Positions 1 to 64,000 of a stretch of DNA of 64,000 nucleotides are shown one piece after another (positions within the stretch are counted from its first letter, which is position 1; each line of letters starts with the position of its first letter). The DNA lies in the NCBI GenBank assembly GCA_017472065.1, contig JAFURB010000017.1, forward strand, positions 5,887-69,886, read 5' to 3'. A program made the translations under genes and the position numbers. Under the pieces are notes generated by a model that saw only the letters and a program-made list of their open reading frames with translations, did no database searches and had not been told where the DNA came from. The DNA is from Alphaproteobacteria bacterium (GTDB lineage Bacteria; Pseudomonadota; Alphaproteobacteria; Rs-D84).

Positions 1-2815
1 CACACGCGACAATATAGTATCTGAAAAAAACATAACAATTCCTGAAAATGGACTAAACCTGCCAATTGCAACCGATGTACCAGGTACATATTTTGTACAA
101 ATTATTGATACAGGTGGCAAAATATTATCTAACATCAAATACTTTGTCGCAGACAGCACCAACACATCCATGTCAACGACCACAAACGCAGAACTGGAAA
201 TCAAATTAAATTCAAACAAATATGCACCAGGTGATAAAATCTTGGTTAATATTGTTGCACCATACAGTGGTCACGGCCTTATCACGATTGAACGCGATCA
301 GGTATATGGATACAAATGGTTTACAATATCTGGCACTGCATCAACCCAGGAAATCGTATTACCATCTGATTTCGAAGGTACCGGATACATAAACGTATCA
401 TTTGTCCGCGACATAAATTCACGCGACATATTCACCGCACCATACACATATGCCGTCGCCCCATTTAGTACAGATGTATCAAATCGAACAATTGATGTTA
501 AATTATCTGCACCTGAAATAATCCGTGATAACAAATTAACTATTGAATACGAAACAAATAAGTCCGGACGTATTATGATTTTCGCCATTGACGAAGGTAT
601 ATTGCAGGTTGCGAAATATAAAACCCCCAACCCATTAAAATACTTTTTCAAGAAATCTGCACTGGCGGTGGAAACGTTCCAGATATTATCGCTGTTATTA
701 CCTGAATATAAAATTCTGCGCGAATTTGCCAAGACTGGTGGTGGCGATTATGCCGGTTCTGAATCAGAACTATCCGCGGCATTGGTAAATCCATTTTCGC
801 GTCGCACATCTGCGCCTGTTGCATTCTATTCTGGCATATTGGACACATCTGCGAACATACCTGCAAATGTGACATTTAATATCCCAGAAACATTTAACGG
901 CGCATTGCGGATATTTGCCGTTACCACAAACGATAATTCAATGGGTGGCGCAGAAACCACCACAACGGTACAAAGCCCATTGGTCATATCCACATCCGCC
1001 CCAACATTTGTTGCACCAAACGACATGTTCAATGTTAACACAGTTATAACAAACATGACCAATATAGGTGAATCTGCAAATATCCAGGTTGATGCAGTCG
1101 TGTCCAACAACCTGATTCTGGAATCAGATGCCAGCATCCAAGAACCCGTTGCCACAGATGCCCAGCACCTGTTTACATTTCGCGCCCAGGCAACTGATAA
1201 CCTGGGCGGTGGCGATATAACCATAAACGCCATGGCATTAAACGACAACGGCATGGCATTAATTAACCGTGCAATGACATCTGACATATCTGTACGACCG
1301 GTAACGCCATTTATATACAAAACAACCGCCGGCGTATTATCAGACACAGACACAAAAATTTCTGATTTCTATGTTGATTTATTTACTGATAAATCACAAA
1401 AAAATCTGTACATTTCCACAACGCCATTTATTTATGCGCGCCCACTGTTTAATTATCTGGCAAACTATGATTACCCATGCACCGAACAACTGGTATCGGG
1501 CGCGATTCCATACGCCACCGCCCCAGATAATTCAATCATGGGAACCAACTATGACATATCCGTTAAAAAGGTTGCAGATACCATAAACACACTAAAAAAT
1601 CGCCAGACCCAGGACGGTGCATTTGCATTATGGCCAAATACAAAAACATCTGCAAACACACCTGTATCCCCAGACACAGTATATTTAACCGCATATGTTG
1701 TAAACTTTTTGAATATGGCCCAATCAAATGGATTTATGGTGCCTGATAACATGCTGGGGCGTGCGCTGGATTTCTTGCGTGATTTTGCATCCAATACAAT
1801 AACAGACGACGAACACGCGCGTGCATTTGCCTATGCAATATATACCATCACATCAAACGGATATGTAACAACGGCATATATTGATAAATTCCAAGAATAC
1901 GCAGACAAAAACATGCGCGACTGGCAAACAACAATATCTGGTCCATACATCGCCGCCAGTTACAAGATGATGAAGCAAATAGACCGTGCGAACAAGTTAT
2001 CGAACATGTACCAAATGTCTAAGTCCAAGAAGTTCAAGTATTCAACAATGTTCACCAACAATGTCGCAGACGATGCCGCATACCTGTACATATCAAACAA
2101 ATACTTTGATATGCCGATTGAAAACATTGGCACTGCGATACATGAATACATAAATTCTGGCAACTATGATGCATACACCGCCGCCAGGGTATTTATGGCA
2201 CTGGCCGGCGCGCGTTCTGGTATGGCAACACCATCAAACATCACCATACAATCAGGTGACACAACATTGCCCCACGCTATTACCGATGGCATACTAACAG
2301 TATCAATACCAACAGATGTCAAAAAATTAAAAATCAAATGCCCATCATGCCATGATATGGCCCTGTACTATGCGATATCCCAACAAGGATTTGCGCGTCA
2401 TATATCAGATACATCAAACGGCATTGAAATCACACGTGAATACTTTGATGAATCTGGCAATCGTGTAACAACCGCGATGTTGGGCGATATTGTTAATGTA
2501 AAAATTACTGTCCGTGCCCGCAATACGAACTATATGCCAAATGTCGCAATTGTTGATTTGTTACCTGGTGGTTTTGTTGCCGAAGATATATCTGGCACAG
2601 ACCTAGAATTTTCTGAAATTCGTGAAGACCGGGTTGTAATATACACCAACCTGACGCGCCAAGAATCTGTATTCACATATCGCGCCCAGGTAACATCTGG
2701 CGGAACATTTGCGATTGCCCCAATACACGCAATGTCCATGTACAACCCGTCCATATCGGCCACAGACACACCATCTGCCAACATATTCCAGGTATTCAAT
2801 GCGCCAAATGAATAA
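1..2815 (+). CDS. alpha-2-macroglobulin family protein (5' end outside window; about 937 codons visible)
   Basis: Frame of ORF 170..2815 stays open back to base 2, so the gene is cut by the window edge. Thioester motif C-T-E-Q (YPCTEQLVS) at 1478..1489. Stop overlaps the start of the downstream pbpC-like gene. Confidence 0.8.
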   Translation, partial: TRDNIVSEKNITIPENGLNLPIATDVPGTYFVQIIDTGGKILSNIKYFVADSTNTSMSTTTNAELEIKLNSNKYAPGDKILVNIVAPYSGHGLITIERDQVYGYKWFTISGTASTQEIVLPSDFEGTGYINVSFVRDINSRDIFTAPYTYAVAPFSTDVSNRTIDVKLSAPEIIRDNKLTIEYETNKSGRIMIFAIDEGILQVAKYKTPNPLKYFFKKSALAVETFQILSLLLPEYKILREFAKTGGGDYAGSESELSAALVNPFSRRTSAPVAFYSGILDTSANIPANVTFNIPETFNGALRIFAVTTNDNSMGGAETTTTVQSPLVISTSAPTFVAPNDMFNVNTVITNMTNIGESANIQVDAVVSNNLILESDASIQEPVATDAQHLFTFRAQATDNLGGGDITINAMALNDNGMALINRAMTSDISVRPVTPFIYKTTAGVLSDTDTKISDFYVDLFTDKSQKNLYISTTPFIYARPLFNYLANYDYPCTEQLVSGAIPYATAPDNSIMGTNYDISVKKVADTINTLKNRQTQDGAFALWPNTKTSANTPVSPDTVYLTAYVVNFLNMAQSNGFMVPDNMLGRALDFLRDFASNTITDDEHARAFAYAIYTITSNGYVTTAYIDKFQEYADKNMRDWQTTISGPYIAASYKMMKQIDRANKLSNMYQMSKSKKFKYSTMFTNNVADDAAYLYISNKYFDMPIENIGTAIHEYINSGNYDAYTAARVFMALAGARSGMATPSNITIQSGDTTLPHAITDGILTVSIPTDVKKLKIKCPSCHDMALYYAISQQGFARHISDTSNGIEITREYFDESGNRVTTAMLGDIVNVKITVRARNTNYMPNVAIVDLLPGGFVAEDISGTDLEFSEIREDRVVIYTNLTRQESVFTYRAQVTSGGTFAIAPIHAMSMYNPSISATDTPSANIFQVFNAPNE

Positions 2816-5177
2816 GATTTTTAACCACATAAAATCATATTACAATCGGCATAAACGGCTATGTAACATTGTTGGAATCATCGTTATTGTTTATATGACA
2901 ATACGCGTATTTTTTACACCACCCTTGCTATCGGGCATAGATTTTTCACACGCATACTATGATCGTAATGGCAACCTGATGCGATTAACATTATCCAGCG
3001 ATGATAAATTTAGACTATTTACCCCGATTGATAAAATCAGTCCAGACCTGATACGCGCCACTGTTTTATACGAAGATAAATACTTTTATACCCACCCAGG
3101 CATCAATCCAATATCATTAATACGGGCCACACGCAATTATGTGTCTGGCAACCCTGACACCCCGGGCGCATCCACAATCACAATGCAGGTTGCCCGACTA
3201 AAATACAATTTAGACACAAAAAATCTAAAAGAAAAACTGGTACAAATTGCCGCGGCAATTTACATTGACATGTTTTATTCCAAGGCTGAAATTATGGAGG
3301 CCTATTTGAATCTTGCCCCATATGGTGGCAATATCGAAGGGGCCGCCGCCGCATCATTAATATACTTTCAACGCCCTGTCCACGACATATCAACAATTGA
3401 ATCCATTACACTGTCAACAATTCCCCAGAATCCGCGCAAACGCGGTCTGAACACCCCGGACGGCATGGCCACAATGGCCAAGATGCGAACAAATCTTGTT
3501 GATCGCTGGGTTGCTAAATACCCAGACGACGAAAAATTAACAACATTAAACACGATGCCACTAAACATATATGGCATCCGTGATTTACCATTTGATGCGC
3601 CACATTTTATAAACCACGAAATTCGCACCCCACAAACAAGCCAATATACAGTAACCACAACATTGGACATAGAATTACAAAAACGCATGGAACGAACGAT
3701 GCGCGCACAAATAGACAACCGCAAGGCATACGGCATACATAATGCCGCCGCAATATTAGTTAACTATAAAACAATGGATGTTCTGGCACACATTGGTTCT
3801 GTTGACTATTTTGATAAATCCATATACGGTCAAAACGATGGTGTTCATGCCCGACGCAGTCCCGGTTCAACATTAAAGCCATTAATATACGCCACCGCGA
3901 TTGATATGGGTCATATACACTCTATGACATTACTAAAAGATTCCCCGATTAATTTTGGTGTATATGCCCCAGAAAATTCAGACAGTGGTTTTTATGGCCC
4001 TGTATTGGCACGTGATGCACTGACCCACTCGCGCAATATACCTGCGATACACCTGGTCCAGAAAATTGGCATAAATAATTTTTACAGAATACTAAACAAA
4101 TCGGGCGTATCTGGGTTAAAGCATCCATCACACTATGGTATATCAATCGCCCTTGGCGGGGCCGAGGTTTCAATGTTCGAACTGGCCGACATTTACGCAA
4201 CGATGGCCAACCTGGGCCACCGATATGAAATTCGCACCCACCTGAATACACCACAAAAAACAATCGACAAAATTCTGTCCCCGGAATCATTTTTCATGAC
4301 ACTGGATATGCTGGCCCGACAAGACGACACAAAAAAACACATCCCATTTACCACCGCCAAGAAAAATAATATCCGCCATTATTGGAAGACCGGCACATCA
4401 TCATCGTTCCGCGATGCATGGACCGCCGGGATATTTGGGGACTATGTATTAATCGTATGGGTTGGTAATTTTGACGGCACCCCAAACAATGCGTTCAGTG
4501 GCGCCCGCACCGCGGTCCCGATATATTTTGCACTGGCCGACACAATTGCCCAATACAATTTAGATATTGGCACCCCGGTAACAAACAACAATTTCATGCG
4601 CGATGATTTGAACATTACAACTGTTGACATGTGTGACAAGGTTGGCGGCATCGCCGGCCCACACTGTCCCAGAACAATTTCTGCATATTTCATCCCAGGT
4701 GTTTCCCCCATTGACACATCCCCAATATATCGTGCGGTTGCAATTGATAACGCCACTGGTCGTCGCGCATGCACAAACAATCCGCGCACCACCCATTACC
4801 AGGTTTACGAATTCTGGGATGCAGAATTTCTGGACATGTTTCGACGCGCCGGCATTACACGCAACACCCCACCACCATTTATGCCGGGATGCGATTTAGA
4901 TAATATCCATGATACAACAAACACCCCATACATCGTATCACCCGCCGCCGACACAAAAACCGTTATCGTATCAGACGATGACTTTGCCCCCATATCATTT
5001 ATGGCTGTGTCGCAAAACCCATCTGTAAAAATTTTCTGGTTTCTAGATGATAAAGTACTGGGAACGACAAAATCAGGCGAAACATTAATCCACAATACCC
5101 CAATCGGCACACATACCGTCCGCATATCAACCGACGACGGCACCGGCACATCATCAGATTTTACAGTAACAAAATAA
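2808..5177 (+). CDS. pbpC: penicillin-binding protein 1C (bifunctional transglycosylase/transpeptidase)
   Basis: GT51 motif RATVLYEDKYFYTHPGINP. Transpeptidase motifs STLK, SRN, KTGT. ATG at 2808 (ATGAATAA overlap with the upstream stop) preferred over the ORF-track start 2709. Confidence 0.85.
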   Translation: MNKIFNHIKSYYNRHKRLCNIVGIIVIVYMTIRVFFTPPLLSGIDFSHAYYDRNGNLMRLTLSSDDKFRLFTPIDKISPDLIRATVLYEDKYFYTHPGINPISLIRATRNYVSGNPDTPGASTITMQVARLKYNLDTKNLKEKLVQIAAAIYIDMFYSKAEIMEAYLNLAPYGGNIEGAAAASLIYFQRPVHDISTIESITLSTIPQNPRKRGLNTPDGMATMAKMRTNLVDRWVAKYPDDEKLTTLNTMPLNIYGIRDLPFDAPHFINHEIRTPQTSQYTVTTTLDIELQKRMERTMRAQIDNRKAYGIHNAAAILVNYKTMDVLAHIGSVDYFDKSIYGQNDGVHARRSPGSTLKPLIYATAIDMGHIHSMTLLKDSPINFGVYAPENSDSGFYGPVLARDALTHSRNIPAIHLVQKIGINNFYRILNKSGVSGLKHPSHYGISIALGGAEVSMFELADIYATMANLGHRYEIRTHLNTPQKTIDKILSPESFFMTLDMLARQDDTKKHIPFTTAKKNNIRHYWKTGTSSSFRDAWTAGIFGDYVLIVWVGNFDGTPNNAFSGARTAVPIYFALADTIAQYNLDIGTPVTNNNFMRDDLNITTVDMCDKVGGIAGPHCPRTISAYFIPGVSPIDTSPIYRAVAIDNATGRRACTNNPRTTHYQVYEFWDAEFLDMFRRAGITRNTPPPFMPGCDLDNIHDTTNTPYIVSPAADTKTVIVSDDDFAPISFMAVSQNPSVKIFWFLDDKVLGTTKSGETLIHNTPIGTHTVRISTDDGTGTSSDFTVTK

Positions 5178-5187
5178 ACAAAACCTA

Positions 5188-5215
5188 TTGACAATCAATA
5201 TTTTTGTACTATATT
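5188..5215 (+). promoter_or_regulatory. sigma70-type promoter TTGACA-N16-TATATT
   Basis: ctaTTGACAatcaatatttttgtacTATATTatc. Confidence 0.5.
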
Positions 5216-5248
5216 ATCATACAATAATAACAAATCCCAGGGGACACC

Positions 5249-5620
5249 ATGAACAAGAAAACACCCAAAATACATGTTGCAGGCACAACTATATACCTGT
5301 TTGATTCTATAATCACCCAGGATATATTACACATAAATCGCCTGAACGCAGCGATTAAGATTGCGATTGAAAACGCAAAATCCGCAAACAATAAAACCTT
5401 AACAATATATGTTGATTGCCCAGACACGGTTATTGACGAACGTTTTCAGCCAACATTGACCGCCATATACAATGCGGCCCAATCTGGCATCAATTTAAGC
5501 ATATGCAACGCATCAAACCAAGAATCAACATATGTACGCGTTTTGGAATCGATTAGCGAACTATCAAAAACACCCGAACCATCAAACAGTCCATTTCGCA
5601 AATATATGAAACAGCATTAA
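5249..5620 (+). CDS. hypothetical protein (123 aa)
   Basis: ORF with an AGGGGA RBS, preceded by a TTGACA-N16-TATATT promoter and followed by a stem-loop terminator. No motif recognised. Confidence 0.6.
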   Translation: MNKKTPKIHVAGTTIYLFDSIITQDILHINRLNAAIKIAIENAKSANNKTLTIYVDCPDTVIDERFQPTLTAIYNAAQSGINLSICNASNQESTYVRVLESISELSKTPEPSNSPFRKYMKQH

Positions 5621-5646
5621 AAAACGGGGTCACCCCCGTTTTTTTA
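5619..5646. terminator. bidirectional intrinsic terminator
   Basis: A6-acgggg-tcac-ccccgt-T7; lies between convergent genes. Confidence 0.75.
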
Positions 5647-7071
5647 TTTTTTATCTGCCTTTGAATTATTCTCTGCTTTTGATTTATCATCGGCCAATGC
5701 ATCTGTGGGACTAACATTTGCACGCGATTGCATTTTTGACATTGCAATAACCATATCCATCGCGCGTTGCAATTGATAATCCAACGCATCTTTTTCTTCA
5801 TCGGTTAATTCTTCTGTTTTTTCATCAGATTCCGCATCGTCATCATCAGTTTTCTTTTTATCTTTTTTCTTTGCCTGATCATTTTTCAAAGAATTCTTAA
5901 ACGATGCTTCGGAATACATGCTTTCCTTTTTTTCCAGAACTTCTACCTTGGAATGTAAAACCTCTACATCGGGGGTAATACCTTCGTTCTGAATAGACCG
6001 TCCCGACGGCGTATAATAACGTGCAATCGTGATATGAATTGCCGTTCCATCCCCCAGTGGTTTTTGTTGCTGAACACTGCCCTTGCCGAACGATTGTGAC
6101 CCCATAACCAATCCGCGCCCATTATCCTGAATTGCGCCGGCAACAATTTCCGACGCCGATGCCGACCCATGGTTGATCAGCACCACAACTGGTTTTCCAT
6201 TTGTTAAATCGCCGGGCTTGGCGAAATTTCTTTCAATATCGGCTTTGTCTTTGCCACGGGTTGAAACAATTTCCCCCCCATCCAAGAACGCATCCGACAC
6301 ATCAATCGCCGCGGTTAAATATCCACCTGGATTATTACGCACATCCAGAACATATCCCGCCACCTTTTTCTTTTCTAATTCTGTGATTGCCTTTTTCAAA
6401 TCGCGTGCAGTTGTCACACCGAAATCAGAAATTCTGATGTATCCAATTTTTGGGGTATCTTTATCATCTGGGTCGGCATCCGCCATTGTTTTTACATCAT
6501 GTTTTACCGATTCCACCTTGATAATTGCGCGTTTCAAGGTCAGATTTTTTTCTTCGCCATCTGATATAATGGTTAACTTTACCTTGGTCCCGGGGCGCCC
6601 CTTCATCTTTTTTACCGCCTGATTTAATGTTAAATCAAACACCTGTTCACCATCAATATGTGTGATATAGTCCCCGGCCTTAATCCCTGCTTTATCTGCC
6701 GGGGTATCGTCAATTGGTGAAATGACACGCACCGCGCCACGATCACTGGTAATTTGAATCCCCAGTCCCCCAAATTCACCATGCGATTTATCATTAAATT
6801 CTTTGAAATCATCCGCCGACAAATACGAAGAGTGCGGATCCAACGCCCCCAACATACCGTTCATGGCGGCTTCTAACATCTTTTTTTCATCGGCTTCTTC
6901 GACAAAGTTATCGCGAGCCACCTCGAAAACCATGGCCAGTTTTTTCAGTTCTTCATAAATCTGTTCATCCGTCAGATGAACAACAGGCTCTTCCTTTTTT
7001 TTGTTTTTCGGTGCCGCATCCACCACCATCGGCATTGCCAGCATTGTCAAAATCATAAGTTTTTTCAACAT
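5644..7071 (-). CDS. ctpA: carboxy-terminal processing peptidase (S41 family, PDZ domain) with K/D/E-rich C-terminal tail
   Basis: PDZ-like ADKAGIKAGDYITHIDG. S41 motifs GSASASEI and GKGSVQ. Signal peptide MLKKLMILTMLAMPMVVDA from ATG 7071 with an AAAGGA RBS; the ORF-track start 7131 is rejected. Confidence 0.85.
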   Translation of the reverse strand: MLKKLMILTMLAMPMVVDAAPKNKKKEEPVVHLTDEQIYEELKKLAMVFEVARDNFVEEADEKKMLEAAMNGMLGALDPHSSYLSADDFKEFNDKSHGEFGGLGIQITSDRGAVRVISPIDDTPADKAGIKAGDYITHIDGEQVFDLTLNQAVKKMKGRPGTKVKLTIISDGEEKNLTLKRAIIKVESVKHDVKTMADADPDDKDTPKIGYIRISDFGVTTARDLKKAITELEKKKVAGYVLDVRNNPGGYLTAAIDVSDAFLDGGEIVSTRGKDKADIERNFAKPGDLTNGKPVVVLINHGSASASEIVAGAIQDNGRGLVMGSQSFGKGSVQQQKPLGDGTAIHITIARYYTPSGRSIQNEGITPDVEVLHSKVEVLEKKESMYSEASFKNSLKNDQAKKKDKKKTDDDDAESDEKTEELTDEEKDALDYQLQRAMDMVIAMSKMQSRANVSPTDALADDKSKAENNSKADKK

Positions 7072-7159
7072 ACAACATATCCTTTCGTTCTTAATATCCC
7101 CCAGGATAACCCAAATCCGCCCCGCATTCAACCCGATTTTATATAAAACACCCTAATAC

Positions 7160-7187
7160 TTGACATTTTATATTTTTGTACTACAAT
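7160..7187 (+). promoter_or_regulatory. sigma70-type promoter TTGACA-N16-TACAAT
   Basis: acTTGACAttttatatttttgtacTACAATtcaaattATG. Confidence 0.5.
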
Positions 7188-7194
7188 TCAAATT

Positions 7195-8244
7195 ATGAAA
7201 GATATCAGTACTGTAAATTTTATAAAGATACCGCTTGATAATCCAAACATACTGGAACACCCAACCAGTATGGATTTGTCACGCCCGTGCATATTGATAT
7301 TAGGTGGCGAAAACACAAATACACAAGAGTGGGCACGAAATTACTGTATTACAATTGCAAAAACACTGTACTTAAATGGTATTCAAGATGGCTTAGATAT
7401 ATATTCCGCCTGTTATAAATTACGTGATCGCAACAGCGACTTGGATCGCTTAAACCTGTTTCGTGAATTTCGCGACACCAAAAGCCTATTTGATTACGGT
7501 AACGGTTTAACAATGACCGATATCACATATATGAACCAATCTTATCCGTTAAGCAACACATACCCCAATTATATATATGATGTTCTTAACTTTGCATTTA
7601 TTCCCCGCTTGATTGGACGTAACGAGCAAATGATACAAACAAAGAAAATCAAAGAAAATTTCAGAAATATGATAGTGTACACACATTGTCATGGTACATA
7701 TGTGTTGCGAATGATAGAAAAATATCTAAACCAAGAATCTAACAAATTCACATACAGTTTACAAGATATGTACGAAATAGAAAAAAGCATACTGGCAATA
7801 AACCACGCACCATTTGCACCACTGGAACAATGCAAATTTTCCGCTCTGTCATTTACCAGCGCATCTGATTCGCAGATAAATTATTACAATGAACTCAGTT
7901 ACTATATGCGAATATCACCAGAAAGTTTCAAGCCAGCATTTTTTGGACCAAAATTCGGCAATGTGATGATAACAAGCCAAATAAAAGAAGATATAACCAA
8001 AGAACACAGTCAGGTCGGTCTTAGTGGCGACCCCAGAGATGAACATATGCTAACAGAAAACGGACAAATATTATTCGCCACAGAACGCAACGCATTACTA
8101 GAAGGAACGCGCGCTATGCTTGCGGGAAAACCGATTCCAGCAATACCCAAACTAATACACACACCCGACGACGAGTTTGATTTCAATTATTTCAAAGCTC
8201 TTGGTCAGCAAATATGCATAAAACTGGGTATAAAAACACGTTAA
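7195..8244 (+). CDS. hypothetical cytoplasmic protein (349 aa), apparently leaderless mRNA
   Basis: Long ORF. TTGACA-N16-TACAAT promoter ends 7 nt before the ATG. No signal peptide and no motif recognised. Confidence 0.65.
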   Translation: MKDISTVNFIKIPLDNPNILEHPTSMDLSRPCILILGGENTNTQEWARNYCITIAKTLYLNGIQDGLDIYSACYKLRDRNSDLDRLNLFREFRDTKSLFDYGNGLTMTDITYMNQSYPLSNTYPNYIYDVLNFAFIPRLIGRNEQMIQTKKIKENFRNMIVYTHCHGTYVLRMIEKYLNQESNKFTYSLQDMYEIEKSILAINHAPFAPLEQCKFSALSFTSASDSQINYYNELSYYMRISPESFKPAFFGPKFGNVMITSQIKEDITKEHSQVGLSGDPRDEHMLTENGQILFATERNALLEGTRAMLAGKPIPAIPKLIHTPDDEFDFNYFKALGQQICIKLGIKTR

Positions 8245-8410
8245 CACAGGATAACATCTTATTCATGGTCGTGAAACATATATCGCAGATTTTGGGCCAG
8301 ATTTCGTTATAAACGCCCATTGCCACCGGCATTGAAAACAACGCGAACAAGGTTGCATTTATGCGAAACCAAATCGAAACATTTAGAAATATAGAACGCC
8401 AGTTCACAAA

Positions 8411-8437
8411 ATAATCCCGGCATCACCGGGATTTTTT
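8411..8437. terminator. bidirectional intrinsic terminator
   Basis: atcccgg-catca-ccgggat followed by T8. Confidence 0.7.
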
Positions 8438-9301
8438 TTACAACAAACCAAACTTAGTTATATAATTAAATGATATTCCAATAATGAAATTACTGCCATA
8501 AACATCAACCCCACGGGCGCGGGCGCGACGATATTGTACATATGGCCCCATCGTCAAATCACCCCACAGGTTTGTATCCAAACGCGCAACCGCACTTAAA
8601 TCACGTTCCAAATCAGTTGGCACATATAACGAATAACTTAGATATTCACGATAGTATCCATTTGACGAAAATTTTACACCATCACGAATCTGGTATTCCA
8701 ATCGCCAACCAATTTCCGCCGCCAATTTTGATGTCTTTTCGTCGGCATATGTAAAATCATATTCATACACACCGGTCAAATAAAGACTCTTAATAACCTT
8801 GTTATCAAACAACGACAAACCAGCATTGGCACGAACAATATTTTGACGCGGCGCATCACCGGATGCGATAAATTCTGTGTCATATGCGGCACGAACCGTC
8901 GGACCAAATTTGAACCCAGAAAATTCCCAACATCCATATTCCAAATTACTGGACAATAAAATATCGTCTGCATTTTCACTGGATGTAACCTCGCCTTCGG
9001 CTGGCTTCAGTTTTGTTTCCCCATATTCCATAAACAGCGAATTATCCCACTGGAAACGATTTTTCTTGTATTCCAACGCGGTATCAAAAACACCCTTGAT
9101 AAAATCCTGGCTGTCCGCGTTCAGGGCCGAAACCGGCGAATCCTTGTATTCTATGGCATGACGAACCTGGGTTTGGGACAATTCCAAACCAATACGACGC
9201 ACGGATAAAACCAGACTGTCCGCATCCGCCGAATTTGCTTCATCCGCAAACGATACACACGGCAACATTGCCGCAAATAAAATAAACGACACTTTTTTCA
9301 T
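8438..9301 (-). CDS. putative outer-membrane beta-barrel protein
   Basis: Signal peptide MKKVSFILFAAMLPCVSFA. Alternating amphipathic strands rich in Y/F/G. ATG 9301 with an AGGGG RBS preferred over GTG 9307. Confidence 0.6.
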   Translation of the reverse strand: MKKVSFILFAAMLPCVSFADEANSADADSLVLSVRRIGLELSQTQVRHAIEYKDSPVSALNADSQDFIKGVFDTALEYKKNRFQWDNSLFMEYGETKLKPAEGEVTSSENADDILLSSNLEYGCWEFSGFKFGPTVRAAYDTEFIASGDAPRQNIVRANAGLSLFDNKVIKSLYLTGVYEYDFTYADEKTSKLAAEIGWRLEYQIRDGVKFSSNGYYREYLSYSLYVPTDLERDLSAVARLDTNLWGDLTMGPYVQYRRARARGVDVYGSNFIIGISFNYITKFGLL

Positions 9302-9324
9302 AAACACACCCCTAAGTATTTAAC

Positions 9325-9939
9325 CTATTTCCAAATACGCAATGCACCATCCATATTTGAATAATGCCATCCCGCTTCACGCACCGCAATTGTAAACGCG
9401 CCACGCGACGACATTGGCAAATCAACCATTAAACGATTACCTTGAACATTACGAATCGCAATATTGATATTTTCACGTCCCGCAATCTGATTTAATTCAA
9501 TCCAGTTTTCAATCGGATTTTTCATTTCAGCCCACACAACAAACCGATTCGTATCATCGCCACTGGGCAACCAATTCTGTATGGCATTTTCCGCCATCCA
9601 CGCACGCGCCGCCACATCATCAATGACCATAGTAATTTTTGCAGAATATGTCGTATCAGATGTTTGTTCCCCGTCAATTTCAGTTGATGCAATCAAAGAA
9701 TTCAACGCATCATTGTCCATCGCCCCCAGAACCGTCACCAACGCACCACGGTCCGAATATTGTCCCAAAACATCGGAAATGATTTGACGACGCGCCTCGG
9801 CCATGGCCATATTCTTGGCCGCAGCGGCGGTTTCACTGGTTATATTAATTGATGCAGAACCGCGCAAATCCACGGCAAATGCCGTGGACACAAAAATCGC
9901 GCAAAATACACTAAACAGCCATTTCATGTTGCGTATCAT
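9325..9939 (-). CDS. exported hypothetical protein (204 aa)
   Basis: N-terminal signal peptide (WLFSVFCAIFVSTAFA). Tightly spaced between two OMP genes on the same strand. Confidence 0.6.
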   Translation of the reverse strand: MIRNMKWLFSVFCAIFVSTAFAVDLRGSASINITSETAAAAKNMAMAEARRQIISDVLGQYSDRGALVTVLGAMDNDALNSLIASTEIDGEQTSDTTYSAKITMVIDDVAARAWMAENAIQNWLPSGDDTNRFVVWAEMKNPIENWIELNQIAGRENINIAIRNVQGNRLMVDLPMSSRGAFTIAVREAGWHYSNMDGALRIWK

Positions 9940-9945
9940 AACACC

Positions 9946-11526
9946 CTAGAATTTAATATTCAACCCAACACGAACCCCCAACGACTTAAAGAAGGAATCA
10001 ATTTCATCATCAATTGTATCCTTCCACCCATTGGAACGAACCTGATTAATATAAACCGCATCTGGATCTGGGGCATATTCTATGCCATCCTGAACAAAAC
10101 CATTTAACATATAGTTTTCACCATATTCCACCCCAAATTCAGCATTATACCCGGCCAACAAAGAATCATACAGCGCCTGATAATATTCTGGATTCAGATA
10201 TGTTGTCGCATCTGCACCACCAACACTGTAATAATCATATGTGATACCCAGTGTCAACGCAACTTTATCCGTCAGTGCTGTGCGCCAATTCGCCCCCAGT
10301 CCCAGGTGGAACGCACTGCCAAATCCCGCTTCGTCTTCAATTGATTTTGGATGTTGCCACTCGCTACGATATGGTTGATCGGCGGTTGCATTATACGATG
10401 GCAATCCTAATTCCACGCGGGCCGTTACTGCATTATTTTGATTAATATCATACAGCATATCAAACGCCAAATATGGCCCCGTCCATGTTACTTCATAAGA
10501 GTGACTAATATCTGATTGATGGAAATAAAATGACTCCATTGTATCCACATAGTCCCCATTTGCATTATCCAATGGGATACCAACAACATCCGCATAACTG
10601 TCACCGTTTATATCAATATATTCAAACTGTCCAAATGTATATTGAACCACGGTATCATCACCAGAACCCAAAACCTTAAAGAACGCAATTGCAGGCCAAC
10701 ACTGGGTCATACCACCATCGGTAATACACCCGTTATTTCCATCAATTGTATCAATTTTCATACCGTAATTATTAGATGTTTCCACCTTATACTTCAAATG
10801 TCGCCAACCAATCGATGGTGTAATTTTAACCTTGCCCCAGGTAAAGAAATCCTTTAATCCAATTCCTGCACGCAATCCCAACATATCACCATCTTTGCTT
10901 TCACCAACCGACAGCGCATGCCCATATTCCATATAAGAAACATCTTTATCTGTATCATCTGGCCATATGGCAACTTCGAACCCGCCATTGGTAACATCGT
11001 CGTCAATCATCGTGCCATTACCCATCTGAATACCATATTCCAATCCGGCTTCCAGTGTTAATGCGGTATTACCTGCCATAAAGTCATATCCAGCATTTAT
11101 ATCAAAAACACCCCACGACAAATTATCATAACGCAATATAGATCCTGCACTAGCCATATCAAATTGCCACATACCCGTTTTATATGACAAGCCTGTATCT
11201 ACATGAAACCCATTTGATTTATTGGCCGCGACCGGCTGTTGCGCCGACGAACGATTTTGTTGGGCCACATTACGGGCATTTTGCCCATATCGATTTGCAT
11301 ATGACGAATACCCCGTTGTGTTATAGCCTGCCGAACTATACCGTGCCTGATTATATGCCGACACACCCGATGTACTGCGTGTTGCCGTATTTGAAAACGC
11401 CGATGAATTATAACGTGTCTGGGGCGACTGATATGTACCATTATAATATGTTCCCGCCGCATTTACCGCAACCGGCATCAAGACCAGCAAAGAACATCCA
11501 CACAAAATTTTTGACCACTTTTTCAT
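9946..11526 (-). CDS. outer-membrane beta-barrel protein (526 aa) with S/Y/N/R/Q-rich N-terminal low-complexity region
   Basis: Signal peptide MKKWSKILCGCSLLVLMPVAVNA. C-terminal ...VRVGLNIKF with terminal Phe, typical of OMPs. Confidence 0.7.
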   Translation of the reverse strand: MKKWSKILCGCSLLVLMPVAVNAAGTYYNGTYQSPQTRYNSSAFSNTATRSTSGVSAYNQARYSSAGYNTTGYSSYANRYGQNARNVAQQNRSSAQQPVAANKSNGFHVDTGLSYKTGMWQFDMASAGSILRYDNLSWGVFDINAGYDFMAGNTALTLEAGLEYGIQMGNGTMIDDDVTNGGFEVAIWPDDTDKDVSYMEYGHALSVGESKDGDMLGLRAGIGLKDFFTWGKVKITPSIGWRHLKYKVETSNNYGMKIDTIDGNNGCITDGGMTQCWPAIAFFKVLGSGDDTVVQYTFGQFEYIDINGDSYADVVGIPLDNANGDYVDTMESFYFHQSDISHSYEVTWTGPYLAFDMLYDINQNNAVTARVELGLPSYNATADQPYRSEWQHPKSIEDEAGFGSAFHLGLGANWRTALTDKVALTLGITYDYYSVGGADATTYLNPEYYQALYDSLLAGYNAEFGVEYGENYMLNGFVQDGIEYAPDPDAVYINQVRSNGWKDTIDDEIDSFFKSLGVRVGLNIKF

Positions 11527-11621
11527 ATTAAACCCTTTCCCTTTAGAATTTATATCAAATAAATTATATCATAAAAAGGTTGAAAAAAAAATCTGTTATT
11601 GCAAAAATGTGACAACCTTTT

Positions 11622-11707
11622 GCGGCCATGGCGGAATTGGTAGACGCGCAGCACTAAGGATGCTGTGGACAAAATCCTTGGGGGTTCGATTCCCCCTGGC
11701 CGCACCA
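11622..11707 (+). tRNA. tRNA-Leu, anticodon AAG (A34)
   Basis: Cloverleaf GCGGCCA/TGGCCGC acceptor, long variable arm, GGTTCGATTCC T-arm, encoded CCA. Anticodon stem CAGCA/TGCTG with loop CTAAGGA, anticodon at 11656..11658. Confidence 0.85.
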
Positions 11708-11709
11708 TT

Positions 11710-11737
11710 TCATATCTCATATCTCATATCTCATATT
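11710..11737. repeat. heptanucleotide tandem repeat (TCATATC) about 4 copies
   Basis: tcatatc tcatatc tcatatc tcatatt, starting 2 nt after the tRNA-Leu 3' end and upstream of giant Cys-rich gene A. Confidence 0.8.
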
Positions 11738-11784
11738 TCGCTTGCCCCGATTTTCTGAAATTTGCTACACTATCACACATAAGG

Positions 11785-14700
11785 ATGAAGGGAATTAAGA
11801 TAATTTTTGCCGTATGCCTTGCGTTGCTTGGGATTAGTGACGCGTGGGCCACGGATTCTGATGACGCAGTACGCGCCGCTACGCGTCGTGGTGAAACAAA
11901 TACGGTTACATCTGCACGCAAAAAAACTAATACCCCGGCGGTTTCATCAAATGTAAATGCGGTCACACGCGTTACAAATGCAACCGCAAAACAGGCACAA
12001 ACAATGCGCGAACGCGCAACAACACCCCGCACTGGCAATAATGTGTTAACACGCACATCAACGCCACAAAATAATAAACAGGTATCTGCCCGCACAGCAA
12101 CCAACATATCGTCACGCGCAACGACAACCGATGGCACAAAAAAAACAACCACATCACGACACGCATCGCCTGCGCGCGCCGCGACACGCACACCAACAAC
12201 CACCATCCGAACCAGCACGGCTGCACGCAACGCATCGCGTCGCACATCAATCGCACGCAGTGCCACAACCGACACCGCAAATCTGCGTGATGTGGTAATG
12301 AACGCAAATCACAAAGAATGTCGCGATGTCTTTTACAATTGTATGGATGAATTCTGCGCGAACAAAGACAGTCAACTAAAACGTTGTGCATGTTCGTCAC
12401 GCCTGCATGAATTTGACGGCATAAAAAAACAATTGGCCGTCGTCGAAGATAAAATGTTGGATTTTTCCCAACGTCTTTTAACGGTCAGTATGGATGCCGA
12501 AGATGCGGCCGCCCTGAACATCGCCACCGAAGGGGAACTGGCATTTAACCAAAAAGATACATCCGAATCAAAAAAATTATTGGATGAAATTGCAAAGAAA
12601 TTAAACACTAAATTTGATGACGATTCATTTGACAGAAACCTGACCGCAATATCATTGTCCTTGAACGAAGATGCGGCATTTGACAATGTTGATTCTTTGA
12701 TGGGGGCATCTACGACATTAAAGACCGGCACTGAATTACATGCGGCGGCCCTGCCGGTGTGTCGCGAAATGGCGGCCGAGGTTTGCACCCCCGACCAACT
12801 GGCCATTGCCGAAAGCGGTTATAAAATGATGATTGAACAAGACTGTAATACGGTAAAAAAATCGTATCAATCCCAAACAGATGCCGCCCGCACCAAGGTT
12901 ATGGAAAGCAGCGCGTTACTGGACATGTCGCGCCTAAACACATACCAAGATAGAAATTCAGACGACATATTAACATGCAAACGCAAAATGCTGGATATGT
13001 TAAGTGACACATCGGTCTGTGGTAAAAACCTGGCAAAGTGCTTGGATACAACGGGGCAATATATCAACCCATCAACCGGCGATGCGTTTTTAACCACCAA
13101 TTTGGCAAATCTAAGTACACTTATTAAACGACCAGATGCAAATAACACATGGACCAGCATGCCTGGCAACGAACGTTTTGTGCAACACTTAAATTCAAAA
13201 AAGACATATCTGGAACCTGCGATGGAACATTGCCAAGACATTGCAGATTCTGTGTGGGACGATTTTATCGAAGATGCGTTGGCACAAATAAAACTGGCCC
13301 AGGATGCCAAACTAGAAGAAGTTCGCCAATCATGCACCACACTTACCACACAATGTTTATCTGACACTGCTAAATCATTAACAGATTTTGATGCACGCGC
13401 CCTGTCAACATTTGGTGTTATCGCAGATATGACTGTAAACGCCATGTGTGCTGATGTAAAAACTGCATGTACTGCATTACTGGAAACAACCGGTGGCGGC
13501 ACAGATTGGGCGGGTGGCATGACAGAAATCGCCACCGACACAACATATGAGACAATAATTCAGACATGCCGCGAGGTTGGCCGTGCATGCATTGTTCAAA
13601 ATTGCCGTTCCATTTCTGGCAACTTTGGTCTGTGTGAAAACATTGAAACATCCGTTAATCGCAAGGCAATTATTCGTGGCACATCCTGCTGGGACGATGT
13701 TTTGAAATGCGTTGCCGATGCCGGCGCCGATTCGATTGAAAAAATTACAGCGCAATTGTCATCACGCAAAATCATCCCCGGTCCAGAAAACATTATCAAC
13801 GACGGCGATGAAATTATATCAACAACAACACCGCTTTATTCATTTTATAGTGAACTCTACGACATAACCATTGATGGTAAAAAATATGCTGCCCTGTCAA
13901 GCGACATCAGTGGCAACGGATACGATATTGCCAACTGCAGAATTTCTGGTGTAACCGTCACGGACGATAACGGTAATGAAACAAAATATGAACCAATGCG
14001 TTGTGTATACGACATGTGTGTTGCCAAGGGACAATGTGCCACAACCTATAATGACACATCAACCAAATGCAAAACATGTCGCATTGCCGAACGTATTTGG
14101 GGACATTGCGAAATGGATCCAATAACCCAATTACCTGGTGCAGACGAACACAATCAAATCTTGGCCCCATCTAATCGTGACGAAACAACATTATTATATT
14201 GGTTTGCACTAAATACCGGCACGGAAAATATGGCTGACTCTTGTCGCGACACATCATGCGGCCCCGGCGAAATGTTTAGCGCCACAAAAAATCAATGTAT
14301 CTCTGTCGAAGCAATCAGTAACGATGGCACCGAATGCGAATCCAGAAATCGTATCGCCGTCCCAGGTGCCCAGACAAATTGTTGCAGTGCAACATCAAAA
14401 GATTCGTGGGGCAATTGCTGTGGTGGTGTATTAAAAACACAAATCGCAGGATTCGATGCATCTATAACAGATTCGTATTTTGCCACACTGGACAAAACAC
14501 AAACAACAAACAACAACTACAAGATATGTATCCCAAGTGAGACACAAATCAATTTTGTTGTACAATTTGCCCCATCGGATACCACATATTATACGCTTGG
14601 TCGAAATATACTTGTATGTCTGGGTGATTTATCTGATGGTGGCGATACAAGTGGTGCGTTCCCATCGGGCGACACAATTGAATGTAACGGTCAATACATG

Positions 14701-14919
14701 GTTATAAACCTAGATTCTGGCATGTATTATGCCCCAACCCCATCTGCCCCGTCACCAAACATGTCATACAAAATTGATAATGGTTCGACAACATGCACCC
14801 TTGGGTATGACACATCAACCAACACATGGACATGGACACAAAGTGGTACCGGCGAAACATCATGCACGACATCAATGCCATCCGCAAATGATGGTTGGGG
14901 ACTAATGATACAATACTAG
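11785..14919 (+). CDS. giant secreted cysteine-rich protein, paralog A (1044 aa)
   Basis: Signal peptide MKGIKIIFAVCLALLGISDAWA. T/S/R/A-rich spacer. Signature CRDVFYNCMDEFCANKDSQLKRCACSS at 12319..12393. The ORF-track start 11665 lies inside the tRNA and is rejected. Confidence 0.8.
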   Translation: MKGIKIIFAVCLALLGISDAWATDSDDAVRAATRRGETNTVTSARKKTNTPAVSSNVNAVTRVTNATAKQAQTMRERATTPRTGNNVLTRTSTPQNNKQVSARTATNISSRATTTDGTKKTTTSRHASPARAATRTPTTTIRTSTAARNASRRTSIARSATTDTANLRDVVMNANHKECRDVFYNCMDEFCANKDSQLKRCACSSRLHEFDGIKKQLAVVEDKMLDFSQRLLTVSMDAEDAAALNIATEGELAFNQKDTSESKKLLDEIAKKLNTKFDDDSFDRNLTAISLSLNEDAAFDNVDSLMGASTTLKTGTELHAAALPVCREMAAEVCTPDQLAIAESGYKMMIEQDCNTVKKSYQSQTDAARTKVMESSALLDMSRLNTYQDRNSDDILTCKRKMLDMLSDTSVCGKNLAKCLDTTGQYINPSTGDAFLTTNLANLSTLIKRPDANNTWTSMPGNERFVQHLNSKKTYLEPAMEHCQDIADSVWDDFIEDALAQIKLAQDAKLEEVRQSCTTLTTQCLSDTAKSLTDFDARALSTFGVIADMTVNAMCADVKTACTALLETTGGGTDWAGGMTEIATDTTYETIIQTCREVGRACIVQNCRSISGNFGLCENIETSVNRKAIIRGTSCWDDVLKCVADAGADSIEKITAQLSSRKIIPGPENIINDGDEIISTTTPLYSFYSELYDITIDGKKYAALSSDISGNGYDIANCRISGVTVTDDNGNETKYEPMRCVYDMCVAKGQCATTYNDTSTKCKTCRIAERIWGHCEMDPITQLPGADEHNQILAPSNRDETTLLYWFALNTGTENMADSCRDTSCGPGEMFSATKNQCISVEAISNDGTECESRNRIAVPGAQTNCCSATSKDSWGNCCGGVLKTQIAGFDASITDSYFATLDKTQTTNNNYKICIPSETQINFVVQFAPSDTTYYTLGRNILVCLGDLSDGGDTSGAFPSGDTIECNGQYMVINLDSGMYYAPTPSAPSPNMSYKIDNGSTTCTLGYDTSTNTWTWTQSGTGETSCTTSMPSANDGWGLMIQY

Positions 14920-14927
14920 GACACAAA

Positions 14928-16298
14928 ATGAAGCATTTAACATACGCAACTATTTTTGTACTGATGACAATGCAACCGTTGATGGCAGCAACCAATACAT
15001 CTTGCGAAAGCATTAACACAGAACACAACAGTTGTGCAAGTATCGCAGGCTGTATGGCCGACCAAGAAAATCCTGGCACATGTATGGCATGTCCAGCTGG
15101 TAAATACGGTGCCGGGTGTACAAAATCATGCACCGCACATTACACATATAATTCTGGATGCGACGGGTGTGAATGGGGATACACAGGCGAAGGTTTTATA
15201 GATAACACTTGCTCTTGGTATGCGAATTGTCCTGCTGGATACTATTGGTCTGATGATTCTGGATGCCAGCCATGCGCTTCTGATGAATTTACACCAGACA
15301 AAACCGAAGTTGAATATTGGGGCGAAGAAATCACAAACACAGGCTACGTTTCATGCCAGAAATGCGGTGCATACTCAACAGGTATAAAACGCTACAATAC
15401 CAGCGATTCTGGTGGATGCAAATGCAACTTGGGATACCATGTACCAAATTCCAGGGAAGATGATAAAGAAACCTACACCGGTGAAGATTGTGTTCCCGCT
15501 ACATACCGAATCAGAATTTATAAAAATCATCCAGAGAATGAAAATGACGACGAATACATCACACTGTACGTGCGTTATGGAAAAAACGGCTTTGTCCAAG
15601 GCACCCCAACCGACGACAACAACCGTGATTCTTGGTTTGAATCAGCCTCTAAAACAAACGTCGTGCCAAATATTGATGATGGTACAAATTATAAATACCA
15701 AATAAATGAATACACAGACACCAAATGCGGTGTTGACGACTGTCCAGAAGACCCCACACTAATGCCTGGTGATGTTTATTCCGCACCCATCACGGACTTT
15801 ACAAGCGATACAGATTTGTATGCATGCTATAAGACAAAAACATATTCCATTATGTATCTCAGTGACCCCCAATCAACTGGCACACACCAAATTAGTCAAC
15901 TTACATATAACACACCACTACAATCAGCCATGGATATAGAAGATGTTTATGAACACGCCCCACATTTTTACGATCGGTGGGATGGAAAAATATTTTCGCA
16001 TTGGTCATGCCATGCATCAACATGTGATGACACAGAAATACACCCCGGCGATCCAATTCCAGAACCAAACGCCCCATACCCACAAACCCAATTAATCGCG
16101 GTTTTGAAAGACTGCGGTACTGGAAAGTATTGCAAAAACAATGAAGAAGATTACTGTCCCGCCGGCACAACAACCCTAATCACAACCGCGACCAGCGAAG
16201 CAGCATGCAAATTAACCAACAAAACAAAGTTCAAAGATAATACAGACCTGATTTTTAGTTTACCTATTTCAGATTCTACAACGATTTCTATAAAATAA
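14928..16298 (+). CDS. secreted cysteine-rich repeat protein (456 aa), partner of paralog A
   Basis: Starts 8 nt after the stop of A. Signal peptide MKHLTYATIFVLMTMQPLMA. Motifs CMACPAGKYGAGC, NCPAGYYW, CQKCGAYSTG, CPAGTTTLITTATSEAAC. F-x-x-W repeat resembling Listeria-Bacteroides-type repeats. Confidence 0.75.
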   Translation: MKHLTYATIFVLMTMQPLMAATNTSCESINTEHNSCASIAGCMADQENPGTCMACPAGKYGAGCTKSCTAHYTYNSGCDGCEWGYTGEGFIDNTCSWYANCPAGYYWSDDSGCQPCASDEFTPDKTEVEYWGEEITNTGYVSCQKCGAYSTGIKRYNTSDSGGCKCNLGYHVPNSREDDKETYTGEDCVPATYRIRIYKNHPENENDDEYITLYVRYGKNGFVQGTPTDDNNRDSWFESASKTNVVPNIDDGTNYKYQINEYTDTKCGVDDCPEDPTLMPGDVYSAPITDFTSDTDLYACYKTKTYSIMYLSDPQSTGTHQISQLTYNTPLQSAMDIEDVYEHAPHFYDRWDGKIFSHWSCHASTCDDTEIHPGDPIPEPNAPYPQTQLIAVLKDCGTGKYCKNNEEDYCPAGTTTLITTATSEAACKLTNKTKFKDNTDLIFSLPISDSTTISIK

Positions 16299-16325
16299 AT
16301 CCCACATTTTGTGGGATTTTTTTTC
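16299..16325. terminator. bidirectional intrinsic terminator
   Basis: atcccac-atttt-gtgggat followed by T8; lies between convergent genes. Confidence 0.75.
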
Positions 16326-16326
16326 G

Positions 16327-16848
16327 TTAAAACAATCTAATCGTTTCAATTGCGCTTTTTATTGCCTGCATCTGCAGCGGCCCAAATCGCCCCAGAACCC
16401 AATCCGCTGGATTCATCGGCAAATCAAAATCACGTGGATGACCGATACCAATTCTTATTCGTTTATAGTCACGCCCGATATTTGCATCAATTGATTTTAT
16501 ACCGTTATGACCGGCACTGCCACCACCAGTCTTTTCGCGTATATTTCCAATTGCCAAATCCATATCATCATGAATTACGATAACATTTTCAACTGGCACC
16601 TTGTAAAATGTCATCAATGCCAATACCGCAACCCCACTGTTATTCATATATGTTTGCGGTTTAACAAAAATCACACGCACCCCGTCCATATTCGTCGCAT
16701 ACACGTGTGCATTTTTTTCCTTTTTCCATGTTGCATCATCACCGGCCAAATAATCCACCGCCATAAATCCAACATTGTGACGCGTGTTCGTATATTCCGT
16801 CCCGGGATTACCCAGTCCAACGACCAAAATCGGTTTATTTTCTTGCAT
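16327..16848 (-). CDS. pth: peptidyl-tRNA hydrolase
   Basis: LVVGLGNPGTEYTNTRHNVGFM N-terminal signature; size 173 aa. Confidence 0.9.
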   Translation of the reverse strand: MQENKPILVVGLGNPGTEYTNTRHNVGFMAVDYLAGDDATWKKEKNAHVYATNMDGVRVIFVKPQTYMNNSGVAVLALMTFYKVPVENVIVIHDDMDLAIGNIREKTGGGSAGHNGIKSIDANIGRDYKRIRIGIGHPRDFDLPMNPADWVLGRFGPLQMQAIKSAIETIRLF

Positions 16849-16895
16849 ATCAATAACTCTTTTTTTTATTATAATATCACAGAAAGGAGCAAAAT

Positions 16896-17447
16896 ATGAA
16901 AATAAAATCCATCGCTTTTCTTAGCACGGCCACAATCATGATGATGACAGGCCACGCAAACGCCAATTTATTATTTGATATTTATGGTGGCGCGACCATG
17001 GGTGTTGGCGCATCTGCGCGATTATTGGACGACCATTTCTATGACCACGGCGCACAAAGTTATGGCGCGTTATTTGGTGTTGACCTGCCCCTGTTCCGGG
17101 TCGAAGCCGAATATAACTACCTGAGCGGTCATGACACAAAAATCAATCTGGGCATGGTAAATGCATATTTCAAGATTCCAACCCCGGTATTAAAGCCATA
17201 TTTTGGTGCTGGTATTGGTACAACATTTGATTCTAAATTTGAACCATCGGTCGGTTCTGCGATTACGATGGACGATGTCATCACATACCAAGGTATGTTG
17301 GGATTAACCCTGGATTTACCAGTTATTCCGGTCAAATTCGACATCGAAGGTCGCATTTTATACGCCAACAATGTGTACAAAGTTATCGATGATGCCGTCG
17401 ATGTTATGCATTATGATGCGCGTGTAAAACTGCGCTATATATTCTAA
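16896..17447 (+). CDS. small outer-membrane beta-barrel protein (8-strand OmpA-like/Omp25-like)
   Basis: Signal peptide ending HANA. Ends RVKLRYIF. AAAGGAG RBS. Confidence 0.65.
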   Translation: MKIKSIAFLSTATIMMMTGHANANLLFDIYGGATMGVGASARLLDDHFYDHGAQSYGALFGVDLPLFRVEAEYNYLSGHDTKINLGMVNAYFKIPTPVLKPYFGAGIGTTFDSKFEPSVGSAITMDDVITYQGMLGLTLDLPVIPVKFDIEGRILYANNVYKVIDDAVDVMHYDARVKLRYIF

Positions 17448-17473
17448 GGGCTTGGTATTATTCGGGGTAAAAT

Positions 17474-20242
17474 ATGCTGACGTTAATTGATGGCAATTCA
17501 TTGTTATTTCGTGCTTATTACGGTGTACACAGTCGCCTGACACGAACCGACGGTACGCCAACCGGCGCTGTTTATGGTTTTTTGAACATGATTTTGCCTA
17601 TTTTATCTGCCGCAAAGACAGACGATAAATTCGTGTGCATCTTTGATGCATCGCGCACTACATTTCGTATGGATATTTACCCCGAATACAAAGCCAACAG
17701 AAGTGAGACACCTGCGGACTTGATATCGCAATCATTATTGGTGCGCGAATGCCTGGCTGCATTGGGCATGCCGGTTCTATGCATCCCCGGGGTCGAAGCA
17801 GACGATGTCATCGCAACATTGGCGAAAAATAACTGCAATACCCCCCGCGCCACCCGAATAATCACCAGTGACAAAGACTTGATGCAACTGGTATCGGACT
17901 GTGTATTTTTATACGACGGGATGAAGGGCATTGAAATACACACCCCCCAGGTTCTGGAAAAATTTGGTGTTCGCCCAGACCAGGTTATTGATGTTCAATC
18001 CCTTATGGGCGATTCATCTGATAATGTTCCAGGCGTCCCTGGGATTGGTCCCAAAAAAGCCACCGAATTAATCAACCAATTCGGCAATCTGGATAATTTG
18101 TATGCAAACCTGAACGATGTAAAAAATGAACGCATACGCGGTCTGTTACGCGACAACCGCGAAATGGCATATATTTCCAAACAATTGGTTACATTAAAAT
18201 CAGATGTTGATTTAGACAAATTAACTATTAACCCATTTGTGTTTAATACACCAGGCGCACTGGATTTTGTAAAAAATAAAATAGAAAGCAATTCTTTGGC
18301 GACAAAAATCGAAAAATTGTTTCCAATTGAAAAATTCAGCCCCACAACCGACATATTTTCATACAAAAAATCTGTGTGTGATGTACCACCCCAACCGACC
18401 ACATTACCCACACCACCGAAACGCGAAATAACATACGAAACAATAACAACACCCGACGAACTTGATAAATTCTTGGGGCGCGTATCGGGTGCAATTGCGA
18501 TTGATACCGAAACCACCGGACTAAATCCAATGACCGACAAAATTGTTGGCATATGTATCGCGGCCGATGACACACATGGGGCATATATTCCAATTCGTCA
18601 TCGTTCAACCGCCAACGATTTGTTTGGTGGTGATGTACCTGCCCCGAACCAGTTATCAATTGACACGGTATATAAAAAAATCTGGCCAATATTTACCAAC
18701 ACAAACATTGTAAAGGTTGGACACAACCTGAAATACGATTTTCACATCATGGAAAACGAAGGCTGGGACACAACAAAAATCCGCCCATTTGATGACACGA
18801 TGCTGTTGTCATACATATTGCACGGAACATTGCATGGGCATGGCTTGGATGAACTGGCACTGAAATATTTGAACCATGAAAATATTAAATTTGCATCCCT
18901 GTTCGCGCCAAAAACGCGCGATGCCGACATGCATTTTGACATGTTGCCGATTGATGCAGCAACCCCATATGCCGCCGAAGATGCTGTAATAACAATGGCA
19001 CTTTATAGCCACATGCGTCCACAACTGGATTCAAATGACAAACTGCACCAATTGTATGAAACATGTGATTTGCCATTGATGCCAATTTTGATGAAAATGG
19101 AACGCAATGGTGTAATGGTCGACCGAAACAAGTTACAACAATTATCCACTATCTTTCATGACCAGTTAACAACACTGCAAAATGAAATCTGGGAACTAGC
19201 CGGTCACGAATTTAATATCGCCAGTCCAAAACAACTGGGCACCATTTTATACGATGAAATGGGATTACCAGCGAACAAAAAACGTTCCACCGATGCAGAT
19301 TCATTAAACGAACTGATTGACAACCATCCAATTATCGAAAAAATACTAAATTGGCGCTCTATTGCAAAGCTAGCCGGAACATACGCAGACGCATTACCGC
19401 GCCAAATTGCAGCCGACGGCCGTATTCATACCACATATCTGCAAACCAGTACCAACACCGGCCGCCTGTCCAGTCGCGATCCAAACCTGCAAAATATTCC
19501 AATAAAGACCAAATTGGGCGAAGAGATTCGCAAATGCTTTGTTGCGCCAACGGGTCGCACCCTGATATCGGTTGATTATTCCCAGATTCAGTTGCGTCTG
19601 CTGGCTGATGTTGCAAACATCGCTACTTTCCGTGAAACATTTATCGCCGGCACCGACATTCACGAACAAACCGCCCGTAAAATTTTTGACATTGCATCTG
19701 ATGCGCCCGTACCGCGTGATTTGCGCCGTGCGGCCAAGACGGTCAACTTTTCAATCATATATGGAATTTCATCATTTGGTCTGGCTGGACAATTGGGAAC
19801 ATCGCGCGCCGCAGCCCAGAATATAATCAACACATATATGTCTGGCTTACCCGAAATCCAGGAATATATCGATGCAACAAAACAGTTTGCATCAGAAAAT
19901 GCATGTGTTTATACCCCATGGGGTCGTCGCATAGAATTGCCAGAGGCACGCAACCCCCGCATGCGCGCATACGCGATGCGTGCGGCAATCAACGCCCCAA
20001 TCCAGGGATTCGAAGCAGATCTGATGCGGCGCACAATGGTTGAAATCGATAAAAATATAATCCAACCGAATTCAAACCAAATCCGCATGATTATGCAGGT
20101 TCATGATGAAATCGTATTTGAATGCAACACAGAATCCGCCGACACATTTGCGAAACAAATTAAATCTGCCATGGAAAATGTCACCAAGTTATCCGTACCA
20201 TTGGTGGCCGAATATGTAATTGCACCGGTCTGGGGGAAATAA
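17474..20242 (+). CDS. polA: DNA polymerase I
   Basis: 5'-nuclease N-terminus MLTLIDGNSLLFRAYYG. 3'-5' exo region. Pol motifs DYSQIQLRLLA and QVHDEIVFE. Confidence 0.95.
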   Translation: MLTLIDGNSLLFRAYYGVHSRLTRTDGTPTGAVYGFLNMILPILSAAKTDDKFVCIFDASRTTFRMDIYPEYKANRSETPADLISQSLLVRECLAALGMPVLCIPGVEADDVIATLAKNNCNTPRATRIITSDKDLMQLVSDCVFLYDGMKGIEIHTPQVLEKFGVRPDQVIDVQSLMGDSSDNVPGVPGIGPKKATELINQFGNLDNLYANLNDVKNERIRGLLRDNREMAYISKQLVTLKSDVDLDKLTINPFVFNTPGALDFVKNKIESNSLATKIEKLFPIEKFSPTTDIFSYKKSVCDVPPQPTTLPTPPKREITYETITTPDELDKFLGRVSGAIAIDTETTGLNPMTDKIVGICIAADDTHGAYIPIRHRSTANDLFGGDVPAPNQLSIDTVYKKIWPIFTNTNIVKVGHNLKYDFHIMENEGWDTTKIRPFDDTMLLSYILHGTLHGHGLDELALKYLNHENIKFASLFAPKTRDADMHFDMLPIDAATPYAAEDAVITMALYSHMRPQLDSNDKLHQLYETCDLPLMPILMKMERNGVMVDRNKLQQLSTIFHDQLTTLQNEIWELAGHEFNIASPKQLGTILYDEMGLPANKKRSTDADSLNELIDNHPIIEKILNWRSIAKLAGTYADALPRQIAADGRIHTTYLQTSTNTGRLSSRDPNLQNIPIKTKLGEEIRKCFVAPTGRTLISVDYSQIQLRLLADVANIATFRETFIAGTDIHEQTARKIFDIASDAPVPRDLRRAAKTVNFSIIYGISSFGLAGQLGTSRAAAQNIINTYMSGLPEIQEYIDATKQFASENACVYTPWGRRIELPEARNPRMRAYAMRAAINAPIQGFEADLMRRTMVEIDKNIIQPNSNQIRMIMQVHDEIVFECNTESADTFAKQIKSAMENVTKLSVPLVAEYVIAPVWGK

Positions 20243-20305
20243 TTTTTCTTTACCATTTTTTACAATAACGATTTGAAATTAGTGCAAATAAACCTAAAAA
20301 ACAAT

Positions 20306-20335
20306 GTCGAAAACAAACGGTGATTTGTTTTCGAC
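20306..20335. terminator. 12-bp perfect hairpin (gtcgaaaacaaa-cggtga-tttgttttcgac), part of duplicated upstream module copy 1
   Basis: Perfect inverted repeat. The T-tract (attgtttttt) follows on the minus strand. It may also end polA transcription. Confidence 0.5.
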
Positions 20336-20348
20336 TTCCTTTACACGC

Positions 20349-20415
20349 ATTTTATCCCAGTTTTTAGCCCCCTGTCAACCCGATTTTATGCCGAATCCAA
20401 AGGACCGTTTTCCTA
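20349..20415. promoter_or_regulatory. conserved upstream module copy 1 (about 67 nt, near-identical to 41527..41593 reverse-complemented)
   Basis: attttatcccagtttttagccccctgtcaacccgattttatgccgaatccaaaggaccgttttccta. On the minus strand it contains TTGACA (20373..20378), an 18-nt spacer and TAAAAT (20349..20354). Confidence 0.6.
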
Positions 20416-20445
20416 TCAATGTAAAAAATTCAGAAAGGGGGAAAA

Positions 20446-21228
20446 ATGAAGAAATTATTGTTATTTAGTTGCTTATTACTAATCTCATTATCGGCAAATG
20501 GCGCCACATCTGTAACATTATATGTTGCTGCAAACTGTGCAACCACCTCTAATAGTGCTGCCCAGGGTTTTTGTGACGGAACCTACTCTGCTTGTTCTTC
20601 ATCGGGACCAAATGTAGTCGCTGGTACCTCATATTCCAGCTATATTAACTGTGGTCGTATTTATAGTGAATCACTTGGCAGATACGCAATTCTATGTTTT
20701 GATGCCAATACCACTGATAGCACTGCTTCCACGAAATTATGCAATTGGTTTGCGGGCGATGGTGGTTGCAACGATAATTACCTGGGTACAACACCAACAG
20801 GTGTGTCATTTATGGGCAGTGCAATTGGCAAAACTGTCACGGTATACCCCGATCAAATAGAATGTTGCCAAACATGTACTGGATATACATATACAACATA
20901 TTTAAGTGGATCTGTAGAGAGACAGCAAAAAAACACCTGTTCAACTGATGGTACATGTGCAGGTTCAACCGTAGCCGCGTATGGTTCTTATTACTGCGAT
21001 AATGGATATTATAGCGCCAATGGCACCGCAACGGTCAACAACACATCCAATCCAAACAACCTGCAATGCACATCATGCGCCAATCTGCAAAGTGGATTGA
21101 CCCAAGATGACGTGTCCAGCCCCCAGAAATCAACATCACCAACCGATTGTTATATTCCATCTGGACATCCATTGACTGATTCTTTGGGTACATATGAATA
21201 TACCAGCAATTGCAATTATTCATCATAA
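20446..21228 (+). CDS. secreted cysteine-rich protein (260 aa)
   Basis: Signal peptide MKKLLLFSCLLLISLSANGA. GGGGGA RBS. Many Cys (CTSCANLQSG, CDNGYYSANG). C-terminus homologous to that of 40514..41506. Confidence 0.75.
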   Translation: MKKLLLFSCLLLISLSANGATSVTLYVAANCATTSNSAAQGFCDGTYSACSSSGPNVVAGTSYSSYINCGRIYSESLGRYAILCFDANTTDSTASTKLCNWFAGDGGCNDNYLGTTPTGVSFMGSAIGKTVTVYPDQIECCQTCTGYTYTTYLSGSVERQQKNTCSTDGTCAGSTVAAYGSYYCDNGYYSANGTATVNNTSNPNNLQCTSCANLQSGLTQDDVSSPQKSTSPTDCYIPSGHPLTDSLGTYEYTSNCNYSS

Positions 21229-21232
21229 ATAT

Positions 21233-21268
21233 AAAAATCCCCCCAGGAAGGAATGGGGGGGATTTTTC
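21233..21268. terminator. bidirectional intrinsic terminator
   Basis: atcccccc-aggaaggaat-ggggggat flanked by A- and T-tracts; lies between convergent genes. Confidence 0.7.
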
Positions 21269-21289
21269 AGCCAATGCGACAAGTGGGTT

Positions 21290-22561
21290 CTATGCCGCTT
21301 TTTTGGCATCTGCCAAGATTTCAACCGGTGGCTTTTTTCCACAAACCACATCTGCATCGATAACGATTTCAACCAAATCTTCGTTATCTGGTGCATCAAA
21401 CATCGGTTGCATCAAAACACGTTCCAGAATACCGCGCAGACCGCGTGCGCCTGTTTTACGCGCAACGGCCATCTTCGCAATTTCACGCAATCCGTCATCA
21501 GTTATGGTCAATTTAACATCGTCCATTTCCAGCATTGCTACAAACTGCTTTACAACTGCATTTTTCGGTTCTGTTAAAATTTTCACCAACGCATCTTCGT
21601 CCAATTCGCGCAGTGTCGTAATCACCGGCAAACGCCCAACCAGTTCTGGGATAATTCCAAATTTCACCAAATCTTCGGGTTGAACATCGCTAATATAACT
21701 TTTTTCTTCGCGTTCTTTTTTGGATTCTACATTTGCCCCAAATCCAATTCCACGGCGTGCAGACGAACGATTTGCAATAATCTTGTTTAATCCATCAAAC
21801 GCCCCGCCACAGATAAACAGAATCTTGCTGGTATCTAATTGCACGGTTGCTTCGCCTGGGTGTTTGCGCCCTGCGCCACCGGCTGGAACATTTGCAACGG
21901 TGCCTTCGATTAATTTTAATAATGCCTGTTGAACCCCTTCGCCGGAAACATCACGGGTCAGCGATGGATTTTCAGATTTTCGTGAAATCTTGTCAATTTC
22001 GTCGATATAGATAATTCCACGCGATGCACGTTCCACATCAAAATTGGCATTTTGCAGCAAACGCGTCAAAACACTTTCCACATCGTCGCCGACATATCCA
22101 GCCTCGGTCAATGTGGTTGCATCTGCGATTGCGAACGGCACATCTAAAATGCGCGCCAATGTCTGGGCAAACAATGTTTTACCGGTACCCGTTGAACCGA
22201 CCAACAAAACATTAGACTTTTGAATTTCAACATTTGATGCAGATGCCACACTGTGCCGTTTATAGTGATTATAAACCGCCACCGACAGTGTGCGTTTTGC
22301 TTCGTCCTGGCCAATGATATAATCGTTCAAGAAATTATATATCTGGCGCGGGGTTGGCAACTTTGCCGCATCACGATTAATTTCATTTTTAACATCATCA
22401 GCCATGATATCATTGCACAGGTTAATACACTCGTCACAGATGCACACATTGCGTCCACTGACCAGTTTTTTAACCTCGTACACGGCCTTGCCACAGAAAC
22501 TACAGAATTGATTATTATTTTCTGCCTGTGTTGGTGTTGATGTTACTTTATCGTCACTCAT
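21290..22561 (-). CDS. clpX: ATP-dependent Clp protease ATP-binding subunit ClpX
   Basis: N-terminal zinc finger CSFCGK...CICDEC. Walker A GSTGTGKT. Confidence 0.95.
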
Positions 22562-22575
22562 CGTACTAAATCCAA

Positions 22576-23163
22576 TTACTTACGTTCCAAAATACCGTCG
22601 ATTAAACCGAAATCTTTTGCCTCTTGCGGACACATCCAGTTATCGCGTTCCATTGCCTCGAACAGTTCTTTTTCTTTTTTACCTGTAAACTCGGCCATCT
22701 GTTTAATCAATGTCTTTTTATTTTTCTGATACTGGGTCAGGCGAATTTCCATATCTGTGATCTGCCCTTCTGCGCCGGCCAATGGCTGATGAATCATGAT
22801 CTGTGTATTTGGCAATACGAAACGTTTGCCCTTTTCACCGGCGGCCAACAAAACAGACCCCATTGATGCAACCAGTCCCATACCAATTGTTGATACCGGT
22901 GCCTTGATATATTGCATAGTATCCATAATTGCCCAACCGGCGGAAACATCACCACCCGGCGAATTTATATACATTGAAATTTCCGCATTTGGATTTTCAG
23001 ATTCCAAGAACAGCAACTGGGCCACAATACTGTTTGCCATCGTGGGCTCAATCTCTCCGCCCACCACAATAATACGATCACGCAACAGCCGGGAATAAAT
23101 ATCAAACGAACGTTCCCCGCGTGGTGATTCTTCGATAACCATTGGTATTAATGCCATAACCAA
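22576..23163 (-). CDS. clpP: ATP-dependent Clp protease proteolytic subunit
   Basis: [31 protein letters not shown] (catalytic Ser) and MIHQP (His). Confidence 0.95.
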
Positions 23164-23397
23164 TTTCCTTTTTTGTTCACAAGTTAAAGTATATCACACA
23201 AAAACCCGATTCGCGAATTTTACAATATATATATAATGTTTTTATATTTTTTCAACCCTATACACAATTGACAAAAAACACACATCCCGTACAGACATTA
23301 TAAAAAGCACTTGATTTTTGTGAAAAATTGTTCATAATTGGACACGTTCCTGCTAATAACAATGGTGTTATTGGCTATTAAGACCAAAGGAAATAAA

Positions 23398-23736
23398 ATG
23401 GCTTACTACGAAAGTGTCTTGGTTTTCCGCCAGGACCTGACCGAACCGCAGGTAAAAGAAAAAGCGGCTAAATTTAGCGAAATCATCAAAGAATTGGGCG
23501 GTGATGTAAAATCCACAGAATTCTGGGGTTTGAAAAACTTGGCCTATATCATTCGTAAAAACCGCAAGGCACACTATGTCATGCTGAATATCGAATTAGA
23601 TGGTTCACAAATCAACGAATTGGAACGTCGCGCCCGTATTGACGAAGACGTTATCCGTTTCTTGAATGTCCGTGTTGACGAATTGTCATCAACACCTTCT
23701 ATCATGATGAAAAAGAATACAGAGGAGGCAGAATAA
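23398..23736 (+). CDS. rpsF: 30S ribosomal protein S6
   Basis: [14 protein letters not shown]... from ATG 23398 with an AAAGGA RBS; the ORF-track start 23338 is rejected. Confidence 0.9.
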
Positions 23737-23963
23737 TGGCAGTCCGTGCAGCAATTTATCGTAAAAAATCTAACCCATTAAAGGGCAAGGTTATCGATTA
23801 CAAAGATATCAAAACATTGTCACATTATATCACAGAACGTGGTAAAATCGTGCCATCACGCATCAGCGGTGTTTCCCAGAAAGATCAACGCGCATTGGCG
23901 ACTGCCATCAAACGCGCACGTCATTTGGGCTTGATGCCGTTCGTTCGCAACAATTTGGGTTAA
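23736..23963 (+). CDS. rpsR: 30S ribosomal protein S18
   Basis: [39 protein letters not shown]; ATAATG overlap with rpsF. Confidence 0.9.
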
Positions 23964-23994
23964 TCCCTAACTTATAAAACAATAAGGACAGATT

Positions 23995-24594
23995 ATGAAA
24001 GTTATCTTGACAGAAAAAATTAACAAACTGGGTAATATCGGCGACACAGTCGAAGTAAAGACAGGTTTTGCACGTAACTATCTGTTACCAAACGGCAAAG
24101 CAATGCGTTTCACACGTGAAAACGTTGCCCTGTTCGAAGCAAAGAAAGCCGAATTGACAGCCCGCCAAGAAGCGGCCAAGAAATCAGCAGAATCAAATGT
24201 TGATGCAGTTAAAAATGCAAAACTGCACATGATTCGCCAGGCTGGTGACACAGGCCAATTGTATGGTTCTGTATCAACACGTGACATCGCACGCATGTTA
24301 AAAGAAGTTGCCGGTGTTTCTGTTGAATCCGCCCAGGTTATGTTGGGTGCGCCAATTAAATCTGTTGGTGCGTTTGACACAAAAATCGCATTACATGCAG
24401 ATGTTATCGTTCCGGTTAAGATTTATGTCGCTCAAACCCAGGACGAAATCGATGCATTGGTTGCAGGTAAAACTTTGACATTCGGCACCAAAAAGGTTGA
24501 AGAAGTCGAAGAAGCCCCAGCAGCAGAAGCAGCAACTGAAGAAGTTGCCGCCGAAGATGTTGCCGAAGCAACCACTACAACAGATGCAGAATAA
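23995..24594 (+). CDS. rplI: 50S ribosomal protein L9 with acidic C-terminal extension
   Basis: MKVILTEKINKLGNIGDTVEVKTGFARNYLLPNGKA. Confidence 0.9.
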   Translation: MKVILTEKINKLGNIGDTVEVKTGFARNYLLPNGKAMRFTRENVALFEAKKAELTARQEAAKKSAESNVDAVKNAKLHMIRQAGDTGQLYGSVSTRDIARMLKEVAGVSVESAQVMLGAPIKSVGAFDTKIALHADVIVPVKIYVAQTQDEIDALVAGKTLTFGTKKVEEVEEAPAAEAATEEVAAEDVAEATTTTDAE

Positions 24595-24617
24595 TTTTTC
24601 TGTAAATCAAATAAAAA

Positions 24618-24641
24618 ATCCCGGCAACGCCGGGATTTTTA
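24618..24641 (+). terminator. intrinsic terminator after rplI
   Basis: atcccggc-aac-gccgggat followed by T5. Confidence 0.75.
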
Positions 24642-24661
24642 TTAAACAGAATAGTTTAGAT

Positions 24662-24719
24662 AAAAACGAAACCGATGGCGAAGTGTACAAACGCTACATG
24701 AGCCATCGGTTTCGTTTTT
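24662..24719. terminator. long hairpin (about 17-bp stem, 22-nt loop) downstream of clpB
   Basis: aaaacgaaaccgatggc ... gccatcggtttcgtttt with T-tracts on both strands. Confidence 0.65.
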
Positions 24720-24743
24720 AGATGAATTATTATATTTAATTTT

Positions 24744-26801
24744 TTACCCGACAGTTAATTCTTTGCCTTTTACATCGATAAAGACGGTACTGCCTTCGCC
24801 AATTGTCCCGTTCAGGATTAAATCAGCCACCTTGTCTTCGACCGCGGTTGTAATTAATCGTTTTAATGGACGCGCACCGAACACGGCATCATATCCATTA
24901 TCCCCCAACCACTTAATCGCCTTGTCAGTGATATTCAGTTCAATTCTGTGTTCTGCCAAACGTTTTTCCAGTCCACGCAATTGGATTTTGACAATCCCTG
25001 ACATAACATCTTTGCCCAACGGGTTAAAGAATACGATTTCATCGATTCGATTTATAAATTCAGGACGGAAATTGTGCTTTACCGCATCCATATCCGGCAG
25101 GTTGCTGGTCATGATAATAATTGTGTTGGTAAAATTCACAACATGTCCCTGGCCATCGGTCAAGCGCCCATCATCCAGAATCTGCAAAAATACATTAAAC
25201 ACATCTGGATTTGCCTTTTCGATTTCATCGAATAATAAAACCTGGTACGGGCGACGGCGCACACTTTCGGTCAGCACCCCACCCTGTTCATATCCGACAT
25301 ATCCTGGGGGACTGCCAATCAGGCGTGAAACAGAATGTGGTTCCATATATTCACTCATATCGATTCGCGTCATTGCCGTATCGTCATTAAACAGATATTC
25401 TGCCAGGGCCTTTGCGACCTCGGTCTTGCCAACGCCGGTGGGGCCTAAGAACATAAAACTGCCCGATGGGCGGCGCGGATCGGATAATCCCGCACGGGAA
25501 CGGCGAATCGCACGCGCAACAACCCCCAATGCATGATCTTGGCCAACGACGCGTTTACGCAATTCATCTTCGATATTTAGTAATTTTGACTGTTCTTCGA
25601 TACTTAATCTGTCTGCCGGTACACCAGTCCATTTACTGACAACCGCCGCAATATGTTCTGGTAACACAGTCTTATATTCGCGCGATTCCGCGTTCATTTT
25701 TGCAATTTCTTCTTCCAATTCTGGAATTTTGCCATATTGCAATGCCGATGCCTTTTCATAGTCACCATTTCGCATGGCGGTTGCAACCTCGGCCTTGGCC
25801 GCATCCAGTGCCGCCATCGCATCCGACAGCCCACGCATCTTTTGCTGATCCGCGCGCCACGCAGCGGTTTGCGTTGCCGATTCGTTTTCTAATTCCGCAA
25901 TCAGTTTTTCTAAATCTTTCAGTCGTTTTTTCGATTCGTCATCTTTTTCTTTTTTCAACGCCTGTTGTTCTATTTTCAGTTGCATTAAATGTCTGTCAAC
26001 TTCATCCAGACGTTCTGGCTTTGATGCGATTTCGATTCGAACACGGGCCGCCGCTTCGTCGATTAAGTCAATTGCCTTGTCCGGCAAGAAACGATCTGTA
26101 ATATACCGATTCGATAACTTTACCGCCGACACCAGCGCACTGTCCGCGATTCGCACCCCATGATGGCCTTCGTACTTTTCTTTTAATCCACGCAGGATTG
26201 AAATCGTATCATCAACGGTCGGTTCATCAACATAGACCGGTTGAAAACGACGCGCCAACGCTGGATCTTTTTCAATATATTGACGATATTCATCCAATGT
26301 TGTCGCACCCAAACAATGTAATTCCCCACGTGCCAACATCGGCTTTAACAGGTTTCCGGCATCCATACTGCCTTCACCTTTGCCGGCACCAACCAATGTG
26401 TGTAATTCATCAATAAACAGAATAATTTCACCATTTGAATCTTTGACGGCTTTCAAGATTGCCTTTAATCGGCCCTCGAATTGGCCACGATACATTGCAC
26501 CCGCCATCAACGCCCCCATATCCAGGGACAATAACTTTTTCTTTTGCAGATTTTCCGGCACATCACCCATAATAATGCGCGTAGCCAGCCCTTCGATAAT
26601 GGCGGTTTTACCCACCCCCGGATTACCAATCAAAACCGGGTTATTTTTGGTTCTGCGTGTTAAAACCTGAACCGTGCGTCGAATTTCATCTTCGCGCCCG
26701 ATAACAGGGTCTAATTTTCCATCCGCCGCCAGTTTTGTAAAATCCGTTGTATAACGTTCAATTGCCTGCTGGGGCGTTTCTTGCATTTCTTCTGGATTCA
26801 T
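24744..26801 (-). CDS. clpB: ClpB-type disaggregase lacking the N-terminal domain (685 aa)
   Basis: Two AAA+ modules ([16 protein letters not shown]) with a coiled-coil middle domain. The first Walker A Lys is at residue 65. Confidence 0.9.
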
Positions 26802-26833
26802 TTTGTATCCTTTTATTTTTTCTTTTACCCCTT

Positions 26834-26861
26834 ATATAGTGCCAAAAATCCCCCTTTCAAG
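26834..26861 (-). promoter_or_regulatory. candidate RpoH (sigma32)-type promoter of clpB
   Basis: Minus strand reads CTTGAAA-N15-CTATAT, about 30 nt upstream of the clpB ATG. Confidence 0.4.
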
Positions 26862-26937
26862 ACACAGGAACCAATCCCCCACCCCCACTTGCACCATGCA
26901 TAAAATTATACTATGCTGAAGTTATACGGGGGTGCAT

Positions 26938-28383
26938 ATGACAAATTTTTCCACATCTGATATTCAACAAATCGAATCGCATGGCCTGACGATTGATACA
27001 ATAAACAAACAATTAACAGACTTTCAAAATGGCTTTCCATATTCAAATATTGTATCTGCGTGTATCATTGGCAACGGCGCATTTAATTATGACGACCAAA
27101 TGGATAAATACATCGATATTTACAACCACGATTGCAATAAATACCGCATTGTAAAATTTGTACCTGCATCCGGTGCCGCCACCCGTATGTTCAAAGATTT
27201 ATTTGAATATTTATCCACGGGCCAAATGAATAAAACGACCCAAAACGTCCTGGATAACATTGAAAAATTTGCGTTTTGGGATGATTTGAAAAAAATATTG
27301 CCAAACAACGCAACCGACACTGATAAAATCAAATACCTGGTCACAGAAATCGGTCTTAATTATGGCAACAAACCCAAGGGATTATTACAGTTCCACAAAT
27401 ACCAAAACGAATCGCGCACCGCCATCGCCGAACATTTAATCGAAGGTGCGCTGTACGCACGCGCAAATGATACAGTCCGGATTCATTTCACCGTATCCCC
27501 CGAACACATGAACGGATTTCAAGAATTATTAGATAACCTGGTTCCAACATACGAAACAAAATTTGGCATCAAATACGAAATTTCTATGTCCACCCAGAAA
27601 AAACATACCGACACAATCGCGGTGAACATGGACAACACACCATTTCGCAACGAAGATGGCACATTACTGTTTCGACCGGCCGGCCACGGCGCATTAATTG
27701 CAAACCTGAACGATATTGACGCGGACATAGTCTTTATAAAAAACATTGATAATGTATGCCCAGATCATATGCGCGCCGACACCGTCACATATAAAAAATT
27801 AATCGGTGGCATCTTGATTGATATAAAAAATAAAATATTCGAATATTTACATGCACTGGATTCTGGTACCGCAGATATCAATGAAATATCTAAATTTGTA
27901 AAAGATACCCTGAATATCACATTGCACAGCACACCAACCACCGATACATTGTACGCGATATTAAACCGCCCAATTCGCATATGCGGTATTATCAAGAATA
28001 CCGGTGCACCCGGTGGCGGTCCGTTCTTGGTCCGCGATGCCAGTGGTCTGATAAGTCCGCAAATCGTTGAACCGGGTCAAATTGCGCCTGAAAAAATATC
28101 TATTCTGCACGATGGCGAATATTTCAGTCCAACCGACATCGCATGCTATATACGCGATTACCGCGGTTGTAAATTTAACTTGATTGAACATGTGGATGAA
28201 ACCGCCGGATTTATCAGCACTAAATCCAAAAATGGTCGCGATCTGCGCGCTATGGAACGTCCGGGTCTGTGGAACGGTGCAATGGCAAAATGGAACACAA
28301 TATTTGTCATAACACCATGCACCACATTTACCCCGGCCAAGACGATTATCGATTTAATAACGCCCGACCATTTGGCAAAATAA
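26938..28383 (+). CDS. DUF4301-like protein (sugar-nucleotidyltransferase-like)
   Basis: N-terminus SDIQQIESHGLTIDTINKQLTDFQNGFPY and KFVPASGAATRMFKDLF resemble my memory of the DUF4301 family. ATG 26938 with a GGGGG RBS preferred over GTG 26932. Confidence 0.5.
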   Translation: MTNFSTSDIQQIESHGLTIDTINKQLTDFQNGFPYSNIVSACIIGNGAFNYDDQMDKYIDIYNHDCNKYRIVKFVPASGAATRMFKDLFEYLSTGQMNKTTQNVLDNIEKFAFWDDLKKILPNNATDTDKIKYLVTEIGLNYGNKPKGLLQFHKYQNESRTAIAEHLIEGALYARANDTVRIHFTVSPEHMNGFQELLDNLVPTYETKFGIKYEISMSTQKKHTDTIAVNMDNTPFRNEDGTLLFRPAGHGALIANLNDIDADIVFIKNIDNVCPDHMRADTVTYKKLIGGILIDIKNKIFEYLHALDSGTADINEISKFVKDTLNITLHSTPTTDTLYAILNRPIRICGIIKNTGAPGGGPFLVRDASGLISPQIVEPGQIAPEKISILHDGEYFSPTDIACYIRDYRGCKFNLIEHVDETAGFISTKSKNGRDLRAMERPGLWNGAMAKWNTIFVITPCTTFTPAKTIIDLITPDHLAK

Positions 28384-28463
28384 GAAAAAAGTGAAAAGAT
28401 TACTTGACTTTTCTGTATTTTTGTTATAAATTTAGGCACGCTATTAATCAAAGGTAAAGTATT

Positions 28464-28832
28464 ATGCCACGTATATGTAAAGTTACAGGTAAGAAAACAG
28501 AAGTTGGGATGAACGTTTCTCACTCTGAACGTCATACAAAACGTACATTCTTGCCAAATCTGCAAAAATTAAAGTTCCACAGTGAAATCTTGGGCCGTGA
28601 TTTTTCATTGCGTATTTCGACCGCTGGTCTGCGTACATTGACAAAGCATGGCGGTTTGGACGGTTATGTAATGTCTAAACCAGTTTCCCGTTTGACAGAC
28701 GAAATGGCTGCAATCAAGAAAGCCATTGAAAAGAAAATTGGCAAAGCGGAAAAACCAGCCAAAAAACCAGCGCACAAAGCGAATCGCAGTGCACGCCTGG
28801 TAAAAAAAGTTGAAGCAAAGAAAGCCGCTTAA
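28464..28832 (+). CDS. rpmB: 50S ribosomal protein L28 with K/A-rich C-terminal extension
   Basis: MPRICKVTGKKTEVGMNVSHSERHTKRTFLPNLQ. Confidence 0.9.
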   Translation: MPRICKVTGKKTEVGMNVSHSERHTKRTFLPNLQKLKFHSEILGRDFSLRISTAGLRTLTKHGGLDGYVMSKPVSRLTDEMAAIKKAIEKKIGKAEKPAKKPAHKANRSARLVKKVEAKKAA

Positions 28833-28854
28833 ATTTTGCGACTTTTGATGTGAC

Positions 28855-28939
28855 GGCCCCGTGGCGGAATTGGTAGACGCGCTTGACTCAAAATCAAGTT
28901 CAGCAATGAGTGTCGGTTCGAGTCCGACCAGGGCCACCA
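28855..28939 (+). tRNA. tRNA-Leu (CAA)
   Basis: GGCGGAATTGGTAGACGC D-arm, anticodon loop CTCAAAA, long variable arm, CGGTTCGAGTCCGAC T-arm, encoded CCA. One C-A mismatch in the acceptor stem. Confidence 0.85.
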
Positions 28940-28945
28940 GATAAA

Positions 28946-28976
28946 TAAAAAATATCCCCTTGTGGGATATTTTTTA
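28946..28976 (+). terminator. intrinsic terminator after tRNA-Leu
   Basis: atatccc-cttgt-gggatat followed by T6. Confidence 0.7.
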
Positions 28977-29036
28977 TTTATATTGTCATTTCTGGGCGGA
29001 CGAAGAACCGACCGGTTAGGGGCCGTCAACAACCAT

Positions 29037-29062
29037 ATAAAAAAACCGCCCAAAAGGGCGGG
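29037..29062 (-). terminator. intrinsic terminator of the TM2-domain gene
   Basis: ccgccc-aaaa-gggcgg with the T-tract on the minus strand. Confidence 0.7.
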
Positions 29063-29067
29063 ATTGT

Positions 29068-29379
29068 TTATCTAAATATCTTTTTCGGTTCATTAATATT
29101 AACAATACCAACAATAAAGTCTATCAATGCCCAGATGCAAACAATAATACCTGGAATTATTAACAACCACCCAATTGTCCCCATCAATAACATCGCAACA
29201 CCTTCGCCGGAACGGCCCGCATAGAATTTATGCACACCCCATGTCCCCAAGAAAAACGCCAGCAAAACATACGCAACCATTGACTTTTCCGAACTTGCCC
29301 CCTGGTACCCACATTTTGGGCATGCCTTGGCCCGATCTGAATGTTTTGCACCACAATCACGACAGTAAATCATCGCCAT
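29068..29379 (-). CDS. TM2 domain membrane protein with N-terminal zinc-ribbon
   Basis: CRDCG...CPKCG zinc ribbon, then GTWGVHKFYAGRSGEG TM2 signature. ATG 29379 has an AAGGA RBS. Confidence 0.75.
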   Translation of the reverse strand: MAMIYCRDCGAKHSDRAKACPKCGYQGASSEKSMVAYVLLAFFLGTWGVHKFYAGRSGEGVAMLLMGTIGWLLIIPGIIVCIWALIDFIVGIVNINEPKKIFR

Positions 29380-29439
29380 ATCAAAATCCTTTTTGTTAAA
29401 AACATACAAATTATAACCTAAATCCGTCTTTAATCCTAC

Positions 29440-29468
29440 AAAAAAATCCCCCGATTGGGGGATTTTTC
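29440..29468. terminator. bidirectional intrinsic terminator downstream of rpsU
   Basis: A6-atccccc-gatt-gggggat-T5. Confidence 0.7.
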
Positions 29469-29472
29469 TGAA

Positions 29473-29679
29473 TTAGAATCCGAAAACCATACGCTGTTTC
29501 GATTGACGTTTCTTTTCGTTGCGAACGGCTTCTTCCTTCAAACGTTTGCGTTTTGTTGTTGGTTTTTCATAACGCTGACGTTCCTTCATTTCGCGGTACA
29601 GACCCTCTTTCTGAGATTTACGTTTTGCAACGCGCAGTGCCTGTTCAACGTTATTATCGCGAACCAGAACTTTCACCAT
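29473..29679 (-). CDS. rpsU: 30S ribosomal protein S21
   Basis: [41 protein letters not shown]. Confidence 0.9.
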
Positions 29680-29754
29680 ATGTATTCACCCCCTTTAACG
29701 CATTTTTTTGTTTTTATTGTAAAAGGGGATTTACATCCCCCTTTCCCTTTGTCT

Positions 29755-29830
29755 TGGTGGAGCCAATCAGACTCGAACTGACGACCCCCTGCTTGCAAAG
29801 CAGGTGCTCTACCAACTGAGCTATGACCCC
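29755..29830 (-). tRNA. tRNA-Ala (UGC)
   Basis: GGGGTCATAGCTCAGTTGGTAGAGC, anticodon loop TTTGCAA, G3:U70 pair, encoded CCA. Confidence 0.9.
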
Positions 29831-29914
29831 AAAACTTTGCACTTTCTTTCCTGAAAGCGAACGAATTTTATACATTATTTACACAAATGTCAACAGAAAA
29901 TTGCACTTTATTTA

Positions 29915-29943
29915 TTGACAAATATTTTTTTGTCTCCTAGAAT
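29915..29943 (+). promoter_or_regulatory. sigma70-type promoter TTGACA-N17-TAGAAT
   Basis: The -10 element ends 9 nt before ATG 29953, giving a near-leaderless transcript. Confidence 0.5.
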
Positions 29944-29952
29944 TACAACATT

Positions 29953-30903
29953 ATGCATTCAAGATATCAAATTCCGGCAAATTTTTACGAACTTTTGCCA
30001 GAATTAAAAGATAAAACTTTTAAGTGGCGCCTGGAATACAGTTCGCGTTCCGAAAACGCGACCATTGGCTATATTACCCATTATAGCCCCATTATGGACA
30101 ATGATAAAAAGCCCAACGGAAATATTATATTGGCACCGGGCCTGGCCAGCAATGCCGACATTGAACCAATGCAGTCTATTACATATTGGGCATTAACCAA
30201 ACGGTTCAATGTGTATGCAATAACGACCTTTCTGGGTGATTTCAAGCCTGAAATCACACATGAATTGGCCACACAAAATACATTTTCAGAATTTATCACC
30301 CTTATGGATATGGGCATCGATATTATCGAAGAACAATGTCACAATCAATGGACATGCCTTATTGGTCATTCTGTTGGTGCCACGGGTGCAATTGAAATAT
30401 TCAACAAGCGTATCAAGGATAAAAAGTCACCGCGTCTGTCCGCTGTAATTCTATTTGCACCATACACAACACCCCAATGGCACGAATATATAAAATCAGT
30501 TTATAAAAATCGCAACTGTCCCCCGGACATAACCGACCAAGAATTTAATAAAACACCAATGGGAATAATCAGCCCACACGACATTTGGTACAGCAAACAA
30601 AAACGCCACATAACAATATATCCAACATTTTACGACGATGCAGACAATGCAGAATTCAGGCCAGATTTAATGGCGCAATATAATGTTCCGTTTACAATTG
30701 TGGGTGGCGGCCGCGATAAAAAGTCCCCTGTGGAAATGCTACGCAATATTCACAGCACCCTGGCATCTGGTCCAAACGGACATTTATTCAAATATGTTGA
30801 ATTTCCAAACAGCAAACACTCGTTCATTGACCAGCATCGCGATTATAATGCGATAATAAACCTAATCAAATCCCAGCACATAAAAAAGCCACGCACCAAA
30901 TAA
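29953..30903 (+). CDS. alpha/beta hydrolase
   Basis: Nucleophile elbow LIGHSVGATG (G-H-S-x-G); size 316 aa. Confidence 0.7.
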   Translation: MHSRYQIPANFYELLPELKDKTFKWRLEYSSRSENATIGYITHYSPIMDNDKKPNGNIILAPGLASNADIEPMQSITYWALTKRFNVYAITTFLGDFKPEITHELATQNTFSEFITLMDMGIDIIEEQCHNQWTCLIGHSVGATGAIEIFNKRIKDKKSPRLSAVILFAPYTTPQWHEYIKSVYKNRNCPPDITDQEFNKTPMGIISPHDIWYSKQKRHITIYPTFYDDADNAEFRPDLMAQYNVPFTIVGGGRDKKSPVEMLRNIHSTLASGPNGHLFKYVEFPNSKHSFIDQHRDYNAIINLIKSQHIKKPRTK

Positions 30904-30944
30904 CACTGGACAGATTTTTACCCACAACCTATAATAGAATCACT

Positions 30945-32774
30945 ATGGCAAAGAAAAAAAATTTTATTGAAAAGATTAAATCTTTAATCAAAGGTGACCG
31001 TGACAACGGTCGCATTAAATGGTCTCTTTATGGTCGTGTATGGCGTGAAATCGGTCAACCATATCTGAAATGGTTAATCGCGGGCGTTATATTTACTATT
31101 CTTGCCGCCAGTGCCGAGGCATACACCATCACCTTGGTTCAACAGGTGGTGGACCAGGCATTTATTAACAAAAGCATGACCGCTATTTATTTCCTGGGGG
31201 CCCAGGTAATTATCGCATTTGGTGCCAAGGGCGCATTTACATATGCCAAGGCCCTGATTATGTCCAAGGGCGGACTGTTGGCACATGCCAATCTGCAGAA
31301 AAAGATTTACAATCACATGACACACATGAATCTGGCACGGTTCTATGGCGATGGGATTGGAAAAAATCTGAACTATTTTACAGTACAATCAAATGCGGTA
31401 TTAAGTTTGGTAACCAGCACTGTTATCAAGGTGGTTCAAAATGTCGCAACATTGGCCATGACATTGGCATTGATGTTCTATTATGCCCCCCAGATGTGCG
31501 TGGTGTTACTGTTTCTAACACCTGCAATTATGATACCAATGGTGTTAATTATGCGTAAACGTCGCAAATTATCCCGTCAATCATTTGGTATTGCAAATGA
31601 TGTCGCCCAACAATTAAACCAAACATTACACGGCATCAAAACGATCCAGGCATTTGCCAACGAAGAACGCGAAGCCAAAAATTTTGAAACAGTACTGAAC
31701 AATTCTGTTGTTAATTCATATAAAAGCACCCAGGCCAATTCACTGCGTTCACCATTAATGGAATTTATGATTTCAATCGGACTGTGCATTGCAATGATTA
31801 TGGGTGGACATTTTATTGCCAGTGGTGCCATAACAACCGGTGATTTCACAGCATTTTTATTGGCATTAACCGCGGCATACAAACCTGCAAAAAGCATCAC
31901 CAACACCGGCGATACATTACAGCACGGATTACTGGCCGCAGAAATATTGTTCGCATTTCTGGACAGCAAACCAGACATCACCGATGCCGATGACGCCATT
32001 GAATTAAAATCACAAAAATTATCTGTGGCATTTGACAATGTATCGTTTGAATACAACCCCGGTGAACCTGTACTGCAAAACATCAATCTAAATATCCCGG
32101 CGGGTCGGGTATGCGCCCTGGTTGGTCCATCGGGTGGTGGAAAAACAACAATGTTTAACCTGTTGGAACGGTTCTATGAACCACAATTTGGTAAAATTAC
32201 AATCAACCGTCGCGACATTCGCAAATACACACTGAAGTCACTGCGTCAAAACATAGCCGAAGTTTCCCAGGATGTATTCTTGTTCAATGGCACAATTGCC
32301 GACAATATAAAATACGGCCATGCCGACGCAACCGATGAAATGGTAATGGCGGCGGCCCGTGCCGCCAACGCACACGATTTCATCATGGAATTCCCAGATG
32401 GGTACAACACATGTGTTGGGGAACGCGGCGGTCTGCTATCTGGCGGTCAAAAACAGCGAATCGCAATCGCCCGTGCAATATTAAAAGATGCACCAATCCT
32501 GTTACTGGACGAAGCAACATCCGCACTGGACACACAAAGTGAAAAATTAATCCAAGGCGCATTAAAAGATTTAATGCATGGTCGCACAACATTTGTGATT
32601 GCCCACCGTCTGTCCACGATTTTAGATGCCGACATAATCTGTGTAATCAAAGACGGTCGTATCGTCGAAATGGGAACGGATGCCGAATTGTGCGCGCTGG
32701 ACGGGGAATACAAACGTCTGCGTGATATTCAGTTCAAAACCAAATCAACAAAACGCGCACAGTCCAAGAAATAA
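30945..32774 (+). CDS. ABC transporter permease/ATPase, MsbA-like exporter
   Basis: Six-TM N-terminal half. Walker A GPSGGGKTT, signature LSGGQKQRIAIARA, Walker B ILLLDEATSALD. Confidence 0.85.
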   Translation: MAKKKNFIEKIKSLIKGDRDNGRIKWSLYGRVWREIGQPYLKWLIAGVIFTILAASAEAYTITLVQQVVDQAFINKSMTAIYFLGAQVIIAFGAKGAFTYAKALIMSKGGLLAHANLQKKIYNHMTHMNLARFYGDGIGKNLNYFTVQSNAVLSLVTSTVIKVVQNVATLAMTLALMFYYAPQMCVVLLFLTPAIMIPMVLIMRKRRKLSRQSFGIANDVAQQLNQTLHGIKTIQAFANEEREAKNFETVLNNSVVNSYKSTQANSLRSPLMEFMISIGLCIAMIMGGHFIASGAITTGDFTAFLLALTAAYKPAKSITNTGDTLQHGLLAAEILFAFLDSKPDITDADDAIELKSQKLSVAFDNVSFEYNPGEPVLQNINLNIPAGRVCALVGPSGGGKTTMFNLLERFYEPQFGKITINRRDIRKYTLKSLRQNIAEVSQDVFLFNGTIADNIKYGHADATDEMVMAAARAANAHDFIMEFPDGYNTCVGERGGLLSGGQKQRIAIARAILKDAPILLLDEATSALDTQSEKLIQGALKDLMHGRTTFVIAHRLSTILDADIICVIKDGRIVEMGTDAELCALDGEYKRLRDIQFKTKSTKRAQSKK

Positions 32775-32789
32775 AATTGATATGTCCCA

Positions 32790-33161
32790 ATGATAAAGCA
32801 ATTAACCGAACACGACATATGCGAAATGATTGGATGCGAATTTTCACCTGATGAAAATTCCACCCGAAGACGCGTGCGTTCTGAACTGCATTTATCCACA
32901 CGGATTCCACACACCGCCCCCACCCCACCAAATCACGCAACACTAGACCTGCATCAATATACCGAAGAACAAGCCTGGTCGGCAATAATGGAATTAGCAA
33001 CATCTGGTACACGCACCGCAAACATCATCACCGGGGCCAGTGGCATACTGCGCCAAAAATTTCCACAATGGGCAACCAACAGCATTCTGGCCCCATATAT
33101 AGTATCTTTTTCACCCATTAATAACGGCAGTTTTTCTGTAAAATTCAAAAAGCACCCCTAG
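32790..33161 (+). CDS. Smr domain protein
   Basis: LDLHQYTEEQAWSAI...NIITGASGILRQ resembles the Smr/MutS2 C-terminal domain. Confidence 0.6.
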   Translation: MIKQLTEHDICEMIGCEFSPDENSTRRRVRSELHLSTRIPHTAPTPPNHATLDLHQYTEEQAWSAIMELATSGTRTANIITGASGILRQKFPQWATNSILAPYIVSFSPINNGSFSVKFKKHP

Positions 33162-34189
33162 TACGACGAACACCACCCCGTACATCCCGGGAAATTTTCT
33201 TGTAGTGCCTGGTTATCCCCTGCAAATGGTTTTAAGCGCTTGCTGGTGATACCAGATTTGAAACAATAATTTGCGCCCAAATAATTTGTACCACGCGTTG
33301 ATGCGGCAACCGCGGAATTTGAATCAACAATCGGTGCAACATATGCCCCCAGTGGATCCACCTTAATATCGTCAAAACGCAATTCATAATGCAGATGTGC
33401 GCCACCACTGTTCCCGGTATTTCCAGCCTTGCCAATTAATTGTCCCTGGGAAACCTGTTGACCCTTTTTTACATCTATTTTGCTAAGGTGTGCGTACACG
33501 GTCGTCGCTGTTTTATCCGTACTGCTGAACGCGTGTTGAATTTTTACCACATTTCCATACCCACCATTTTTGCCAGCTTCTATAACAACCCCGTCGGCGG
33601 TGGCATATAATGGTGTCCCCTGTGATGCCTTGATATCCAGTCCCCTATGATACCTTGACCCCGTTCCATTTGATGTCCGCGGTGGTCTTCTTTCGCCGAA
33701 ATCAGAACCAACCTTAACATTGCCACCAACAGGTGGTCTAAAAAATGTACTGACAGCCGAACCTGGTGCTGTTGTCTGGGGCACAGATTGTGCCGGTGGT
33801 CGTTGCGGTAATGTTATACCACCTGCCAATGGTGGTGTCTGTTGATTTGTTGTGGCGGGCTGTGGTTGCGCGGGCTGTGGTTGTGATTGTGCCTGCACCT
33901 GCTGTTCTTGTACAATTGCCTGTTGCAGTTGATTTGATGCCTGGGCCATTAATTGTTCTTCTTCGGCCAATGTAATTCCCTGATATGCACATCCTGAAAC
34001 GCATCGACCATTTTCATCGTATTCCACACCAACATCATCATATCCATCGGCTAAAACCTCTAGTCTGCTGGTAAAAGATAAATCAGAAAAAGTACCTGGA
34101 AATTTCTGTGCCTGCAGAAATCCCGCCGCCCCAGCATTTTCAACCATTAAATAAATCGTCGGTAAAAATAGCGCGCCATACCACTTCAT
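33158..34189 (-). CDS. M23 family metallopeptidase with Q/P-rich linker
   Basis: HRGLDIKASQGTPLYATADGVV and GNSGGAHLHYELR; signal peptide. Confidence 0.85.
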   Translation of the reverse strand: MKWYGALFLPTIYLMVENAGAAGFLQAQKFPGTFSDLSFTSRLEVLADGYDDVGVEYDENGRCVSGCAYQGITLAEEEQLMAQASNQLQQAIVQEQQVQAQSQPQPAQPQPATTNQQTPPLAGGITLPQRPPAQSVPQTTAPGSAVSTFFRPPVGGNVKVGSDFGERRPPRTSNGTGSRYHRGLDIKASQGTPLYATADGVVIEAGKNGGYGNVVKIQHAFSSTDKTATTVYAHLSKIDVKKGQQVSQGQLIGKAGNTGNSGGAHLHYELRFDDIKVDPLGAYVAPIVDSNSAVAASTRGTNYLGANYCFKSGITSKRLKPFAGDNQALQENFPGCTGWCSSY

Positions 34190-34219
34190 AAATGAAAGTA
34201 TATCATAAAAAACGCTTAA

Positions 34220-35332
34220 TTAAAAAATAACTTTGACATTAAATGCCGCGGTCTGGGCCAGATAGTCTGAACGCACATCTAATTTATATTCCAACCCCAT
34301 GCCCAAGAAACTATAAAACACATCTAACCCCACTGCCCCCGACAAAGAAAATTCACTTGGGGTTACAATTGGTATCATATATTGTCCACCCCCGACAACA
34401 TTTACATGCATATCATCGGTACCATTGCTGATAAAATCGTATCCCGCCCCCATGGAAATCCGCGGTCGCAGTGCAAACCCCAGGCTAACAAAATCCGCTG
34501 CCATATGGGCGCGCGCACCAACCGTCATTGTATTATACCACCACCGTCCAAATTCCTGGGCGGCATCATCGGTATGCTTTTCAGACATAATTCGTGAATA
34601 TCGCATAAACAATTGCGGAACAACACTAAATCTATTTCGACGCATTTGAATCCCGGTATTTATTTGCCCGGATATAAAGTCAACATCATATGCCGCCGAA
34701 TTTTCCACCCCGGCGATTACCTTGTCTAATTCCCAGTTTATCCGCCCACCATTTATCCCCACATTAATAAAAGCACCCGATTTACCCATGTATTTAGAAA
34801 ACAATGTCACACTGTTGCCTGTACCATCAACATCAACAACCGTATCCCGGCTGTTCAAATCAGAATATGTGTACGACATCCCAATGGCCAAACCATCACT
34901 GACAAATCCATACCCATGCATGGATGCGCCCTGACGACGCATTTTGAAAAAGTCATTATTGTTTGAATCAAACTTGTCATATACGGCAAAAACATCTGCA
35001 TCCAGATTAATTGGTGCCGCCCTTTCCCGCCGTCCTGGCAACGGCACATTAACCGCATCATATGAATTAGAAATCATTGACAGTGTTTCAAACATATTCA
35101 TACCGGTATCATTGTATGCCAACTGCGACACCATATTGTAAAAAGCCCCAATATTATTTTCCCGTGCATCATCGATATTGGCGGCAATTACCGCCCCTGT
35201 GACTGATTTAGACAACACATCTCCCCATGCATTTTGTGCGGCAACCAGATATTCGCGCCCCGCCCATGCGTTACCATCACCAATCAGAACACATCCGGCC
35301 CCAACCACAAAAAATTTACAGAATTTTTTCAT
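34220..35332 (-). CDS. autotransporter-type outer-membrane beta-barrel protein (short passenger)
   Basis: Signal peptide MKKFCKFFVVGAGCVLIGDGNAWA. Beta-domain-like strands. Ends AAFNVKVIF. Confidence 0.7.
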   Translation of the reverse strand: MKKFCKFFVVGAGCVLIGDGNAWAGREYLVAAQNAWGDVLSKSVTGAVIAANIDDARENNIGAFYNMVSQLAYNDTGMNMFETLSMISNSYDAVNVPLPGRRERAAPINLDADVFAVYDKFDSNNNDFFKMRRQGASMHGYGFVSDGLAIGMSYTYSDLNSRDTVVDVDGTGNSVTLFSKYMGKSGAFINVGINGGRINWELDKVIAGVENSAAYDVDFISGQINTGIQMRRNRFSVVPQLFMRYSRIMSEKHTDDAAQEFGRWWYNTMTVGARAHMAADFVSLGFALRPRISMGAGYDFISNGTDDMHVNVVGGGQYMIPIVTPSEFSLSGAVGLDVFYSFLGMGLEYKLDVRSDYLAQTAAFNVKVIF

Positions 35333-35419
35333 AACATATTCCAACTTTTTATGTTAATAATCATACCATCACGCATATATCACATGCACCAGGAACCATT
35401 TGCTAAGGGGATACAAACA

Positions 35420-36001
35420 ATGGCAACACTACATTTTCATTATGGCGTTATGAGCAGTTCTAAATCCGCCCGCCTAATTATCAATGCGTACAATTACAAT
35501 CAAAACGGCATCCAGACCCAGGTTATTAAACCATCATTTGACACACGATTTTCATCAGACACGGTCAAATCCCGGATTGGAATTGAAACACCGGCGATTG
35601 CCATGCCAAATTTAGATAATTTCACACCTGCGCCGAACACGCGTGTACTGCTGGTGGACGAAGTTCAGTTTTTTTCGCCATCTGATATTGATAAACTGGT
35701 TCGAATCGCCGACGACATGAATATCCCAGTTATGTGCTATGGTTTAATGAGTGACAGTAACGAACAAATGTTCCCTGCATCCAAACGGTTGATAGAGGTT
35801 GGTGCCGAATTACACCTGCACGAATCCAGTTGTCAAATAAATGGATGCATGGAATTGGCAACGCATCACCTGCGCTTTGACAAAGACGGCCACGTCATCC
35901 GCGCGGGCGATCAATTCGCCCTGGGGGATTCAAACTATAAATCCGTCTGCCGCGAACACTATAACATGCCGTACCACGGCATAGGTCAAAAAACCAAATA
36001 A
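35420..36001 (+). CDS. tdk: thymidine kinase (E. coli type)
   Basis: MATLHFHYGVMSSSKSARLI... aligns by eye to E. coli Tdk YYSAMNAGKST. C-terminal Cys cluster CQINGC...CREHY. The ORF-track start 35234 is rejected. Confidence 0.8.
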   Translation: MATLHFHYGVMSSSKSARLIINAYNYNQNGIQTQVIKPSFDTRFSSDTVKSRIGIETPAIAMPNLDNFTPAPNTRVLLVDEVQFFSPSDIDKLVRIADDMNIPVMCYGLMSDSNEQMFPASKRLIEVGAELHLHESSCQINGCMELATHHLRFDKDGHVIRAGDQFALGDSNYKSVCREHYNMPYHGIGQKTK

Positions 36002-36020
36002 CAAACACACAAATAAAAAA

Positions 36021-36040
36021 CCGACCAATTGGTCGGTTTC
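36021..36040 (+). terminator. intrinsic terminator after tdk
   Basis: ccgacc-aatt-ggtcgg followed by TTTC. Confidence 0.6.
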
Positions 36041-36047
36041 AAATTCG

Positions 36048-36124
36048 TGGCGCATCCAGAAGGATTCGAACCCTCAGTCTTCTGATCCGTAGTCAGATGC
36101 TTTATCCAGTTAAGCTATGGATGC
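36048..36124 (-). tRNA. tRNA-Arg (ACG)
   Basis: GCATCCATAGCTTAACTGGATAAAGC, anticodon loop CTACGGA, GGTTCGAATCC T-loop, encoded CCA. Confidence 0.9.
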
Positions 36125-36201
36125 AACGGATTGTTATTTTATATCATTTTATTCCAAATGCAAGCAAAAATAATATTTTTATACACATAAAAATTTTCAT
36201 A

Positions 36202-36230
36202 TTGAAAACTATTACATTTTTTAATAGCAT
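36202..36230 (+). promoter_or_regulatory. sigma70-type promoter TTGAAA-N17-TAGCAT
   Basis: Lies in an AT-rich spacer upstream of the structured leader. Confidence 0.4.
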
Positions 36231-36236
36231 TATTTA

Positions 36237-36466
36237 CGAACTAACAGGGATGTTGGTTCGGGGCCTTCATAAGCCCGGTTCATTCGGTGCGGTTTGCATC
36301 GTTAAGTCCGATTATGGTGCGGATTGCACCGTTATTTGCCCTGGCACACGTTGGTCGGGGGGCCGTTGGTATATATAATACGGGGAACCGAAAAACCAAC
36401 GGGATCAATAATGAACTGATTTTATGAACTCCCCGACCGCCAAGATTTTCCCTGGTGGTTTTTTTA
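36237..36466 (+). promoter_or_regulatory. candidate structured 5' leader / riboswitch-like RNA ending in an intrinsic terminator
   Basis: Nested helices ggtcgggg (36353..36360)/ccccgacc (36431..36438) and ccgttggt (36363..36370)/accaacgg (36395..36402). Twin hairpins ggtgcggtttgcatc and ggtgcggattgcacc. Terminator accgcca-N10-tggtggt followed by T7 (36436..36466). Confidence 0.45.
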
Positions 36467-36485
36467 TATACAACTGGGGGAAAAA

Positions 36486-37283
36486 ATGAAAAAAATAATA
36501 GCCACCATAGCCATGTGCGCCTTATCAAGTTCGGCGATTGCTGATTTTCTGACAGGCACAGATAATCGCTGTTTTATAGATACTAGCGGTTGGAACGAAT
36601 CTTGGTTTTGCGGTAAATCCGATGACAAATGTGCCGACAAAAAAGCGACTGGCGGGTACCGTAATCCGCATTATTTATATCACGGCGAATATTTTACAAA
36701 AGATTCGACCAGATATTATTGCTGCAACGGCACAACTGATGAAATCGGCAGATTTGTCAAAGCATCTAGCTTTAACAAAACAGAAACCATCACCGTACAA
36801 CTAGACGGTGGCGGAAAATGTAACTATAGCCGCAAAACAGACATTTGTGGCAATATCATCAAAGACGAGAAATGCACCACACCCGATAAATGCCCTGCCC
36901 AAACAATACTACGCAATGGACAATGTGTCACACCATGCATTGATGGATATGTATTTGAAAGCGCAACATTAAATCGATGTATTGAATGCCCAGATTCACA
37001 AACCCAAGGCATCCAAGGCATCGGCTATGACAAAAAATGCATACGATGTAAATCCACAGAAATCCTGAACAAAGATACATGGAAATGCGAAGATCCAGAA
37101 GCCCAAAAGAAACAATTACAAAAAGATGTTGCCACTGGTAAAAAAATAGCTATATCTCGTGGAATAATGGAACAGTGCTGGCAGTGCCCAGATTCTAATT
37201 TATATAAAGATTGTGTAAAAAGCCTGGCCAAACAGCAAGAACTATCAGATGCCATAAAAACAAAATGTAAAATCAGTGAATAA
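36486..37283 (+). CDS. secreted cysteine-rich protein (265 aa)
   Basis: Signal peptide MKKIIATIAMCALSSSAIA. GGGGGA RBS. Motifs CIECPDSQTQG, CIRCKSTE, CWQCPDSN. Confidence 0.75.
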   Translation: MKKIIATIAMCALSSSAIADFLTGTDNRCFIDTSGWNESWFCGKSDDKCADKKATGGYRNPHYLYHGEYFTKDSTRYYCCNGTTDEIGRFVKASSFNKTETITVQLDGGGKCNYSRKTDICGNIIKDEKCTTPDKCPAQTILRNGQCVTPCIDGYVFESATLNRCIECPDSQTQGIQGIGYDKKCIRCKSTEILNKDTWKCEDPEAQKKQLQKDVATGKKIAISRGIMEQCWQCPDSNLYKDCVKSLAKQQELSDAIKTKCKISE

Positions 37284-37290
37284 AAAATCC

Positions 37291-37326
37291 AAGGTCGGGT
37301 TCAAAATATGCCCGACCTTTTTTCTT
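37291..37326 (+). terminator. intrinsic terminator
   Basis: aaggtcggg-N11-cccgacctt followed by a T-tract. Confidence 0.7.
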
Positions 37327-37350
37327 TTGTTGAACACAAATAGATTTCTA

Positions 37351-37599
37351 TTACCGTACCAAATGTGGGCATTTGAATTGACTGATACAGCCCAACGCCC
37401 TGTCATACGATGCACAAATTGCACATGCCGATGACGGACTGCGAACCTCGGCCGAAACATCAGACATACTTGCCACATCTTGAGCAGCAGAATCTGCCGC
37501 CGCATCAACAGCCAGCGCACTATCCATTGCCGATCTGTGCCAAACCTTATTAGCGGCAACCGGCGCATTATCTTCGATAATATGACTTTCAATATACAT
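37351..37599 (-). CDS. small hypothetical protein (82 aa) with Cys-containing C-terminus
   Basis: AAGGA RBS 7 nt upstream of the ATG. Consensus promoter TTGACA-N16-TATATT on the minus strand (37632..37659). Confidence 0.5.
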   Translation of the reverse strand: MYIESHIIEDNAPVAANKVWHRSAMDSALAVDAAADSAAQDVASMSDVSAEVRSPSSACAICASYDRALGCISQFKCPHLVR

Positions 37600-37631
37600 A
37601 ATAAATCCTTTGTTTTATTTCTGTTGACAAA

Positions 37632-37659
37632 AATATAGCGCAATATTTTATTTTGTCAA
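37632..37659 (-). promoter_or_regulatory. sigma70-type promoter TTGACA-N16-TATATT
   Basis: Minus strand reads gcTTGACAaaataaaatattgcgcTATATTtttg. Confidence 0.5.
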
Positions 37660-37737
37660 GCATTTTTGTGTTTTTTATTTTCGCCTTTATATAAATCAAA
37701 TTCCCATAACATTTCCATTTGATGCTTTTCCCAACAA

Positions 37738-37760
37738 AAAACCCGCCATGTGGCGGGATA
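37738..37760 (-). terminator. intrinsic terminator of the ppiD-like gene
   Basis: cccgcc-atgt-ggcggg with T6 on the minus strand. Confidence 0.7.
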
Positions 37761-37763
37761 TTA

Positions 37764-39179
37764 TTATTTTGCGAACACACGCTTGTACACTTTTTCATTT
37801 ATGCGTACTGGATATTCACGAACCAAGAACGAATTATAATCATCCATTAATGCGCGCGACGATGCATCCTTTAATTCCTTGGTTAATGCATCCATTTTCT
37901 TGGTATCAACAGATGGCATCTTTTCCCCATTTACACGCAATACATAAAACGCCTTGTCCCCCGGGACAATTGTATTTGTTTCAACTGGGTTATTAAATGC
38001 CGCGTTCAACACCGCAACCGGCGCGCCCGATGCACGTGAAACATTTGCCGCGGATTTTTTGCCCACAAATTTACCATCTTTGTTCAAATCGACCAAGATT
38101 TCATTTGCACGAACATATGCCTGCTTTTTCTGTTCCGCGCGTTTCCAGTCCGCTACCAAATCTTTTTTAACAGATTCAAATTCCTGGGCATGTTCTGGTG
38201 CGATATTGTCAACACGCGCGATTACAAAACCACGTGGTGTTTCAATCATTTCGCTTTCCAAACCTGCATCCATATCAAACAGTGTCGCAATCATTTTATC
38301 TGTCAAGATTTCATCGTTTGGACGCTTATCGACACTGAACGGCTTTAACGCAACATATTTTGCATTATGCTTTTTCGCAGTGCTTTCAAATGTTTCACCG
38401 GCGATAATATCATCTTCGACCTTAATCGCGGTTTCATATGCCGCATCATATTCATCTGGCTTGGACATATCAGCCGGCACCAAGACATATGATATTGTTC
38501 TAAATTCTGGAACAATACGCGGATTCTGTGCATAGAACGAACGCAATTGTTCATCTGATGGATTTGCAACCTTGAAATCATCATATTCAATTGTTGCATA
38601 TTCGATATCACGTGTTGCATATCGTGCATTATATGCCGCCCGTACTGCAAACGCTGGCACATCCATCGGCGCAGAAACCGCACCCAACACCATCGAACGC
38701 AGAACTTGGGATCGCAGGATTGCCGCAAACTGTGCCTCTGTATATCCGGAATTATTCAATACATAGTCAAACAGATATGTAGAAAACTGACCATTTTCCT
38801 GAAATTCTGGGAAAGAACGGATTTCGCGTGCGATTCGTGCATCCGACACCGCAAACCCCAAATCATCGGCACGATTTTCTGCCATGCGTTGCGTGGTCAG
38901 GTTTGATAACACGCGTGCCGCCAATTGATCTGCGACAATTGGGTCGGTATAAACTGCGCGTTGTTCTTCACGGCTCATCGCGGCCATTTCACGATTGCGT
39001 TCCATTGAAAACTGCTGATATGTGATTTCACCATTTCCAACATGAATCAGTGTGTTATCACCGGCAAAATTGCCAAAAATCCACTCGGCAACACCCCAGC
39101 CCACAAATGAAAACGCCAACAAAGTAATTAAAAATTTCGCCAACGGTTTTTCCGCTGCATTACGTAAATATTCTAGCAT
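37764..39179 (-). CDS. PpiD-like membrane-anchored periplasmic chaperone
   Basis: MLEYLRNAAEKPLAKFLITLLAFSFVGWGV N-terminal anchor. Architecture resembles E. coli PpiD. ATG 39179 preferred over the ORF-track start 39248. Confidence 0.7.
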   Translation of the reverse strand: MLEYLRNAAEKPLAKFLITLLAFSFVGWGVAEWIFGNFAGDNTLIHVGNGEITYQQFSMERNREMAAMSREEQRAVYTDPIVADQLAARVLSNLTTQRMAENRADDLGFAVSDARIAREIRSFPEFQENGQFSTYLFDYVLNNSGYTEAQFAAILRSQVLRSMVLGAVSAPMDVPAFAVRAAYNARYATRDIEYATIEYDDFKVANPSDEQLRSFYAQNPRIVPEFRTISYVLVPADMSKPDEYDAAYETAIKVEDDIIAGETFESTAKKHNAKYVALKPFSVDKRPNDEILTDKMIATLFDMDAGLESEMIETPRGFVIARVDNIAPEHAQEFESVKKDLVADWKRAEQKKQAYVRANEILVDLNKDGKFVGKKSAANVSRASGAPVAVLNAAFNNPVETNTIVPGDKAFYVLRVNGEKMPSVDTKKMDALTKELKDASSRALMDDYNSFLVREYPVRINEKVYKRVFAK

Positions 39180-39247
39180 TTTGTCCCCTTTTGCGTTACC
39201 ATAGCAAAACAAAATACGAAAAATCAACGAAAAAAAGGGGAATTTCA

Positions 39248-39952
39248 ATGAAAATTATTGCAGGAAACTGGAAAATGAACGGTTCGCGTGCCGCATTGGT
39301 TGAAATGGTCACCGGATTGCAAGAAATTGAAACAAATAACACGATTATTCTGTGTGTTCCATATACTATGCTGGGACTGACCACGGGTCGCGTTGCGATT
39401 GGCGCCCAGGATGTAAGTGCCCACACCCACGGCGCATACACCGGCGAAGTATCCGCGCAAATGATTGCAGACACCGGTGCAAAATATGTAATCGTCGGTC
39501 ACAGTGAACGTCGCCAATATCACGAAGAAAGTAACAGCATCGTTCGCGACAAAGCGACACGTGCCCTGGCAAATGGATTGATTCCAATTATCTGTGTTGG
39601 CGAAACAATGGATGAAAAACAGGCCGGCAAAACAATGGCTGTTATCGAATCGGGTGTACGCGAATCTGTCCCATCAGATGTCAGCACCCCTATCATCATC
39701 GCATACGAACCGCGTTGGGCAATTGGCGCAGGTCTGACACCAACAGAATCAGAAATCGCCGATGCACACGCATTAATTGCCAAAACATTGGCCGACATGG
39801 GCCTGGCCGGGACACCAATATTATATGGCGCATCGGTCAAGGGAACAAATGCCGCCGAAATTATGTCTATTCCAAACGTAGATGGCGTATTGGTTGGTGG
39901 CGCATCCTTGAAATGCGACGATTTCATACCTATAATAACCAGTGTTAAATAA
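39248..39952 (+). CDS. tpiA: triosephosphate isomerase
   Basis: MKIIAGNWKMNGS, VGHSERR, AYEPRWAIG. Confidence 0.95.
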   Translation: MKIIAGNWKMNGSRAALVEMVTGLQEIETNNTIILCVPYTMLGLTTGRVAIGAQDVSAHTHGAYTGEVSAQMIADTGAKYVIVGHSERRQYHEESNSIVRDKATRALANGLIPIICVGETMDEKQAGKTMAVIESGVRESVPSDVSTPIIIAYEPRWAIGAGLTPTESEIADAHALIAKTLADMGLAGTPILYGASVKGTNAAEIMSIPNVDGVLVGGASLKCDDFIPIITSVK

Positions 39953-39981
39953 TTCTATACTTGTAACAAAATGGAATTGAT

Positions 39982-40488
39982 ATGCACAAAGAAGAAGATA
40001 AATCTGTTGAAATAGAATCTGTATCGGTTGATGAAACACCAGCCAACGAAAACAACATCAATGTTGATATTGAAAAGTTACAAAATCAATTGGCTGAAAT
40101 GAACGACAAATACCTGCGTATGGCGGCGGAATTGGAAAACACCCGTCGCCGTGCGGCATTGGATGCCGAATCACGTGCGCGCAACCGCGCCATGGGGGTT
40201 GCCGAAAAAATATTGCCAGTAATGGATGCAATTGATGCCGCCTTGAAACACAGCCCCGATGATGACGGCATAAAATCAATGGCACGCGCCATGGAATCTG
40301 CATTTGCACAAATCGGTATCGTAAAAATAGAATCTATTGGCGAACAATTAAATCCAATGTTTCACAACGCGATTCAAGTTGTCGATATGCCCGATAAAAC
40401 AACCAACACAATTGTTGATGAAATGCAAACTGGATATATGTTTGGTGATACATTACTGCGAACCGCAATGGTGGTTGTTGCAAAATAA
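39982..40488 (+). CDS. grpE: nucleotide exchange factor GrpE
   Basis: Coiled-coil DKYLRMAAELENTRRR and C-terminal beta domain. Confidence 0.9.
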   Translation: MHKEEDKSVEIESVSVDETPANENNINVDIEKLQNQLAEMNDKYLRMAAELENTRRRAALDAESRARNRAMGVAEKILPVMDAIDAALKHSPDDDGIKSMARAMESAFAQIGIVKIESIGEQLNPMFHNAIQVVDMPDKTTNTIVDEMQTGYMFGDTLLRTAMVVVAK

Positions 40489-40518
40489 AAAACCGGCAAT
40501 GCCGGTTATTTTTTTATT
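40487..40518. terminator. bidirectional intrinsic terminator
   Basis: A6-aaccggc-aat-gccggtt-aT7; lies between convergent genes. Confidence 0.75.
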
Positions 40519-41506
40519 TTACATACGAACAGTTACCGGTTAATTCAAATGTCCCCGTTGAATCATAAAATGTACCCGGTTTCAGATAGCATTCTGTTAT
40601 TGCCGTCGCCCCCGATGTGGCGGTTGTTCCATATGTATATGATGTAAGTTCTGAATTTAGCCATCCAAGTGTTGATGAATTTGGACAACGTGTACATGTG
40701 CTGGTACTGCCATTTGAATAATATCCGCTACTGCATTCCCATGCACAACTGTTTTCGGTGGTGTATTGGGCGCCGGTGGGCGCACTGGTGCATGCGGTAC
40801 ACCCCTCGTTATTGGCACCGGTTGCCGTACCATAATAGCCCACCCCACATGAATACCCAGTTGAAGTACACGCCGTCCTTGCATCATTCACAACATAACC
40901 ACTTTGACATGCAACAACAACACAACGCGTACCATATCCATCAACCCCCTTATAATTACTGCAATATTTAGATGTCAAATATGAAGCCTGCACCCCTGTC
41001 GAACCATTACAACCACTGGTCGCTGTACTAGAATCTTCAAGACAATAAATCTGACCATCAATTGTTGCACTAAATGTACGACATTGGTTGGTTGAACTGC
41101 ACAATTCATAAGATGAATCACCACCACCGGATGACCCACCACCGGATGACCCAGTGGTACATGTCGAATAATCCGCCGCACCACTAACACACGAACATTC
41201 ACCATTTGTCTTTGATGTATCTGGATTGTTGGAACATTTGCACGAGACACACGCACATTGATTATACAAGTAATATGTACCAGAAGAACCAGTGGCCGTA
41301 TCACTGGCTGTAGTCAGATCCGGTTGTGTTGACGGACATGTGGTACACGAACACGCATTGCCCGATACATGGGTAGACTCCTCGGAATATGCACTGCATA
41401 TTACATCCGGGAATAGGTTTTTACACGCCGTATCATGCGTGCCAGCTATCACATTGCCCGCCATAAATAAATTACACATCAAACCAAAAATTAAGATTTT
41501 TTTCAT
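40514..41506 (-). CDS. secreted cysteine-rich repeat protein (330 aa)
   Basis: Signal peptide MKKILIFGLMCNLFMAGNVIA from ATG 41506 (GGGGGAGG RBS). CTACTSAPTGAQY, CSSGYYSNGSTSTCTRCPNSS. The ORF-track N-terminal extension to 41638 is a read-through of the conserved upstream module. Confidence 0.75.
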   Translation of the reverse strand: MKKILIFGLMCNLFMAGNVIAGTHDTACKNLFPDVICSAYSEESTHVSGNACSCTTCPSTQPDLTTASDTATGSSGTYYLYNQCACVSCKCSNNPDTSKTNGECSCVSGAADYSTCTTGSSGGGSSGGGDSSYELCSSTNQCRTFSATIDGQIYCLEDSSTATSGCNGSTGVQASYLTSKYCSNYKGVDGYGTRCVVVACQSGYVVNDARTACTSTGYSCGVGYYGTATGANNEGCTACTSAPTGAQYTTENSCAWECSSGYYSNGSTSTCTRCPNSSTLGWLNSELTSYTYGTTATSGATAITECYLKPGTFYDSTGTFELTGNCSYVK

Positions 41507-41526
41507 GTTGCCTCCCCCAATTTTTT

Positions 41527-41593
41527 TAGGAAAACGGTCCTTTGGTTTCGGCATAAAATCGGGTTGACAGGTGGCTAAAAACTGGGATAAAAT
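41527..41593. promoter_or_regulatory. conserved upstream module copy 2 (reverse complement of 20349..20415, 2 mismatches seen)
   Basis: The plus strand contains TTGACA (41564..41569), an 18-nt spacer and TAAAAT (41588..41593), pointing away from the Cys-rich gene. Confidence 0.6.
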
Positions 41594-41606
41594 ACCATTG
41601 CAAGAT

Positions 41607-41636
41607 GTCGAAAACAAATCACCGTTTTTTTTCGGC
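41607..41636 (+). terminator. hairpin of module copy 2 (gtcgaaaacaaa-tcaccg-ttttttttcggc) followed by a T-tract
   Basis: Same 5' arm and loop as copy 1. The 3' arm is diverged (one G.U and one mismatch). Followed by attattttttt. Confidence 0.45.
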
Positions 41637-41728
41637 ATTATTTTTTTGCGTTTTTACAACTGTTTTCAATGCATTAACAAGAAAAAACACATTTTGCTTT
41701 TTTTTGATAAGATAAATAAAAGTTTATA

Positions 41729-42005
41729 TCAAAGTTCAAAGTGCAAAGTTCAAAGTGCAATTGTGGAAAAATTAAACACTATCGTCATACCGGCGAAGGC
41801 CGGTATCCACTGTGTTGTTCTTAATTTCGAAACTGGGTGGAATACAATGGACCCCGGCCTAGCATCACCCACAAAATTTTTAATTTTGCAGGCCTCGAAC
41901 GCCGGGGTGACGGCTTTAAGAGTTTCTTAGATAAACTTTCATTTATCAAAGTATTAATTAATAGAATCCACAATTGCACTTTGAACTTTGCACTCTGAAC
42001 TTTGA
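41729..42005. repeat. MITE-like element with 38-bp terminal inverted repeats
   Basis: Left arm tcaaagttcaaagtgcaaagttcaaagtgcaattgtgg (41729..41766). Right arm 41968..42005 is its reverse complement with 1 mismatch. Arms are built of heptamer repeats. Interior has GC-rich palindromes (ataccggc-gaa-gccggtat; ccccggc...gccgggg). Confidence 0.55.
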
Positions 42006-42036
42006 AAAAAAATCCCTGCAATTGCGGGGATTTTTT
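42004..42036. terminator. bidirectional intrinsic terminator downstream of nrdG
   Basis: A8-atccctgc-aatt-gcggggat-T6. Confidence 0.7.
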
Positions 42037-42736
42037 ATTCACGCCATGTAACAGATTGAAACATAGAATTTATTTTTTCACGCATCGCACCGTCATTAAA
42101 AAACTGTTCCCGTGATGCAGAATCTGTTTTGTGTGCCGCATCTTCGAAATGTGGAATATATTTTTGAATTGCGATATCCGATACTCCACGTTCGTTTAAT
42201 ATTTCTGCAATTTTAATTAAATCTGATTTATCGATAAAACGCGGATCGCATGTGATTCGAACCTCAAAATCTTTGCCGGTTGCCAACCACACATCCAATG
42301 ATTTTATCATATTGTCATATGCAATATGTTGTCCGGTCAGGTCCGGATATTTTTCACGCATCGCTTTGAAATCCAACCCAATCCAATCAACCAAATCCGC
42401 CGCACGGCGCAATGTGTCTGGATAAAAACCATTGGTGTGCAAACCGATTTTGAATCCAATTTCCCGAACACGACGCATATATTCGATTGTTGCATCGCCC
42501 TGCATCAATGCTTCACCACCGGAAAAAACGACCGCTTCCAGTTTGCCGACACGCGATTGCAACCAATCAAACACGCGTTCGGGATCATATTCGCCATCAT
42601 GTGGGGTTAATAAATGGGGATTGGAACAATACGCACACCGCAATGGACATCCAACCAAGAACAGCACAGCCGCCAATTTCCCAGGATAATCGATTGTAGT
42701 GAAAGAAACCAATCCCCCAATTTGTACAGATTTCAT
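42035..42736 (-). CDS. nrdG: anaerobic ribonucleoside-triphosphate reductase activating protein (radical SAM)
   Basis: GCPLRCAYCSNPHL (CxxxCxxC); lies downstream of nrdD. Confidence 0.85.
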   Translation of the reverse strand: MKSVQIGGLVSFTTIDYPGKLAAVLFLVGCPLRCAYCSNPHLLTPHDGEYDPERVFDWLQSRVGKLEAVVFSGGEALMQGDATIEYMRRVREIGFKIGLHTNGFYPDTLRRAADLVDWIGLDFKAMREKYPDLTGQHIAYDNMIKSLDVWLATGKDFEVRITCDPRFIDKSDLIKIAEILNERGVSDIAIQKYIPHFEDAAHKTDSASREQFFNDGAMREKINSMFQSVTWRE

Positions 42737-42746
42737 GATCTTAAAC

Positions 42747-42926
42747 TTACGCCGCTTTCTTTAACAGTTCAGCATGTCTGCAACCCGTGGTCAAGCAGTT
42801 TGATTCAGTAAATGTTTTACGTTCACAGAATTCAGAATATTTGCCAATATTAAAGTTTGATACAGGGCGAATAAAACCCATTGATCTTGAAAATACTTCG
42901 CAACGTGTTCTTTGGCAGTCTGTCAT
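42747..42926 (-). CDS. stand-alone glycyl-radical peptide of class III RNR (59 aa), not in the ORF track
   Basis: My translation: MTDCQRTRCEVFSRSMGFIRPVSNFNIGKYSEFCERKTFTESNCLTTGCRHAELLKKAA. It matches the NrdD C-terminal glycyl-radical region (compare EVYSRVVGY..PV..WN.GK..EF..R). GGGAGGA RBS. 10 nt upstream of nrdG. Confidence 0.7.
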   Translation of the reverse strand: MTDCQRTRCEVFSRSMGFIRPVSNFNIGKYSEFCERKTFTESNCLTTGCRHAELLKKAA

Positions 42927-42977
42927 AGTGTGTTCCTCCCTTTCTTTTTTTGCTGACTGTTTAATTGTTGTTTATTC

Positions 42978-45002
42978 TTATGCCTGATTTGCGCCGTTTT
43001 CTGCGTCACATTTCGGACAGAATTCATGTTTCCCCGGTAAATATCCGTGCTTTGGACAAATTGAAAATGTTGGTGTTAATGTCATATACGGCACCTTGTA
43101 ATTTTCAAATATCGTACGGACAATTTTCTGGGCGGCATCACCACTGGATACCGGTTCACCCATATACAGGTGCAACATCGTTCCACCAGTATATTTACGT
43201 TGTAACTCTTCCTGGTGTTCCAGGGCGACAAATGGGTCGTCGGTAAAGTTCACAGGTAACTGGGTTGAATTTGTGTAATATGGTGCGTCATGTGTTCCCG
43301 CCGTGATAATATCTGGGAAATTTTTGACGTCTGTTTTTGCGAATCGATATGAACATCCTTCGGCTGGGGTTGCTTCCAGATTATACAAGTTTCCGGTCTG
43401 TTCCTGGAAATTCGCCAGGTTTTCACGGATGAAATCCATAACATCCAGAACCAATTTTTTACCGAATACCGTTGCAATATTTTCTGCACCGTTTGTAAAG
43501 TTCAATACCATTTCATTTGCGCCATTAACACCGATGGTTGAAAAGTGATGATTCCAATCCCCCAGATAACGGCGTGTAAATGGATACAAACCACGTTCCA
43601 TATTTTTGGTGATAATCTTGCGCTTGATTTCCAGACTGTCGCGGCCCAAATCCAGTAACCGTTTCAGTTCACGGAACAATCCGTCACGGTCACCCTTGTG
43701 TATATATCCCAGGCGCGCCAAGTTAATTGTTACAACACCGATTGATCCCGTCTTTTCTGCCGAACCAAACAGTCCACCACCACGCTTTAACAATTCGCGT
43801 ACATCCAAACGCAAACGACAGCACATTGAACGAACATCGGTCGGATTCAAATCAGAATTCAAGAAATTCTGGAAATTTGGAATTCCATATTTTGCCGCTA
43901 ATTCAAACAACGGCTTTACATTTGGATGATTCCATGGGAAATCCGGTGTAATATTATATGTTGGAATTGGGAATGTAAATGGACGCCCCAATGCATCACC
44001 TTCGGTCATGACTTCGATGAACGCCTTGTTAATCATGTCCATTTCCGCCTGTAAATCGCCGTATGTGAAATCAACCTGTTTGCGGCCAATAAATGGACGC
44101 TGTTCGCGCAAATCGGTTGGGCATGTCCAATCAAATGTGAAATTGATAAATGGTGTCTGGGTTCCCCAACGACATGGCACACCACAATTGAACACCAATG
44201 TCTGCATTGCGTTTTTAACATCTGCATATGATAAATTATCAACACGAACATACGGTGCCAGGTATGTATCAACCGATGAAAATGCCTGGGCGCCTGCAAA
44301 TTCGTTCTGCAATGTCCCCAAGAAATTTACCATATGTGAAATCGCGGTTGCCATATGCTTGGCCGGTTCACAATGTAGGTATCCTGGGACACCGTTAAAT
44401 CCTTCGTACAATAATTCACGCAATGACCAACCTGCACAATATCCGGTCAACCATCCTAAATCATGCACATGAATTGCAGCATTTTTGTGCGCCTCTGCCA
44501 CGGCACGTGGATACAGATTCAACCAATATTCCGCCGTCACGCGTTCAGATGTACGCAAAATTAAACCACCAATCGAGTAACCAACATTTGCATTTTCTTT
44601 GATACGCCAATTTGAACCACCAACATAGCCTTCGATAATATCAACGGCATCAACCATCGATTCGCGAATTTCCGTGCGTTTCTGGCGATAAATAATATAT
44701 GATTCGGCTGTCTTATATGCGCCATTATCCATCAGTGTTTTGATAACCGTATCCTGGATTGATTCAACCGATGGTGTGCGCTGTGCATATTCTTCGCCCA
44801 GTGTATCCAGCACTGATTGTGTCATAGATACTATTTGTTCATGGCTTAATTCCGTTGTGACATCAACCGCGCGTTTAATTGCACTATAAATCTTTAGCGC
44901 ATTAAAGGGCACTGTTTCGCCACCGCGTTTCTGCACGGCAACCAATTTAGTTGTAAAACTTGGTGTGATTTCAATTTTTGTTTCAATCTGTGTTTCTGAC
45001 AT
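42978..45002 (-). CDS. nrdD: anaerobic ribonucleoside-triphosphate reductase large polypeptide, ends before the glycyl-radical motif
   Basis: ATP-cone VQKRGGETVPFNALKI; class III RNR body. C-terminus ends at the Zn motif ICPKHGYLPGKHEFCPKCD. Confidence 0.9.
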   Translation of the reverse strand: MSETQIETKIEITPSFTTKLVAVQKRGGETVPFNALKIYSAIKRAVDVTTELSHEQIVSMTQSVLDTLGEEYAQRTPSVESIQDTVIKTLMDNGAYKTAESYIIYRQKRTEIRESMVDAVDIIEGYVGGSNWRIKENANVGYSIGGLILRTSERVTAEYWLNLYPRAVAEAHKNAAIHVHDLGWLTGYCAGWSLRELLYEGFNGVPGYLHCEPAKHMATAISHMVNFLGTLQNEFAGAQAFSSVDTYLAPYVRVDNLSYADVKNAMQTLVFNCGVPCRWGTQTPFINFTFDWTCPTDLREQRPFIGRKQVDFTYGDLQAEMDMINKAFIEVMTEGDALGRPFTFPIPTYNITPDFPWNHPNVKPLFELAAKYGIPNFQNFLNSDLNPTDVRSMCCRLRLDVRELLKRGGGLFGSAEKTGSIGVVTINLARLGYIHKGDRDGLFRELKRLLDLGRDSLEIKRKIITKNMERGLYPFTRRYLGDWNHHFSTIGVNGANEMVLNFTNGAENIATVFGKKLVLDVMDFIRENLANFQEQTGNLYNLEATPAEGCSYRFAKTDVKNFPDIITAGTHDAPYYTNSTQLPVNFTDDPFVALEHQEELQRKYTGGTMLHLYMGEPVSSGDAAQKIVRTIFENYKVPYMTLTPTFSICPKHGYLPGKHEFCPKCDAENGANQA

Positions 45003-45025
45003 TTTACTACTCCGATACTCTTAAA

Positions 45026-45041
45026 ACACAATATATAGTGA
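45026..45041. promoter_or_regulatory. putative NrdR box 1
   Basis: acacaatatatagtga, a 16-bp AT-core palindrome-like site 24 nt upstream of the nrdD ATG. Confidence 0.5.
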
Positions 45042-45057
45042 TTATTTGTTCGATTTG

Positions 45058-45073
45058 ATAACAATATATAGTT
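45058..45073. promoter_or_regulatory. putative NrdR box 2
   Basis: ataacaatatatagtt, starting 32 bp after box 1 (about three helical turns). Confidence 0.45.
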
Positions 45074-45429
45074 TTTAGAGTTTATAAACAATCTATAAAA
45101 CGCAATTTTTTTTGTATTTTTTGCTTTACTTTTGAAAAGGCATATTTTCTGCATGTTACAGGCGTATAACAGAATCGGGCCTGTCATACGAATTTATGTT
45201 TTGTATCAATAAATTGCATTTTTTTACCTGGGAACTGATTCGGTATTTTGATAAAAACACAAAATATTGATTACAAAAAGCGAATCATACACTATATATA
45301 GACCCAACCAAAAGACACATTTACCTAAAATAGGTTGTTTTTCCCATTAAAAACGGCTACATTGTTGTTATGTCCGGTGGTAATAATGCCCCGGAACAAA
45401 CCTTAACATAAAAATAAAAGAGCATTATT

Positions 45430-47019
45430 ATGATTAAAAACATATATGAAATGCTGCATCAGGCCTGCGAAAAGAACAAAGACCGTATTTTCTTTGTCCG
45501 CGAAAATGAAACCTATGCAGATTTGTTAAGAAAGGTAAAGCAACGTGCCGTCACATTGGCAAAACGCTTTGGTATCAAAAAAGGCGATACGGTTGCACTG
45601 CTGTCGGGTAATACACCGGACTTTGTGCGTTCGTATTTTGCCATTGCATCCCAGGGCGCACGTGTTTTGATGCTGGACACAGGACTACAGACAACCGAAC
45701 ACATTAATATGATTAAGCGTACGGATTGTAAACTGGTTCTGGCACAGAAACATTATTTCATTGATGACGAATCCATCAAGATGGCTGATATCGAATCGAT
45801 TGATGACACAGATGAAAACGAATTCGTCATGGCCGATGTCGAACGCAGTGATGTTGCACAATTATCATTTACATCGGGTTCAACTGGCAATCCCAAGGTT
45901 GTTGGGTTAACACACAATAACCTATTATCATTATGTGATGGGGCACAATTTTATAAAGATGTGATTTTACCAGGATACACATTTTATGGATTCTTGCCGC
46001 TGTATCATATATATGGTGTGGTAATTAATATTATTGTGCCGGTATGCTTGCATGGAAAACTGCTGTTACAGCCGGTATTAAAACCCCAAGAATTCTTAAA
46101 AGATTTCAAACAGTATAAACCAGAAGTTATCCCCGCCGTTCCACGCATTTGGGAAGTATTCTATAAGAAAATCGTTGATGCAGCCCGTGCAAAACACGCC
46201 TGGACATTGATGCGCGTTGTTGTGTCACTGCGTCATGTATTGCGTGCAATTGGTTTGGGTGGTGTTGTAAAAAAAGTAACAAAACCAATCCACGATTTAT
46301 TTGGTGGTAATACTAAGGTTCTGGTTTCAGCCGGCGCAACATTAAAGCCATCGATTCGCAAATTCTATGAAAGATTGGGATTTGTTGTTGGTGACTGCTA
46401 TGGTTTGACCGAAACGACGGGCCCGGGCAACTTTAACTTTGCATTTCGTCGTGCCAATGGTCAAATGTATTATGCCGGTCCATTGTTGGGTAATGAATTA
46501 AAGATTCACAACCCGAACAAAGAAGGCATTGGTGAAATCTGGATTCGCGGAAACATGGTTATGCCTGGCTATATCGATAACGATGCCGCCAACGCAGATG
46601 CATTCGAAGACGGTTGGTTCAAAACCGGCGATATTGGTACATTGGATAAAAAAGGCCGTTTGATTGTAAAGGGACGTCAAAAACAGGTTATCGTTCTGGA
46701 CAGTGGTAAAAACGTTTATCCAGACGAACTGGAAGACCTTTATATGCAAAACGACGAAATCCTGGCCGCGGCGGTATTTGAATATGTGATTAAGGGGAAA
46801 ACAGTCCCATACGGTGTATTCCAGGTAAAACCAGGCACCACCATTGAACGCGTTGATTTCTTGATTAAGAAATCTAATCTGGCAATTGCCCAATATAAAT
46901 GGGTGCGTGATTTTGCCATCACCGAAGAAGAATTGCCACAAACATCCGCCAAGAAAATCAAGCACTTCGCTGTACGCGACATGCTGGATCATGGTGCGTT
47001 CACACGCGCAACCAAATAA
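45430..47019 (+). CDS. AMP-dependent synthetase / long-chain fatty-acid--CoA ligase
   Basis: AMP-binding motif SFTSGSTGNPKVVGLTH, GWFKTGDIG and C-terminal SAKKIKH. Confidence 0.8.
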   Translation: MIKNIYEMLHQACEKNKDRIFFVRENETYADLLRKVKQRAVTLAKRFGIKKGDTVALLSGNTPDFVRSYFAIASQGARVLMLDTGLQTTEHINMIKRTDCKLVLAQKHYFIDDESIKMADIESIDDTDENEFVMADVERSDVAQLSFTSGSTGNPKVVGLTHNNLLSLCDGAQFYKDVILPGYTFYGFLPLYHIYGVVINIIVPVCLHGKLLLQPVLKPQEFLKDFKQYKPEVIPAVPRIWEVFYKKIVDAARAKHAWTLMRVVVSLRHVLRAIGLGGVVKKVTKPIHDLFGGNTKVLVSAGATLKPSIRKFYERLGFVVGDCYGLTETTGPGNFNFAFRRANGQMYYAGPLLGNELKIHNPNKEGIGEIWIRGNMVMPGYIDNDAANADAFEDGWFKTGDIGTLDKKGRLIVKGRQKQVIVLDSGKNVYPDELEDLYMQNDEILAAAVFEYVIKGKTVPYGVFQVKPGTTIERVDFLIKKSNLAIAQYKWVRDFAITEEELPQTSAKKIKHFAVRDMLDHGAFTRATK

Positions 47020-47044
47020 TTGGATTGGCAATTTAGTACACAAA

Positions 47045-47072
47045 CAGACCAAGATTTTTTATTCTTGGTCTG
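47045..47072 (+). terminator. hairpin after the CoA ligase gene
   Basis: cagaccaaga-N8-tcttggtctg, with only a weak T-tract. Confidence 0.45.
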
Positions 47073-47080
47073 CTTATATA

Positions 47081-47109
47081 TTGACAAAACATTATTTATG
47101 TACTATATA
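47081..47109 (+). promoter_or_regulatory. sigma70-type promoter TTGACA-N17-TATATA
   Basis: Shares the tgtacTATAT -10 context with promoters at 5188, 7160 and 49567. Confidence 0.5.
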
Positions 47110-47135
47110 CAATAGTGTGAGTATTGGGGGTGAAA

Positions 47136-47681
47136 ATGAAAAAGGTAAAAAAGGGACGCCTGCAAAAGGCCAAAGAATTAAAAGATGCCCGTGCAATAAT
47201 GTTGCGCGCGATGATTTCGCGTGGTCGTGTCGCATCCGCATCATTGCCCCGTTTGTATGAAGCACTGCGGGCAATGGATGCGTATGAAATGACTAATCGC
47301 GTATCTGGGCTGGATAAACCCGACGCAGACGAAGATACTGCCGACACACTGCGCGCTAAAATAGAAAATGCACAAACAGATGTCGCCAATGCCGACAAAG
47401 CGGCGACCGAATTAAAAGAAATCGAACGATTCTATCGCGCATACCATATTGTTATGAATATGCCGCGTCTGAAAGATTTGCGGGCGCGCCTTAATGTTGC
47501 AAAATACTGGACCGAACAATGGCAAGAAAGAATTAACAGCCTTGCTTTAGAATCTAATATGGATATTGATGAACAATTCCAAGAAAAAGATTATCTGGAA
47601 CAAGAATATGCCAAGGCCATCGACCAGGTTAACCAGATTCAATCCCAAATAAACGAAATAACAAACGGCAAACACATGTAA
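47136..47681 (+). CDS. hypothetical coiled-coil protein (181 aa)
   Basis: ATG 47136 with a GGGGG RBS (the ORF-track start 47124 is TTG). Charged, helical-looking sequence. Confidence 0.55.
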   Translation: MKKVKKGRLQKAKELKDARAIMLRAMISRGRVASASLPRLYEALRAMDAYEMTNRVSGLDKPDADEDTADTLRAKIENAQTDVANADKAATELKEIERFYRAYHIVMNMPRLKDLRARLNVAKYWTEQWQERINSLALESNMDIDEQFQEKDYLEQEYAKAIDQVNQIQSQINEITNGKHM

Positions 47682-47682
47682 A

Positions 47683-47746
47683 AATCCCCCATCCGGGCCC
47701 CGTGCAAACAAATGTTTGCGTGGGCGGACATTCGGGGGATTTTTTT
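47683..47746. terminator. composite bidirectional terminator containing a palindromic repeat
   Basis: Outer aatccccc ... gggggatt stem with flanking A/T tracts. Inner palindrome cgtgcaaacaaatgtttgcgtg (47701..47722). Confidence 0.6.
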
Positions 47747-48917
47747 ATTCTGCCAATATTGCAATTCCAGGCAAATTGCGCCCTTCTATAAATTCCAGGA
47801 ACGCCCCACCCCCGGTCGATACATATGTCACATCATCTTTGACACCACATGCGGTCAATGCCGCAACCGTGTCACCACCACCGACAATGCTTTCCAACTT
47901 ACCTGCGCGTGTTTGTTCTGCAATGGCATTTGCAATCGCAAACGAACCATACGACCACACAGGCGTCCATTCTGCCATACCAACCGTTCCGTTCCATATA
48001 ACCGTCGCAGATTTTTTTATTTCATTAACATCGCGTTCGGTCGTTGCAATACCCGCATCAATGATTATGTCATCATCTTCTATCTGGGTAAAATCTTTGT
48101 TTACGCGTTCCGCATCGCGGGCAAATTCTTTGGCAACGCCTTTGTCCAATGGCAACAAAACTGTACAGTTCTGTTCACGCGCATATTGCAAAATTTCCAG
48201 CGCAACATCTTTTTGATCGGCTTCATACAACGAATTACCAACATTGCCACCGGTCGCATAATTAAATGTGGTCCCCAGCGCACCACCAATAATCAGTTTA
48301 TCAGATAATTTTGCCAATGCCTTTAACACACCAATTTTGGTTGAAACCTTGCTGCCGGCAACAATGGACAACAATGGTCGTTTTGGATTTTCCATAACTG
48401 CGCTAAGATGTTCAATCTCAGACGCCAACAAATCCCCCGCATATGACGGCAAAATTTCTGCGACACCAACGGTACTGGCATGGGCGCGATGTGACACGGC
48501 AAACGCATCATTTACGAACGCATCGAATCCACGGGCCAAATCTGATGCAAATGCGATATCATTTTTTTCTTCGCCCGCATAGAAACGAACATTTTCCAAT
48601 AACACAACATCACCATCATGCATATCGCGCATAAAATCTTTGTCCAGACAATCTGGGATTAATTTTACCCCCATATAATCTGCAACTGGTTTTAATGAAT
48701 ACGCCATGTTGCGTTCCCCCTTGGGCCGCCCCAAATGAGCACAAATCGCGATTCGTGCCCCCATATCGCGCAATTTATTAATTGTCGGCATACTTTGTTC
48801 AATGCGAAACGCATCTGTTATCTGTCCATCTACAATCTGGACATTAAAATCATCACGCAGCAACACATATTTTCCACGTAAATCCAATCCATTAATCGTA
48901 CGCAATTTCATTTTCAA
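47745..48917 (-). CDS. pgk: phosphoglycerate kinase
   Basis: LLRDDFNV, HLGRPKG, STGGGAFLEF. Confidence 0.95.
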   Translation of the reverse strand: MKMKLRTINGLDLRGKYVLLRDDFNVQIVDGQITDAFRIEQSMPTINKLRDMGARIAICAHLGRPKGERNMAYSLKPVADYMGVKLIPDCLDKDFMRDMHDGDVVLLENVRFYAGEEKNDIAFASDLARGFDAFVNDAFAVSHRAHASTVGVAEILPSYAGDLLASEIEHLSAVMENPKRPLLSIVAGSKVSTKIGVLKALAKLSDKLIIGGALGTTFNYATGGNVGNSLYEADQKDVALEILQYAREQNCTVLLPLDKGVAKEFARDAERVNKDFTQIEDDDIIIDAGIATTERDVNEIKKSATVIWNGTVGMAEWTPVWSYGSFAIANAIAEQTRAGKLESIVGGGDTVAALTACGVKDDVTYVSTGGGAFLEFIEGRNLPGIAILAE

Positions 48918-49515
48918 TCCTTTTCTTTATTGGCCCAAAACTTTTTCGATGATGCACCGTTATACCATATTTTTCAATTGCCTGTAAATGCGATTTTGTC
49001 GGATATCCTGCATTTTTATCCCACCCATATTCCGGGAATTGTCGTGCCAAATCCGCCATAATCCTGTCACGTGTTTCTTTGGCAACGATGGATGCGGCCG
49101 CAATTGACATGGATTTAGAATCCCCCTTTACCACCGGCATCCCCGTTAAATTATTTGGCACCCGATTACCATCCACCAAGCAATATGCGTTTTCAATCCC
49201 CAAATTTTCCACCGCGCGTTCCATTGCCCGCATAGATGCCCACAGAATATTTAATTCATCAATCTCGGTGGGACTGCACATCCCAACCGCCCACCGTGTA
49301 TTCTGGGTTATCCAGTCATACGCACACGCGCGTTGGGGTGCGGTCATTTGTTTTGAATCACGAATAATTACCGGCACATCAATGTCGTACGACGGAAATA
49401 TAACCGCCGCCGCCACCACCGGCCCACATAATGGACCACGTCCGGCCTCGTCCAGGCCAATTATCACCCTGGCCCCAGATGCAGCCTCTATTGAAAAATC
49501 AGGATTTAATTTCAT
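48892..49515 (-). CDS. rnhB: ribonuclease HII
   Basis: IIGLDEAGRGPLCGPVVAAAV and DSKQMT motifs. ATG 49515 preferred. 3' end overlaps the pgk start. Confidence 0.9.
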   Translation of the reverse strand: MKLNPDFSIEAASGARVIIGLDEAGRGPLCGPVVAAAVIFPSYDIDVPVIIRDSKQMTAPQRACAYDWITQNTRWAVGMCSPTEIDELNILWASMRAMERAVENLGIENAYCLVDGNRVPNNLTGMPVVKGDSKSMSIAAASIVAKETRDRIMADLARQFPEYGWDKNAGYPTKSHLQAIEKYGITVHHRKSFGPIKKRIENEIAYD

Positions 49516-49566
49516 AACACCCCCCAGGATATCAATTTTTTTCCACAAATAAAATACTTTTTACTA

Positions 49567-49594
49567 TTGACATTTTAATTTTTTGTACTATATT
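49567..49594 (+). promoter_or_regulatory. sigma70-type promoter TTGACA-N16-TATATT
   Basis: ctaTTGACAttttaattttttgtacTATATTaatg. Confidence 0.5.
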
Positions 49595-49640
49595 AATGTG
49601 TGACAGGGTTGAACAACAAGATAACAAAAAGGAAGAAAAA

Positions 49641-49949
49641 ATGGAAAACAAGAAACAAAAAGATTTGAAACGTGAAATGAATTTTTATTTGGCAATGGCA
49701 AAAGTGAACAAGGCGGCTAGCATGGCGGTTTATTATATAAGCTTGGCAACGCCGGTTGCGTTTTTAGGCAAAGCATTTACCGAAAAAACATTTGGTGCTG
49801 GCCTGGAAACAGCATTGGCTGGTGTGGTCATGGGCGCGATTGGTGTTGGTGCCGCCGCCGTTATTCGCCAGATGAATCCTCAAATCTTGCGTGATTATGT
49901 TGAAACACGCAATGAATTAAATGCCATGAATTCGCAAAAGGTAAAATAA
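49641..49949 (+). CDS. small membrane protein (102 aa)
   Basis: AAGGAAG RBS; two hydrophobic segments. Confidence 0.5.
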   Translation: MENKKQKDLKREMNFYLAMAKVNKAASMAVYYISLATPVAFLGKAFTEKTFGAGLETALAGVVMGAIGVGAAAVIRQMNPQILRDYVETRNELNAMNSQKVK

Positions 49950-50212
49950 TGTCAAATTTCAGCCCAAATTATAACGGAAATCAAAAACCAGGCAATAATT
50001 TGGGCCAATTCATATTGATGGCATTTATTACACTGAACGGTATATCAACGGGTAACGTTATTCGCACAGGTCGCGACATCGCCACCAATGGCGCAGATTC
50101 AAATACAATAATTGCCTTGATGTTATATCTGGGGTGCACAATATACACCGCACAGCGCGCCATCGAAATATACAAGAAAATTCACAAAAACGATAACGAC
50201 AAATCCCGTTAA
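49949..50212 (+). CDS. small membrane protein (87 aa)
   Basis: ATAATG-coupled to the upstream ORF; two hydrophobic segments. Confidence 0.5.
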   Translation: MSNFSPNYNGNQKPGNNLGQFILMAFITLNGISTGNVIRTGRDIATNGADSNTIIALMLYLGCTIYTAQRAIEIYKKIHKNDNDKSR

Positions 50213-51102
50213 ATTCGTGATATTACCATATCAACATCCGCATCCGTTGGGGTGCGGTTTATTATTACATCTGGCTTAAATTGGGTACGAAACCATGTGC
50301 GTTGCCGTTTGGCATATTGGTTTGTCTTGTTAATCCAGTCCGTAATTGCCACATCACGGGTTTCTGTACCACGCATAATTGCAACCGCCTGGGCGGCACC
50401 AATTGCCCGTCGCACATCCCAATTTGATTCAATTATTCTGGTGGCCTCGACCAATGCACCGTTATCAACCATTTCATGGATACGCGTTGCAATTCGTGAC
50501 CGCAATAAATCACTGTCCGGATTGATTAAAATCCTAACTGCATCTGGGGCAACAGCACCAACGCGTGGCGCATTTTGAAATTCTGTAATATGCCGCCCTG
50601 TTTCCAAGAAAACTTCGACCGCACGCGCAACACGTTGTGGATCCGTTGCATGGAATCCATCTGGCAACATTTCGCGCGCCACCATAATATCCGCGGCAAC
50701 CATTTCACGCGCACGCATACGATTTTCATCACTTATATCCGGCATCGGCGCAATACCATTTATAACTGCATTTATATAGTATCCTGTTCCACCAACAAAA
50801 ATCGGCACCCGTCCCGCACCACATGCCGCATCATATTCATCACGCGCCATACGAATATAATCACCAACACTAATCTGGTCCGTTAATGGCAGCACCGAAA
50901 ACAAGCGATACGGCACCCCATCGATATTATCGGTAATTTCACACCCAGCAAATGGACTGGCCGAAATATTTTCAATACCGCGATATATTTGAACACTGTC
51001 ACAATTAATAATTGTACCATTAATACGACGCGCCAAATCATGGGCAAAACCTGATTTTCCCGATGCGGTTGGACCTGTGATAATATATGCCGTCTGTACC
51101 AT
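50209..51102 (-). CDS. miaA: tRNA dimethylallyltransferase
   Basis: IITGPTASGKS P-loop and DSVQIYRG. Confidence 0.9.
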   Translation of the reverse strand: MVQTAYIITGPTASGKSGFAHDLARRINGTIINCDSVQIYRGIENISASPFAGCEITDNIDGVPYRLFSVLPLTDQISVGDYIRMARDEYDAACGAGRVPIFVGGTGYYINAVINGIAPMPDISDENRMRAREMVAADIMVAREMLPDGFHATDPQRVARAVEVFLETGRHITEFQNAPRVGAVAPDAVRILINPDSDLLRSRIATRIHEMVDNGALVEATRIIESNWDVRRAIGAAQAVAIMRGTETRDVAITDWINKTNQYAKRQRTWFRTQFKPDVIINRTPTDADVDMVISRI

Positions 51103-51194
51103 TTTAATGGATTATATCCCATAATAAATACTTGTAAATCTAAAAATTATGGTGCTAAAATAAACCCGTCCAATAAAAAAGAAAGGAAATATAT

Positions 51195-52196
51195 ATGTCA
51201 AAAGTAAGAGTAGCAATAAACGGTTTCGGTCGTATTGGTCGCTTGGTATTACGCGCTGCGCTGGAATCAGGACGTGAAGACATCGAATTTGTCGCTGTTA
51301 ACGATTTAGCCCCGGCTGAACAAAATGCATATTTATTAAAATATGATTCTGTACACGGAAATTTACCAATGGATGTAACACTGGATGGCGAATACATCAA
51401 CGTTGGGGGCCAGCATATAAAATGCATCGCCGAACGCGACCCATCAAAATTACCATGGGGCGAATTAAATATTGATGTTGTTATGGAATGCACAGGCATC
51501 TTTACCGCCGCGGACAAGGCGCGCGTTCACCTGGATGCAGGCGCGAAACGCGTATTGGTATCTGCACCATCTGCGGGCGCAGATAAAACAATCGTATATG
51601 GTGTAAACCAAGATACATTGACACCGGACGATTTAATTGTATCAAACGCATCATGCACAACGAACTGCCTGGCACCCGTGGTCAAGGTATTAAATGACAC
51701 ATTTGGTGTTATATCTGGATGGATGACAACGGTTCACGCATACACCGGGGACCAGCAGTTATTGGATAAAAATCACAAAGATTTCCGTCGCGCACGTGCC
51801 GCGGCCCTGTCCATGATTCCAACCAGCACCGGTGCCGCCAAGGCAATTGGATTGGTATTACCAGAATTAGCCGGCAAATTAGATGGCATGGCAATTCGCG
51901 TACCAACCCCAGATGTATCGGTTGTTGAATTGGTTGCGAATTTGGAAAAAGACGCAACGGTTGATGCCATCAATGCTGCAATGAAATCGGCCGAATCCAA
52001 AACATTTGGATACAACGATTTGCCATTGGTATCAATTGACTTTACCCACGATTCACACAGTTCCATTTTCGATGCTGGCCAGACCAAGGTCCTGGGCGAC
52101 AAATTGGTTCATGTAACCGCATGGTATGACAACGAATGGGGTTTCTCGAACCGCATGGGCGATACCGCGGTCGCAATGGGCAAATTAATCAAATAA
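51195..52196 (+). CDS. gap: glyceraldehyde-3-phosphate dehydrogenase
   Basis: INGFGRIGR, SNASCTTNCLAP, WYDNEWG. Confidence 0.95.
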   Translation: MSKVRVAINGFGRIGRLVLRAALESGREDIEFVAVNDLAPAEQNAYLLKYDSVHGNLPMDVTLDGEYINVGGQHIKCIAERDPSKLPWGELNIDVVMECTGIFTAADKARVHLDAGAKRVLVSAPSAGADKTIVYGVNQDTLTPDDLIVSNASCTTNCLAPVVKVLNDTFGVISGWMTTVHAYTGDQQLLDKNHKDFRRARAAALSMIPTSTGAAKAIGLVLPELAGKLDGMAIRVPTPDVSVVELVANLEKDATVDAINAAMKSAESKTFGYNDLPLVSIDFTHDSHSSIFDAGQTKVLGDKLVHVTAWYDNEWGFSNRMGDTAVAMGKLIK

Positions 52197-52222
52197 AAAT
52201 CCCCCGTTTGGGGGATTTTTTT
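52195..52222 (+). terminator. intrinsic terminator after gap
   Basis: atccccc-gttt-gggggat followed by T7; same core as 53994..54024. Confidence 0.8.
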
Positions 52223-52247
52223 ATAAAGATACAGTTTATCTTTATAT

Positions 52248-52276
52248 TTGCATAAGTAAGAATAATTCGTTATAAT
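52248..52276 (+). promoter_or_regulatory. sigma70-type promoter TTGCAT-N17-TATAAT
   Basis: atatTTGCATaagtaagaataattcgtTATAATttat. Confidence 0.5.
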
Positions 52277-52282
52277 TTATAT

Positions 52283-52515
52283 GTTGTAACCGATGGTTAT
52301 GATGGGGTGTAGAGACCCGTTGCACTAAGCGTCTGTGGAACAGTATCCAATGACGCGCCAATTGGCGTGTTTTTTAACATTTGTTTCGCAGATGAAAAAA
52401 CTCCTGATGTTTATCGTCAGGAGGGTTTGCGAATATATTGAATAAGCGACACAATTCTTAGTGATTGTCTCTAACCTCCTGACCACTCGAATATTTTCAG
52501 TGGTTTTTATTTTCG
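52283..52515 (+). promoter_or_regulatory. long 5' leader with two intrinsic-terminator-like hairpins and alternative pairings
   Basis: Terminator 1 is acgcgcc-aatt-ggcgtgt followed by T6 (52353..52376). Hairpin ctcctga-N9-tcaggag (52401..52423). cctcctga (52475..52482) is complementary to tcaggagg (52417..52424). Terminator 2 is accact-N11-agtggt followed by T5 (52481..52515). Confidence 0.45.
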
Positions 52516-52541
52516 ACCTATGACCAAAGCCAAAGGAAGGG

Positions 52542-53891
52542 ATGACAATGAAAAATAAATTATTTTTAACATCACTGGTTGCGATGACGGTTGCGTGCCC
52601 GTTGTCCAGTGTTCATGCAGAATCATTTCCATCAGATTCATTGATGCAGGAAAACAAGACATATGAATCGGCGGCAACATATTCAAACATGGGTGCATAT
52701 GACGGCGATGTGACCGCTGTGGCGGAATATGCCGACACATTGTACCAAATTGCGGCGGGAACATATCTGCCCGCGGCCAGCGAGGGCATAACCGCATCGT
52801 GTCCTGCCAACAGTTATTGCGCGGGACAAACTGATGTAAAATACAACGAAACAATCGACCAAGGATTAACATCCTGTCCGTCGGGATACCCAAATTCATC
52901 AACGGGCGCCAGTGCACAAACCCAATGTTATACGGCATGCACGGTATCGGCTGCGAACATCGCGCATGCAACGGCGGTGTCTGGCAACGATTATTATGGC
53001 ACGGGTGCGGATACATGTGCGGCGACCGCATGCGAAAACGGATACCACGTATTAAAAGACAACTTCATGATTGTTGACACAACACCATTAATACCCATTG
53101 ATTATGCTAAATCGGGTGACGGATACGCGTATGTAGATAACTATCTCCAGATTCAGAACAAAAATTTACCAGATTCTGGTTTGACCGAACGCTTTACATG
53201 GGCAGTGAATTTTGATTCTGGTACGGTATATGGGCGCGCTACTTATCAGAACTATGATAAAACCGGTGCCGTGGCAGCATTTGCCGATGTGTCAAGTGTT
53301 AGGAATGGCGAAATGGCGGTTGAAGAATACAAATCAAAACTAACGGACATCATTGGCGCGACCAAGGCGACATATATGGCGAACCTGGTAAAAGGGCTGA
53401 TTGATGGCAGCAAAACTGATCAAGACCTAACAGAAGCTCGCTATATTCTGTTTCCCGATGAAATTGATACAAATTACAACTCAGGTAGTTCTATGAATGC
53501 TTATTGCTATTGTCAAATGACCGGGTATAAACCACAAGGTGGCGAATTAAGTTCTATCACAGACACCCCATGGGTATTCAACACAACGTGCACCAATCAC
53601 AATACTTGCACACTAACATGTATAAAATTCTGTGCAGAAACAGTATATGGCTCTTATGGAGAAAACAACGATATTTTTCGTGCTGCTTTATTTGGCGCAA
53701 AGAGTTTTGTTGAAGGAGGCACATGCGAGGCTAATGAAATTAGCATCACATGGACAGACGCCACGCCAGATGACATTGCCGCGAATAACGCCGGCATGTG
53801 TACATACGGCGGTGATATTCGCACACCGGTCAAGGCCGCAACCATCCCAGGTAAGACATTCAAGGGATGGAAGTTCAGCAAAGTGAATTAA
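52542..53891 (+). CDS. secreted cysteine-rich repeat protein (449 aa)
   Basis: Signal peptide (MT)MKNKLFLTSLVAMTVACPLSSVHA. CPANSYCAG, CPSGYPNSSTGASAQTQCY. C-terminal ...GKTFKGWKF repeat-like end. Confidence 0.75.
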   Translation: MTMKNKLFLTSLVAMTVACPLSSVHAESFPSDSLMQENKTYESAATYSNMGAYDGDVTAVAEYADTLYQIAAGTYLPAASEGITASCPANSYCAGQTDVKYNETIDQGLTSCPSGYPNSSTGASAQTQCYTACTVSAANIAHATAVSGNDYYGTGADTCAATACENGYHVLKDNFMIVDTTPLIPIDYAKSGDGYAYVDNYLQIQNKNLPDSGLTERFTWAVNFDSGTVYGRATYQNYDKTGAVAAFADVSSVRNGEMAVEEYKSKLTDIIGATKATYMANLVKGLIDGSKTDQDLTEARYILFPDEIDTNYNSGSSMNAYCYCQMTGYKPQGGELSSITDTPWVFNTTCTNHNTCTLTCIKFCAETVYGSYGENNDIFRAALFGAKSFVEGGTCEANEISITWTDATPDDIAANNAGMCTYGGDIRTPVKAATIPGKTFKGWKFSKVN

Positions 53892-53914
53892 TATCACTTT
53901 TACCGACCCGCCCC

Positions 53915-53936
53915 CACGCAAACAGATGTTTGCGTG
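53915..53936. repeat. 22-bp palindrome cacgcaaacagatgtttgcgtg (second copy of the 47701..47722 element)
   Basis: Perfect 9-bp arms. Lies in a convergent intergenic region, as does the other copy. Confidence 0.6.
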
Positions 53937-53993
53937 GGTGAAACCAAGCGGGGATAACAATCCTTGCAAACAAAAAACAAAAACACTAACCAC

Positions 53994-54024
53994 TAAAAAA
54001 ATCCCCCGTTTGGGGGATTTTTTT
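53994..54024. terminator. bidirectional intrinsic terminator
   Basis: A7-atccccc-gttt-gggggat-T7. Confidence 0.8.
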
Positions 54025-56566
54025 ACATCTGGATATCTTCGCACTTTTCAACCGGTGCAGATTCTTCACAATTCATCTCGTTCTTGGCACCAATTCCCAA
54101 GAATCCCTTCTTGCTGACTGATGTGCAGTTTTTCGTAACAGTCGATACACAATAATGACAAATACGTGTATCACGGTTAAATATTGACCACATTTCACGT
54201 GTGCCACCCGGCAAATCAATTTTAACCTTGTTTGAACCCAGGCCTGTAAACGAACTGACTGCTTCACTAAACTTTGATGCACCGGCGGTTCCATCCATGG
54301 ATGCAGCCCCACTTGTACTGCCCGAACCGCGACCACCTTGGGCCAACAAACTGTTATCCAGTCCCGCACCAACATCATAACTGATTGCGTATGGTGCCGT
54401 CAGCGGTGTATCCGCCGTCACCGCCCCCAATGTCGCCCCACCTGATACCGGCATCATTTGACACATATACTGGGCAATATCCGCAGATGCATCCTTGGAC
54501 GCATCAGAAATCACCGCATTTAATTTAGCATTATAGTTATCTTGGGCCTGGCGCAGGGCCGATGTTGCAATCTGCATTTTCAATTGATTCAACAAATTCG
54601 GGAAACGACCTGTGGTCTTGGCACCTTTTTTACCTGTAATTTGTGATAAATCACGACCATTGACACAGTATTGAATTTCCGGATCCATTTCAATCATTTC
54701 AATTGTGCGATTGATTGTTCCCGCAATATTGTTCAATTCTTCTTCGATCGCAGAAATAATTCCGTCTGCATTGGCAACATCCTTGTTCTTTTCACGAACC
54801 GTTGCAATATAGTCTGCAACACCAATCTGACCTGGTTTTAACGCATCGCCATCATCCGTCACACTGGTTGATGCCATCCCCATTTTAATCGAACCAAATG
54901 AAATCATACCTGTTACACGATACACATTTCCATCTTTTTGTGAACGAATACTGCCCGTGCCGATGGTATCATCAGATGCAAAACGGTTACAGTCGGTTGT
55001 AGAACCACAAACCTCGGCCATTTTGGCATCAACTAAGTTCTGGCAATTATCCAATGCCGAATTATCAATATTCAAATACAATCCCATCAACATCGAATCC
55101 AAATCATCCATCGAGAATTTTGGATTATTCGCCTTGCACACGACTAAACTATCAATCGGACAAATATCATGGATATAGTTATAATCCATACCGATACAAT
55201 TTTGGAAATTTTCACCACAACGTGTATCCGCGGTAAAACAATCCTTAACTTCCTGGGTACACGCATCGACACGCATTGCCGCCAGTTTATCAACAACATA
55301 TCCCCAAATCAGCGGTTCCATGCGTTCACATCGATCAATTTCCACCTTGCAGAAACTGCGTGCCATATCCGGACGCGACAAACATGCATCCATCGTATCG
55401 ACACCCTTGCCAACGATATCATCTTTACACGCCGTCTGGATACAATCAGAAATATCAGTCAAACAAGACTGACGCATTTTTGATTCAACCGCGCTTTCTG
55501 CGACACGAATTGTCGGCGCCGCTTCGCGCAGAAACGCCGGCCAAACATTATTACGCACCGCCACACATTGGTCCAACACGCGTTCGCAAATTATACGCTT
55601 CGCGTTCAGCATTTCCATCGTTGATGCCGTAATATCATAGACATCAACAGTTGCAACCGTGGTACCCGCTGTACTTTCTGCGGCATTATTCTGCATATTC
55701 TCTGATGCGATTGTGGAAACACAATTTTCCCAGTTTTCACCACACGCATCTTCTGTACGCATACACTTCTTAAATTCGACCATACATTGCCCCAGATCGA
55801 ATTTATTCGCACTTTCAAAACTTTCTTTTAGTGCGGTACGAACATCAGATTCCGCATTTGCCATCGCCAGGTCAGCCTCGGCTGATTTGGTTGCGATAAC
55901 ATTTTCAAATGCTTTACAGTCCGACACAATCTGGCGCGAATACATCTGGCGCAACAATTCCAAATCAGATGAACACGACTGTGGCACCTGTTCTACGCAC
56001 AATTCTTCGGCAGCGCGGAACAACGCATCACCGGACAAATCCGCGATTGAATCAGATTCATCTTCGAAAACTTCATCTTCTTCGTATGATGTTTCAAACA
56101 TCGCCAACAAATCAGCGCGTTTTTTCGCCTTGGTATCTGTTTCTTCTAAATCATCGACACTTACAACATTTCCATTTTCGTCATATTGACGCGTTCCTTT
56201 GAAAATAATATCTGCATCTGCGCCGGCTTTAACCTTTTCAACCTCTACTGTTGCGACACGTTCGGCCTCGGCCAATTTTGATTGAATATCTGCAAACTTT
56301 TTTTCGAATTCGATTGATTTATCACTGCACGCACAACTGCCACCATTTGTGTTATCCGTGATACAAAACTGGTCCATGCACCCATAAAATGCATCATAAC
56401 ATTCCTGGTCATAAAGGCCGGTTGCCGCAACCTTAGTACGGACCGTTGTGCCTTTTTGAATTGCCGATTGTTTTGTTGTCTTTTTTGCAGCCGCCGCCAA
56501 TGCATCACCAGAATACAAAGACAGAACAGCAACCAAGGCCCCACACAGTGTGCTAAATTTTTTCAT
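54023..56566 (-). CDS. giant secreted cysteine-rich protein, paralog B (847 aa)
   Basis: Signal peptide MKKFSTLCGALVAVLSLYSGDALA. Signature CYDAFYGCMDQFCITDNTNGGSCACSD (56327..56401). Ends ...CEESAPVEKCEDIQM. Confidence 0.8.
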   Translation of the reverse strand: MKKFSTLCGALVAVLSLYSGDALAAAAKKTTKQSAIQKGTTVRTKVAATGLYDQECYDAFYGCMDQFCITDNTNGGSCACSDKSIEFEKKFADIQSKLAEAERVATVEVEKVKAGADADIIFKGTRQYDENGNVVSVDDLEETDTKAKKRADLLAMFETSYEEDEVFEDESDSIADLSGDALFRAAEELCVEQVPQSCSSDLELLRQMYSRQIVSDCKAFENVIATKSAEADLAMANAESDVRTALKESFESANKFDLGQCMVEFKKCMRTEDACGENWENCVSTIASENMQNNAAESTAGTTVATVDVYDITASTMEMLNAKRIICERVLDQCVAVRNNVWPAFLREAAPTIRVAESAVESKMRQSCLTDISDCIQTACKDDIVGKGVDTMDACLSRPDMARSFCKVEIDRCERMEPLIWGYVVDKLAAMRVDACTQEVKDCFTADTRCGENFQNCIGMDYNYIHDICPIDSLVVCKANNPKFSMDDLDSMLMGLYLNIDNSALDNCQNLVDAKMAEVCGSTTDCNRFASDDTIGTGSIRSQKDGNVYRVTGMISFGSIKMGMASTSVTDDGDALKPGQIGVADYIATVREKNKDVANADGIISAIEEELNNIAGTINRTIEMIEMDPEIQYCVNGRDLSQITGKKGAKTTGRFPNLLNQLKMQIATSALRQAQDNYNAKLNAVISDASKDASADIAQYMCQMMPVSGGATLGAVTADTPLTAPYAISYDVGAGLDNSLLAQGGRGSGSTSGAASMDGTAGASKFSEAVSSFTGLGSNKVKIDLPGGTREMWSIFNRDTRICHYCVSTVTKNCTSVSKKGFLGIGAKNEMNCEESAPVEKCEDIQM

Positions 56567-56591
56567 GCTTCTCTCCCCTTATATGCCAAGA

Positions 56592-58730
56592 TTACATATT
56601 AACATCTTCGCATGATTCAATTTCCTGGCAAAACTCTTGTTCGCCACCCGACAGCGCGCCACCAACACCGGCACCAACCGCACCAACAATACCACCAATC
56701 GCAGTTCCCCACCCGGCATTAATCATTGTTCCCGCCGCCGCGCCACCAGACAAACCGCCCGCCGCCGCTTTCAGTGCAGATGTCGCCTTGGATTCTCCAC
56801 CTGTTTCACAAACCTGTTGCATACGACAAACATGACAGTTACGCAAATCTGGTTCAAACACAACACTGCGGATATAACTGTAATTCTTGTCCGACTTGTC
56901 TGGTGTTTCCACCTTGTATGTGTTATAACAATTTGCTTCTGCTTCTTCTAAATCCTGTTGCCGTGACAATTCTGCAATTTTTGTTTCCAATGCACGCAAC
57001 GCACGATTTTCTGCACCGATACGCGCAATCATTTTGGCCGAATTAAATACAGAATCCCCCAAACTGCGACGACCTGCTGGTTTTTGACTATCCATACACG
57101 CGGCAACTGTGACATCTTTTTCAAACTGCTTAAAGAAATCATCAACGGCTGTTATCGAATTATCACGCACCGTTGCCCGCAAGGCCGCAAATCCAGATTC
57201 ATCTGATGGCAATTCCATTAACGATTCAACCGTCGAATCTGACGGCAAACATGCCATATCTGTTCCACAAACCTTACCCAACTGTTCGCCAAAATAGTTC
57301 ACACATCCCTGCATCAACTGATAGTCCATCTGTAACAACGCCGCCTGAACAATTATGTCAAATTGGCTTTCATTTTTACACGACGGGAACATATTCTGGG
57401 GACACAATGCCACAATCTCAGATGTCTTTTTCCCGACACATTCTGGTGAATTAAAGTTTTCACCACATTTGTCACGCAAACACGCATCAATATCATTTTG
57501 ACAGAATTGTGTACGCAGATAGAACAATTTATCATTTACAACCGTTTTTAATCCTGGAATCAAAGAATCACACTCGTCAATAATCGGACAAATACCAGCC
57601 GCAACATTAACATCTGACAAACACGCAGAATTTGTTTCCGTAGAACAACTGTCTTCCAAACAAACCTGAATTTGGGCCAGACATGTCTGGCGACGATATT
57701 TATCTGCATATTTGGCGGCATCAACCAATATCGCTTCTGATTCCGCTTCCCAATCTTTTAATACATATTCCCGCACCGCCATACACTGTTCCAGAACATT
57801 TTCACATGCATTTGCACGACGTCCCAACAAATCTGCATCTAAACAGTTTTCAAAGTTCGAACCACAACCACCCTTGTCCGCGATACACGACTTATACGCC
57901 AACAAACACTCGCCCTGGTTGTACTTGTTTGTTGTATCCAGCATTTCCAATCTCGCTTTGCGTACTGCGGCCTCGGCCGTGCGCTTATTGGCCTGGGCAT
58001 TAGTTTTTTGTTCATTCAAATACAAACTGTACGCCTTACAGTCGGCCGTAACCTGGCGCTGATACAGCATTTCTTCCATATCCGCCTTTTTGCCACAGGC
58101 TTCTAATTCTGCGCTGCAAAAATCTGCCGCCATAGAATACAAACCATCACCGATATAAACATCAGAATCCAGTTCTTCTTCGTCATAGTCATTATTTAAC
58201 CACTCAGAAAAACTTAACCCCGATACCCGCGAACTTTTTTTGGCCGCCTCGCTTTCACCAAACACCAACTTCGCCTTGGCCCCTAATTGCTCGCGTTCAA
58301 CCCCTTCGGTGTAAAGTTTATCGGCCTCTTCTTGAATTTTTTGAATTTCCTGTATTAAATCTTTGGATTTTTCAATATTAGATGAACACGCGCAACGATA
58401 TCCTTCGGATTCATCCAGCAAACAAAATTCATCCATACATGCACGATACGCTTCGCGACAATTTTCATTAACCTCTGGCGCGGGGGTATCATCTTCGCTA
58501 CCATCGTCACCTGGTTTTTCAACATCAGGCTTTTGTTCTGGCACCGTCACTTCGTTCTTTACAGGGACCGACACAGAAATATTTCCATTTGAATACGCAG
58601 ACAATGTCGGCATACGCGCCGCAACATTTGAACCACGATTAACACCGACACGCGCCGTTTCATCGCGCGATGCAGCCATCGCAATTCCCGGAATTACACA
58701 TAACAATGTTGCTAAAATTCTTATTTTCAT
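56592..58730 (-). CDS. giant secreted cysteine-rich protein, paralog C (712 aa) with C-terminal glycine-zipper segment
   Basis: Signal peptide MKIRILATLLCVIPGIAMA from ATG 58730. Signature CREAYRACMDEFCLLDESEGYRCACSS (58386..58460). GWGTAIGGIVGAVGAGVGGALSGG (56643..56714). Ends ...CQEIESCEDVNM. Confidence 0.8.
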   Translation of the reverse strand: MKIRILATLLCVIPGIAMAASRDETARVGVNRGSNVAARMPTLSAYSNGNISVSVPVKNEVTVPEQKPDVEKPGDDGSEDDTPAPEVNENCREAYRACMDEFCLLDESEGYRCACSSNIEKSKDLIQEIQKIQEEADKLYTEGVEREQLGAKAKLVFGESEAAKKSSRVSGLSFSEWLNNDYDEEELDSDVYIGDGLYSMAADFCSAELEACGKKADMEEMLYQRQVTADCKAYSLYLNEQKTNAQANKRTAEAAVRKARLEMLDTTNKYNQGECLLAYKSCIADKGGCGSNFENCLDADLLGRRANACENVLEQCMAVREYVLKDWEAESEAILVDAAKYADKYRRQTCLAQIQVCLEDSCSTETNSACLSDVNVAAGICPIIDECDSLIPGLKTVVNDKLFYLRTQFCQNDIDACLRDKCGENFNSPECVGKKTSEIVALCPQNMFPSCKNESQFDIIVQAALLQMDYQLMQGCVNYFGEQLGKVCGTDMACLPSDSTVESLMELPSDESGFAALRATVRDNSITAVDDFFKQFEKDVTVAACMDSQKPAGRRSLGDSVFNSAKMIARIGAENRALRALETKIAELSRQQDLEEAEANCYNTYKVETPDKSDKNYSYIRSVVFEPDLRNCHVCRMQQVCETGGESKATSALKAAAGGLSGGAAAGTMINAGWGTAIGGIVGAVGAGVGGALSGGEQEFCQEIESCEDVNM

Positions 58731-58863
58731 GATAATCCACCCTACAATAGTTTTAGTTAATTTTATCAAACATTTAGACTTGGCACAAGAAAAATAAAAA
58801 ATTCTTGCAATTTGTCCCGGGGGGCAATATCATTACCAACGGAAAAAAAACCAAGGATTTTAC

Positions 58864-59112
58864 ATGGCAAAAGATGATGTAATCGTTTTCAGTGGCACCG
58901 TCGAAGATAAATTACCCAACACAATGTTCCGGGTAAAACTTGAAAACGGCCACGAAATTTTGGCAACCGTATGCGGCAAAATGCGTAAGGCACGCATTTG
59001 GGTCAACGTCGGTGAACGTGTACGCGTTGAAATGACCCCATACGATTTGGACAAGGGACGCATTACGTTCGTTGAACGCAATCGCCCAACACCAGACCAA
59101 TCAAATCAATAA
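58864..59112 (+). CDS. infA: translation initiation factor IF-1 (with short C-terminal extension)
   Basis: [42 protein letters not shown]. Confidence 0.95.
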
Positions 59113-59141
59113 AAAAATCCCGCACAACGCGGGATTTTTTA
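59111..59141 (+). terminator. intrinsic terminator after infA
   Basis: atcccgc-acaac-gcgggat followed by T6. Confidence 0.8.
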
Positions 59142-59187
59142 TTAGTATTTTTTTACATATTTTGATATCATACACATTGTATAAATA

Positions 59188-62067
59188 ATGAAACGGATTT
59201 TGATTTTTATCATGACGTATATCGTCAGTGTCGGTATTGCCGACGCTGCTGTTCGTGATACCAATGCAATATCACGAAAATCAGCATCAACAAACAATTC
59301 TGTTGTATCGCGCACCAATACCACACAACGAACAAACGCCCGCACAACAACATCGCGAGCAACTGTATCTCGTCAACCCGATAAAAACACATCCCGCACA
59401 ACTACATCGCGTTCGCAATCCAACGTACGCACCGGGACCACATCACGCGCCGCGCGTGCAACAACTACATCACGCGCCGCCACCATGACACCGCGCACAT
59501 CAAATACAAAGGTTTCACGTTCTGCCACAAACATATCCCGCCCTGCCCGTGCGGCATCAATTACCGCATCACAATCACAGACATTTGGTACGGGATACAA
59601 CGCGTGTCGCGATGCATACTTTACATGCATGGACCAATTTTGTGCCACACAAAACGAATCGTACCGTCGCTGCACATGTTCATCACGACTGAACCAGATT
59701 AAATCCCGTGAAAACCTGTTATCACAGACGGCTGAACAATTACAAGATTTCAAAGACTTTAACCTTAGTGTGATTGATAAATCCGCCGCCGAGGTCAAGG
59801 CAATGATAAACGCCACATCGGGTGAATACATCGCATCATCATCCAGCGACAGATCTGAATCCGCGAAACAGTTATCCAGTATCGGTTCTATCCTGTCCCA
59901 GGCAAAATCAAAATCATTATCCACCGCCGGCACTGTGGATATTGGTGGTGACATTAAACAGATTTGGCAAACAACCGATCTTGCCAACGGGGCAGATATC
60001 GCGAACCTGACGGGTGAATCATTATACAATGCGGTCCATGCCCAGTGCAGTCAAATGGTGGCGGAAACATGTGAATCTAAATCAACCCTGAACATGGTGG
60101 TTTCTGCGTACGGTATGTATATCGAAAACGATTGCACCACCCTGTCAAACAGTTTGGATTCCAAAACCAATGCAGCCAAGGGTTCTGTGCGTGACACCGA
60201 ACGTGAAATGCACAACGCACGCCTTGACAACTATGATGCCCACAATTCAACATCTATTAATGATTGTGTTGCCCTGGTACGCGCAGACATAACGGCCAAC
60301 ACAGCATGCGGACCTGACTATGTACACTGTCTGGATGTAACCGGTCGATATCTAAATCGTGAAACGGGCGAACCAATTTACACATCTGAATTCTATCAAT
60401 TAAACGGCCAGATTTCATTATCTGGCAACATCCTTACCAACCAGACCAACCGCATGATTGTTGCCGAATTGAACCGCATGCGTAGTTTTGCAAATCTTAG
60501 TCTGGATACATGCCGCGATTTGGCCGACGATGTATGGGACGAATTCGTCCGCCAGGCCATAACTGAAATATACCAGGGCCAACAAGAACGCATCCGTACG
60601 GTCAAAAACGAATGCTTGGATGTTGTAAACGCGTGTTATGATGAAAAGAATCAGTCATTAAAAGACTTTAGCAATGTCAAAGAACAATTATTATTGGGCC
60701 AGCGCCTTGAACTATCCGAAGAACTATGTCGTGAAAAATTAGATGCCTGTTCCAATCTTTACGGTGGCGGTTCTGACGGCCTGCAAGAATTGCTGGTCGC
60801 GATGCACGAACTGACCGATTCCAAGATTGCCAAACAATGTCGCGTAACCCTGCAAGAATACGCGCGCGACATCTGTGCAGTCCCCAGCAACGACACCCTG
60901 CACGCATATCCATATTCATGCCGCGTATATGCCCCTGGCGAACAAAAGTATGCCCAAATCTACGCATGTAACCAACAGTTATGGTCAACCGAAACCGGAA
61001 ATTATTCATCCAGTTACATCCCACCCACAAATGACGGTAACGGTGGTTCTGGGTCAACACCGGGCATACCAACTGTATCTAATTATTCATGTCCAGCACT
61101 GCTTAGATACACCAGTTGTGCCGAAGGATATTACATGACACTGAACGGTGTATACAACAATGGCGAACCACAAATCGGCAATCAATGTACACCGTGTCCC
61201 GATGGATATACATGCGCCGGCGGCACCGCAGACAAGAAATCAATCGAACCAGACACACCCGAAAATCCGGACTCTGACACACCTGCCACAGACCTGGACA
61301 AATACGGACACGACTGCGGCGACTATGCGGGCAGTTTGTACCAACGCCTTGTTCGCTATGCAATCCAAACATGTATTCGCCCATCTGATGCGAACAGTTC
61401 GGATTACTCTTTATCCATTGATGTTTTACAAGATGTAAATGCCGTTATGGATTCAATCCGTGTTGACATGGGCAAATCATTGGCATACGAATGTGAACGT
61501 CTGGGTGGCACATGGGTTGACGCAATGTGGATTGATAACATCGACAAAGGTGAATGCAATGATCAAGTATGCATCCCAGATATAAAAGGTGCAGATAATA
61601 TCCACGACAAGACAGGCGACACACTGTACAAAAAATTCTATGATGAAACAGGCGCAAATACAAAATGGGGATATTGCAAACCAGACAATGGCACCAGCAA
61701 TGGCACTGGTTCCAACGGCGGCGATTCTGGCGGCAACAGTGGTGGCAGTTCTTTGGCCTGTACAGAAGGCGAAACATATACAATTACACTGGACAACACA
61801 ACAAACAGCGATTGTTGCCCAGAATCAGGCATATCAACCACCTCCCAAGAAGTTAGCGTTGTATGTGGCGAATTTCCAAAACTGTCGGTGATACGCGCAA
61901 CATGCACAACAAACCCCAATTGCGTATTAAGTTATTATTCAGATAACAAAACCGACCCATCTGACCCGGCCGCCATATACTTTAGCAGTAACGGAGAATC
62001 TCCTTCAATATACGGAAATGCCGCACTTAAAACAATCTATTCATATTGGGGTGAAATAGAAGATTAA
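59188..62067 (+). CDS. giant secreted cysteine-rich protein, paralog D (959 aa)
   Basis: Signal peptide MKRILIFIMTYIVSVGIADA. TTTSR-type repeats. Signature CRDAYFTCMDQFCATQNESYRRCTCSS (59605..59679). Collinear with paralog A. Confidence 0.8.
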   Translation: MKRILIFIMTYIVSVGIADAAVRDTNAISRKSASTNNSVVSRTNTTQRTNARTTTSRATVSRQPDKNTSRTTTSRSQSNVRTGTTSRAARATTTSRAATMTPRTSNTKVSRSATNISRPARAASITASQSQTFGTGYNACRDAYFTCMDQFCATQNESYRRCTCSSRLNQIKSRENLLSQTAEQLQDFKDFNLSVIDKSAAEVKAMINATSGEYIASSSSDRSESAKQLSSIGSILSQAKSKSLSTAGTVDIGGDIKQIWQTTDLANGADIANLTGESLYNAVHAQCSQMVAETCESKSTLNMVVSAYGMYIENDCTTLSNSLDSKTNAAKGSVRDTEREMHNARLDNYDAHNSTSINDCVALVRADITANTACGPDYVHCLDVTGRYLNRETGEPIYTSEFYQLNGQISLSGNILTNQTNRMIVAELNRMRSFANLSLDTCRDLADDVWDEFVRQAITEIYQGQQERIRTVKNECLDVVNACYDEKNQSLKDFSNVKEQLLLGQRLELSEELCREKLDACSNLYGGGSDGLQELLVAMHELTDSKIAKQCRVTLQEYARDICAVPSNDTLHAYPYSCRVYAPGEQKYAQIYACNQQLWSTETGNYSSSYIPPTNDGNGGSGSTPGIPTVSNYSCPALLRYTSCAEGYYMTLNGVYNNGEPQIGNQCTPCPDGYTCAGGTADKKSIEPDTPENPDSDTPATDLDKYGHDCGDYAGSLYQRLVRYAIQTCIRPSDANSSDYSLSIDVLQDVNAVMDSIRVDMGKSLAYECERLGGTWVDAMWIDNIDKGECNDQVCIPDIKGADNIHDKTGDTLYKKFYDETGANTKWGYCKPDNGTSNGTGSNGGDSGGNSGGSSLACTEGETYTITLDNTTNSDCCPESGISTTSQEVSVVCGEFPKLSVIRATCTTNPNCVLSYYSDNKTDPSDPAAIYFSSNGESPSIYGNAALKTIYSYWGEIED

Positions 62068-62123
62068 CACAATTGCGTAACAACAAAAAAAATGATAAAA
62101 TAAAACATACCATGGAAAAAAAT

Positions 62124-62825
62124 ATGAAACAGAAATTTATACTATCATTGATGTTAATACCATTTGCAACCGCATCACATGCGGCAATAAACTGGTGGGA
62201 ACAGGCAACCGTTTGTCGCCTGGATCCATCCAAATGTTACAGCAATATGGGCATCGGATATGCAATTGACGAATGGGACAGTGATGCGGACTGTCGCGGG
62301 AAAAAGATTATTTGTGGCGCGGCATTAAAACCACAATCAGACAACGATTGGTCTATGTCAAAATACGACATAAAAAGTCGCAATGGCATCAATCCAGACT
62401 TTGACATCGATGTATTAAATGGCACATGTTTTGGTGCGCGCAAAACCGTATCCAATGGTTCCCAGGCATATTATAACAATGTTCTGGTCAATGTGTTCTG
62501 TCCTGGGGTTCTGGAAAACTTTTACGATTACGACGAAATTGAAAATGTTGAAACAGGTTCTATCTTGACCAAATCCGAACAACCACGTTGTGATAAATTG
62601 GCAACATATGGATATGTAAATGTCAAGAACGGTCGCTGCTATGGCAAACAATATTCTGAATCAGAATACTACATTGATTGTTCGCGCGGCGACAATGATG
62701 TACGTTTGGTTATCTTAAACGGTGCCGAATACACAGATCACAATGACAACAGCCCACGCACCCCCAACGATGCGGATGCTATATTTGACGAAATGCTTAA
62801 AATTGCTGCTGATTTACGAAAATAA
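62124..62825 (+). CDS. secreted cysteine-containing protein (233 aa), partner of paralog D
   Basis: Signal peptide MKQKFILSLMLIPFATASHA. Starts about 56 nt after the stop of D. ATG 62112 is an alternative start. Confidence 0.65.
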   Translation: MKQKFILSLMLIPFATASHAAINWWEQATVCRLDPSKCYSNMGIGYAIDEWDSDADCRGKKIICGAALKPQSDNDWSMSKYDIKSRNGINPDFDIDVLNGTCFGARKTVSNGSQAYYNNVLVNVFCPGVLENFYDYDEIENVETGSILTKSEQPRCDKLATYGYVNVKNGRCYGKQYSESEYYIDCSRGDNDVRLVILNGAEYTDHNDNSPRTPNDADAIFDEMLKIAADLRK

Positions 62826-62827
62826 AA

Positions 62828-62853
62828 CACCCGCCACCTGGCGGGACTTTTTA
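62828..62853 (+). terminator. intrinsic terminator
   Basis: cccgcc-acct-ggcggg followed by acTTTTT. Confidence 0.65.
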
Positions 62854-62869
62854 TAACTGCACACTGCAC

Positions 62870-62902
62870 TCAAAAAAAATCCCCGCAATTGCGGGGATTT
62901 TT
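62870..62902 (-). terminator. intrinsic terminator of the autotransporter gene
   Basis: A8-atccccgc-aatt-gcggggat-T5; nearly identical to the terminator at 42004..42036. Confidence 0.7.
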
Positions 62903-62903
62903 C

Positions 62904-64000
62904 TTAGAAATCATATCTGAACTTTAACAAACCTGTTTGCGATGTATAATCTTGGTGCAAATCCAGTTCATAGTTCAATGATACTTCTAATCCACGATAT
63001 TCCGCAGTCAGCCCGATTCCAAATTCACCCCCCAGGCGGCTCAGACGATCGACATCCACATAATATGCCGACGCACCCGGCACAACAACCGTTGCCGTCG
63101 CATCATCGGACAAGAAATCATATGTCATCGCGGCACGCATTGTTGGACTGAATTTAACCGCAGAATCCGATTCGATTGTAAATGCATATTTCAAGCCTGC
63201 AACCCCGGACAAGAAATCTGCATCCATACCTGCGATTTCACGGTTCATGACATCAACATGATCTTCCTGGGAAACATGCAGATAGCGCATCCCAAATTCT
63301 GGTGTAACACCATTTGCAAAATCATAACCGAACATTGCCTGGGCGCCATATGATTTAGTTTCATATTCATCGTTCAACAGATATCCAAATACCATTGACG
63401 CATCGGCATAGTCTGATTTTGTATAATTCAATGTTGCGTTTACATACCATGCGGCTGGCTTATACTGAGCATACATGAATATAGAATTATTTTCTACATC
63501 CATATTGCGCCCATCGGCATGGATATCAGAATTACTGAACGCATAACCACCACCGATTGTTAACACATTGTCAATCAATGTATCGCCACCGATTGCAAAC
63601 CCACGCGTATAACCATGGAATTTGTCTGCGAATTTAGACTTGTTAAACATACCCTGGGTCCAAACACCGGCACCGGTTACATCGCCACCGGCACGTCCCG
63701 TCGCACCGCCACCAATTGCAGACATACGGCCGGCCGCCATTGTGACAACCTGGTTCTGGACAGATGCCGCCACCGATTGAGATACCGGTTTTGTATCTGG
63801 GTTTGCCTTGGCCATTTCTTTTTCAACCAATGCAATATCGCCATTGTTTAACGCGGCTTGGGCGCGCAAAGAAACCTGTTGAATTGTTGCATCTGTTGAT
63901 GCGGCCAGACCTGACACAGCACCTGCGGCGGCAATCGATGCACCGGTATCCGCGGCAATCGACTGGGCATCACGTGTGGTCAATGTAGCCTTTGTATTAT
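62904..64000 (-). CDS. autotransporter beta-domain protein (5' part outside window)
   Basis: Frame remains open to the right window edge. Beta-barrel region GVWTQGMFNKSKF...GFAIGGD... ends LLKFRYDF. Confidence 0.75.
   Translation of the reverse strand, partial: NTKATLTTRDAQSIAADTGASIAAAGAVSGLAASTDATIQQVSLRAQAALNNGDIALVEKEMAKANPDTKPVSQSVAASVQNQVVTMAAGRMSAIGGGATGRAGGDVTGAGVWTQGMFNKSKFADKFHGYTRGFAIGGDTLIDNVLTIGGGYAFSNSDIHADGRNMDVENNSIFMYAQYKPAAWYVNATLNYTKSDYADASMVFGYLLNDEYETKSYGAQAMFGYDFANGVTPEFGMRYLHVSQEDHVDVMNREIAGMDADFLSGVAGLKYAFTIESDSAVKFSPTMRAAMTYDFLSDDATATVVVPGASAYYVDVDRLSRLGGEFGIGLTAEYRGLEVSLNYELDLHQDYTSQTGLLKFRYDF

Follow-up and report, generated by a model that had tools for sequence, protein, structure and literature searches.

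A candidate family of cis-acting RNA leaders with two mutually exclusive folds, upstream of exported-protein genes in Candidatus Enterousia and related Alphaproteobacteria

What is the function of the structured RNA that separates a promoter from a Cys-rich gene in the 0.83-Mb genome of a Candidatus Enterousia (order Rs-D84)? The locus lies in a window of 64,000 nucleotides, which is the whole stretch of DNA analysed here. The first-pass annotation saw in it an aptamer-like fold sharing nucleotides with a terminator, in the manner of a riboswitch or attenuator. We propose that positions 36202–36465 are probably one copy of a large and uncatalogued family of cis-acting leaders with two mutually exclusive folds. 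The family matches no published or Rfam family.

The locus and the copies of the leader

The leader RNA of the window copy is structured, about 228 nt long and placed between promoter and gene (36202–36465 with the promoter included); its features are given in Table 1. The sigma-70-type promoter of the first-pass annotation was recovered by a promoter scan, and a TTGnnn-N17-TAnAAT box stands at a constant distance 5′ of a conserved GAAYC in the aligned copies and in all 18 copies of this genome. Judged from the sequence, transcription probably starts at about 36238. The terminator previously described is real, including its overlap of 3 nt (ACC, 36436–36438) with the helix now assigned to segments 2 and 3, and it ends about 20 nt upstream of the RBS and ATG, as annotated; the T7 run is also there, at 36459–36465, provided that the final T of the stem is counted among the seven. 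With a 7-bp stem and a T-run, it has the G+C-rich hairpin directly followed by a U-run that is expected of an intrinsic terminator, and it is absent from the consensus terminator scan because the loop limit of that scan is 8 nt. Interrupted U-runs (TCAACAT, TAATT) occur in many copies, and termination efficiency may therefore be modest. The downstream gene product is a Cys-rich orphan of 265 aa, with no Pfam family and a signal-peptide-like N-terminus, and is predicted to be exported.

Table 1. Features of the leader and its locus, in window coordinates
Feature	Position	Strand	Details and basis
Promoter, sigma-70-type	36202..36230	+	TTGAAA 36202–07, 17-nt spacer, TAGCAT 36225–30; promoter scan
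P1, 5′ hairpin	36238..36259	+	GAACUAAC-AGGGAU-GUUGGUUC; double changes in 8/9 pairs (helix 1)
G-run and 5′ strands of P2a and P2b	36260..36284	+	G-run 36260–63, P2a 36266–73, P2b 36276–84
P3, long imperfect hairpin	36285..36331	+	Double changes in 8/9 modelled pairs (helix 5)
Segment 1 (CCCUGGC), putative anti-antiterminator strand	36339..36345	+	Pairs locally with GUCGGGG 36354–60
Segment 2 (GGUCGGGGGG), G-rich, Shine-Dalgarno-like	36353..36362	+	Partner is segment 1 or segment 3
P5 hairpin	36363..36402	+	Conserved A/U-rich internal loop (UAUAUAUAAUA) and small apical hairpin
3′ strands of P2b (36410–18) and P2a (36420–28)	36404..36428	+	Covariation
Segment 3 (CUCCCCGACC), C-rich, anti-SD-like	36429..36438	+	Covariation with segment 2
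Intrinsic terminator	36436..36465	+	accgcca 36436–42, 10-nt loop, tggtggt 36453–59, U-run; read from sequence
RBS and controlled gene	36476..37283	+	GGGGGAA 36476–82, ATG 36486, stop 37283; ORF list

The leader is not confined to this locus. At E<0.005, 18 copies were found in this genome, where they stand before about 2% of all genes, and relatives carry up to 37 copies per genome. The family is present in 59 of the 61 genomes of the genus, in 183 of 201 sampled genomes of the order and in 14 of the 149 other alphaproteobacterial genera sampled. A pattern scan of genome contigs (GGTCGGGG..CTCCCCGACCG) was swamped by chance matches in high-GC genomes; the one match in Sphingomonadales that was checked (L063) is a tRNA gene. 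The position of the leader is fixed: an RBS and a start codon follow on the same strand, 0–35 nt downstream, in 48 of 49 copies (median 20.5 nt), against 0 of 49 in the divergent-orientation control. The multicopy nature of the element, segment 1 (CCCTGGC, 36339–36345) and the long-range helices P2a and P2b had escaped the first reading.

The genes that follow are mostly those of exported or envelope proteins or of small XRE regulators, the types found being orphan secreted proteins, OMP barrels, autotransporters, a GT2 glycosyltransferase, PAP2, XRE-HTH, MCP and methyltransferase; in other alphaproteobacterial families, genes for OMPs, autotransporters and lipoproteins follow the leader. These genes have no metabolic or transport function in common that would point to a ligand, and such a mixed cargo argues against a metabolite riboswitch. 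The riboswitch or attenuator layout of the first-pass annotation thus stands in that a structured leader shares nucleotides with a terminator, while the many copies and their mixed cargo are unlike a metabolite riboswitch.

Covariation of the two competing folds

The window copy folds with an MFE of -100.3 kcal/mol, far below that of shuffled sequences (-71.1 +/- 4.8; z = -6.1). Compensatory changes were seen in 31 of 57 pairs with 17 sequences. With 51 distinct copies, 97.1% of cells are paired, double changes occur in 47 of the 57 pairs and the covariation score is 0.51, as opposed to 0.08 or less in slid controls, on an alignment fitted to the model, so that these counts lean toward the modelled structure. 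The long-range helices P2a (36266–73/36420–28) and P2b (36276–84/36410–18) link the 5′ and 3′ halves and have double changes in 6/7 (helix 3) and 7/7 (helix 4) pairs, respectively; P5 has them in 7/7 pairs of helix 7 and 3/3 of helix 8, and the terminator helix (helix 9) in 5/8 pairs of the family alignment. The pairing of segment 1 with segment 2 is present in both the MFE and the RNAalifold structures, and its helix 6 is 98% paired. Two local alternatives overlap the P2 strands: a GGGC..GCCC hairpin at 36261–76, for which the variants GGAC/GUCC, GGGUC/GACCC and GAGG/CCUC appear compensatory by eye (uncounted), and an AUCA..UGAU hairpin at 36404–20.

Conservation and covariation in relatives, proposed earlier as a check, thus proved overwhelmingly positive, and both helices of the first-pass annotation consist of complementary strands: ccgttggt (36363–70) with accaacgg (36395–402), read from the sequence, and ggtcgggg (36353–60) with ccccgacc (36431–38), whose helix covaries across the family. 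The latter had been taken as the outer closure of a set of nested helices. It is real; since it competes with the upstream anti-antiterminator, however, it is not simply an aptamer P1 and is best read as an antiterminator, belonging to a putative ON fold. The "two near-identical hairpins" upstream turned out, from the family covariation, to be the two arms of the single hairpin P3, which is itself dispensable, being short or absent in copies 3 and 6 of this genome and in class-B copies.

The helix between segments 2 and 3 has 95.6% of its cells paired and double changes in 7 of 10 pairs (slid controls, at most 65%), as counted on an alignment fitted to the competing structure. It is incompatible with both the local hairpin 36339–45/36354–60 and the terminator, and its covariation together with these exclusions leads us to an anti-antiterminator/antiterminator/terminator relay. 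Segment 2 is nearly invariant in class A and covaries with segment 3 across classes. In fact, all three segments shift jointly by sequence class, as CCCUGAC/GGUCGGGG/CCCCGACC, CUCCAAC/GGUUGGAG/CCUCCAACC and CUCCUGAC/GUCAGGAG/CCUCCUGACC. Segment 3 has three options: segment 2 (antiterminator), the 5′ G-run (base of P2), or the contribution of its ACC to the terminator 5′ arm. In terminator-less distant relatives, this C-rich segment takes the Shine-Dalgarno of the gene as its partner. The expression platform therefore varies by lineage, between termination and SD sequestration. As in riboswitches, a conserved, covarying, structured domain in the 5′ leader is joined to a lineage-variable platform that shares nucleotides with the fold.

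A further competitor is found at the 5′ end, where the 5′ arm and loop of P1 are also complementary to the terminator loop and to the start of the terminator 3′ arm. This complementarity is locus-specific (own, -9.8 kcal/mol; other, -7.1 kcal/mol), and 0 of 2000 permutations were as good. When the complete terminator is included in the fold, it has a predicted probability of 0.83 (43/48 copies), as against about 0 for the segment 2:3 helix. In a transcript that stops just short of the terminator 3′ arm, P1 opens (probability 0.10), and in 38 of 48 copies the 5′ end is then paired to the terminator region. The window copy has calculated energies of -98.0 kcal/mol with the terminator, -99.8 for the 5′/3′ rod and -90.5 with segment 2:3 forced. 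Since the ON fold has an equilibrium probability of essentially zero in silico, switching would need a factor.

The leader is 92.5% identical to its orthologue, whereas the encoded protein is 49% identical to its best homologue, whose gene carries that orthologous leader, and four of the five leader differences that fall in paired columns preserve pairing. This contrast, together with the kept pairs, suggests that selection acts on the RNA.

Likeness to sRNA-Xcc1 and to attenuators

Rfam returned nothing for the window copy (36100–36520), either at the gathering score or at E<=10, c4 and T-box included, in agreement with the earlier statement that no known riboswitch class fits. Across 13 sister loci, the only significant Rfam match was sRNA-Xcc1 (RF02221), and C4 gave none at E<=10. 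Two sister copies match RF02221 with 41.4 bits (E = 2.3e-4) and 35.4 bits, with the gathering score at 53; this resemblance is weak, below threshold and limited to sister copies, so that the leader does not count as a known Rfam sRNA, the outcome that had been named as a refutation. In both copies, the model aligns over all its 87 positions, from segment 2 through segment 3, with P5 on the first inner hairpin of the model and the 36404–20 hairpin on the second. This alignment lends independent support to the ON fold, in which segment 2:3, covarying in the leader family, is the closing helix of an Xcc1-type three-way junction.

The likeness includes the G-rich/C-rich closing helix, an inner hairpin with an AUAnAAUA-type loop, a second small hairpin, a C-rich tail and a U-run. 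Moreover, sRNA-Xcc1 is co-oriented directly 5′ of a gene (symE in integron cassettes; an ORF6N gene in the APSE phage) and can be multicopy (Xylella). Known from integron cassettes of Xanthomonas, it has been detected as a discrete RNA of about 100 nt in Xanthomonas (PMC2996969) and in Xylella (PMC12189769), and was described as a trans-acting sRNA of Beta- and Gammaproteobacteria, whereas the leader family belongs to Alphaproteobacteria. The leader family also differs in an additional 5′ domain of about 120 nt (P1, G-run, P2a/P2b strands, P3 and segment 1). This domain competes with the Xcc1-like fold and would thereby make a switch.

In its logic, the relay resembles riboswitch platforms, PyrR-controlled pyr leaders and the 1-2-3-4 attenuators of trp: segments alternate between 1:2 plus 3:4 (OFF) and 2:3 (ON), the antiterminator shares nucleotides with the terminator, and the element lies between promoter and RBS. 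Unlike these, the leader family has no conserved leader peptide and no known protein site or ligand, adds long-range locus-specific helices and a 5′-end competitor, and stands in dozens of copies per genome before unrelated genes. A trp-type leader peptide was considered and rejected: the sole start conserved in position is a UUG 3–4 nt after segment 2, the frames it opens vary in length between 2 and more than 30 codons, and their sequence is shared only as the P5 helix dictates. Mimicry of a tRNA acceptor by segment 2:3 and "GCCA" was dropped because the CCA is not conserved.

The c-di-GMP-I and -II riboswitches are likewise structured leaders reused, with varied expression platforms, before surface, adhesion and secreted-protein genes; their fold differs, and they gave no Rfam match at E<=10. 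The c4 antisense RNA of P1-type prophages (RF01695) derives from the leader of its own target operon and acts through two short complementary sites, much as P2a and P2b, but the leader family pairs intramolecularly and its output is a terminator or SD hairpin. C4, isrK and Xcc1 adjoin one another in a Xylella genome (PMC12189769).

The choice between folds and its alternatives

We propose that each copy, with its own promoter, is transcribed as the 5′ leader of the next gene. In the OFF fold, the thermodynamic default, P1 would be formed, P2a and P2b would join the two halves and segment 1 would lie on segment 2, leaving the terminator 5′ arm free, so that its hairpin and U-run would halt transcription about 20 nt 5′ of the RBS. 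In the ON fold, segment 2 (GGUCGGGG) would pair with segment 3 (CCCCGACC), closing the sRNA-Xcc1-like three-way junction and taking part of the terminator 5′ arm, and RNA polymerase would continue into the gene for the Cys-rich secreted protein. A second competitor would be the 5′ end (P1 region), which is complementary to the 5′ arm and loop of the terminator. We infer that the choice is regulated, with OFF as the default state and a trans factor tipping the balance to ON. This factor may be a protein, a small molecule or a ribosomal subunit, and its candidate recognition sites are the conserved G-rich and C-rich segments or the A/U-rich loop of P5.

Other explanations have to be weighed against this switch. 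A new class of small-molecule riboswitch seems unlikely to us; its ligand, probably a global one such as a nucleotide second messenger, would bind at the conserved junction and co-regulate dozens of exported-protein genes. The intricate and deeply conserved multi-helix fold, with its conserved junction and loop nucleotides, and the variation between terminator and SD sequestration, which resembles that of established classes, would suit such a sensor. c-di-GMP riboswitches, too, occur in many copies per genome before surface-protein genes. Nor is there an obvious RNA-chaperone partner: no counterpart of E. coli Hfq, CsrA, ProQ or RfaH was recovered by tblastn, a weak negative given approximate queries and a genome 80% complete, and the same survey found a single NusG (no second), Rho, NusA and a CspA-like gene. 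However, no metabolic or transport theme unites the downstream genes, no ligand pocket was identified, and what is most conserved is three mutually complementary strands rather than junction nucleotides, a pattern that suits a pairing relay as well as it suits a pocket. It is improbable, in turn, that the terminated RNA of about 225 nt is itself the functional product, as a trans-acting or decoy sRNA, with the gene expressed by incidental read-through. The placement of 48 of 49 copies just 5′ of a co-oriented RBS and start codon speaks against it, as do the lack of a separate gene promoter between terminator and RBS in the promoter scan of the window copy, the sequestration of the gene's own SD in terminator-less relatives, and the locus specificity of P1, P2a and P2b, which suits intramolecular pairing and not a common trans target. 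An sRNA would account for the own promoter and own terminator and for the Xcc1-like 3′ domain, Xcc1 being detected as a discrete RNA (PMC2996969, PMC12189769); yet Xcc1 too lies directly 5′ of genes (symE, ORF6N).

A constitutive 5′ module that does not switch, serving as a promoter-plus-insulator or stability element with a fixed low read-through or protection of the mRNA 5′ end, would explain why the OFF fold dominates all equilibrium calculations and why no trigger was found. We regard it as very improbable, since a fixed attenuator has no need of a covarying alternative helix, of three-way matched segments kept across families, or of a further strand that competes with the terminator in a locus-specific manner. 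A mobile repeat of the MITE type, with the complementary ends as its terminal inverted repeats and with incidental effects on neighbouring genes, is hardly credible. The copies are dispersed and numerous, the 5′ end is complementary to the 3′ end, several copies lie at contig ends, and homologous Cys-rich genes are found both with and without the leader, all of which a mobile repeat could produce. Against this, the copies keep a fixed orientation and spacing relative to the start codon (48/49 versus 0/49), nearly every helix has compensatory differences instead of random decay, and the only near-identical copies within this genome are class-B ones paired with near-identical XRE genes. Neither an associated transposase nor a target-site duplication or empty site came to light; the cargo 3′ of tdk and tRNA-Arg varies among species, so that there is no orthologous empty-site comparison.

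Returning to the two-fold cis-acting switch, it is tempting, if speculative, to see in it a sensing RNA of a new class, in which SD-like strands (the 5′ G-run, segment 2 and the SD of the gene) and their anti-SD-like counterparts (segments 1 and 3) form a relay. Cross-talk among dozens of copies might be prevented by locus-specific address helices (P1/terminator loop, P2a and P2b), while one global input might flip all copies jointly, whether it is a second messenger, an RNA-binding protein dedicated to this task or free 30S subunits reading the SD mimic. Much of the exported and surface proteome, along with small XRE regulators, would then be governed together in host-associated Alphaproteobacteria, and the sRNA-Xcc1 of integrons and phages would be a minimal, 5′-truncated form of the same device.

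Genomes smaller than 1 Mb have very few regulators. In these abundant, uncultured gut and rumen bacteria, a single RNA device stands ahead of about 2% of the genes, mostly those of the cell surface and secretome. It also suggests a mechanism for sRNA-Xcc1, which is poorly understood and could be seen as an antiterminator or anti-sequestor domain that acts in cis. With covariation of this strength, structural and biochemical work could begin at once, and the trigger, once found, would reveal how these symbionts switch their surface.

Leader architecture and consensus fold of the copy in the window

On a reading of positions 35800 to 37400, each element listed in the first-pass annotation (promoter, two helices, terminator, RBS and ATG) was found again. 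The sequence GGTCGGGG (36353-60) can pair with CCCCGACC (36431-38), and CCGTTGGT (36363-70) with ACCAACGG (36395-402); the "two hairpins" described there are in fact a single long one, P3. The minimum free energy of the leader is -100.3 kcal/mol, compared with -71.1 ± 4.8 kcal/mol for shuffled sequence (z = -6.1). The gene product is a Cys-rich protein of 265 aa with a signal-peptide-like N-terminus, in which no Pfam family was found. The Rfam scan that the first-pass annotation had suggested (Rfam 15) gave no match for the leader, either across all of the window with gathering thresholds or across 36100-36520 at E ≤ 10, so that the window copy falls below every Rfam threshold, that of sRNA-Xcc1 included.

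Features of the leader, its gene and the class-B copies (window positions, unless a contig of the same genome is named)
Feature	Position	Strand	Basis
Promoter TTGAAA-N17-TAGCAT	36202-07 and 36225-30	+	Sequence reading, promoter scan
P1, 5′ hairpin	36238-59	+	
G-run	36260-63	+	
P2a, long-range helix	36266-73 with 36420-28	+	
P2b, long-range helix	36276-84 with 36410-18	+	
P3, long hairpin, dispensable	36285-331	+	
Segment 1:2 local hairpin	36339-45 with 36354-60	+	
P5 hairpin, conserved A/U-rich internal loop	36363-402	+	
Terminator ACCGCCA / 10-nt loop / TGGTGGT / T-run	36436-42, 36453-59, T-run end 36465	+	Sequence reading
RBS GGGGGAA	36476-82	+	Sequence reading
Gene start ATG	36486	+	Sequence reading
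Class-B copies (loci L178, L181, L180, L182, L184, L185)	C11:184-348, C13:212-371, C7:9777-9939, C5:201-367, C2:20286-20428, C16:21191-21332		

The element occurs in more than one copy. BLAST revealed three further copies in the same genome (0.83 Mb in 17 contigs, 80% complete). A clean alignment was obtained for 17 full-length copies drawn from it and from related genomes; RNAalifold predicts 57 pairs for this alignment, and 31 of these show compensatory double changes. The covariance model built from this alignment, R1, finds 18 copies in the genome at the cut-off used for it, E<0.005. R1 matches occur in 59 of 61 genomes of the genus sample (1-37 copies each), in 183 of 201 of the order sample (3 of 6 families, 16 of 23 genera) and in 14 of 149 sampled from other alphaproteobacterial genera; beyond the order, the matching genomes are mostly of 1.2-3.5 Mb. 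A goat-colon MAG carries one copy whose score is identical to that of a copy in the genome studied here.

Covariation in relatives, also proposed by the first-pass annotation, is extensive. In an alignment of 51 distinct copies, which was fitted to the model and is thus biased towards the modelled structure, 97.1% of cells hold standard pairs, both partners change in 47 of the 57 pairs, and the covariation score is 0.51; sliding the partners by 1-3 columns gives 0.08 or less. Identical helices are already present in the MAFFT-only alignment of 17 copies.

A tRNA-Arg(ACG) unit (promoter, tRNA and bidirectional terminator) occupies 36017-36237 on the minus strand; of 12 related genomes, 10 have this tRNA after tdk, on the strand of tdk. 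Given this difference, either the unit of about 200 bp, or a larger block beginning there, has been inverted here, or the MAG is misassembled in this interval.

Switch segments, default fold and outputs

Segment 2 (G-rich, 36353-62), which at 36354-60 pairs with segment 1 (CCCUGGC) in the local hairpin, is also complementary to the C-rich segment 3 (36429-38), forming the "outer helix" of the first-pass annotation. In A3, a second alignment of class-A copies, the shorter class-B copies and distant relatives that was fitted to a structure other than 2:3, this helix is 95.6% paired, with double changes in 7 of 10 pairs and 39 cells changed on both sides; in slid controls, pairing does not exceed 65%, nor the number of such cells 8. 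The three segments vary together as a matched set across sequence classes: CCCUGAC / GGUCGGGG / CCCCGACC, ACCUGACC / GGUCGGGU / ACCCGACC, CUCCUGAC / GUCAGGAG / CCUCCUGACC and, in class B, CUCCAAC / GGUUGGAG / CCUCCAACC. Inside a class they are near-invariant, as would be expected if three strands must stay matched; the other helices drift freely. Since segment 2 pairs with one partner at a time and segment 3 overlaps the 5′ arm of the terminator, the layout is that of a putative relay of anti-antiterminator (1:2), antiterminator (2:3) and terminator. The attenuator layout claimed earlier is thereby supported.

The transcript of the window copy up to segment 3 is predicted to form P1, P2, 1:2 and P5 (-86.9 kcal/mol), with the terminator 5′ arm left unpaired. 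Energies computed for the full leader are -98.0 kcal/mol with the terminator formed, -99.8 kcal/mol for a rod joining the 5′ end to the terminator region and -90.5 kcal/mol when 2:3 is forced. The terminator has a pairing probability of 0.83 (above 0.5 in 43 of 48 class-A copies), against about 0 predicted for 2:3 in the 48 copies, which points to termination as the thermodynamic default and to an ON fold that would need help. In a transcript ending just before the terminator 3′ arm, P1 is open (probability 0.10), and 38 of the 48 copies have 11 or more of their first 25 nt paired with segment 3 and the terminator 5′ arm and loop; the 5′ end is thus modelled as a second competitor of the terminator. 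The complementarity of P1 to its own terminator loop and 3′ arm is worth -9.8 kcal/mol and to those of other copies -7.1 kcal/mol, none of 2000 permutations being as good in a test that ignores relatedness. This complementarity is locus-specific, with at least six distinct sequence types by eye.

Several distant relatives lack the terminator, and their segment 3 (CUCCCC) pairs with the gene's Shine-Dalgarno (SD) sequence, as in CUCCCC..GGGGGA in front of a lipoprotein gene, 6 nt from its AUG, and UCCCCGGC..GUCGGGGA, 7 nt from another AUG; in others, a terminator-like hairpin is enclosed by the SD-sequestering helix. These outputs support 2:3 as the probable ON state. A conserved sensing fold that can be joined to either output, terminator or SD sequestration, is what true regulatory leaders usually show. 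Segments 1 and 3 resemble an anti-SD, whereas segment 2 and the 5′ G-run resemble an SD; to ascribe this likeness to recognition by ribosomal subunits would be speculative.

A UUG lies 3-4 nt after the SD-like segment 2 (window 36363-36420; equivalent in 38 of 48 copies), and the frames starting from it are very variable, from 2 to more than 30 codons. No conserved leader peptide was found among the copies. A ribosome-binding role for segment 2 is possible; the UUG itself probably arises incidentally from the sequence of the P5 helix.

Downstream genes and relation to sRNA-Xcc1

All 18 copies in the genome have a -35/-10 pair just upstream and end in a 3′ hairpin and T-rich run, followed at short distance by an RBS and start codon. 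Among 49 distinct copies with sufficient flank, 48 precede a same-strand ORF with an RBS within 0-35 nt (median 20.5 nt); none of the 49 did so in the divergent-orientation control. A hydrophobic, signal-like N-terminus is found in 33 of the 48 products. Within the genome, the genes after the leaders encode the Cys-rich orphan of the window and other orphans whose N-termini are signal-like (several are also rich in Cys), an OMP beta-barrel, a Listeria-Bacteroides-repeat protein, a GT2 glycosyltransferase, a PAP2 phosphatase and six small XRE-type HTH proteins. In distant relatives they include OMP barrels, a Chlamydia-PMP-repeat protein, an autotransporter beta-domain protein, lipoproteins, a chemoreceptor and an FkbM methyltransferase. 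The common theme is envelope and accessory functions, with no metabolic pathway. Of the earlier riboswitch reading, the regulatory-leader layout stands. A metabolite riboswitch becomes less likely given such mixed genes; in the strict sense of the term, the leader is a candidate riboswitch at most.

An Rfam E-value scan of 13 sister loci returned full-length, sub-threshold matches to sRNA-Xcc1 (RF02221) of 41.4 bits (E = 2.3e-4) and 35.4 bits (E = 6.4e-3), the gathering score being 53 bits. The closing helix of the Xcc1 model falls on segments 2:3 of the sister copies, its first inner hairpin on P5 and its second on a small AUCA..UGAU hairpin, which suggests that the ON fold of the leader's 3′ half is Xcc1-like. 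In contrast to Xcc1, the leader family has a 5′ domain of about 120 nt; it is a relative of Xcc1, not a member. Xcc1 is seen as a ~100-nt RNA on Northern blots (PMC2996969). It precedes symE in the integron cassette most widespread in Xanthomonas (10.1101/2025.06.18.660453) and, in APSE phage, an ORF6N gene (10.1101/2020.03.17.996009); Xylella fastidiosa Temecula1 has seven copies, and in X. fastidiosa pauca copies adjoin C4 and isrK (PMC12189769).

A contig pattern search showed that GGTCGGGG-N62-CTCCCCGACCG, exactly 80 nt, recurs in many Sphingomonadales; at L063, the only locus checked, it is a tRNA gene acceptor stem, an unrelated RNA.

Modularity, class-B copies and the leader family

The best homologue of the Cys-rich protein has 49% identity, and its leader is 92.5% identical. 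Of 22 differing leader columns, 17 are consensus-unpaired and 5 lie in consensus pairs, where the pair is kept in four cases, one by a double change. Among 11 near-full-length homologues in other genomes, four stand directly after a leader (three class-A, one weak), and the cargo after tdk and tRNA-Arg differs between species. Therefore, leader and gene have been exchanged as modules in the course of evolution; nothing seen points to transposition. At the tdk/tRNA-Arg locus of another species (L195, G014:C7), a 290-aa homologue lacks an R1 leader and is preceded by a tRNA 3′ fragment-like sequence, gcacgccccaggatttgaacc; it may be driven by a different upstream module.

Class-B leaders, of 140-170 nt, precede near-identical XRE-HTH genes of 72-76 aa, except on contig C5, where an 85-aa orphan ORF follows instead. 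Three of them and the copy at C6:330-508 lie about 200-330 nt from contig starts with a common upstream sequence, aaacttttatttatataagtattgaatcc, and therefore belong to a larger, assembly-breaking repeat. Another locus of the genome, L183 (1984-2078; C16, about 103683-103777), holds a near-perfect palindrome of about 95 nt that has a weak match on each strand to the Wolbachia sRNA WsnRNA46 (33 bits, short of the gathering score) and is probably a palindromic repeat element.

As to partner proteins, tblastn with E. coli queries found Rho, NusA, one NusG and a CspA-like gene; Hfq, CsrA, ProQ and a second NusG or RfaH-like paralogue were not found, a weak negative with approximate queries and an 80%-complete genome. 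The leader of the window is a member of a large, unpublished family of leader RNAs, which we judge to be of real interest.

Follow-up and report, generated by a model that had tools for sequence, protein, structure and literature searches.

Oxygen destroys glycyl-radical enzymes by cleaving the backbone at the radical glycine. Two small proteins, GrcA/YfiD of E. coli and Y06I of phage T4, act as autonomous glycyl radical cofactors for pyruvate formate-lyase. A 2026 review names formate lyases as the sole enzymes with known spare-part proteins and treats a replaceable radical part beyond pyruvate formate-lyase as an open question (PMC13450708). Reductases built from two adjacent ORFs have been described in other classes: the class II NrdJa/NrdJb of Pseudomonas aeruginosa and Thermus phage phiYS40, whose two products must assemble (PMC9669993), and the class I NrdA of Aeromonas phage Aeh1, whose catalytic chain likewise has to be assembled from two ORF products (PMC3653736). 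The nrdD gene is also found as more than one ORF in some phages, among them T4 (an intron), Lactococcus phage 949 and Aeromonas phage phiAS4 (PMC3653736). A two-polypeptide class III reductase with a separate radical subunit is not described in the literature that we searched.

Here we examine a locus of a gut alphaproteobacterium that probably encodes such an enzyme. From its motifs, profile matches and relatives we put the probability at about 0.85 that the locus is a two-polypeptide class III (anaerobic) ribonucleotide reductase with its activase in one operon, the radical subunit being supplied in trans. By profile and fold it belongs to the same family as the canonical single-chain NrdD that is paired with NrdG in phage T4, E. 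coli, Thermotoga maritima and Prevotella copri. The ATP-cone, barrel, Cys finger loop, zinc ribbon, RxxG[FY] motif and adjacent radical-SAM activase are all here; the difference is that the radical loop and the C-terminal stretch are a separate gene product. Two neighbouring ORFs jointly cover the full NrdD profile, as in the split reductases, although this is an analogy only, since the class and the split point differ.

Two adjacent ORFs share the NrdD profile

The window, a stretch of 64,000 nucleotides, holds the genes in the order nrdD, small gene, nrdG (Table 1). The initial annotation held that the nrdD ORF stops after its zinc ribbon without the radical segment; coordinates, sequence and profile coverage agree on this. 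The ORF ends in ...ICPKHGYLPGKHEFCPKCDAENGANQA* and covered positions 1–530 of 562 in Pfam NRDD/PF13597 (561.7 bits) and positions 4–650 of 684 in NCBIfam NF006126 (1021 bits, cut-off 548); its TIGR02487 score was 463 bits (cut-off 326). A profile check for a glycyl-radical motif elsewhere in the large ORF, as had been suggested, found none: RxxG[FY] is absent from this ORF up to its stop at NF006126 position 650 of 684.

The missing segment had been assigned to the 59-aa ORF. Profile alignment placed this ORF at the end of the NrdD profile, complementary to the large one. It carries the RSMGF motif (RSMG17F) and matched positions 526–562 of 562 in NRDD (E 1.6e-5) and positions 647–682 of 684 in NF006126, so that large and small ORFs split the profile between them with neither overlap nor gap. 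Searches of Pfam and NCBIfam at E up to 1 returned NrdD models only for the small ORF, with no PF01228/GrcA match, and a search against the sequences of solved structures returned nothing, even at E 10. The 19–20 residues past ...ERKTF, the tail TESNCLTTGCRHAELLKKAA, lie outside the end of the NrdD profile and are conserved.

Table 1. Features of the nrdD locus in the window.
Feature	Position	Strand	Description
nrdD large subunit, 674 aa	42978..45002	(-)	ATP-cone, ten-stranded barrel, zinc ribbon; glycyl-radical segment absent
ATP-cone, allosteric activity site	44670..44936	(-)	NrdD residues 23-111; PF03477, E 1.6e-19
Finger-loop Cys394-Cys395, motif SMCCRL (residues 392-397)	43818..43823	(-)	expected thiyl-radical site
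Zinc ribbon C649-x2-H652 ... C662-x2-C665	43008..43058	(-)	read from sequence; four Cys/His ligands
Spacer, 51 nt	42927..42977	(-)	second in-frame stop and Shine-Dalgarno GGGAGGA
Shine-Dalgarno GGGAGGA	42934..42940	(-)	7 nt ahead of the small-ORF ATG
Small radical subunit, 59 aa	42747..42926	(-)	8-residue N-terminus, glycyl-radical core C9-F39, 20-residue tail
Gly17 codon, predicted radical glycine	42876..42878	(-)	R14 and G17 invariant in 12 diverse small subunits
nrdG activase, 233 aa	42035..42736	(-)	radical SAM; CPLRCAYC cluster motif (CxxxCxxC); 10 nt after the small ORF

The closest solved structures to the large subunit are the class III reductases 8p23, 4coi and 1h78. Its ATP-cone aligned with the cone of Prevotella copri NrdD, and its finger-loop cysteines with CCRL in Thermotoga maritima NrdD. 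In an alignment of split and fused forms (A1), C394, C395 and R396 were invariant, as were R687 and G690, the equivalents of R14 and G17 of the small subunit. Among the predicted zinc-ribbon ligands, C649 and C662 were invariant and C665 nearly so. The ribbon lies wholly inside the large subunit, the split falling 9 residues past it. As far as sequence can tell, the locus was shown to retain every motif expected of an active enzyme.

The nrdG ORF scored 185.8 bits against TIGR02495 NrdG2 (cut-off 131) and matched PF04055 and PF13353 in Pfam. The gap reported between it and the small ORF was confirmed. The operon scan found no terminator-like site between the genes, and across the operon the promoter and terminator scan gave no signal above chance. 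The Shine-Dalgarno sequence described in the initial annotation is present; the distance of 8 nt given there is not correct (Table 1).

Conservation of the split in close relatives

Orthologous loci were surveyed for the same split, a check that had been proposed from the outset. The motif was found at 77 related genome loci, and 76 of them have the split form; they come from independent assemblies, with NrdD identities of 59 to 97%. Almost all of the 76 have a GGAGG-type site ahead of the small ORF, and the spacer between the two ORFs varies from 22 to 59 nt. Two further observations on the window proved accurate as such and lost the meaning attached to them. The small ORF does share the frame of nrdD, but frames 0, +1 and +2 were found in 27, 25 and 24 of the related loci; because all three are about equally common, this comparison makes the in-frame arrangement here a coincidence. 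The two stops (TAA GAA TAA) are likewise present, but a double stop is not a conserved feature, so it does not serve as an argument for the split.

At least 255 homologues of the small ORF were found, and among these the 120 best matches are without exception stand-alone proteins, 57–90 aa long; over all searches homologues measure 48–99 aa. The description of the small ORF as unannotated needs qualifying, since some NCBI records annotate its homologues, as 'hypothetical protein' or as 'anaerobic ribonucleoside-triphosphate reductase'. Pooled dN/dS was 0.12 for the whole small ORF, with 0.056 for its core and 0.10 for its tail; synonymous sites were near saturation (pS 0.64–0.70). Strong purifying selection acts on the small ORF.

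The large-subunit tails past CPxCD.E vary freely. Where the large tail holds at least two Cys, the small tail holds none in 17 of 18 loci, which are not independent of each other. A rule that the Cys pair always sits on one tail or the other was rejected as universal, as 24 loci have no Cys on either. All three genes are retained in Candidatus Enterousia genomes, which are smaller than 1 Mb and purely fermentative; the enzyme is therefore implied to be needed.

Distant lineages and phage copies

We compared NrdD C-termini among the nearest 150 clusters at 50% identity. About 81 of these 150 representatives end 0–45 residues past the zinc ribbon and lack the radical segment. Inteins are abundant in this NrdD subfamily, and the C-termini of intein-bearing NrdDs were compared by projecting BLAST segments; hmmalign aligned one exon-like piece only. 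Of seven distant lineages with a radical-less NrdD that were checked, five have a small NRDD-type ORF near nrdD. Two distant lineages with such an NrdD (L087 and L088) showed no small ORF within 3 kb. The cultured Thermosulfurimonas marina, in its complete genome, has the order nrdD, 56-aa ORF, nrdG, and Turicimonas muris has nrdD, then a 57-aa ORF, then nrdG. In some relatives nrdD and the small ORF overlap by 4–14 nt, and in one phage-like contig other genes lie between them.

The split architecture spans gut bacteria, thermophiles and phages. Fused forms were nested among split ones in a neighbour-joining tree, a crude one whose 28 split/fused state changes are unreliable. The small subunits of split forms have a median of 36–42 residues after the glycine vs 28 in fused forms, and the one described here has about 14 more than fused NrdD. 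In other lineages the small subunit has an N-terminal extension in place of the extra tail.

The small gene also occurs by itself on viral contigs. Among the 80 best viral-contig loci in IMG/VR, 79 have the small ORF without nrdD within 10 kb, and nrdG is absent within 10 kb in all 80. Orphan copies are carried by temperate gut phages, and a prophage of T. muris YL45 has a second copy, A4V04_00380, with 72% identity to the chromosomal one. A tblastn search of GenBank phages with the small ORF gave two weak matches only, IMG/VR being far richer. That a phage copy is a remnant of integration into nrdD was rejected for one locus (L109), where a tRNA-Leu adjoins the integrase and the small ORF lies well inside the phage. 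The repeated carriage of the small gene alone by phages is hard to explain unless the part is useful by itself.

Structure model of the concatenated chain

AlphaFold2 with an alignment modelled the concatenated large and small chain at pLDDT 91 and pTM 0.85, with pLDDT 65 at the junction and 92–96 in the radical core. The input was an artificial fusion, and the alignment was made from window and database sequences, fused homologues included. Without an alignment the same chain gave a useless model (pLDDT 34). The top structural matches of the model were all class III reductases. The model is thus compatible with the NrdD fold, and it speaks to that compatibility rather than to the assembly of two chains.

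In P. copri NrdD the Zn site comes before the buried Gly loop, and the radical domain is highly mobile, going disordered while the core stays folded (PMC11226230). A cut at the split point is therefore structurally plausible. It falls here between the zinc ribbon and the Gly loop, dividing the 'glycyl radical domain' of structural papers (PMC11226230).

Proposed mechanism

Because the adjacent large subunit lacks a radical segment, the small protein would be an obligate subunit and not a spare. It would be translated from its own ribosome-binding site and would supply the Gly17 loop and the stretch running back over the barrel top, both of which are covalently attached in ordinary NrdD. NrdG would take a hydrogen from Gly17 while the small subunit is either free or already docked. 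As in fused enzymes, the Gly17 loop would then enter the barrel beside Cys394/395 and hand over the radical; the Cys394-Cys395 pair is the expected thiyl site that would take it from the small subunit. The extra conserved tail may replace the lost covalent tether.

A detachable 59-residue subunit could let the cell renew a damaged part without remaking the 674-residue enzyme, since oxygen cleaves glycyl-radical proteins at the glycine, and the part could be exchangeable, with phages exploiting this through their own copies. We rate this proposal somewhat short of an even chance, as it draws on analogy and on the phage copies, and a neutral split, once fixed, would give equal conservation. The T. 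muris prophage copy and the orphan viral copies might replace the cleaved radical domain of a partner. More tentatively still, the small protein may be an exchangeable, mobile radical cofactor subunit, which would be the first spare-part-like system outside pyruvate formate-lyase. The versions carried by temperate phages of Sutterellaceae and of Enterousia-like hosts may plug into the host large subunit and keep up or boost dNTP supply, and the variable Cys-rich ends of either subunit may also form a redox relay comparable to the C-terminal cysteine pair in class I and class II enzymes.

Alternative explanations

An artefact of sequencing or assembly, or a pseudogene of recent origin, has the bare presence of stop codons in its favour and is almost certainly wrong. 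The same architecture is seen in dozens of assemblies made independently by different laboratories and from different animals, as well as in complete genomes of cultured bacteria, and the dN/dS of 0.06–0.12 means purifying selection. The initial annotation had thought a pseudogenising mutation less likely, and the selection on the small ORF and the conservation of the split in independent assemblies bear this out. Its proposal of an evolved two-polypeptide reductase is likewise supported by a split with its own ribosome-binding site in 76/77 loci, by the invariant R14 and G17, and by the distant lineages, which include cultured bacteria. The common frame in the window, with only 17 codons between the ORFs, would also suit a single polypeptide made by stop-codon readthrough, frameshifting, ribosomal bypass or protein splicing. 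This is extremely unlikely given that the frames are equally frequent in relatives, where spacers differ in length and sequence and where ORFs overlap by 4–14 nt in some cases and are parted by intervening genes in others. Each small ORF is provided with a start codon and a Shine-Dalgarno of its own, the 9 residues after the zinc ribbon and the 8 before the core leave no space for split-intein halves, and an Rfam search of the region gave zero family matches. Judged from loci of up to 10 kb, it is very unlikely, too, that the small ORF is a strict GrcA/YfiD-type spare for a complete, fused NrdD elsewhere in the genome and that the large ORF here is degenerate. A small radical segment beside an activase does resemble YfiD, and orphan phage copies exist, but the large ORF is intact, scores far above the NrdD cut-offs, keeps all catalytic residues and ends precisely where the small ORF starts in the profile. 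Enterousia, with less than 1 Mb, would have little room for a dead 2-kb gene kept in 76 loci.

The split may also be functional and selectively neutral, a serious possibility if well under even odds. A stop and a start would have arisen in a break-tolerant surface linker, perhaps after insertion of a mobile element; the pieces would then be mutually dependent, and the enzyme would work as fused NrdD does and gain nothing for repair or exchange. The junction is the one low-confidence, poorly conserved stretch, and the free variation of the large-subunit tails fits this account. So do the abundance of inteins in the subfamily, the intervening genes in the phage-like contig and the nesting of fused forms among split ones in the crude tree. 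Known splits in class I and class II reductases are not considered adaptive (PMC3653736, PMC9669993). Against neutrality stand the very wide and long-lived occurrence of the split in gut bacteria, thermophiles and phages, the longer post-glycine tails of the split forms, and the small gene repeatedly alone on phages; these phage copies would need another explanation.

The radical part of the anaerobic reductase is seemingly a separate gene product in many lineages, cultured and tractable gut and vent bacteria among them, and its presence alone on phages suggests that the enzyme's fragile part may be exchangeable. The two-polypeptide reading would make the question of replaceable radical parts directly testable and would offer a natural system in which an activase recognises and loads a radical loop outside the barrel. 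The annotation of nrdD would change, tiny 'hypothetical' ORFs beside a seemingly truncated nrdD being essential subunits and not debris. It would also point to phage auxiliary genes of a new kind, acting on host nucleotide supply in the gut.

Comparison with known systems

The analogy that had been drawn with GrcA/YfiD is apt as a way of working and fails as a statement of membership. Like GrcA/YfiD and Y06I, the small ORF would give a small stand-alone glycyl-radical loop protein, presumably loaded by the activase of the parent enzyme and inserted into the parent barrel, and both systems have a phage-encoded version. The small ORF is nevertheless of another sequence family, matching NrdD models only, and about half the size of YfiD. 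Its partner has no radical segment to be replaced, which would make the small protein obligatory and not a rescue part.

The split NrdJa/NrdJb and Aeh1 NrdA differ from this locus in class, are not split at the radical-bearing element and are single-lineage cases. We know of no phage-borne orphan piece for either of them. The fragmented phage nrdD genes are single-genome cases, interrupted by introns or inteins or broken for unexplained reasons, unlike a conserved radical subunit with its own translation signals. A further likeness is to class I alpha/beta, where a separate small subunit makes and stores the radical before passing it to the catalytic one, and where the C-terminus of E. coli beta folds over the active site (PMC11226230). 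The class I small subunit is an unrelated, ferritin-like metalloprotein rather than a 59-residue peptide, and the path from radical to thiyl cysteine, about 35 angstroms in class I, would here be a few angstroms.

The glycyl-radical segment of NrdD is encoded by a separate ORF

On the minus strand of the window, nrdD is followed by a small ORF and then by nrdG. The nrdD product ends in ...ICPKHGYLPGKHEFCPKCDAENGANQA; a 51-nt spacer with a second in-frame stop leads to the small ORF, and 10 nt separate the small ORF from nrdG. No terminator-like site was found between the three genes in an operon scan. In profile searches the large ORF matched Pfam NRDD (1-530 of 562) together with an ATP-cone, and NCBIfam NF006126 (4-650 of 684; 1021 bits against a cut-off of 548), while the small ORF matched NRDD 526-562 and NF006126 647-682. 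The two ORFs are complementary across the NrdD profiles, so that the split described in the initial annotation is borne out by coordinates, spacer and profile coverage. The GGGAGGA Shine-Dalgarno sequence reported there is present, although it lies 7 nt and not 8 nt upstream of the small ORF ATG. The radical motif RSMG17F sits in the small ORF, whose last 19-20 residues (TESNCLTTGCRHAELLKKAA) fall outside the profile, and nrdG matched the profile of a TIGR02495-type activase. Judging by its composition and N-terminal hydrophobic stretch, the Cys/Ser/Thr/Gly-rich ORF downstream of nrdG may encode a repeat protein that is secreted or lies on the cell surface.

Features of the window, small-ORF loci elsewhere (L-numbers) and regions of the AlphaFold2 model
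Feature	Location	Strand	Size	Remark
nrdD	42978..45002	-	674 aa	
Small ORF	42747..42926	-	59 aa	
nrdG	42035..42736	-	233 aa	
Cys/Ser/Thr/Gly-rich ORF	40514-41638	-	374 aa	N-terminal hydrophobic stretch
L081	2501-6523		61 aa (radical ORF)	phage-like contig (MazG, DnaB neighbours); nrdD, DUF7487 gene, nrdG, radical ORF
L083			67 aa	follows intein-bearing nrdD, 4-nt overlap
L084				103-kb phage-like contig
L085				small ORF 3' of nrdD
L086				small ORF 3' of nrdD
Turicimonas muris, chromosomal	L252:6001-6174		57 aa	nrdD, small ORF, nrdG
T. muris YL45, prophage (A4V04_00380)	L254:6001-6189		62 aa	after holin and lysozyme genes
Phage copy	L109:3974-4147		57 aa	46-kb contig
Phage copy	L095:3962-4195			among tail-fibre genes
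Pacearchaeota-labelled contig	L090:1711-1926		71 aa	5-kb contig
Junction	concatenated residues 671-680			pLDDT 65
Radical core	concatenated residues 681-715			pLDDT 92-96
Extra tail, predicted helix	small-subunit residues 41-58			pLDDT 86 falling to 54

Structure and subunit ends

Among solved structures, the nearest relatives are class III reductases, those of P. copri, T. maritima, S. thermophilus and phage T4. The C-terminal domain of P. copri NrdD is described as running from the zinc site through the buried glycine loop to a surface-crossing tail; it is highly mobile and is lost from the maps in the dATP state (PMC11226230). The natural cut in the window falls between zinc ribbon and glycine loop, and the ribbon (C649, H652, C662, C665) remains on the large subunit. 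For the concatenated chains, AlphaFold2 with a 71-row alignment gave a model of mean pLDDT 91 and pTM 0.85. The prediction shows compatibility with the NrdD fold and is not proof of assembly, on which it is silent because the alignment included fused (single-chain) homologues and the model was read without coordinates. The catalytic and radical residues C394, C395, R396, R687 and G690 (concatenated numbering; G690 is G17 of the small ORF) were invariant among the aligned split and fused forms.

The median number of residues after the glycine was 42 and 36 in two groups of split small subunits versus 28 in fused enzymes, and other lineages have an N-terminal extension of ~30 residues instead of a longer tail. 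We infer that these additions stand in for the lost covalent tether. Split forms are not alone in having the tail, since fused P0144 (49% identical NrdD) ends in ...RKLLLKKAA, much as the window small ORF ends in ...AELLKKAA (42747-42773). The conserved C-terminal Ala-Ala recalls protease-recognition tags, which is speculation.

Cys-rich ends were seen on one subunit or the other (small-ORF tail, 42747-42806; proteins P0337, P0356, P0395 and P0506). One Enterousia subgroup (L044-L065) has CxCxC on its large-subunit tail; in Thermodesulfobacteria, Sutterellaceae and phages the small subunit carries CGC, CPC, CC or CCC at its C-terminus. Such ends are not universal, being absent from 24 of 76 loci.

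Conservation of the split in relatives

Taking one genome per species gave 80 related loci (NrdD identity 59-97%), mostly from Candidatus Enterousia and other gut Alphaproteobacteria, in assemblies from many groups and many animals. The same split was present in 76 of the 77 loci with a detectable radical motif: nrdD stopped past the zinc ribbon, and 22-59 nt further on came a separate 56-65-aa ORF, with a GGAGG-type site upstream of nearly all small ORFs. Pooled over these ORFs, dN/dS (Nei-Gojobori) was 0.12, with 0.056 for the core (C9-F39), 0.10 for the extra tail and 0.8 for the short N-terminus; synonymous differences were close to saturation (pS 0.64-0.70).

A sequencing error and a pseudogene are both ruled out by recurrence of the split in independent loci and by the low dN/dS, in agreement with the earlier view that a pseudogenising mutation was less likely. 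Enterousia genomes are smaller than 1 Mb and fermentative only (PMC12306168), so a retained set of nrdD, small ORF and nrdG is unlikely to be junk. The initial annotation had also listed that small ORF and nrdD share a reading frame. Among the relatives, frames 0, +1 and +2 occurred in 27, 25 and 24 loci; the shared frame is therefore chance, and readthrough or any other way of making a single chain across the gap is excluded.

Split NrdD in distant lineages

A search with the large ORF covered 1.84 billion cluster representatives. Among the best 150 (P0121-P0270; 42-66% identity, many intein-bearing), ~81 stop 0-45 residues past the zinc ribbon without a radical motif, ~62 are fused and 7 were not classifiable. 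A crude distance tree placed the window inside an almost wholly split clade, with a common CPxCD.E signature after the ribbon and a few fused members nested within it (e.g. Geobacter-labelled genome L077). In five of seven distant lineages checked (L081, L083-L086), a small NRDD-type ORF lay beside or near nrdD; the gene order in L081 means that it need not adjoin nrdD. In the other two (L087, L088) nrdD ends after the zinc ribbon, small downstream ORFs lack the motif, and no radical-segment ORF turned up in the 3 kb flanking it on each side.

With other small ORFs as queries, protein searches gave 512 and 1863 matches, the best 120 of each all 48-99 aa long. Named sources included Thermosulfurimonas marina, Thermodesulfobacterium sp. 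TA1, Thermodesulfatator, Caldimicrobium, Candidatus Hydrothermota, a Pacearchaeota-labelled contig, Parasutterella excrementihominis, P. muris and Turicimonas muris. In the complete T. marina genome, nrdD (1600 aa with inteins) overlaps a 56-aa ORF by 14 nt, followed by nrdG. The T. muris nrdD product (676 aa, 58% identity to that of the window) ends in CPKCDAELIAKK....

Several side features were noted. Inteins are abundant in this subfamily, with representatives of up to 1879 aa and as many as five separate matching stretches. Some fused relatives (P0130, P0133, P0142, P0157, P0184, P0191, P0202, P0216) carry a thioredoxin/glutaredoxin-like extension (CPNC or CPKC) past the radical segment, and P0236 and P0268 are apparent NrdD-NrdG fusions with CxxxCxxC there. 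On the Pacearchaeota-labelled contig (L090) the radical ORF is surrounded by an AAA_25 protein and small ORFs that lack annotation, and nrdD is absent.

Taken together, conservation in relatives, low dN/dS and recurrence in distant lineages support the proposed two-polypeptide class III reductase, and on this sequence evidence we put the probability of a working enzyme at roughly 0.85.

Phage copies

In IMG/VR viral contigs the small-ORF profile matched at least 496 stretches, and the best 80 loci contained 77 small ORFs (within L091-L251). With 10 kb viewed on each side (1.08 Mb in total), nrdD was found in one locus only and nrdG in none. On the L109 contig the ORF lies between holin, endolysin, spanin-like and DUF1643 genes and a tRNA-Leu with a tyrosine integrase. 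The same gene neighbourhood surrounds a near-identical protein labelled Parasutterella excrementihominis; where the phage is integrated, this gene is the last one of the phage and host genes come next. In the complete genome of T. muris YL45 (CP015403.2), the prophage copy shares 72% identity with the small subunit of the chromosomal operon. A second group of phage copies, with a core 76-79% identical to the window small ORF, lies among tail-fibre genes.

These copies suggest that the small subunit is exchangeable. The partner nrdD could instead lie elsewhere on the same contig; several contigs were covered completely in these views. The phage protein could also be an inhibitor. That the split allows the oxygen-sensitive part to be renewed or exchanged is a tentative reading, somewhat less probable than its opposite.

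Comparison with known systems

In open-access papers and preprints, searches found no account of a stand-alone NrdD radical subunit; databases list the small ORFs, uninterpreted, under the name 'hypothetical protein' or, at 57 aa, 'anaerobic ribonucleoside-triphosphate reductase'. The window locus belongs to a large, apparently undescribed class III variant, whose hallmark, judged from sequence, would be a radical glycine on a separately translated subunit of ~60 residues. Split reductases on record are class II NrdJa/NrdJb (PMC9669993) and class I Aeh1 NrdA (PMC3653736), and reported split phage nrdD genes are intron, intein or fragmentation cases (PMC3653736). Spare-part proteins are described only for formate lyases, in a 2026 review (PMC13450708) as in a 2021 YfiD paper (PMC8683613). 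Both the gut bacterium T. muris YL45 and T. marina are in culture, which makes the split reductase open to experiment. The Cys-rich ends recall the redox-active C-terminal Cys pair of class I and II reductases, and the phage small ORFs resemble Y06I of phage T4, the radical-domain donor for host pyruvate formate-lyase.

Follow-up and report, generated by a model that had tools for sequence, protein, structure and literature searches.

A lineage-specific family of large, exported, cysteine-rich proteins in gut Alphaproteobacteria of the order Rs-D84

Introduction

What role do four large, cysteine-rich, exported proteins play among the housekeeping genes of a reduced alphaproteobacterial genome, and how would so many cysteines be oxidised in an anaerobe? 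The genes, here A to D, lie in a stretch of 64,000 nucleotides (the window, about 7% of the genome) from a member of Rs-D84 / Enterousia, a group that is widespread in the guts of humans, rodents, birds and ruminants and has genomes below 1 Mb. The organism is probably an obligate symbiont. The four genes total 10.7 kb, about 1% of such a genome, and are kept in fixed positions throughout the lineage. They are obvious candidates for the envelope or contact interface of Rs-D84 cells and, used as antigens or as FISH or immunocapture targets, could help to make the cells visible and to enrich them.

A protein family without recognised relatives

All four open reading frames named in the original prediction are present, A and D on the plus strand and B and C on the minus strand (Table 1). 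At 712-1044 aa their products are large, not giant as they had been called. The proposal that they are paralogs sharing one architecture was borne out by BLASTP, which was significant for every pair (A-D, E = 2.6e-54; B-C, 3.5e-48; A-B, 1e-21; B-D, 1.3e-16; C-D, 1.8e-10; A-C, 8e-8). The cysteine signature C.{6}CMD[EQ]FC.{9}C.CS, for which identical spacing had been claimed, is exact at aa 179, 56, 91 and 140 of A, B, C and D, and a relaxed six-frame scan of the window found no further copy. The landmarks noticed downstream of it correspond to invariant alignment columns, but the shared core is longer than the roughly 300 aa first estimated, extending over 430-470 acidic and, by prediction, predominantly alpha-helical residues. 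One 29-residue element, C-x6-C-x6-CGxN[FW]xxC, is duplicated within the core (self-comparison, E = 4.5e-4); as it is the only one, we rejected internal repeats as a general architecture. The C-terminal halves diverge, as had been noted: the B C-terminus is 41% identical across orthologs, versus 88% for core segment 301-480.

A family HMM was built from 154 sequences; in the window it matched A, B, C and D alone (E from 1.6e-167 to 3.8e-64), the next-best reading frame scoring E = 0.025. Among 1.84 billion proteins we found 878 cluster representatives at E <= 1e-3, of which 545 reached E <= 1e-30, and more than 576 family copies were confirmed in genomic data. Where the source is named, it is a gut MAG labelled 'Candidatus Enterousia', Alphaproteobacteria or 'Rickettsiales' (order Rs-D84, genomes <1 Mb), with hosts ranging over chicken, human and ruminants; the exceptions are a small number of Muribaculaceae or Lachnospiraceae records, which we take to be mis-binned. 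Every named database homolog is annotated as a hypothetical protein.

The statement that the signature belongs to no recognised family also stood. The core of A-D had no match above noise among Pfam-A, NCBIfam and PHROGs profiles, and no Pfam family recurred at E <= 0.05 in 50 diverse family members. Profile searches with the C-terminal halves of A-D (Pfam and others) gave nothing recurrent, and PDB sequences gave 0 matches at E <= 10 with profiles from either 4 or 50 sequences. In the literature, the signature motif appeared in no paper and we found no description of these proteins. An AF2 model of B from a 134-sequence alignment was of moderate quality (mean pLDDT 64, pTM 0.36), with long helices at pLDDT 70-85 in its core; against PDB and BFVD, Foldseek with this moderate model returned 0 matches at E <= 1e-3 and only non-specific long-helix matches, all at E > 0.09. 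Structural searches of this kind had been suggested originally and were run for B and for N62 (see below), neither giving a match. For the core domain, then, neither Pfam nor PDB holds a relative, and its fold may turn out to be new once it is modelled better or solved experimentally. Taken together, it is well supported that A-D belong to an uncharacterised protein family specific to the Rs-D84 / 'Candidatus Enterousia' lineage.

Could the reading frames instead be decaying genes, chance ORFs or other annotation artefacts? This is effectively refuted by the invariant cysteine columns, the conserved synteny and the occurrence of orthologs, intact and of full length, in some 80 species; public gene calls from independent assemblies, moreover, give identical lengths (959, 712, 847 and 233 aa for D, C, B and N62); the chance that the ORFs are non-functional is negligible.

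Table 1. Positions of the four paralogs, their parts and associated features in the window.
Feature	Position	Strand	Description
A	11785..14919	+	1044 aa; 42 Cys in mature protein
A signal peptide	11785-11850	+	
A spacer	11851-12306	+	basic, T/S/R/A
A core	12307-13734	+	
A signature motif	12319..12396	+	CRDVFYNCMDEFCANKDSQLKRCACS
A C-terminal region	13735-14916	+	divergent, Cys-rich
Autotransporter-domain ORF	34220-35344		
NrdG	42035-42736		class III RNR
NrdD	42978-45002		class III RNR
Terminator-like hairpin	54002..54017	.	bidirectional; after B, end of C-B transcription unit
B	54023..56566	-	847 aa; 36 Cys in mature protein; second gene of C-B pair
B C-terminal half		-	predicted beta region
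B tail	54026-54073	-	NCEESAPVEKCEDIQM
B core	55112-56413	-	
B signature motif	56324..56401	-	CYDAFYGCMDQFCITDNTNGGSCACS
B spacer		-	short, basic
B signal peptide	56495-56566	-	
C	56592..58730	-	712 aa; 36 Cys in mature protein; first gene of C-B pair
C C-terminal tail	56595..56741	-	nearly invariant across species
C tail end	56595-56639	-	after hydrophobic segment; QEFCQEIESCEDVNM
C tail hydrophobic segment	56640-56741	-	glycine-zipper-like; AAAGTMINAGWGTAIGGIVGAVGAGVGGALSGGE
C core	57351-58472	-	
C signature motif	58383..58460	-	CREAYRACMDEFCLLDESEGYRCACS
C spacer		-	acidic
C signal peptide	58674-58730	-	
infA	58864-59112	+	followed by its terminator
D	59188..62067	+	959 aa; 37 Cys (odd)
D signal peptide	59188-59247	+	
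D spacer	59248-59592	+	basic, T/S/R/A
D core	59593-60987	+	
D signature motif	59605..59682	+	CRDAYFTCMDQFCATQNESYRRCTCS
D C-terminal region		+	divergent, Cys-rich
N62	62124..62825	+	233 aa; exported orphan; 9 invariant Cys; directly 3' of D
Terminator-like hairpin	62830..62845	.	bidirectional; after N62, end of D-N62 transcription unit
Autotransporter-domain ORF	62904-63983		

Gene context and evolutionary rates

The setting among housekeeping genes was confirmed, and the arrangement is conserved in about 80 species. C lies 25 bp upstream of B. Almost all of the 80 species loci retain this order and the order D-N62, the latter being recorded in about 60 loci. Between C and D lie infA and its terminator. 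The Pom-tRNA-A-pth-polA context is also kept in two further loci. N14, the gene downstream of A, is not conserved beside A orthologs, and its comparison with N62 revealed no relationship between the two. With 44-46% GC, the four genes resemble the window as a whole (43%), in agreement with the original view that they form no obvious island. This composition, the fixed synteny and the lack of any relative on IMG/VR (phage) contigs led us to reject phage, mobile or island cargo.

Median ortholog identity was 67% for B, 69% for C, 69% for RNase HII, 78% for PGK, 54% for D and 43% for N62. The divergence of B and C is thus roughly as slow as that of RNase HII; D and N62 change much more quickly than housekeeping genes do. 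Conservation of B and C at the level of a housekeeping enzyme means that their role must be something central.

Export signals and domain organisation

Each ORF begins, as predicted, with what by eye is a Sec-type signal peptide (K/R, a hydrophobic stretch and an AxA site), with predicted cleavage at AWA|T, ALA|A, AMA|A and ADA|A. No lipobox L-[AS]-[GA]-C is present at the cleavage sites of A-D; the cysteines that occur in three of the signal peptides (FAVC in A, STLC in B, TLLC in C) are not in lipobox sequences, and the signal peptide of D has no cysteine. The low-complexity spacer described after the signal peptide is present and variable in all four. Those of A and D (152 and 115 aa) are rich in T/S/R/A, with a pI of 12 and a net charge of +18; that of B has 28 aa and a net charge of +6, and that of C is acidic and 68 aa long. 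No slippage-prone DNA repeats were found in these spacers.

Single members among the 50 examined carry a C-terminal Big_2 (5.6e-10), Ephrin_rec_like (PF07699, 1 of 50 representatives, E = 1.9e-8) or Flg_new domain (3.8e-6). In the C-terminal regions of A-D, no Ephrin_rec_like or furin-like repeats (PF07699 and related) were found at E <= 1. Neither an autotransporter translocator (PF03797) nor a YadA anchor is present in A-D; an autotransporter domain was found in two neighbouring ORFs (Table 1), indicating that the search could detect such a domain. We recognised no outer-membrane translocation module, sorting signal or other route across the outer membrane in A-D, so they may be periplasmic.

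The C-terminal tail of C contains the most hydrophobic non-signal window in A-D (Kyte-Doolittle 1.51 over 19 residues). This conserved tail resembles glycine-zipper anchors in composition and hydrophobicity, and weakly matches a glycine-rich segment of phage tape-measure proteins. Pfam glycine-zipper models (PF05433, PF13488) gave no match at E <= 1 to C or to its C-terminal 252 aa.

Cysteine content and predicted disulfides

About 20 core cysteine columns are invariant across 150 representatives sharing <= 50% identity. Most of these cysteines are spaced as i/i+7 pairs on helices, near the helix ends. Without correction for shared ancestry, as in all our parity statistics, the number of cysteines is even in 98 of 122 full-length representatives, with 143 even versus 10 odd in the B clade and 37 versus 10 in the A clade. 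B has 36 cysteines in 75/76 species and C has 36 in 66/67. Additional cysteines were gained in even-sized sets, 268/327/380/395 jointly and 443 with 477 (phi 0.97), and the modal counts (28, 36, 38, 42, 30, 22) are not confined to multiples of four. As a guide to disulfide connectivity, covariation gave no more than co-occurrence at clade level, since there is no variation in the core cysteines. An even-cysteine bias was reportedly proposed by Dutton et al. in 2008 as a criterion for structurally disulfide-bonded exported proteins. That work is discussed in 10.64898/2026.03.05.709764. In mature proteins the family has this bias, D being systematically odd and its partner N62 likewise odd. Judging from these patterns, each protein is probably held by about 18-21 disulfide bonds.

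In D, where 23 cysteines are invariant across the clade, the count spans 24-43 and is odd in 51 of the 58 species having N62, over seven distinct odd values (p = 2.4e-9, uncorrected, shared ancestry ignored); the remaining 7 of 58 orthologs are even. N62 has 9 cysteines in 27/29 database homologs and in 58/59 species loci, one ortholog having 10. These odd counts suggest that D and N62 are joined by an intermolecular disulfide, N62 being the proposed covalent partner of D. The AF2 model of N62 (pLDDT 72) had no Foldseek match; a chaperone, lectin or oxidoreductase identity for N62 found no support there.

How would such bonds form? The class III RNR noted originally is indeed encoded in the window, and the tension perceived between disulfide-rich exports and an anaerobic lifestyle is real, as the Rs-D84 lineage is reported to be without respiratory chains (PMC12306168). 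Quinone-dependent re-oxidation by DsbB or VKOR would then have no evident electron sink. The original prediction had proposed a search of the genome for Dsb-type oxidoreductases; within the part covered, the large and small ORFs of the 64-kb window (about 7% of the genome), there is none. Thirty-six strictly conserved cysteines in a non-respiring anaerobe bear on which bacterial disulfide-forming pathways remain missing.

Comparison with known systems

The chlamydial OmcA and OmcB, which together with MOMP give the envelope rigidity through disulfide cross-linking, resemble A-D in being exported, very rich in cysteine and encoded in a reduced-genome, host-dependent Gram-negative bacterium. However, there is no sequence similarity (the Chlam_OMP3 and Chlam_OMP6 profiles did not match A-D), OmcB is largely beta whereas the core of A-D is predicted to be alpha-helical, and, in contrast to the chlamydial outer-membrane complex, the disulfides here would be mostly intramolecular, judging from cysteine parity. 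Chlamydia also has DsbA and DsbB, of which we saw no counterpart in the 64-kb window. Among the neighbours of A-D in the window are, however, a porin of the Protochlamydia Pom type and an autotransporter in which a Chlam_PMP signal is faintly recognisable. The Helicobacter Hcp proteins (Sel1-like), likewise from host-associated bacteria, are secreted and alpha-helical, and their disulfides bridge helix pairs through cysteines at fixed short spacing, which is also a feature of A-D. No Sel1 (PF08238) was found in A-D or in 50 family members, however, there is no 36-residue periodicity, and A-D are much larger, with added spacer and head regions.

The structural principle, in which two cysteines a fixed number of turns apart on one helix would pair with two on the antiparallel helix, recalls the CHCH (twin CX9C/CX3C) proteins of the mitochondrial intermembrane space. 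Those are small single hairpins that eukaryotes oxidise with Mia40/Erv1; A-D show no homology to them and have CX6C or CX7C spacing. The trypanosome VSG N-terminal domain and Plasmodium DBL are large, mostly helical extracellular coat or adhesin domains that combine conserved cysteines with more variable regions, as do A-D, but we found neither sequence nor Foldseek similarity and no sign here of antigenic-variation machinery, and the family of A-D is bacterial, slowly evolving and low in copy number per genome (four in the window). Finally, the tail of C, GWGTAIGGIVGAVGAGVGG, shares GxxxG-type periodicity and hydrophobicity with SlyB/Pcp and the Rickettsia 17-kDa antigen (Rick_17kDa_Anti, Gly-zipper_Omp). 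Unlike those anchors, it is missed by the Pfam models at E <= 1, comes without a lipobox and lies C-terminally in a 712-aa protein, followed by a conserved CxxxxxC-ED-x-x-M tail.

Possible functions

The original prediction of a surface coat, adhesin or host-interaction system may hold. Sec signals, cysteine parity, the tail of C and the occasional C-terminal domains speak for this, while the slow evolution of B and C speaks against a classical variable adhesin. More specifically, and tentatively, our preferred reading is that A-D form a scaffold and attachment layer of the envelope or surface that is peculiar to this lineage, is made rigid by disulfides and carries variable C-terminal heads. 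Each member would be exported by Sec and its signal peptide cleaved, leaving a presumably disordered spacer, and intramolecular disulfides would fasten adjacent helices to one another, giving a stiff structure that withstands proteases and shear. C and B, from one transcription unit and with 36 cysteines each, would be a slowly evolving structural pair, C being held in a membrane by its glycine-zipper-like segment, and D would be linked by a single disulfide to its operon partner N62. The polycationic N-terminal tails of A and D could attach to a partner cell's surface or to an anionic polymer of the envelope (LPS or peptidoglycan), with the faster-evolving, cysteine-rich C-terminal regions as exposed, interacting ends. 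Exposed adhesins seldom show the housekeeping-like conservation seen in B and C.

That conservation, together with the absolutely fixed cysteine count of B and C, would fit a scaffold confined to the periplasm, in which rigid helical struts or tethers connect the two membranes and the peptidoglycan, the glycine zipper anchors C, the basic tails hold on to peptidoglycan, and the whole replaces envelope-stabilising systems lost in genome reduction. The presence of Sec signals alone, with no recognisable module for translocation or sorting at the outer membrane, the long predicted helices and the core synteny beside infA, pth and polA are consistent with this. We nevertheless regard it as rather unlikely, since variable cysteine-rich C-termini with an occasional Big_2, Ephrin_rec_like or Flg_new domain are typical of extracellular proteins, D and N62 diverge much faster than housekeeping genes, and the periplasm of a non-respiring anaerobe is unlikely to keep about 18 disulfides oxidised. 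A reducing environment, to be expected from obligate anaerobiosis, a class III RNR and the reported absence of a respiratory chain, would suit a thiol or metal function, with the cysteines binding Zn, Fe or Cu or buffering redox state or sulfide; CxCS, which is invariant, might for example bind Cu(I) or be redox-active, and the window holds no Dsb gene. The strong even-number bias and the gain of cysteines in even-sized sets make this improbable, as do counts that are not multiples of 4, i/i+7 helical spacing in place of metal-type CxxC or CxxxxC, and the lack of a His, Asp or Met ligand pattern beyond the CMD motif.

Signal peptides, predicted high disulfide content and variable C-termini would also be expected of effectors or toxins that are secreted into the lumen of the gut or passed to a partner or host cell, their disulfides shielding them from gut proteases. 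The lineage is reported to lack most biosynthesis and standard transporters, and a partner-dependent life has been proposed for it (PMC12306168), which would agree with such a role as well as with the attachment layer proposed above. Yet C has a conserved membrane-anchor-like segment, searches of Pfam and PDB matched A-D to no family of toxins or effectors, and four paralogs with fixed synteny that evolve slowly from chicken to human to ruminant are unlike arms-race effectors, so that we give this explanation little credence. Returning to the surface scaffold, a bolder version, which we consider rather doubtful, is that A-D and N62 constitute a disulfide-stapled helical apparatus for attaching to and living off a partner cell, and that it needs an undescribed, quinone-independent route of oxidative folding. 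If true, this apparatus would be the physical interface between sub-1-Mb, transporter-poor gut Alphaproteobacteria and their partner cell.

The Four Genes and Their Shared Core

All four predicted ORFs, designated A to D, were found in the window, and the lengths of D, C, B and N62, the exported orphan gene product encoded directly 3' of D, also appear in independent public gene calls on contigs having an identical B protein (959, 712, 847 and 233 aa, respectively). The proposed cysteine signature, C.{6}CMD[EQ]FC.{9}C.CS, occurs in exact form once in each protein, and no fifth copy was found in the window by a relaxed six-frame scan. When a family-core HMM was compared with the frames of the window, A to D were matched with E-values of 1.6e-167 to 3.8e-64 and the next frame with 0.025; all six pairwise BLASTP comparisons among the four proteins were significant (E 8e-8 to 2.6e-54). 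The original prediction was right about a shared alignable core followed by divergent C-terminal halves, and too low in its estimate of about 300 aa, as the core spans ~430-470 aa. It contains 36 columns that are invariant in A to D, 22 of them cysteines. The sole internal duplication is a 29-residue element, C-x6-C-x6-CGxN[FW]xxC, found in the core (B 261-282 vs. 436-457). Sec-type signal peptides can be read from all four sequences, with K/R residues, a hydrophobic stretch and AxA, and none has a lipobox. The low-complexity spacers that follow are T/S/R/A-rich in A and D, where they have a pI of 12 and a net charge of +18, and the cores of A to D are acidic (pI 4.3-4.8).

Coordinates of the family genes, their terminators and other envelope-related or cysteine-rich features
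Feature	Position	Strand	Remark
Paralog A	11785-14919	+	
Paralog B	54023-56566	-	
Paralog C	56592-58730	-	
Paralog D	59188-62067	+	
N62	62124-62825	+	
Bidirectional terminator	54002-54017		after C-B
Bidirectional terminator	62830-62845		after D-N62
infA	58864-59112	+	translation initiation factor IF-1, 82 aa; between C and D
infA terminator	59112-59140		strong
Cysteine-rich ORF	14928-16298	+	signal-peptide-like N-terminus
Cysteine-rich ORF	20446-21228	+	signal-peptide-like N-terminus
Cysteine-rich ORF	36486-37283	+	signal-peptide-like N-terminus
Cysteine-rich ORF	40514-41638	-	signal-peptide-like N-terminus
Cysteine-rich ORF	52542-53891	+	signal-peptide-like N-terminus
Porin	9946-11526	-	Protochlamydia outer membrane protein family (Pom, PF17251, E 5.9e-10)
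Autotransporter beta-domain	34220-35344	-	
Autotransporter beta-domain	62904-63983	-	

Spread and Host Lineage

A profile of the four cores was run exhaustively with HMMER against 1.84 billion representative proteins and returned 878 clusters at E<=1e-3, or 545 with the threshold set at E<=1e-30; among the matches listed, all share the same layout, in which an N-terminal offset of ~100-250 aa precedes a full core. A genome scan confirmed more than 576 family copies, which is a lower bound, and no copies were found on viral contigs. Every named homologue is a "hypothetical protein," and neither the motif nor a description of these proteins was found in any paper.

The homologues come from gut MAGs named "Candidatus Enterousia," "Alphaproteobacteria bacterium" or "Rickettsiales bacterium," and one family-bearing source is a circular chromosome of 958,618 bp. 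Enterousia belongs to the order Rs-D84 and has MAG genomes of ~0.75-1.0 Mb; the TCA cycle, the respiratory chain, amino-acid, nucleotide and lipid biosynthesis and standard transporters are all reported absent, and life as an obligate symbiont or parasite has been proposed (PMC12306168; PMC13196213). The window encodes the class III RNR that had been claimed for this bacterium, as NrdD and NrdG, together with glycolytic genes, polA and clpXP, and its envelope-related genes include autotransporters, a Pom-type porin, SurA and PBP1. This content agrees with the published picture of Enterousia. Family members also occur in two assemblies without a gut label, an activated-sludge metagenome and one with the isolate label "Zod_Metabat," for which faecal input or relatives of the lineage living outside the gut are possible reasons.

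Genomic Context and Conservation

C and B are separated by 25 bp on the minus strand and D and N62 by 56 bp on the plus strand; each pair ends at a bidirectional terminator. Since infA, with a terminator of its own, is located between C and D, D must have its own promoter and C-D is not a simple divergent pair. The order N62-D / infA / C-B was found again in essentially all of the 80 species-level loci compared. In related loci, the distance between the C and D orthologs fits the retention of infA there. The neighbours of A are a Pom-like porin, tRNA-Leu and pth-polA, a context shared by two metagenomic loci, and the gene after A is not conserved next to A orthologs. It had been claimed that these genes reside among housekeeping genes and not in an island; their GC content is that of the genome and their arrangement is conserved, so A to D are core genes of the lineage.

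Median ortholog identity across loci is 67% for B, 69% for C, 54% for D and 43% for N62, with RNase HII (69%) and PGK (78%) as comparison genes. Within B orthologs, core residues 301-480 are 88% identical, compared to 41% for the C-terminus.

In some species, an additional paralog resembling B (33-35% identity; at ~210 in locus L014 and ~3 in L056) stands at the edge of the conserved cluster, the site of an autotransporter in other species; family copy number therefore varies between species. The stretch directly upstream of A (11622-11736) contains a tRNA-Leu(aag) and, right after it and ~50 bp before the start codon of A, 3.9 perfect copies of a TCATATC heptamer in an array (11710-11736) that could be a slippage-prone element in the A promoter or leader.

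Cysteine Counts and Predicted Disulfides

In 150 representatives with at most 50% mutual identity, ~20 core cysteine columns are invariant or nearly so, and core cysteines mostly form i/i+7 or i/i+8 pairs. The mature protein has an even cysteine count in 98 of 122 full-length representatives. Counted from the motif to the stop codon, there are exactly 36 cysteines in B in 75 of 76 species and in C in 66 of 67. Cysteines specific to the B/C clade (268, 327, 380, and 395) occur as a set of four, and positions 443 and 477 co-occur (phi 0.97). The D clade has 23 invariant cysteines and a total that ranges from 24 to 43 across species; this total is odd in 51 of the 58 species having N62 and takes seven different odd values (binomial p 2.4e-9 without phylogenetic correction). 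N62 has nine invariant cysteines, and nine in total in 27 of 29 database homologues and 58 of 59 species loci.

The simplest reading of these counts is that nearly all family cysteines would be engaged in intramolecular disulfides, while D and N62 would each keep one unpaired cysteine for an intermolecular bond, either between D and N62 or in homodimers. The testable predictions are 18 disulfides from 36 cysteines and a D-N62 cross-link. No Dsb-like genes were detected within the 64-kb window. Recent work has stressed gaps in bacterial disulfide pathways (10.64898/2026.03.05.709764), and at least 18 predicted disulfides per protein, in an anaerobe reportedly without a respiratory chain, bear on the missing pathways of disulfide formation.

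Structure, Location and Possible Function

An AF2 model of B, built from a 134-sequence alignment, was of moderate quality (mean pLDDT 64, pTM 0.36, core helices 70-85). Long helices, up to 58 residues in length, make up the modelled core, with cysteines mostly near helix ends; beyond it come a mixed region of lower confidence and a small beta unit at the C-terminus. Foldseek with this moderate model had no hit in PDB or BFVD at E<=1e-3, and family sequence profiles had no match in PDB. The N62 model is mainly beta with a C-terminal helix (pLDDT 72), and no structural neighbour was found for it.

We consider it well supported that A to D belong to an orphan family, restricted to one lineage, whose members are exported via Sec, are predominantly helical and have a core under strong purifying selection, and equally so that, judging from cysteine counts, they are probably multiply disulfide-bonded. 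The family is robust and lineage-defining for enigmatic gut bacteria, and offers concrete, testable structural predictions. With such conservation, the possibility that the ORFs are non-functional has practically no weight. A metal or thiol function without disulfides, against which the even and paired cysteine counts speak, is improbable. In how it works, the family comes closest to four known systems without being a member of any, namely chlamydial cysteine-rich envelope proteins, Helicobacter Hcp proteins, CHCH-type twin-CXnC hairpins, and the helical disulfide-stapled coat and adhesin domains of parasites; all membership tests run for these systems came out negative. We assign it to a known general kind, the cysteine-rich proteins that host-associated microbes export to their envelope or surface; the domain family itself is undescribed.

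The tail of C, AAAGTMINAGWGTAIGGIVGAVGAGVGGALSGGE then QEFCQEIESCEDVNM, is almost invariant across species and is the most hydrophobic 19-residue window of A to D besides the signal peptides (Kyte-Doolittle 1.51). It resembles glycine-zipper membrane segments, was not detected by the Pfam glycine-zipper models, and has a weak PHROG match to tape-measure proteins over the same segment. B and C share a terminal C...CED[IV]xM tail. A set of 50 diverse family members contained individual proteins with a Big_2, Ephrin_rec_like or Flg_new domain, which are extracellular domain types. A to D showed neither an autotransporter barrel nor a lipobox nor a known sorting signal. Tentatively, A to D may together build a scaffold and attachment layer in the envelope or at the surface. 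C-B would then be a conserved membrane-anchored structural pair and D-N62 a covalent heterodimer, the polycationic tails of A and D would bind anionic polymers of the envelope or of a partner cell, and the variable cysteine-rich C-terminal regions would be the exposed ends. A purely periplasmic scaffold, favoured by the lack of a known sorting signal and opposed by the extracellular domain types, is rather unlikely, and there is little chance that the proteins are released effectors, given a candidate membrane segment in C. Thus, of the initial proposal of an uncharacterised family acting as a surface coat, adhesin or host-interaction system, the first part stands and a surface or adhesin role is plausible, though unproven.

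Other Cysteine-Rich and Envelope Genes

Five further ORFs with signal-peptide-like N-termini contain 16-32 cysteines each (3.6-8.6%) and have no Pfam or NCBIfam match. As cysteine makes up 0-2% of the window's beta-barrel outer-membrane and cytoplasmic proteins, the cysteine-rich exported proteome looks genome-wide. Motifs of the type C-P-x-G-[YT] occur in several of the five and in the C-terminal regions of A and D. Weak similarity links the C-termini of 20446-21228 and 40514-41638 (33.8% over 80 aa, E 6e-4). A near-identical stretch (..NGDLFSTS..ILSQFLA.CQPDFMP.PKDR..) is present at 20304-20468 (+), just upstream of the former ORF, and in the first ~35 codons of the latter; it resembles not coding sequence but a 5' leader or regulatory element that recurs at two related genes. 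At 41723-42011, ~85 bp before the annotated beginning of 40514-41638, a 45-nt inverted repeat (93% complementary, with TCAAAGT heptamers) surrounds a 199-nt segment. Its possible identities are an invertible promoter (inverton) and a miniature transposable element; no recombinase was noticed in the vicinity, and no Rfam family matched.

With the Pom porin and the autotransporters, this alphaproteobacterium has envelope components of a chlamydia-like type. In a related locus (L081 383-3664), the neighbour of N62 is present in full length, as an autotransporter of 1093 aa that gives a faint Chlam_PMP signal. At 170-5177 (+), the gene for a bacterial alpha-2-macroglobulin precedes one for a PBP1C-type bifunctional penicillin-binding protein, a classic periplasmic protease-defence pair that is retained here in a genome of <1 Mb.
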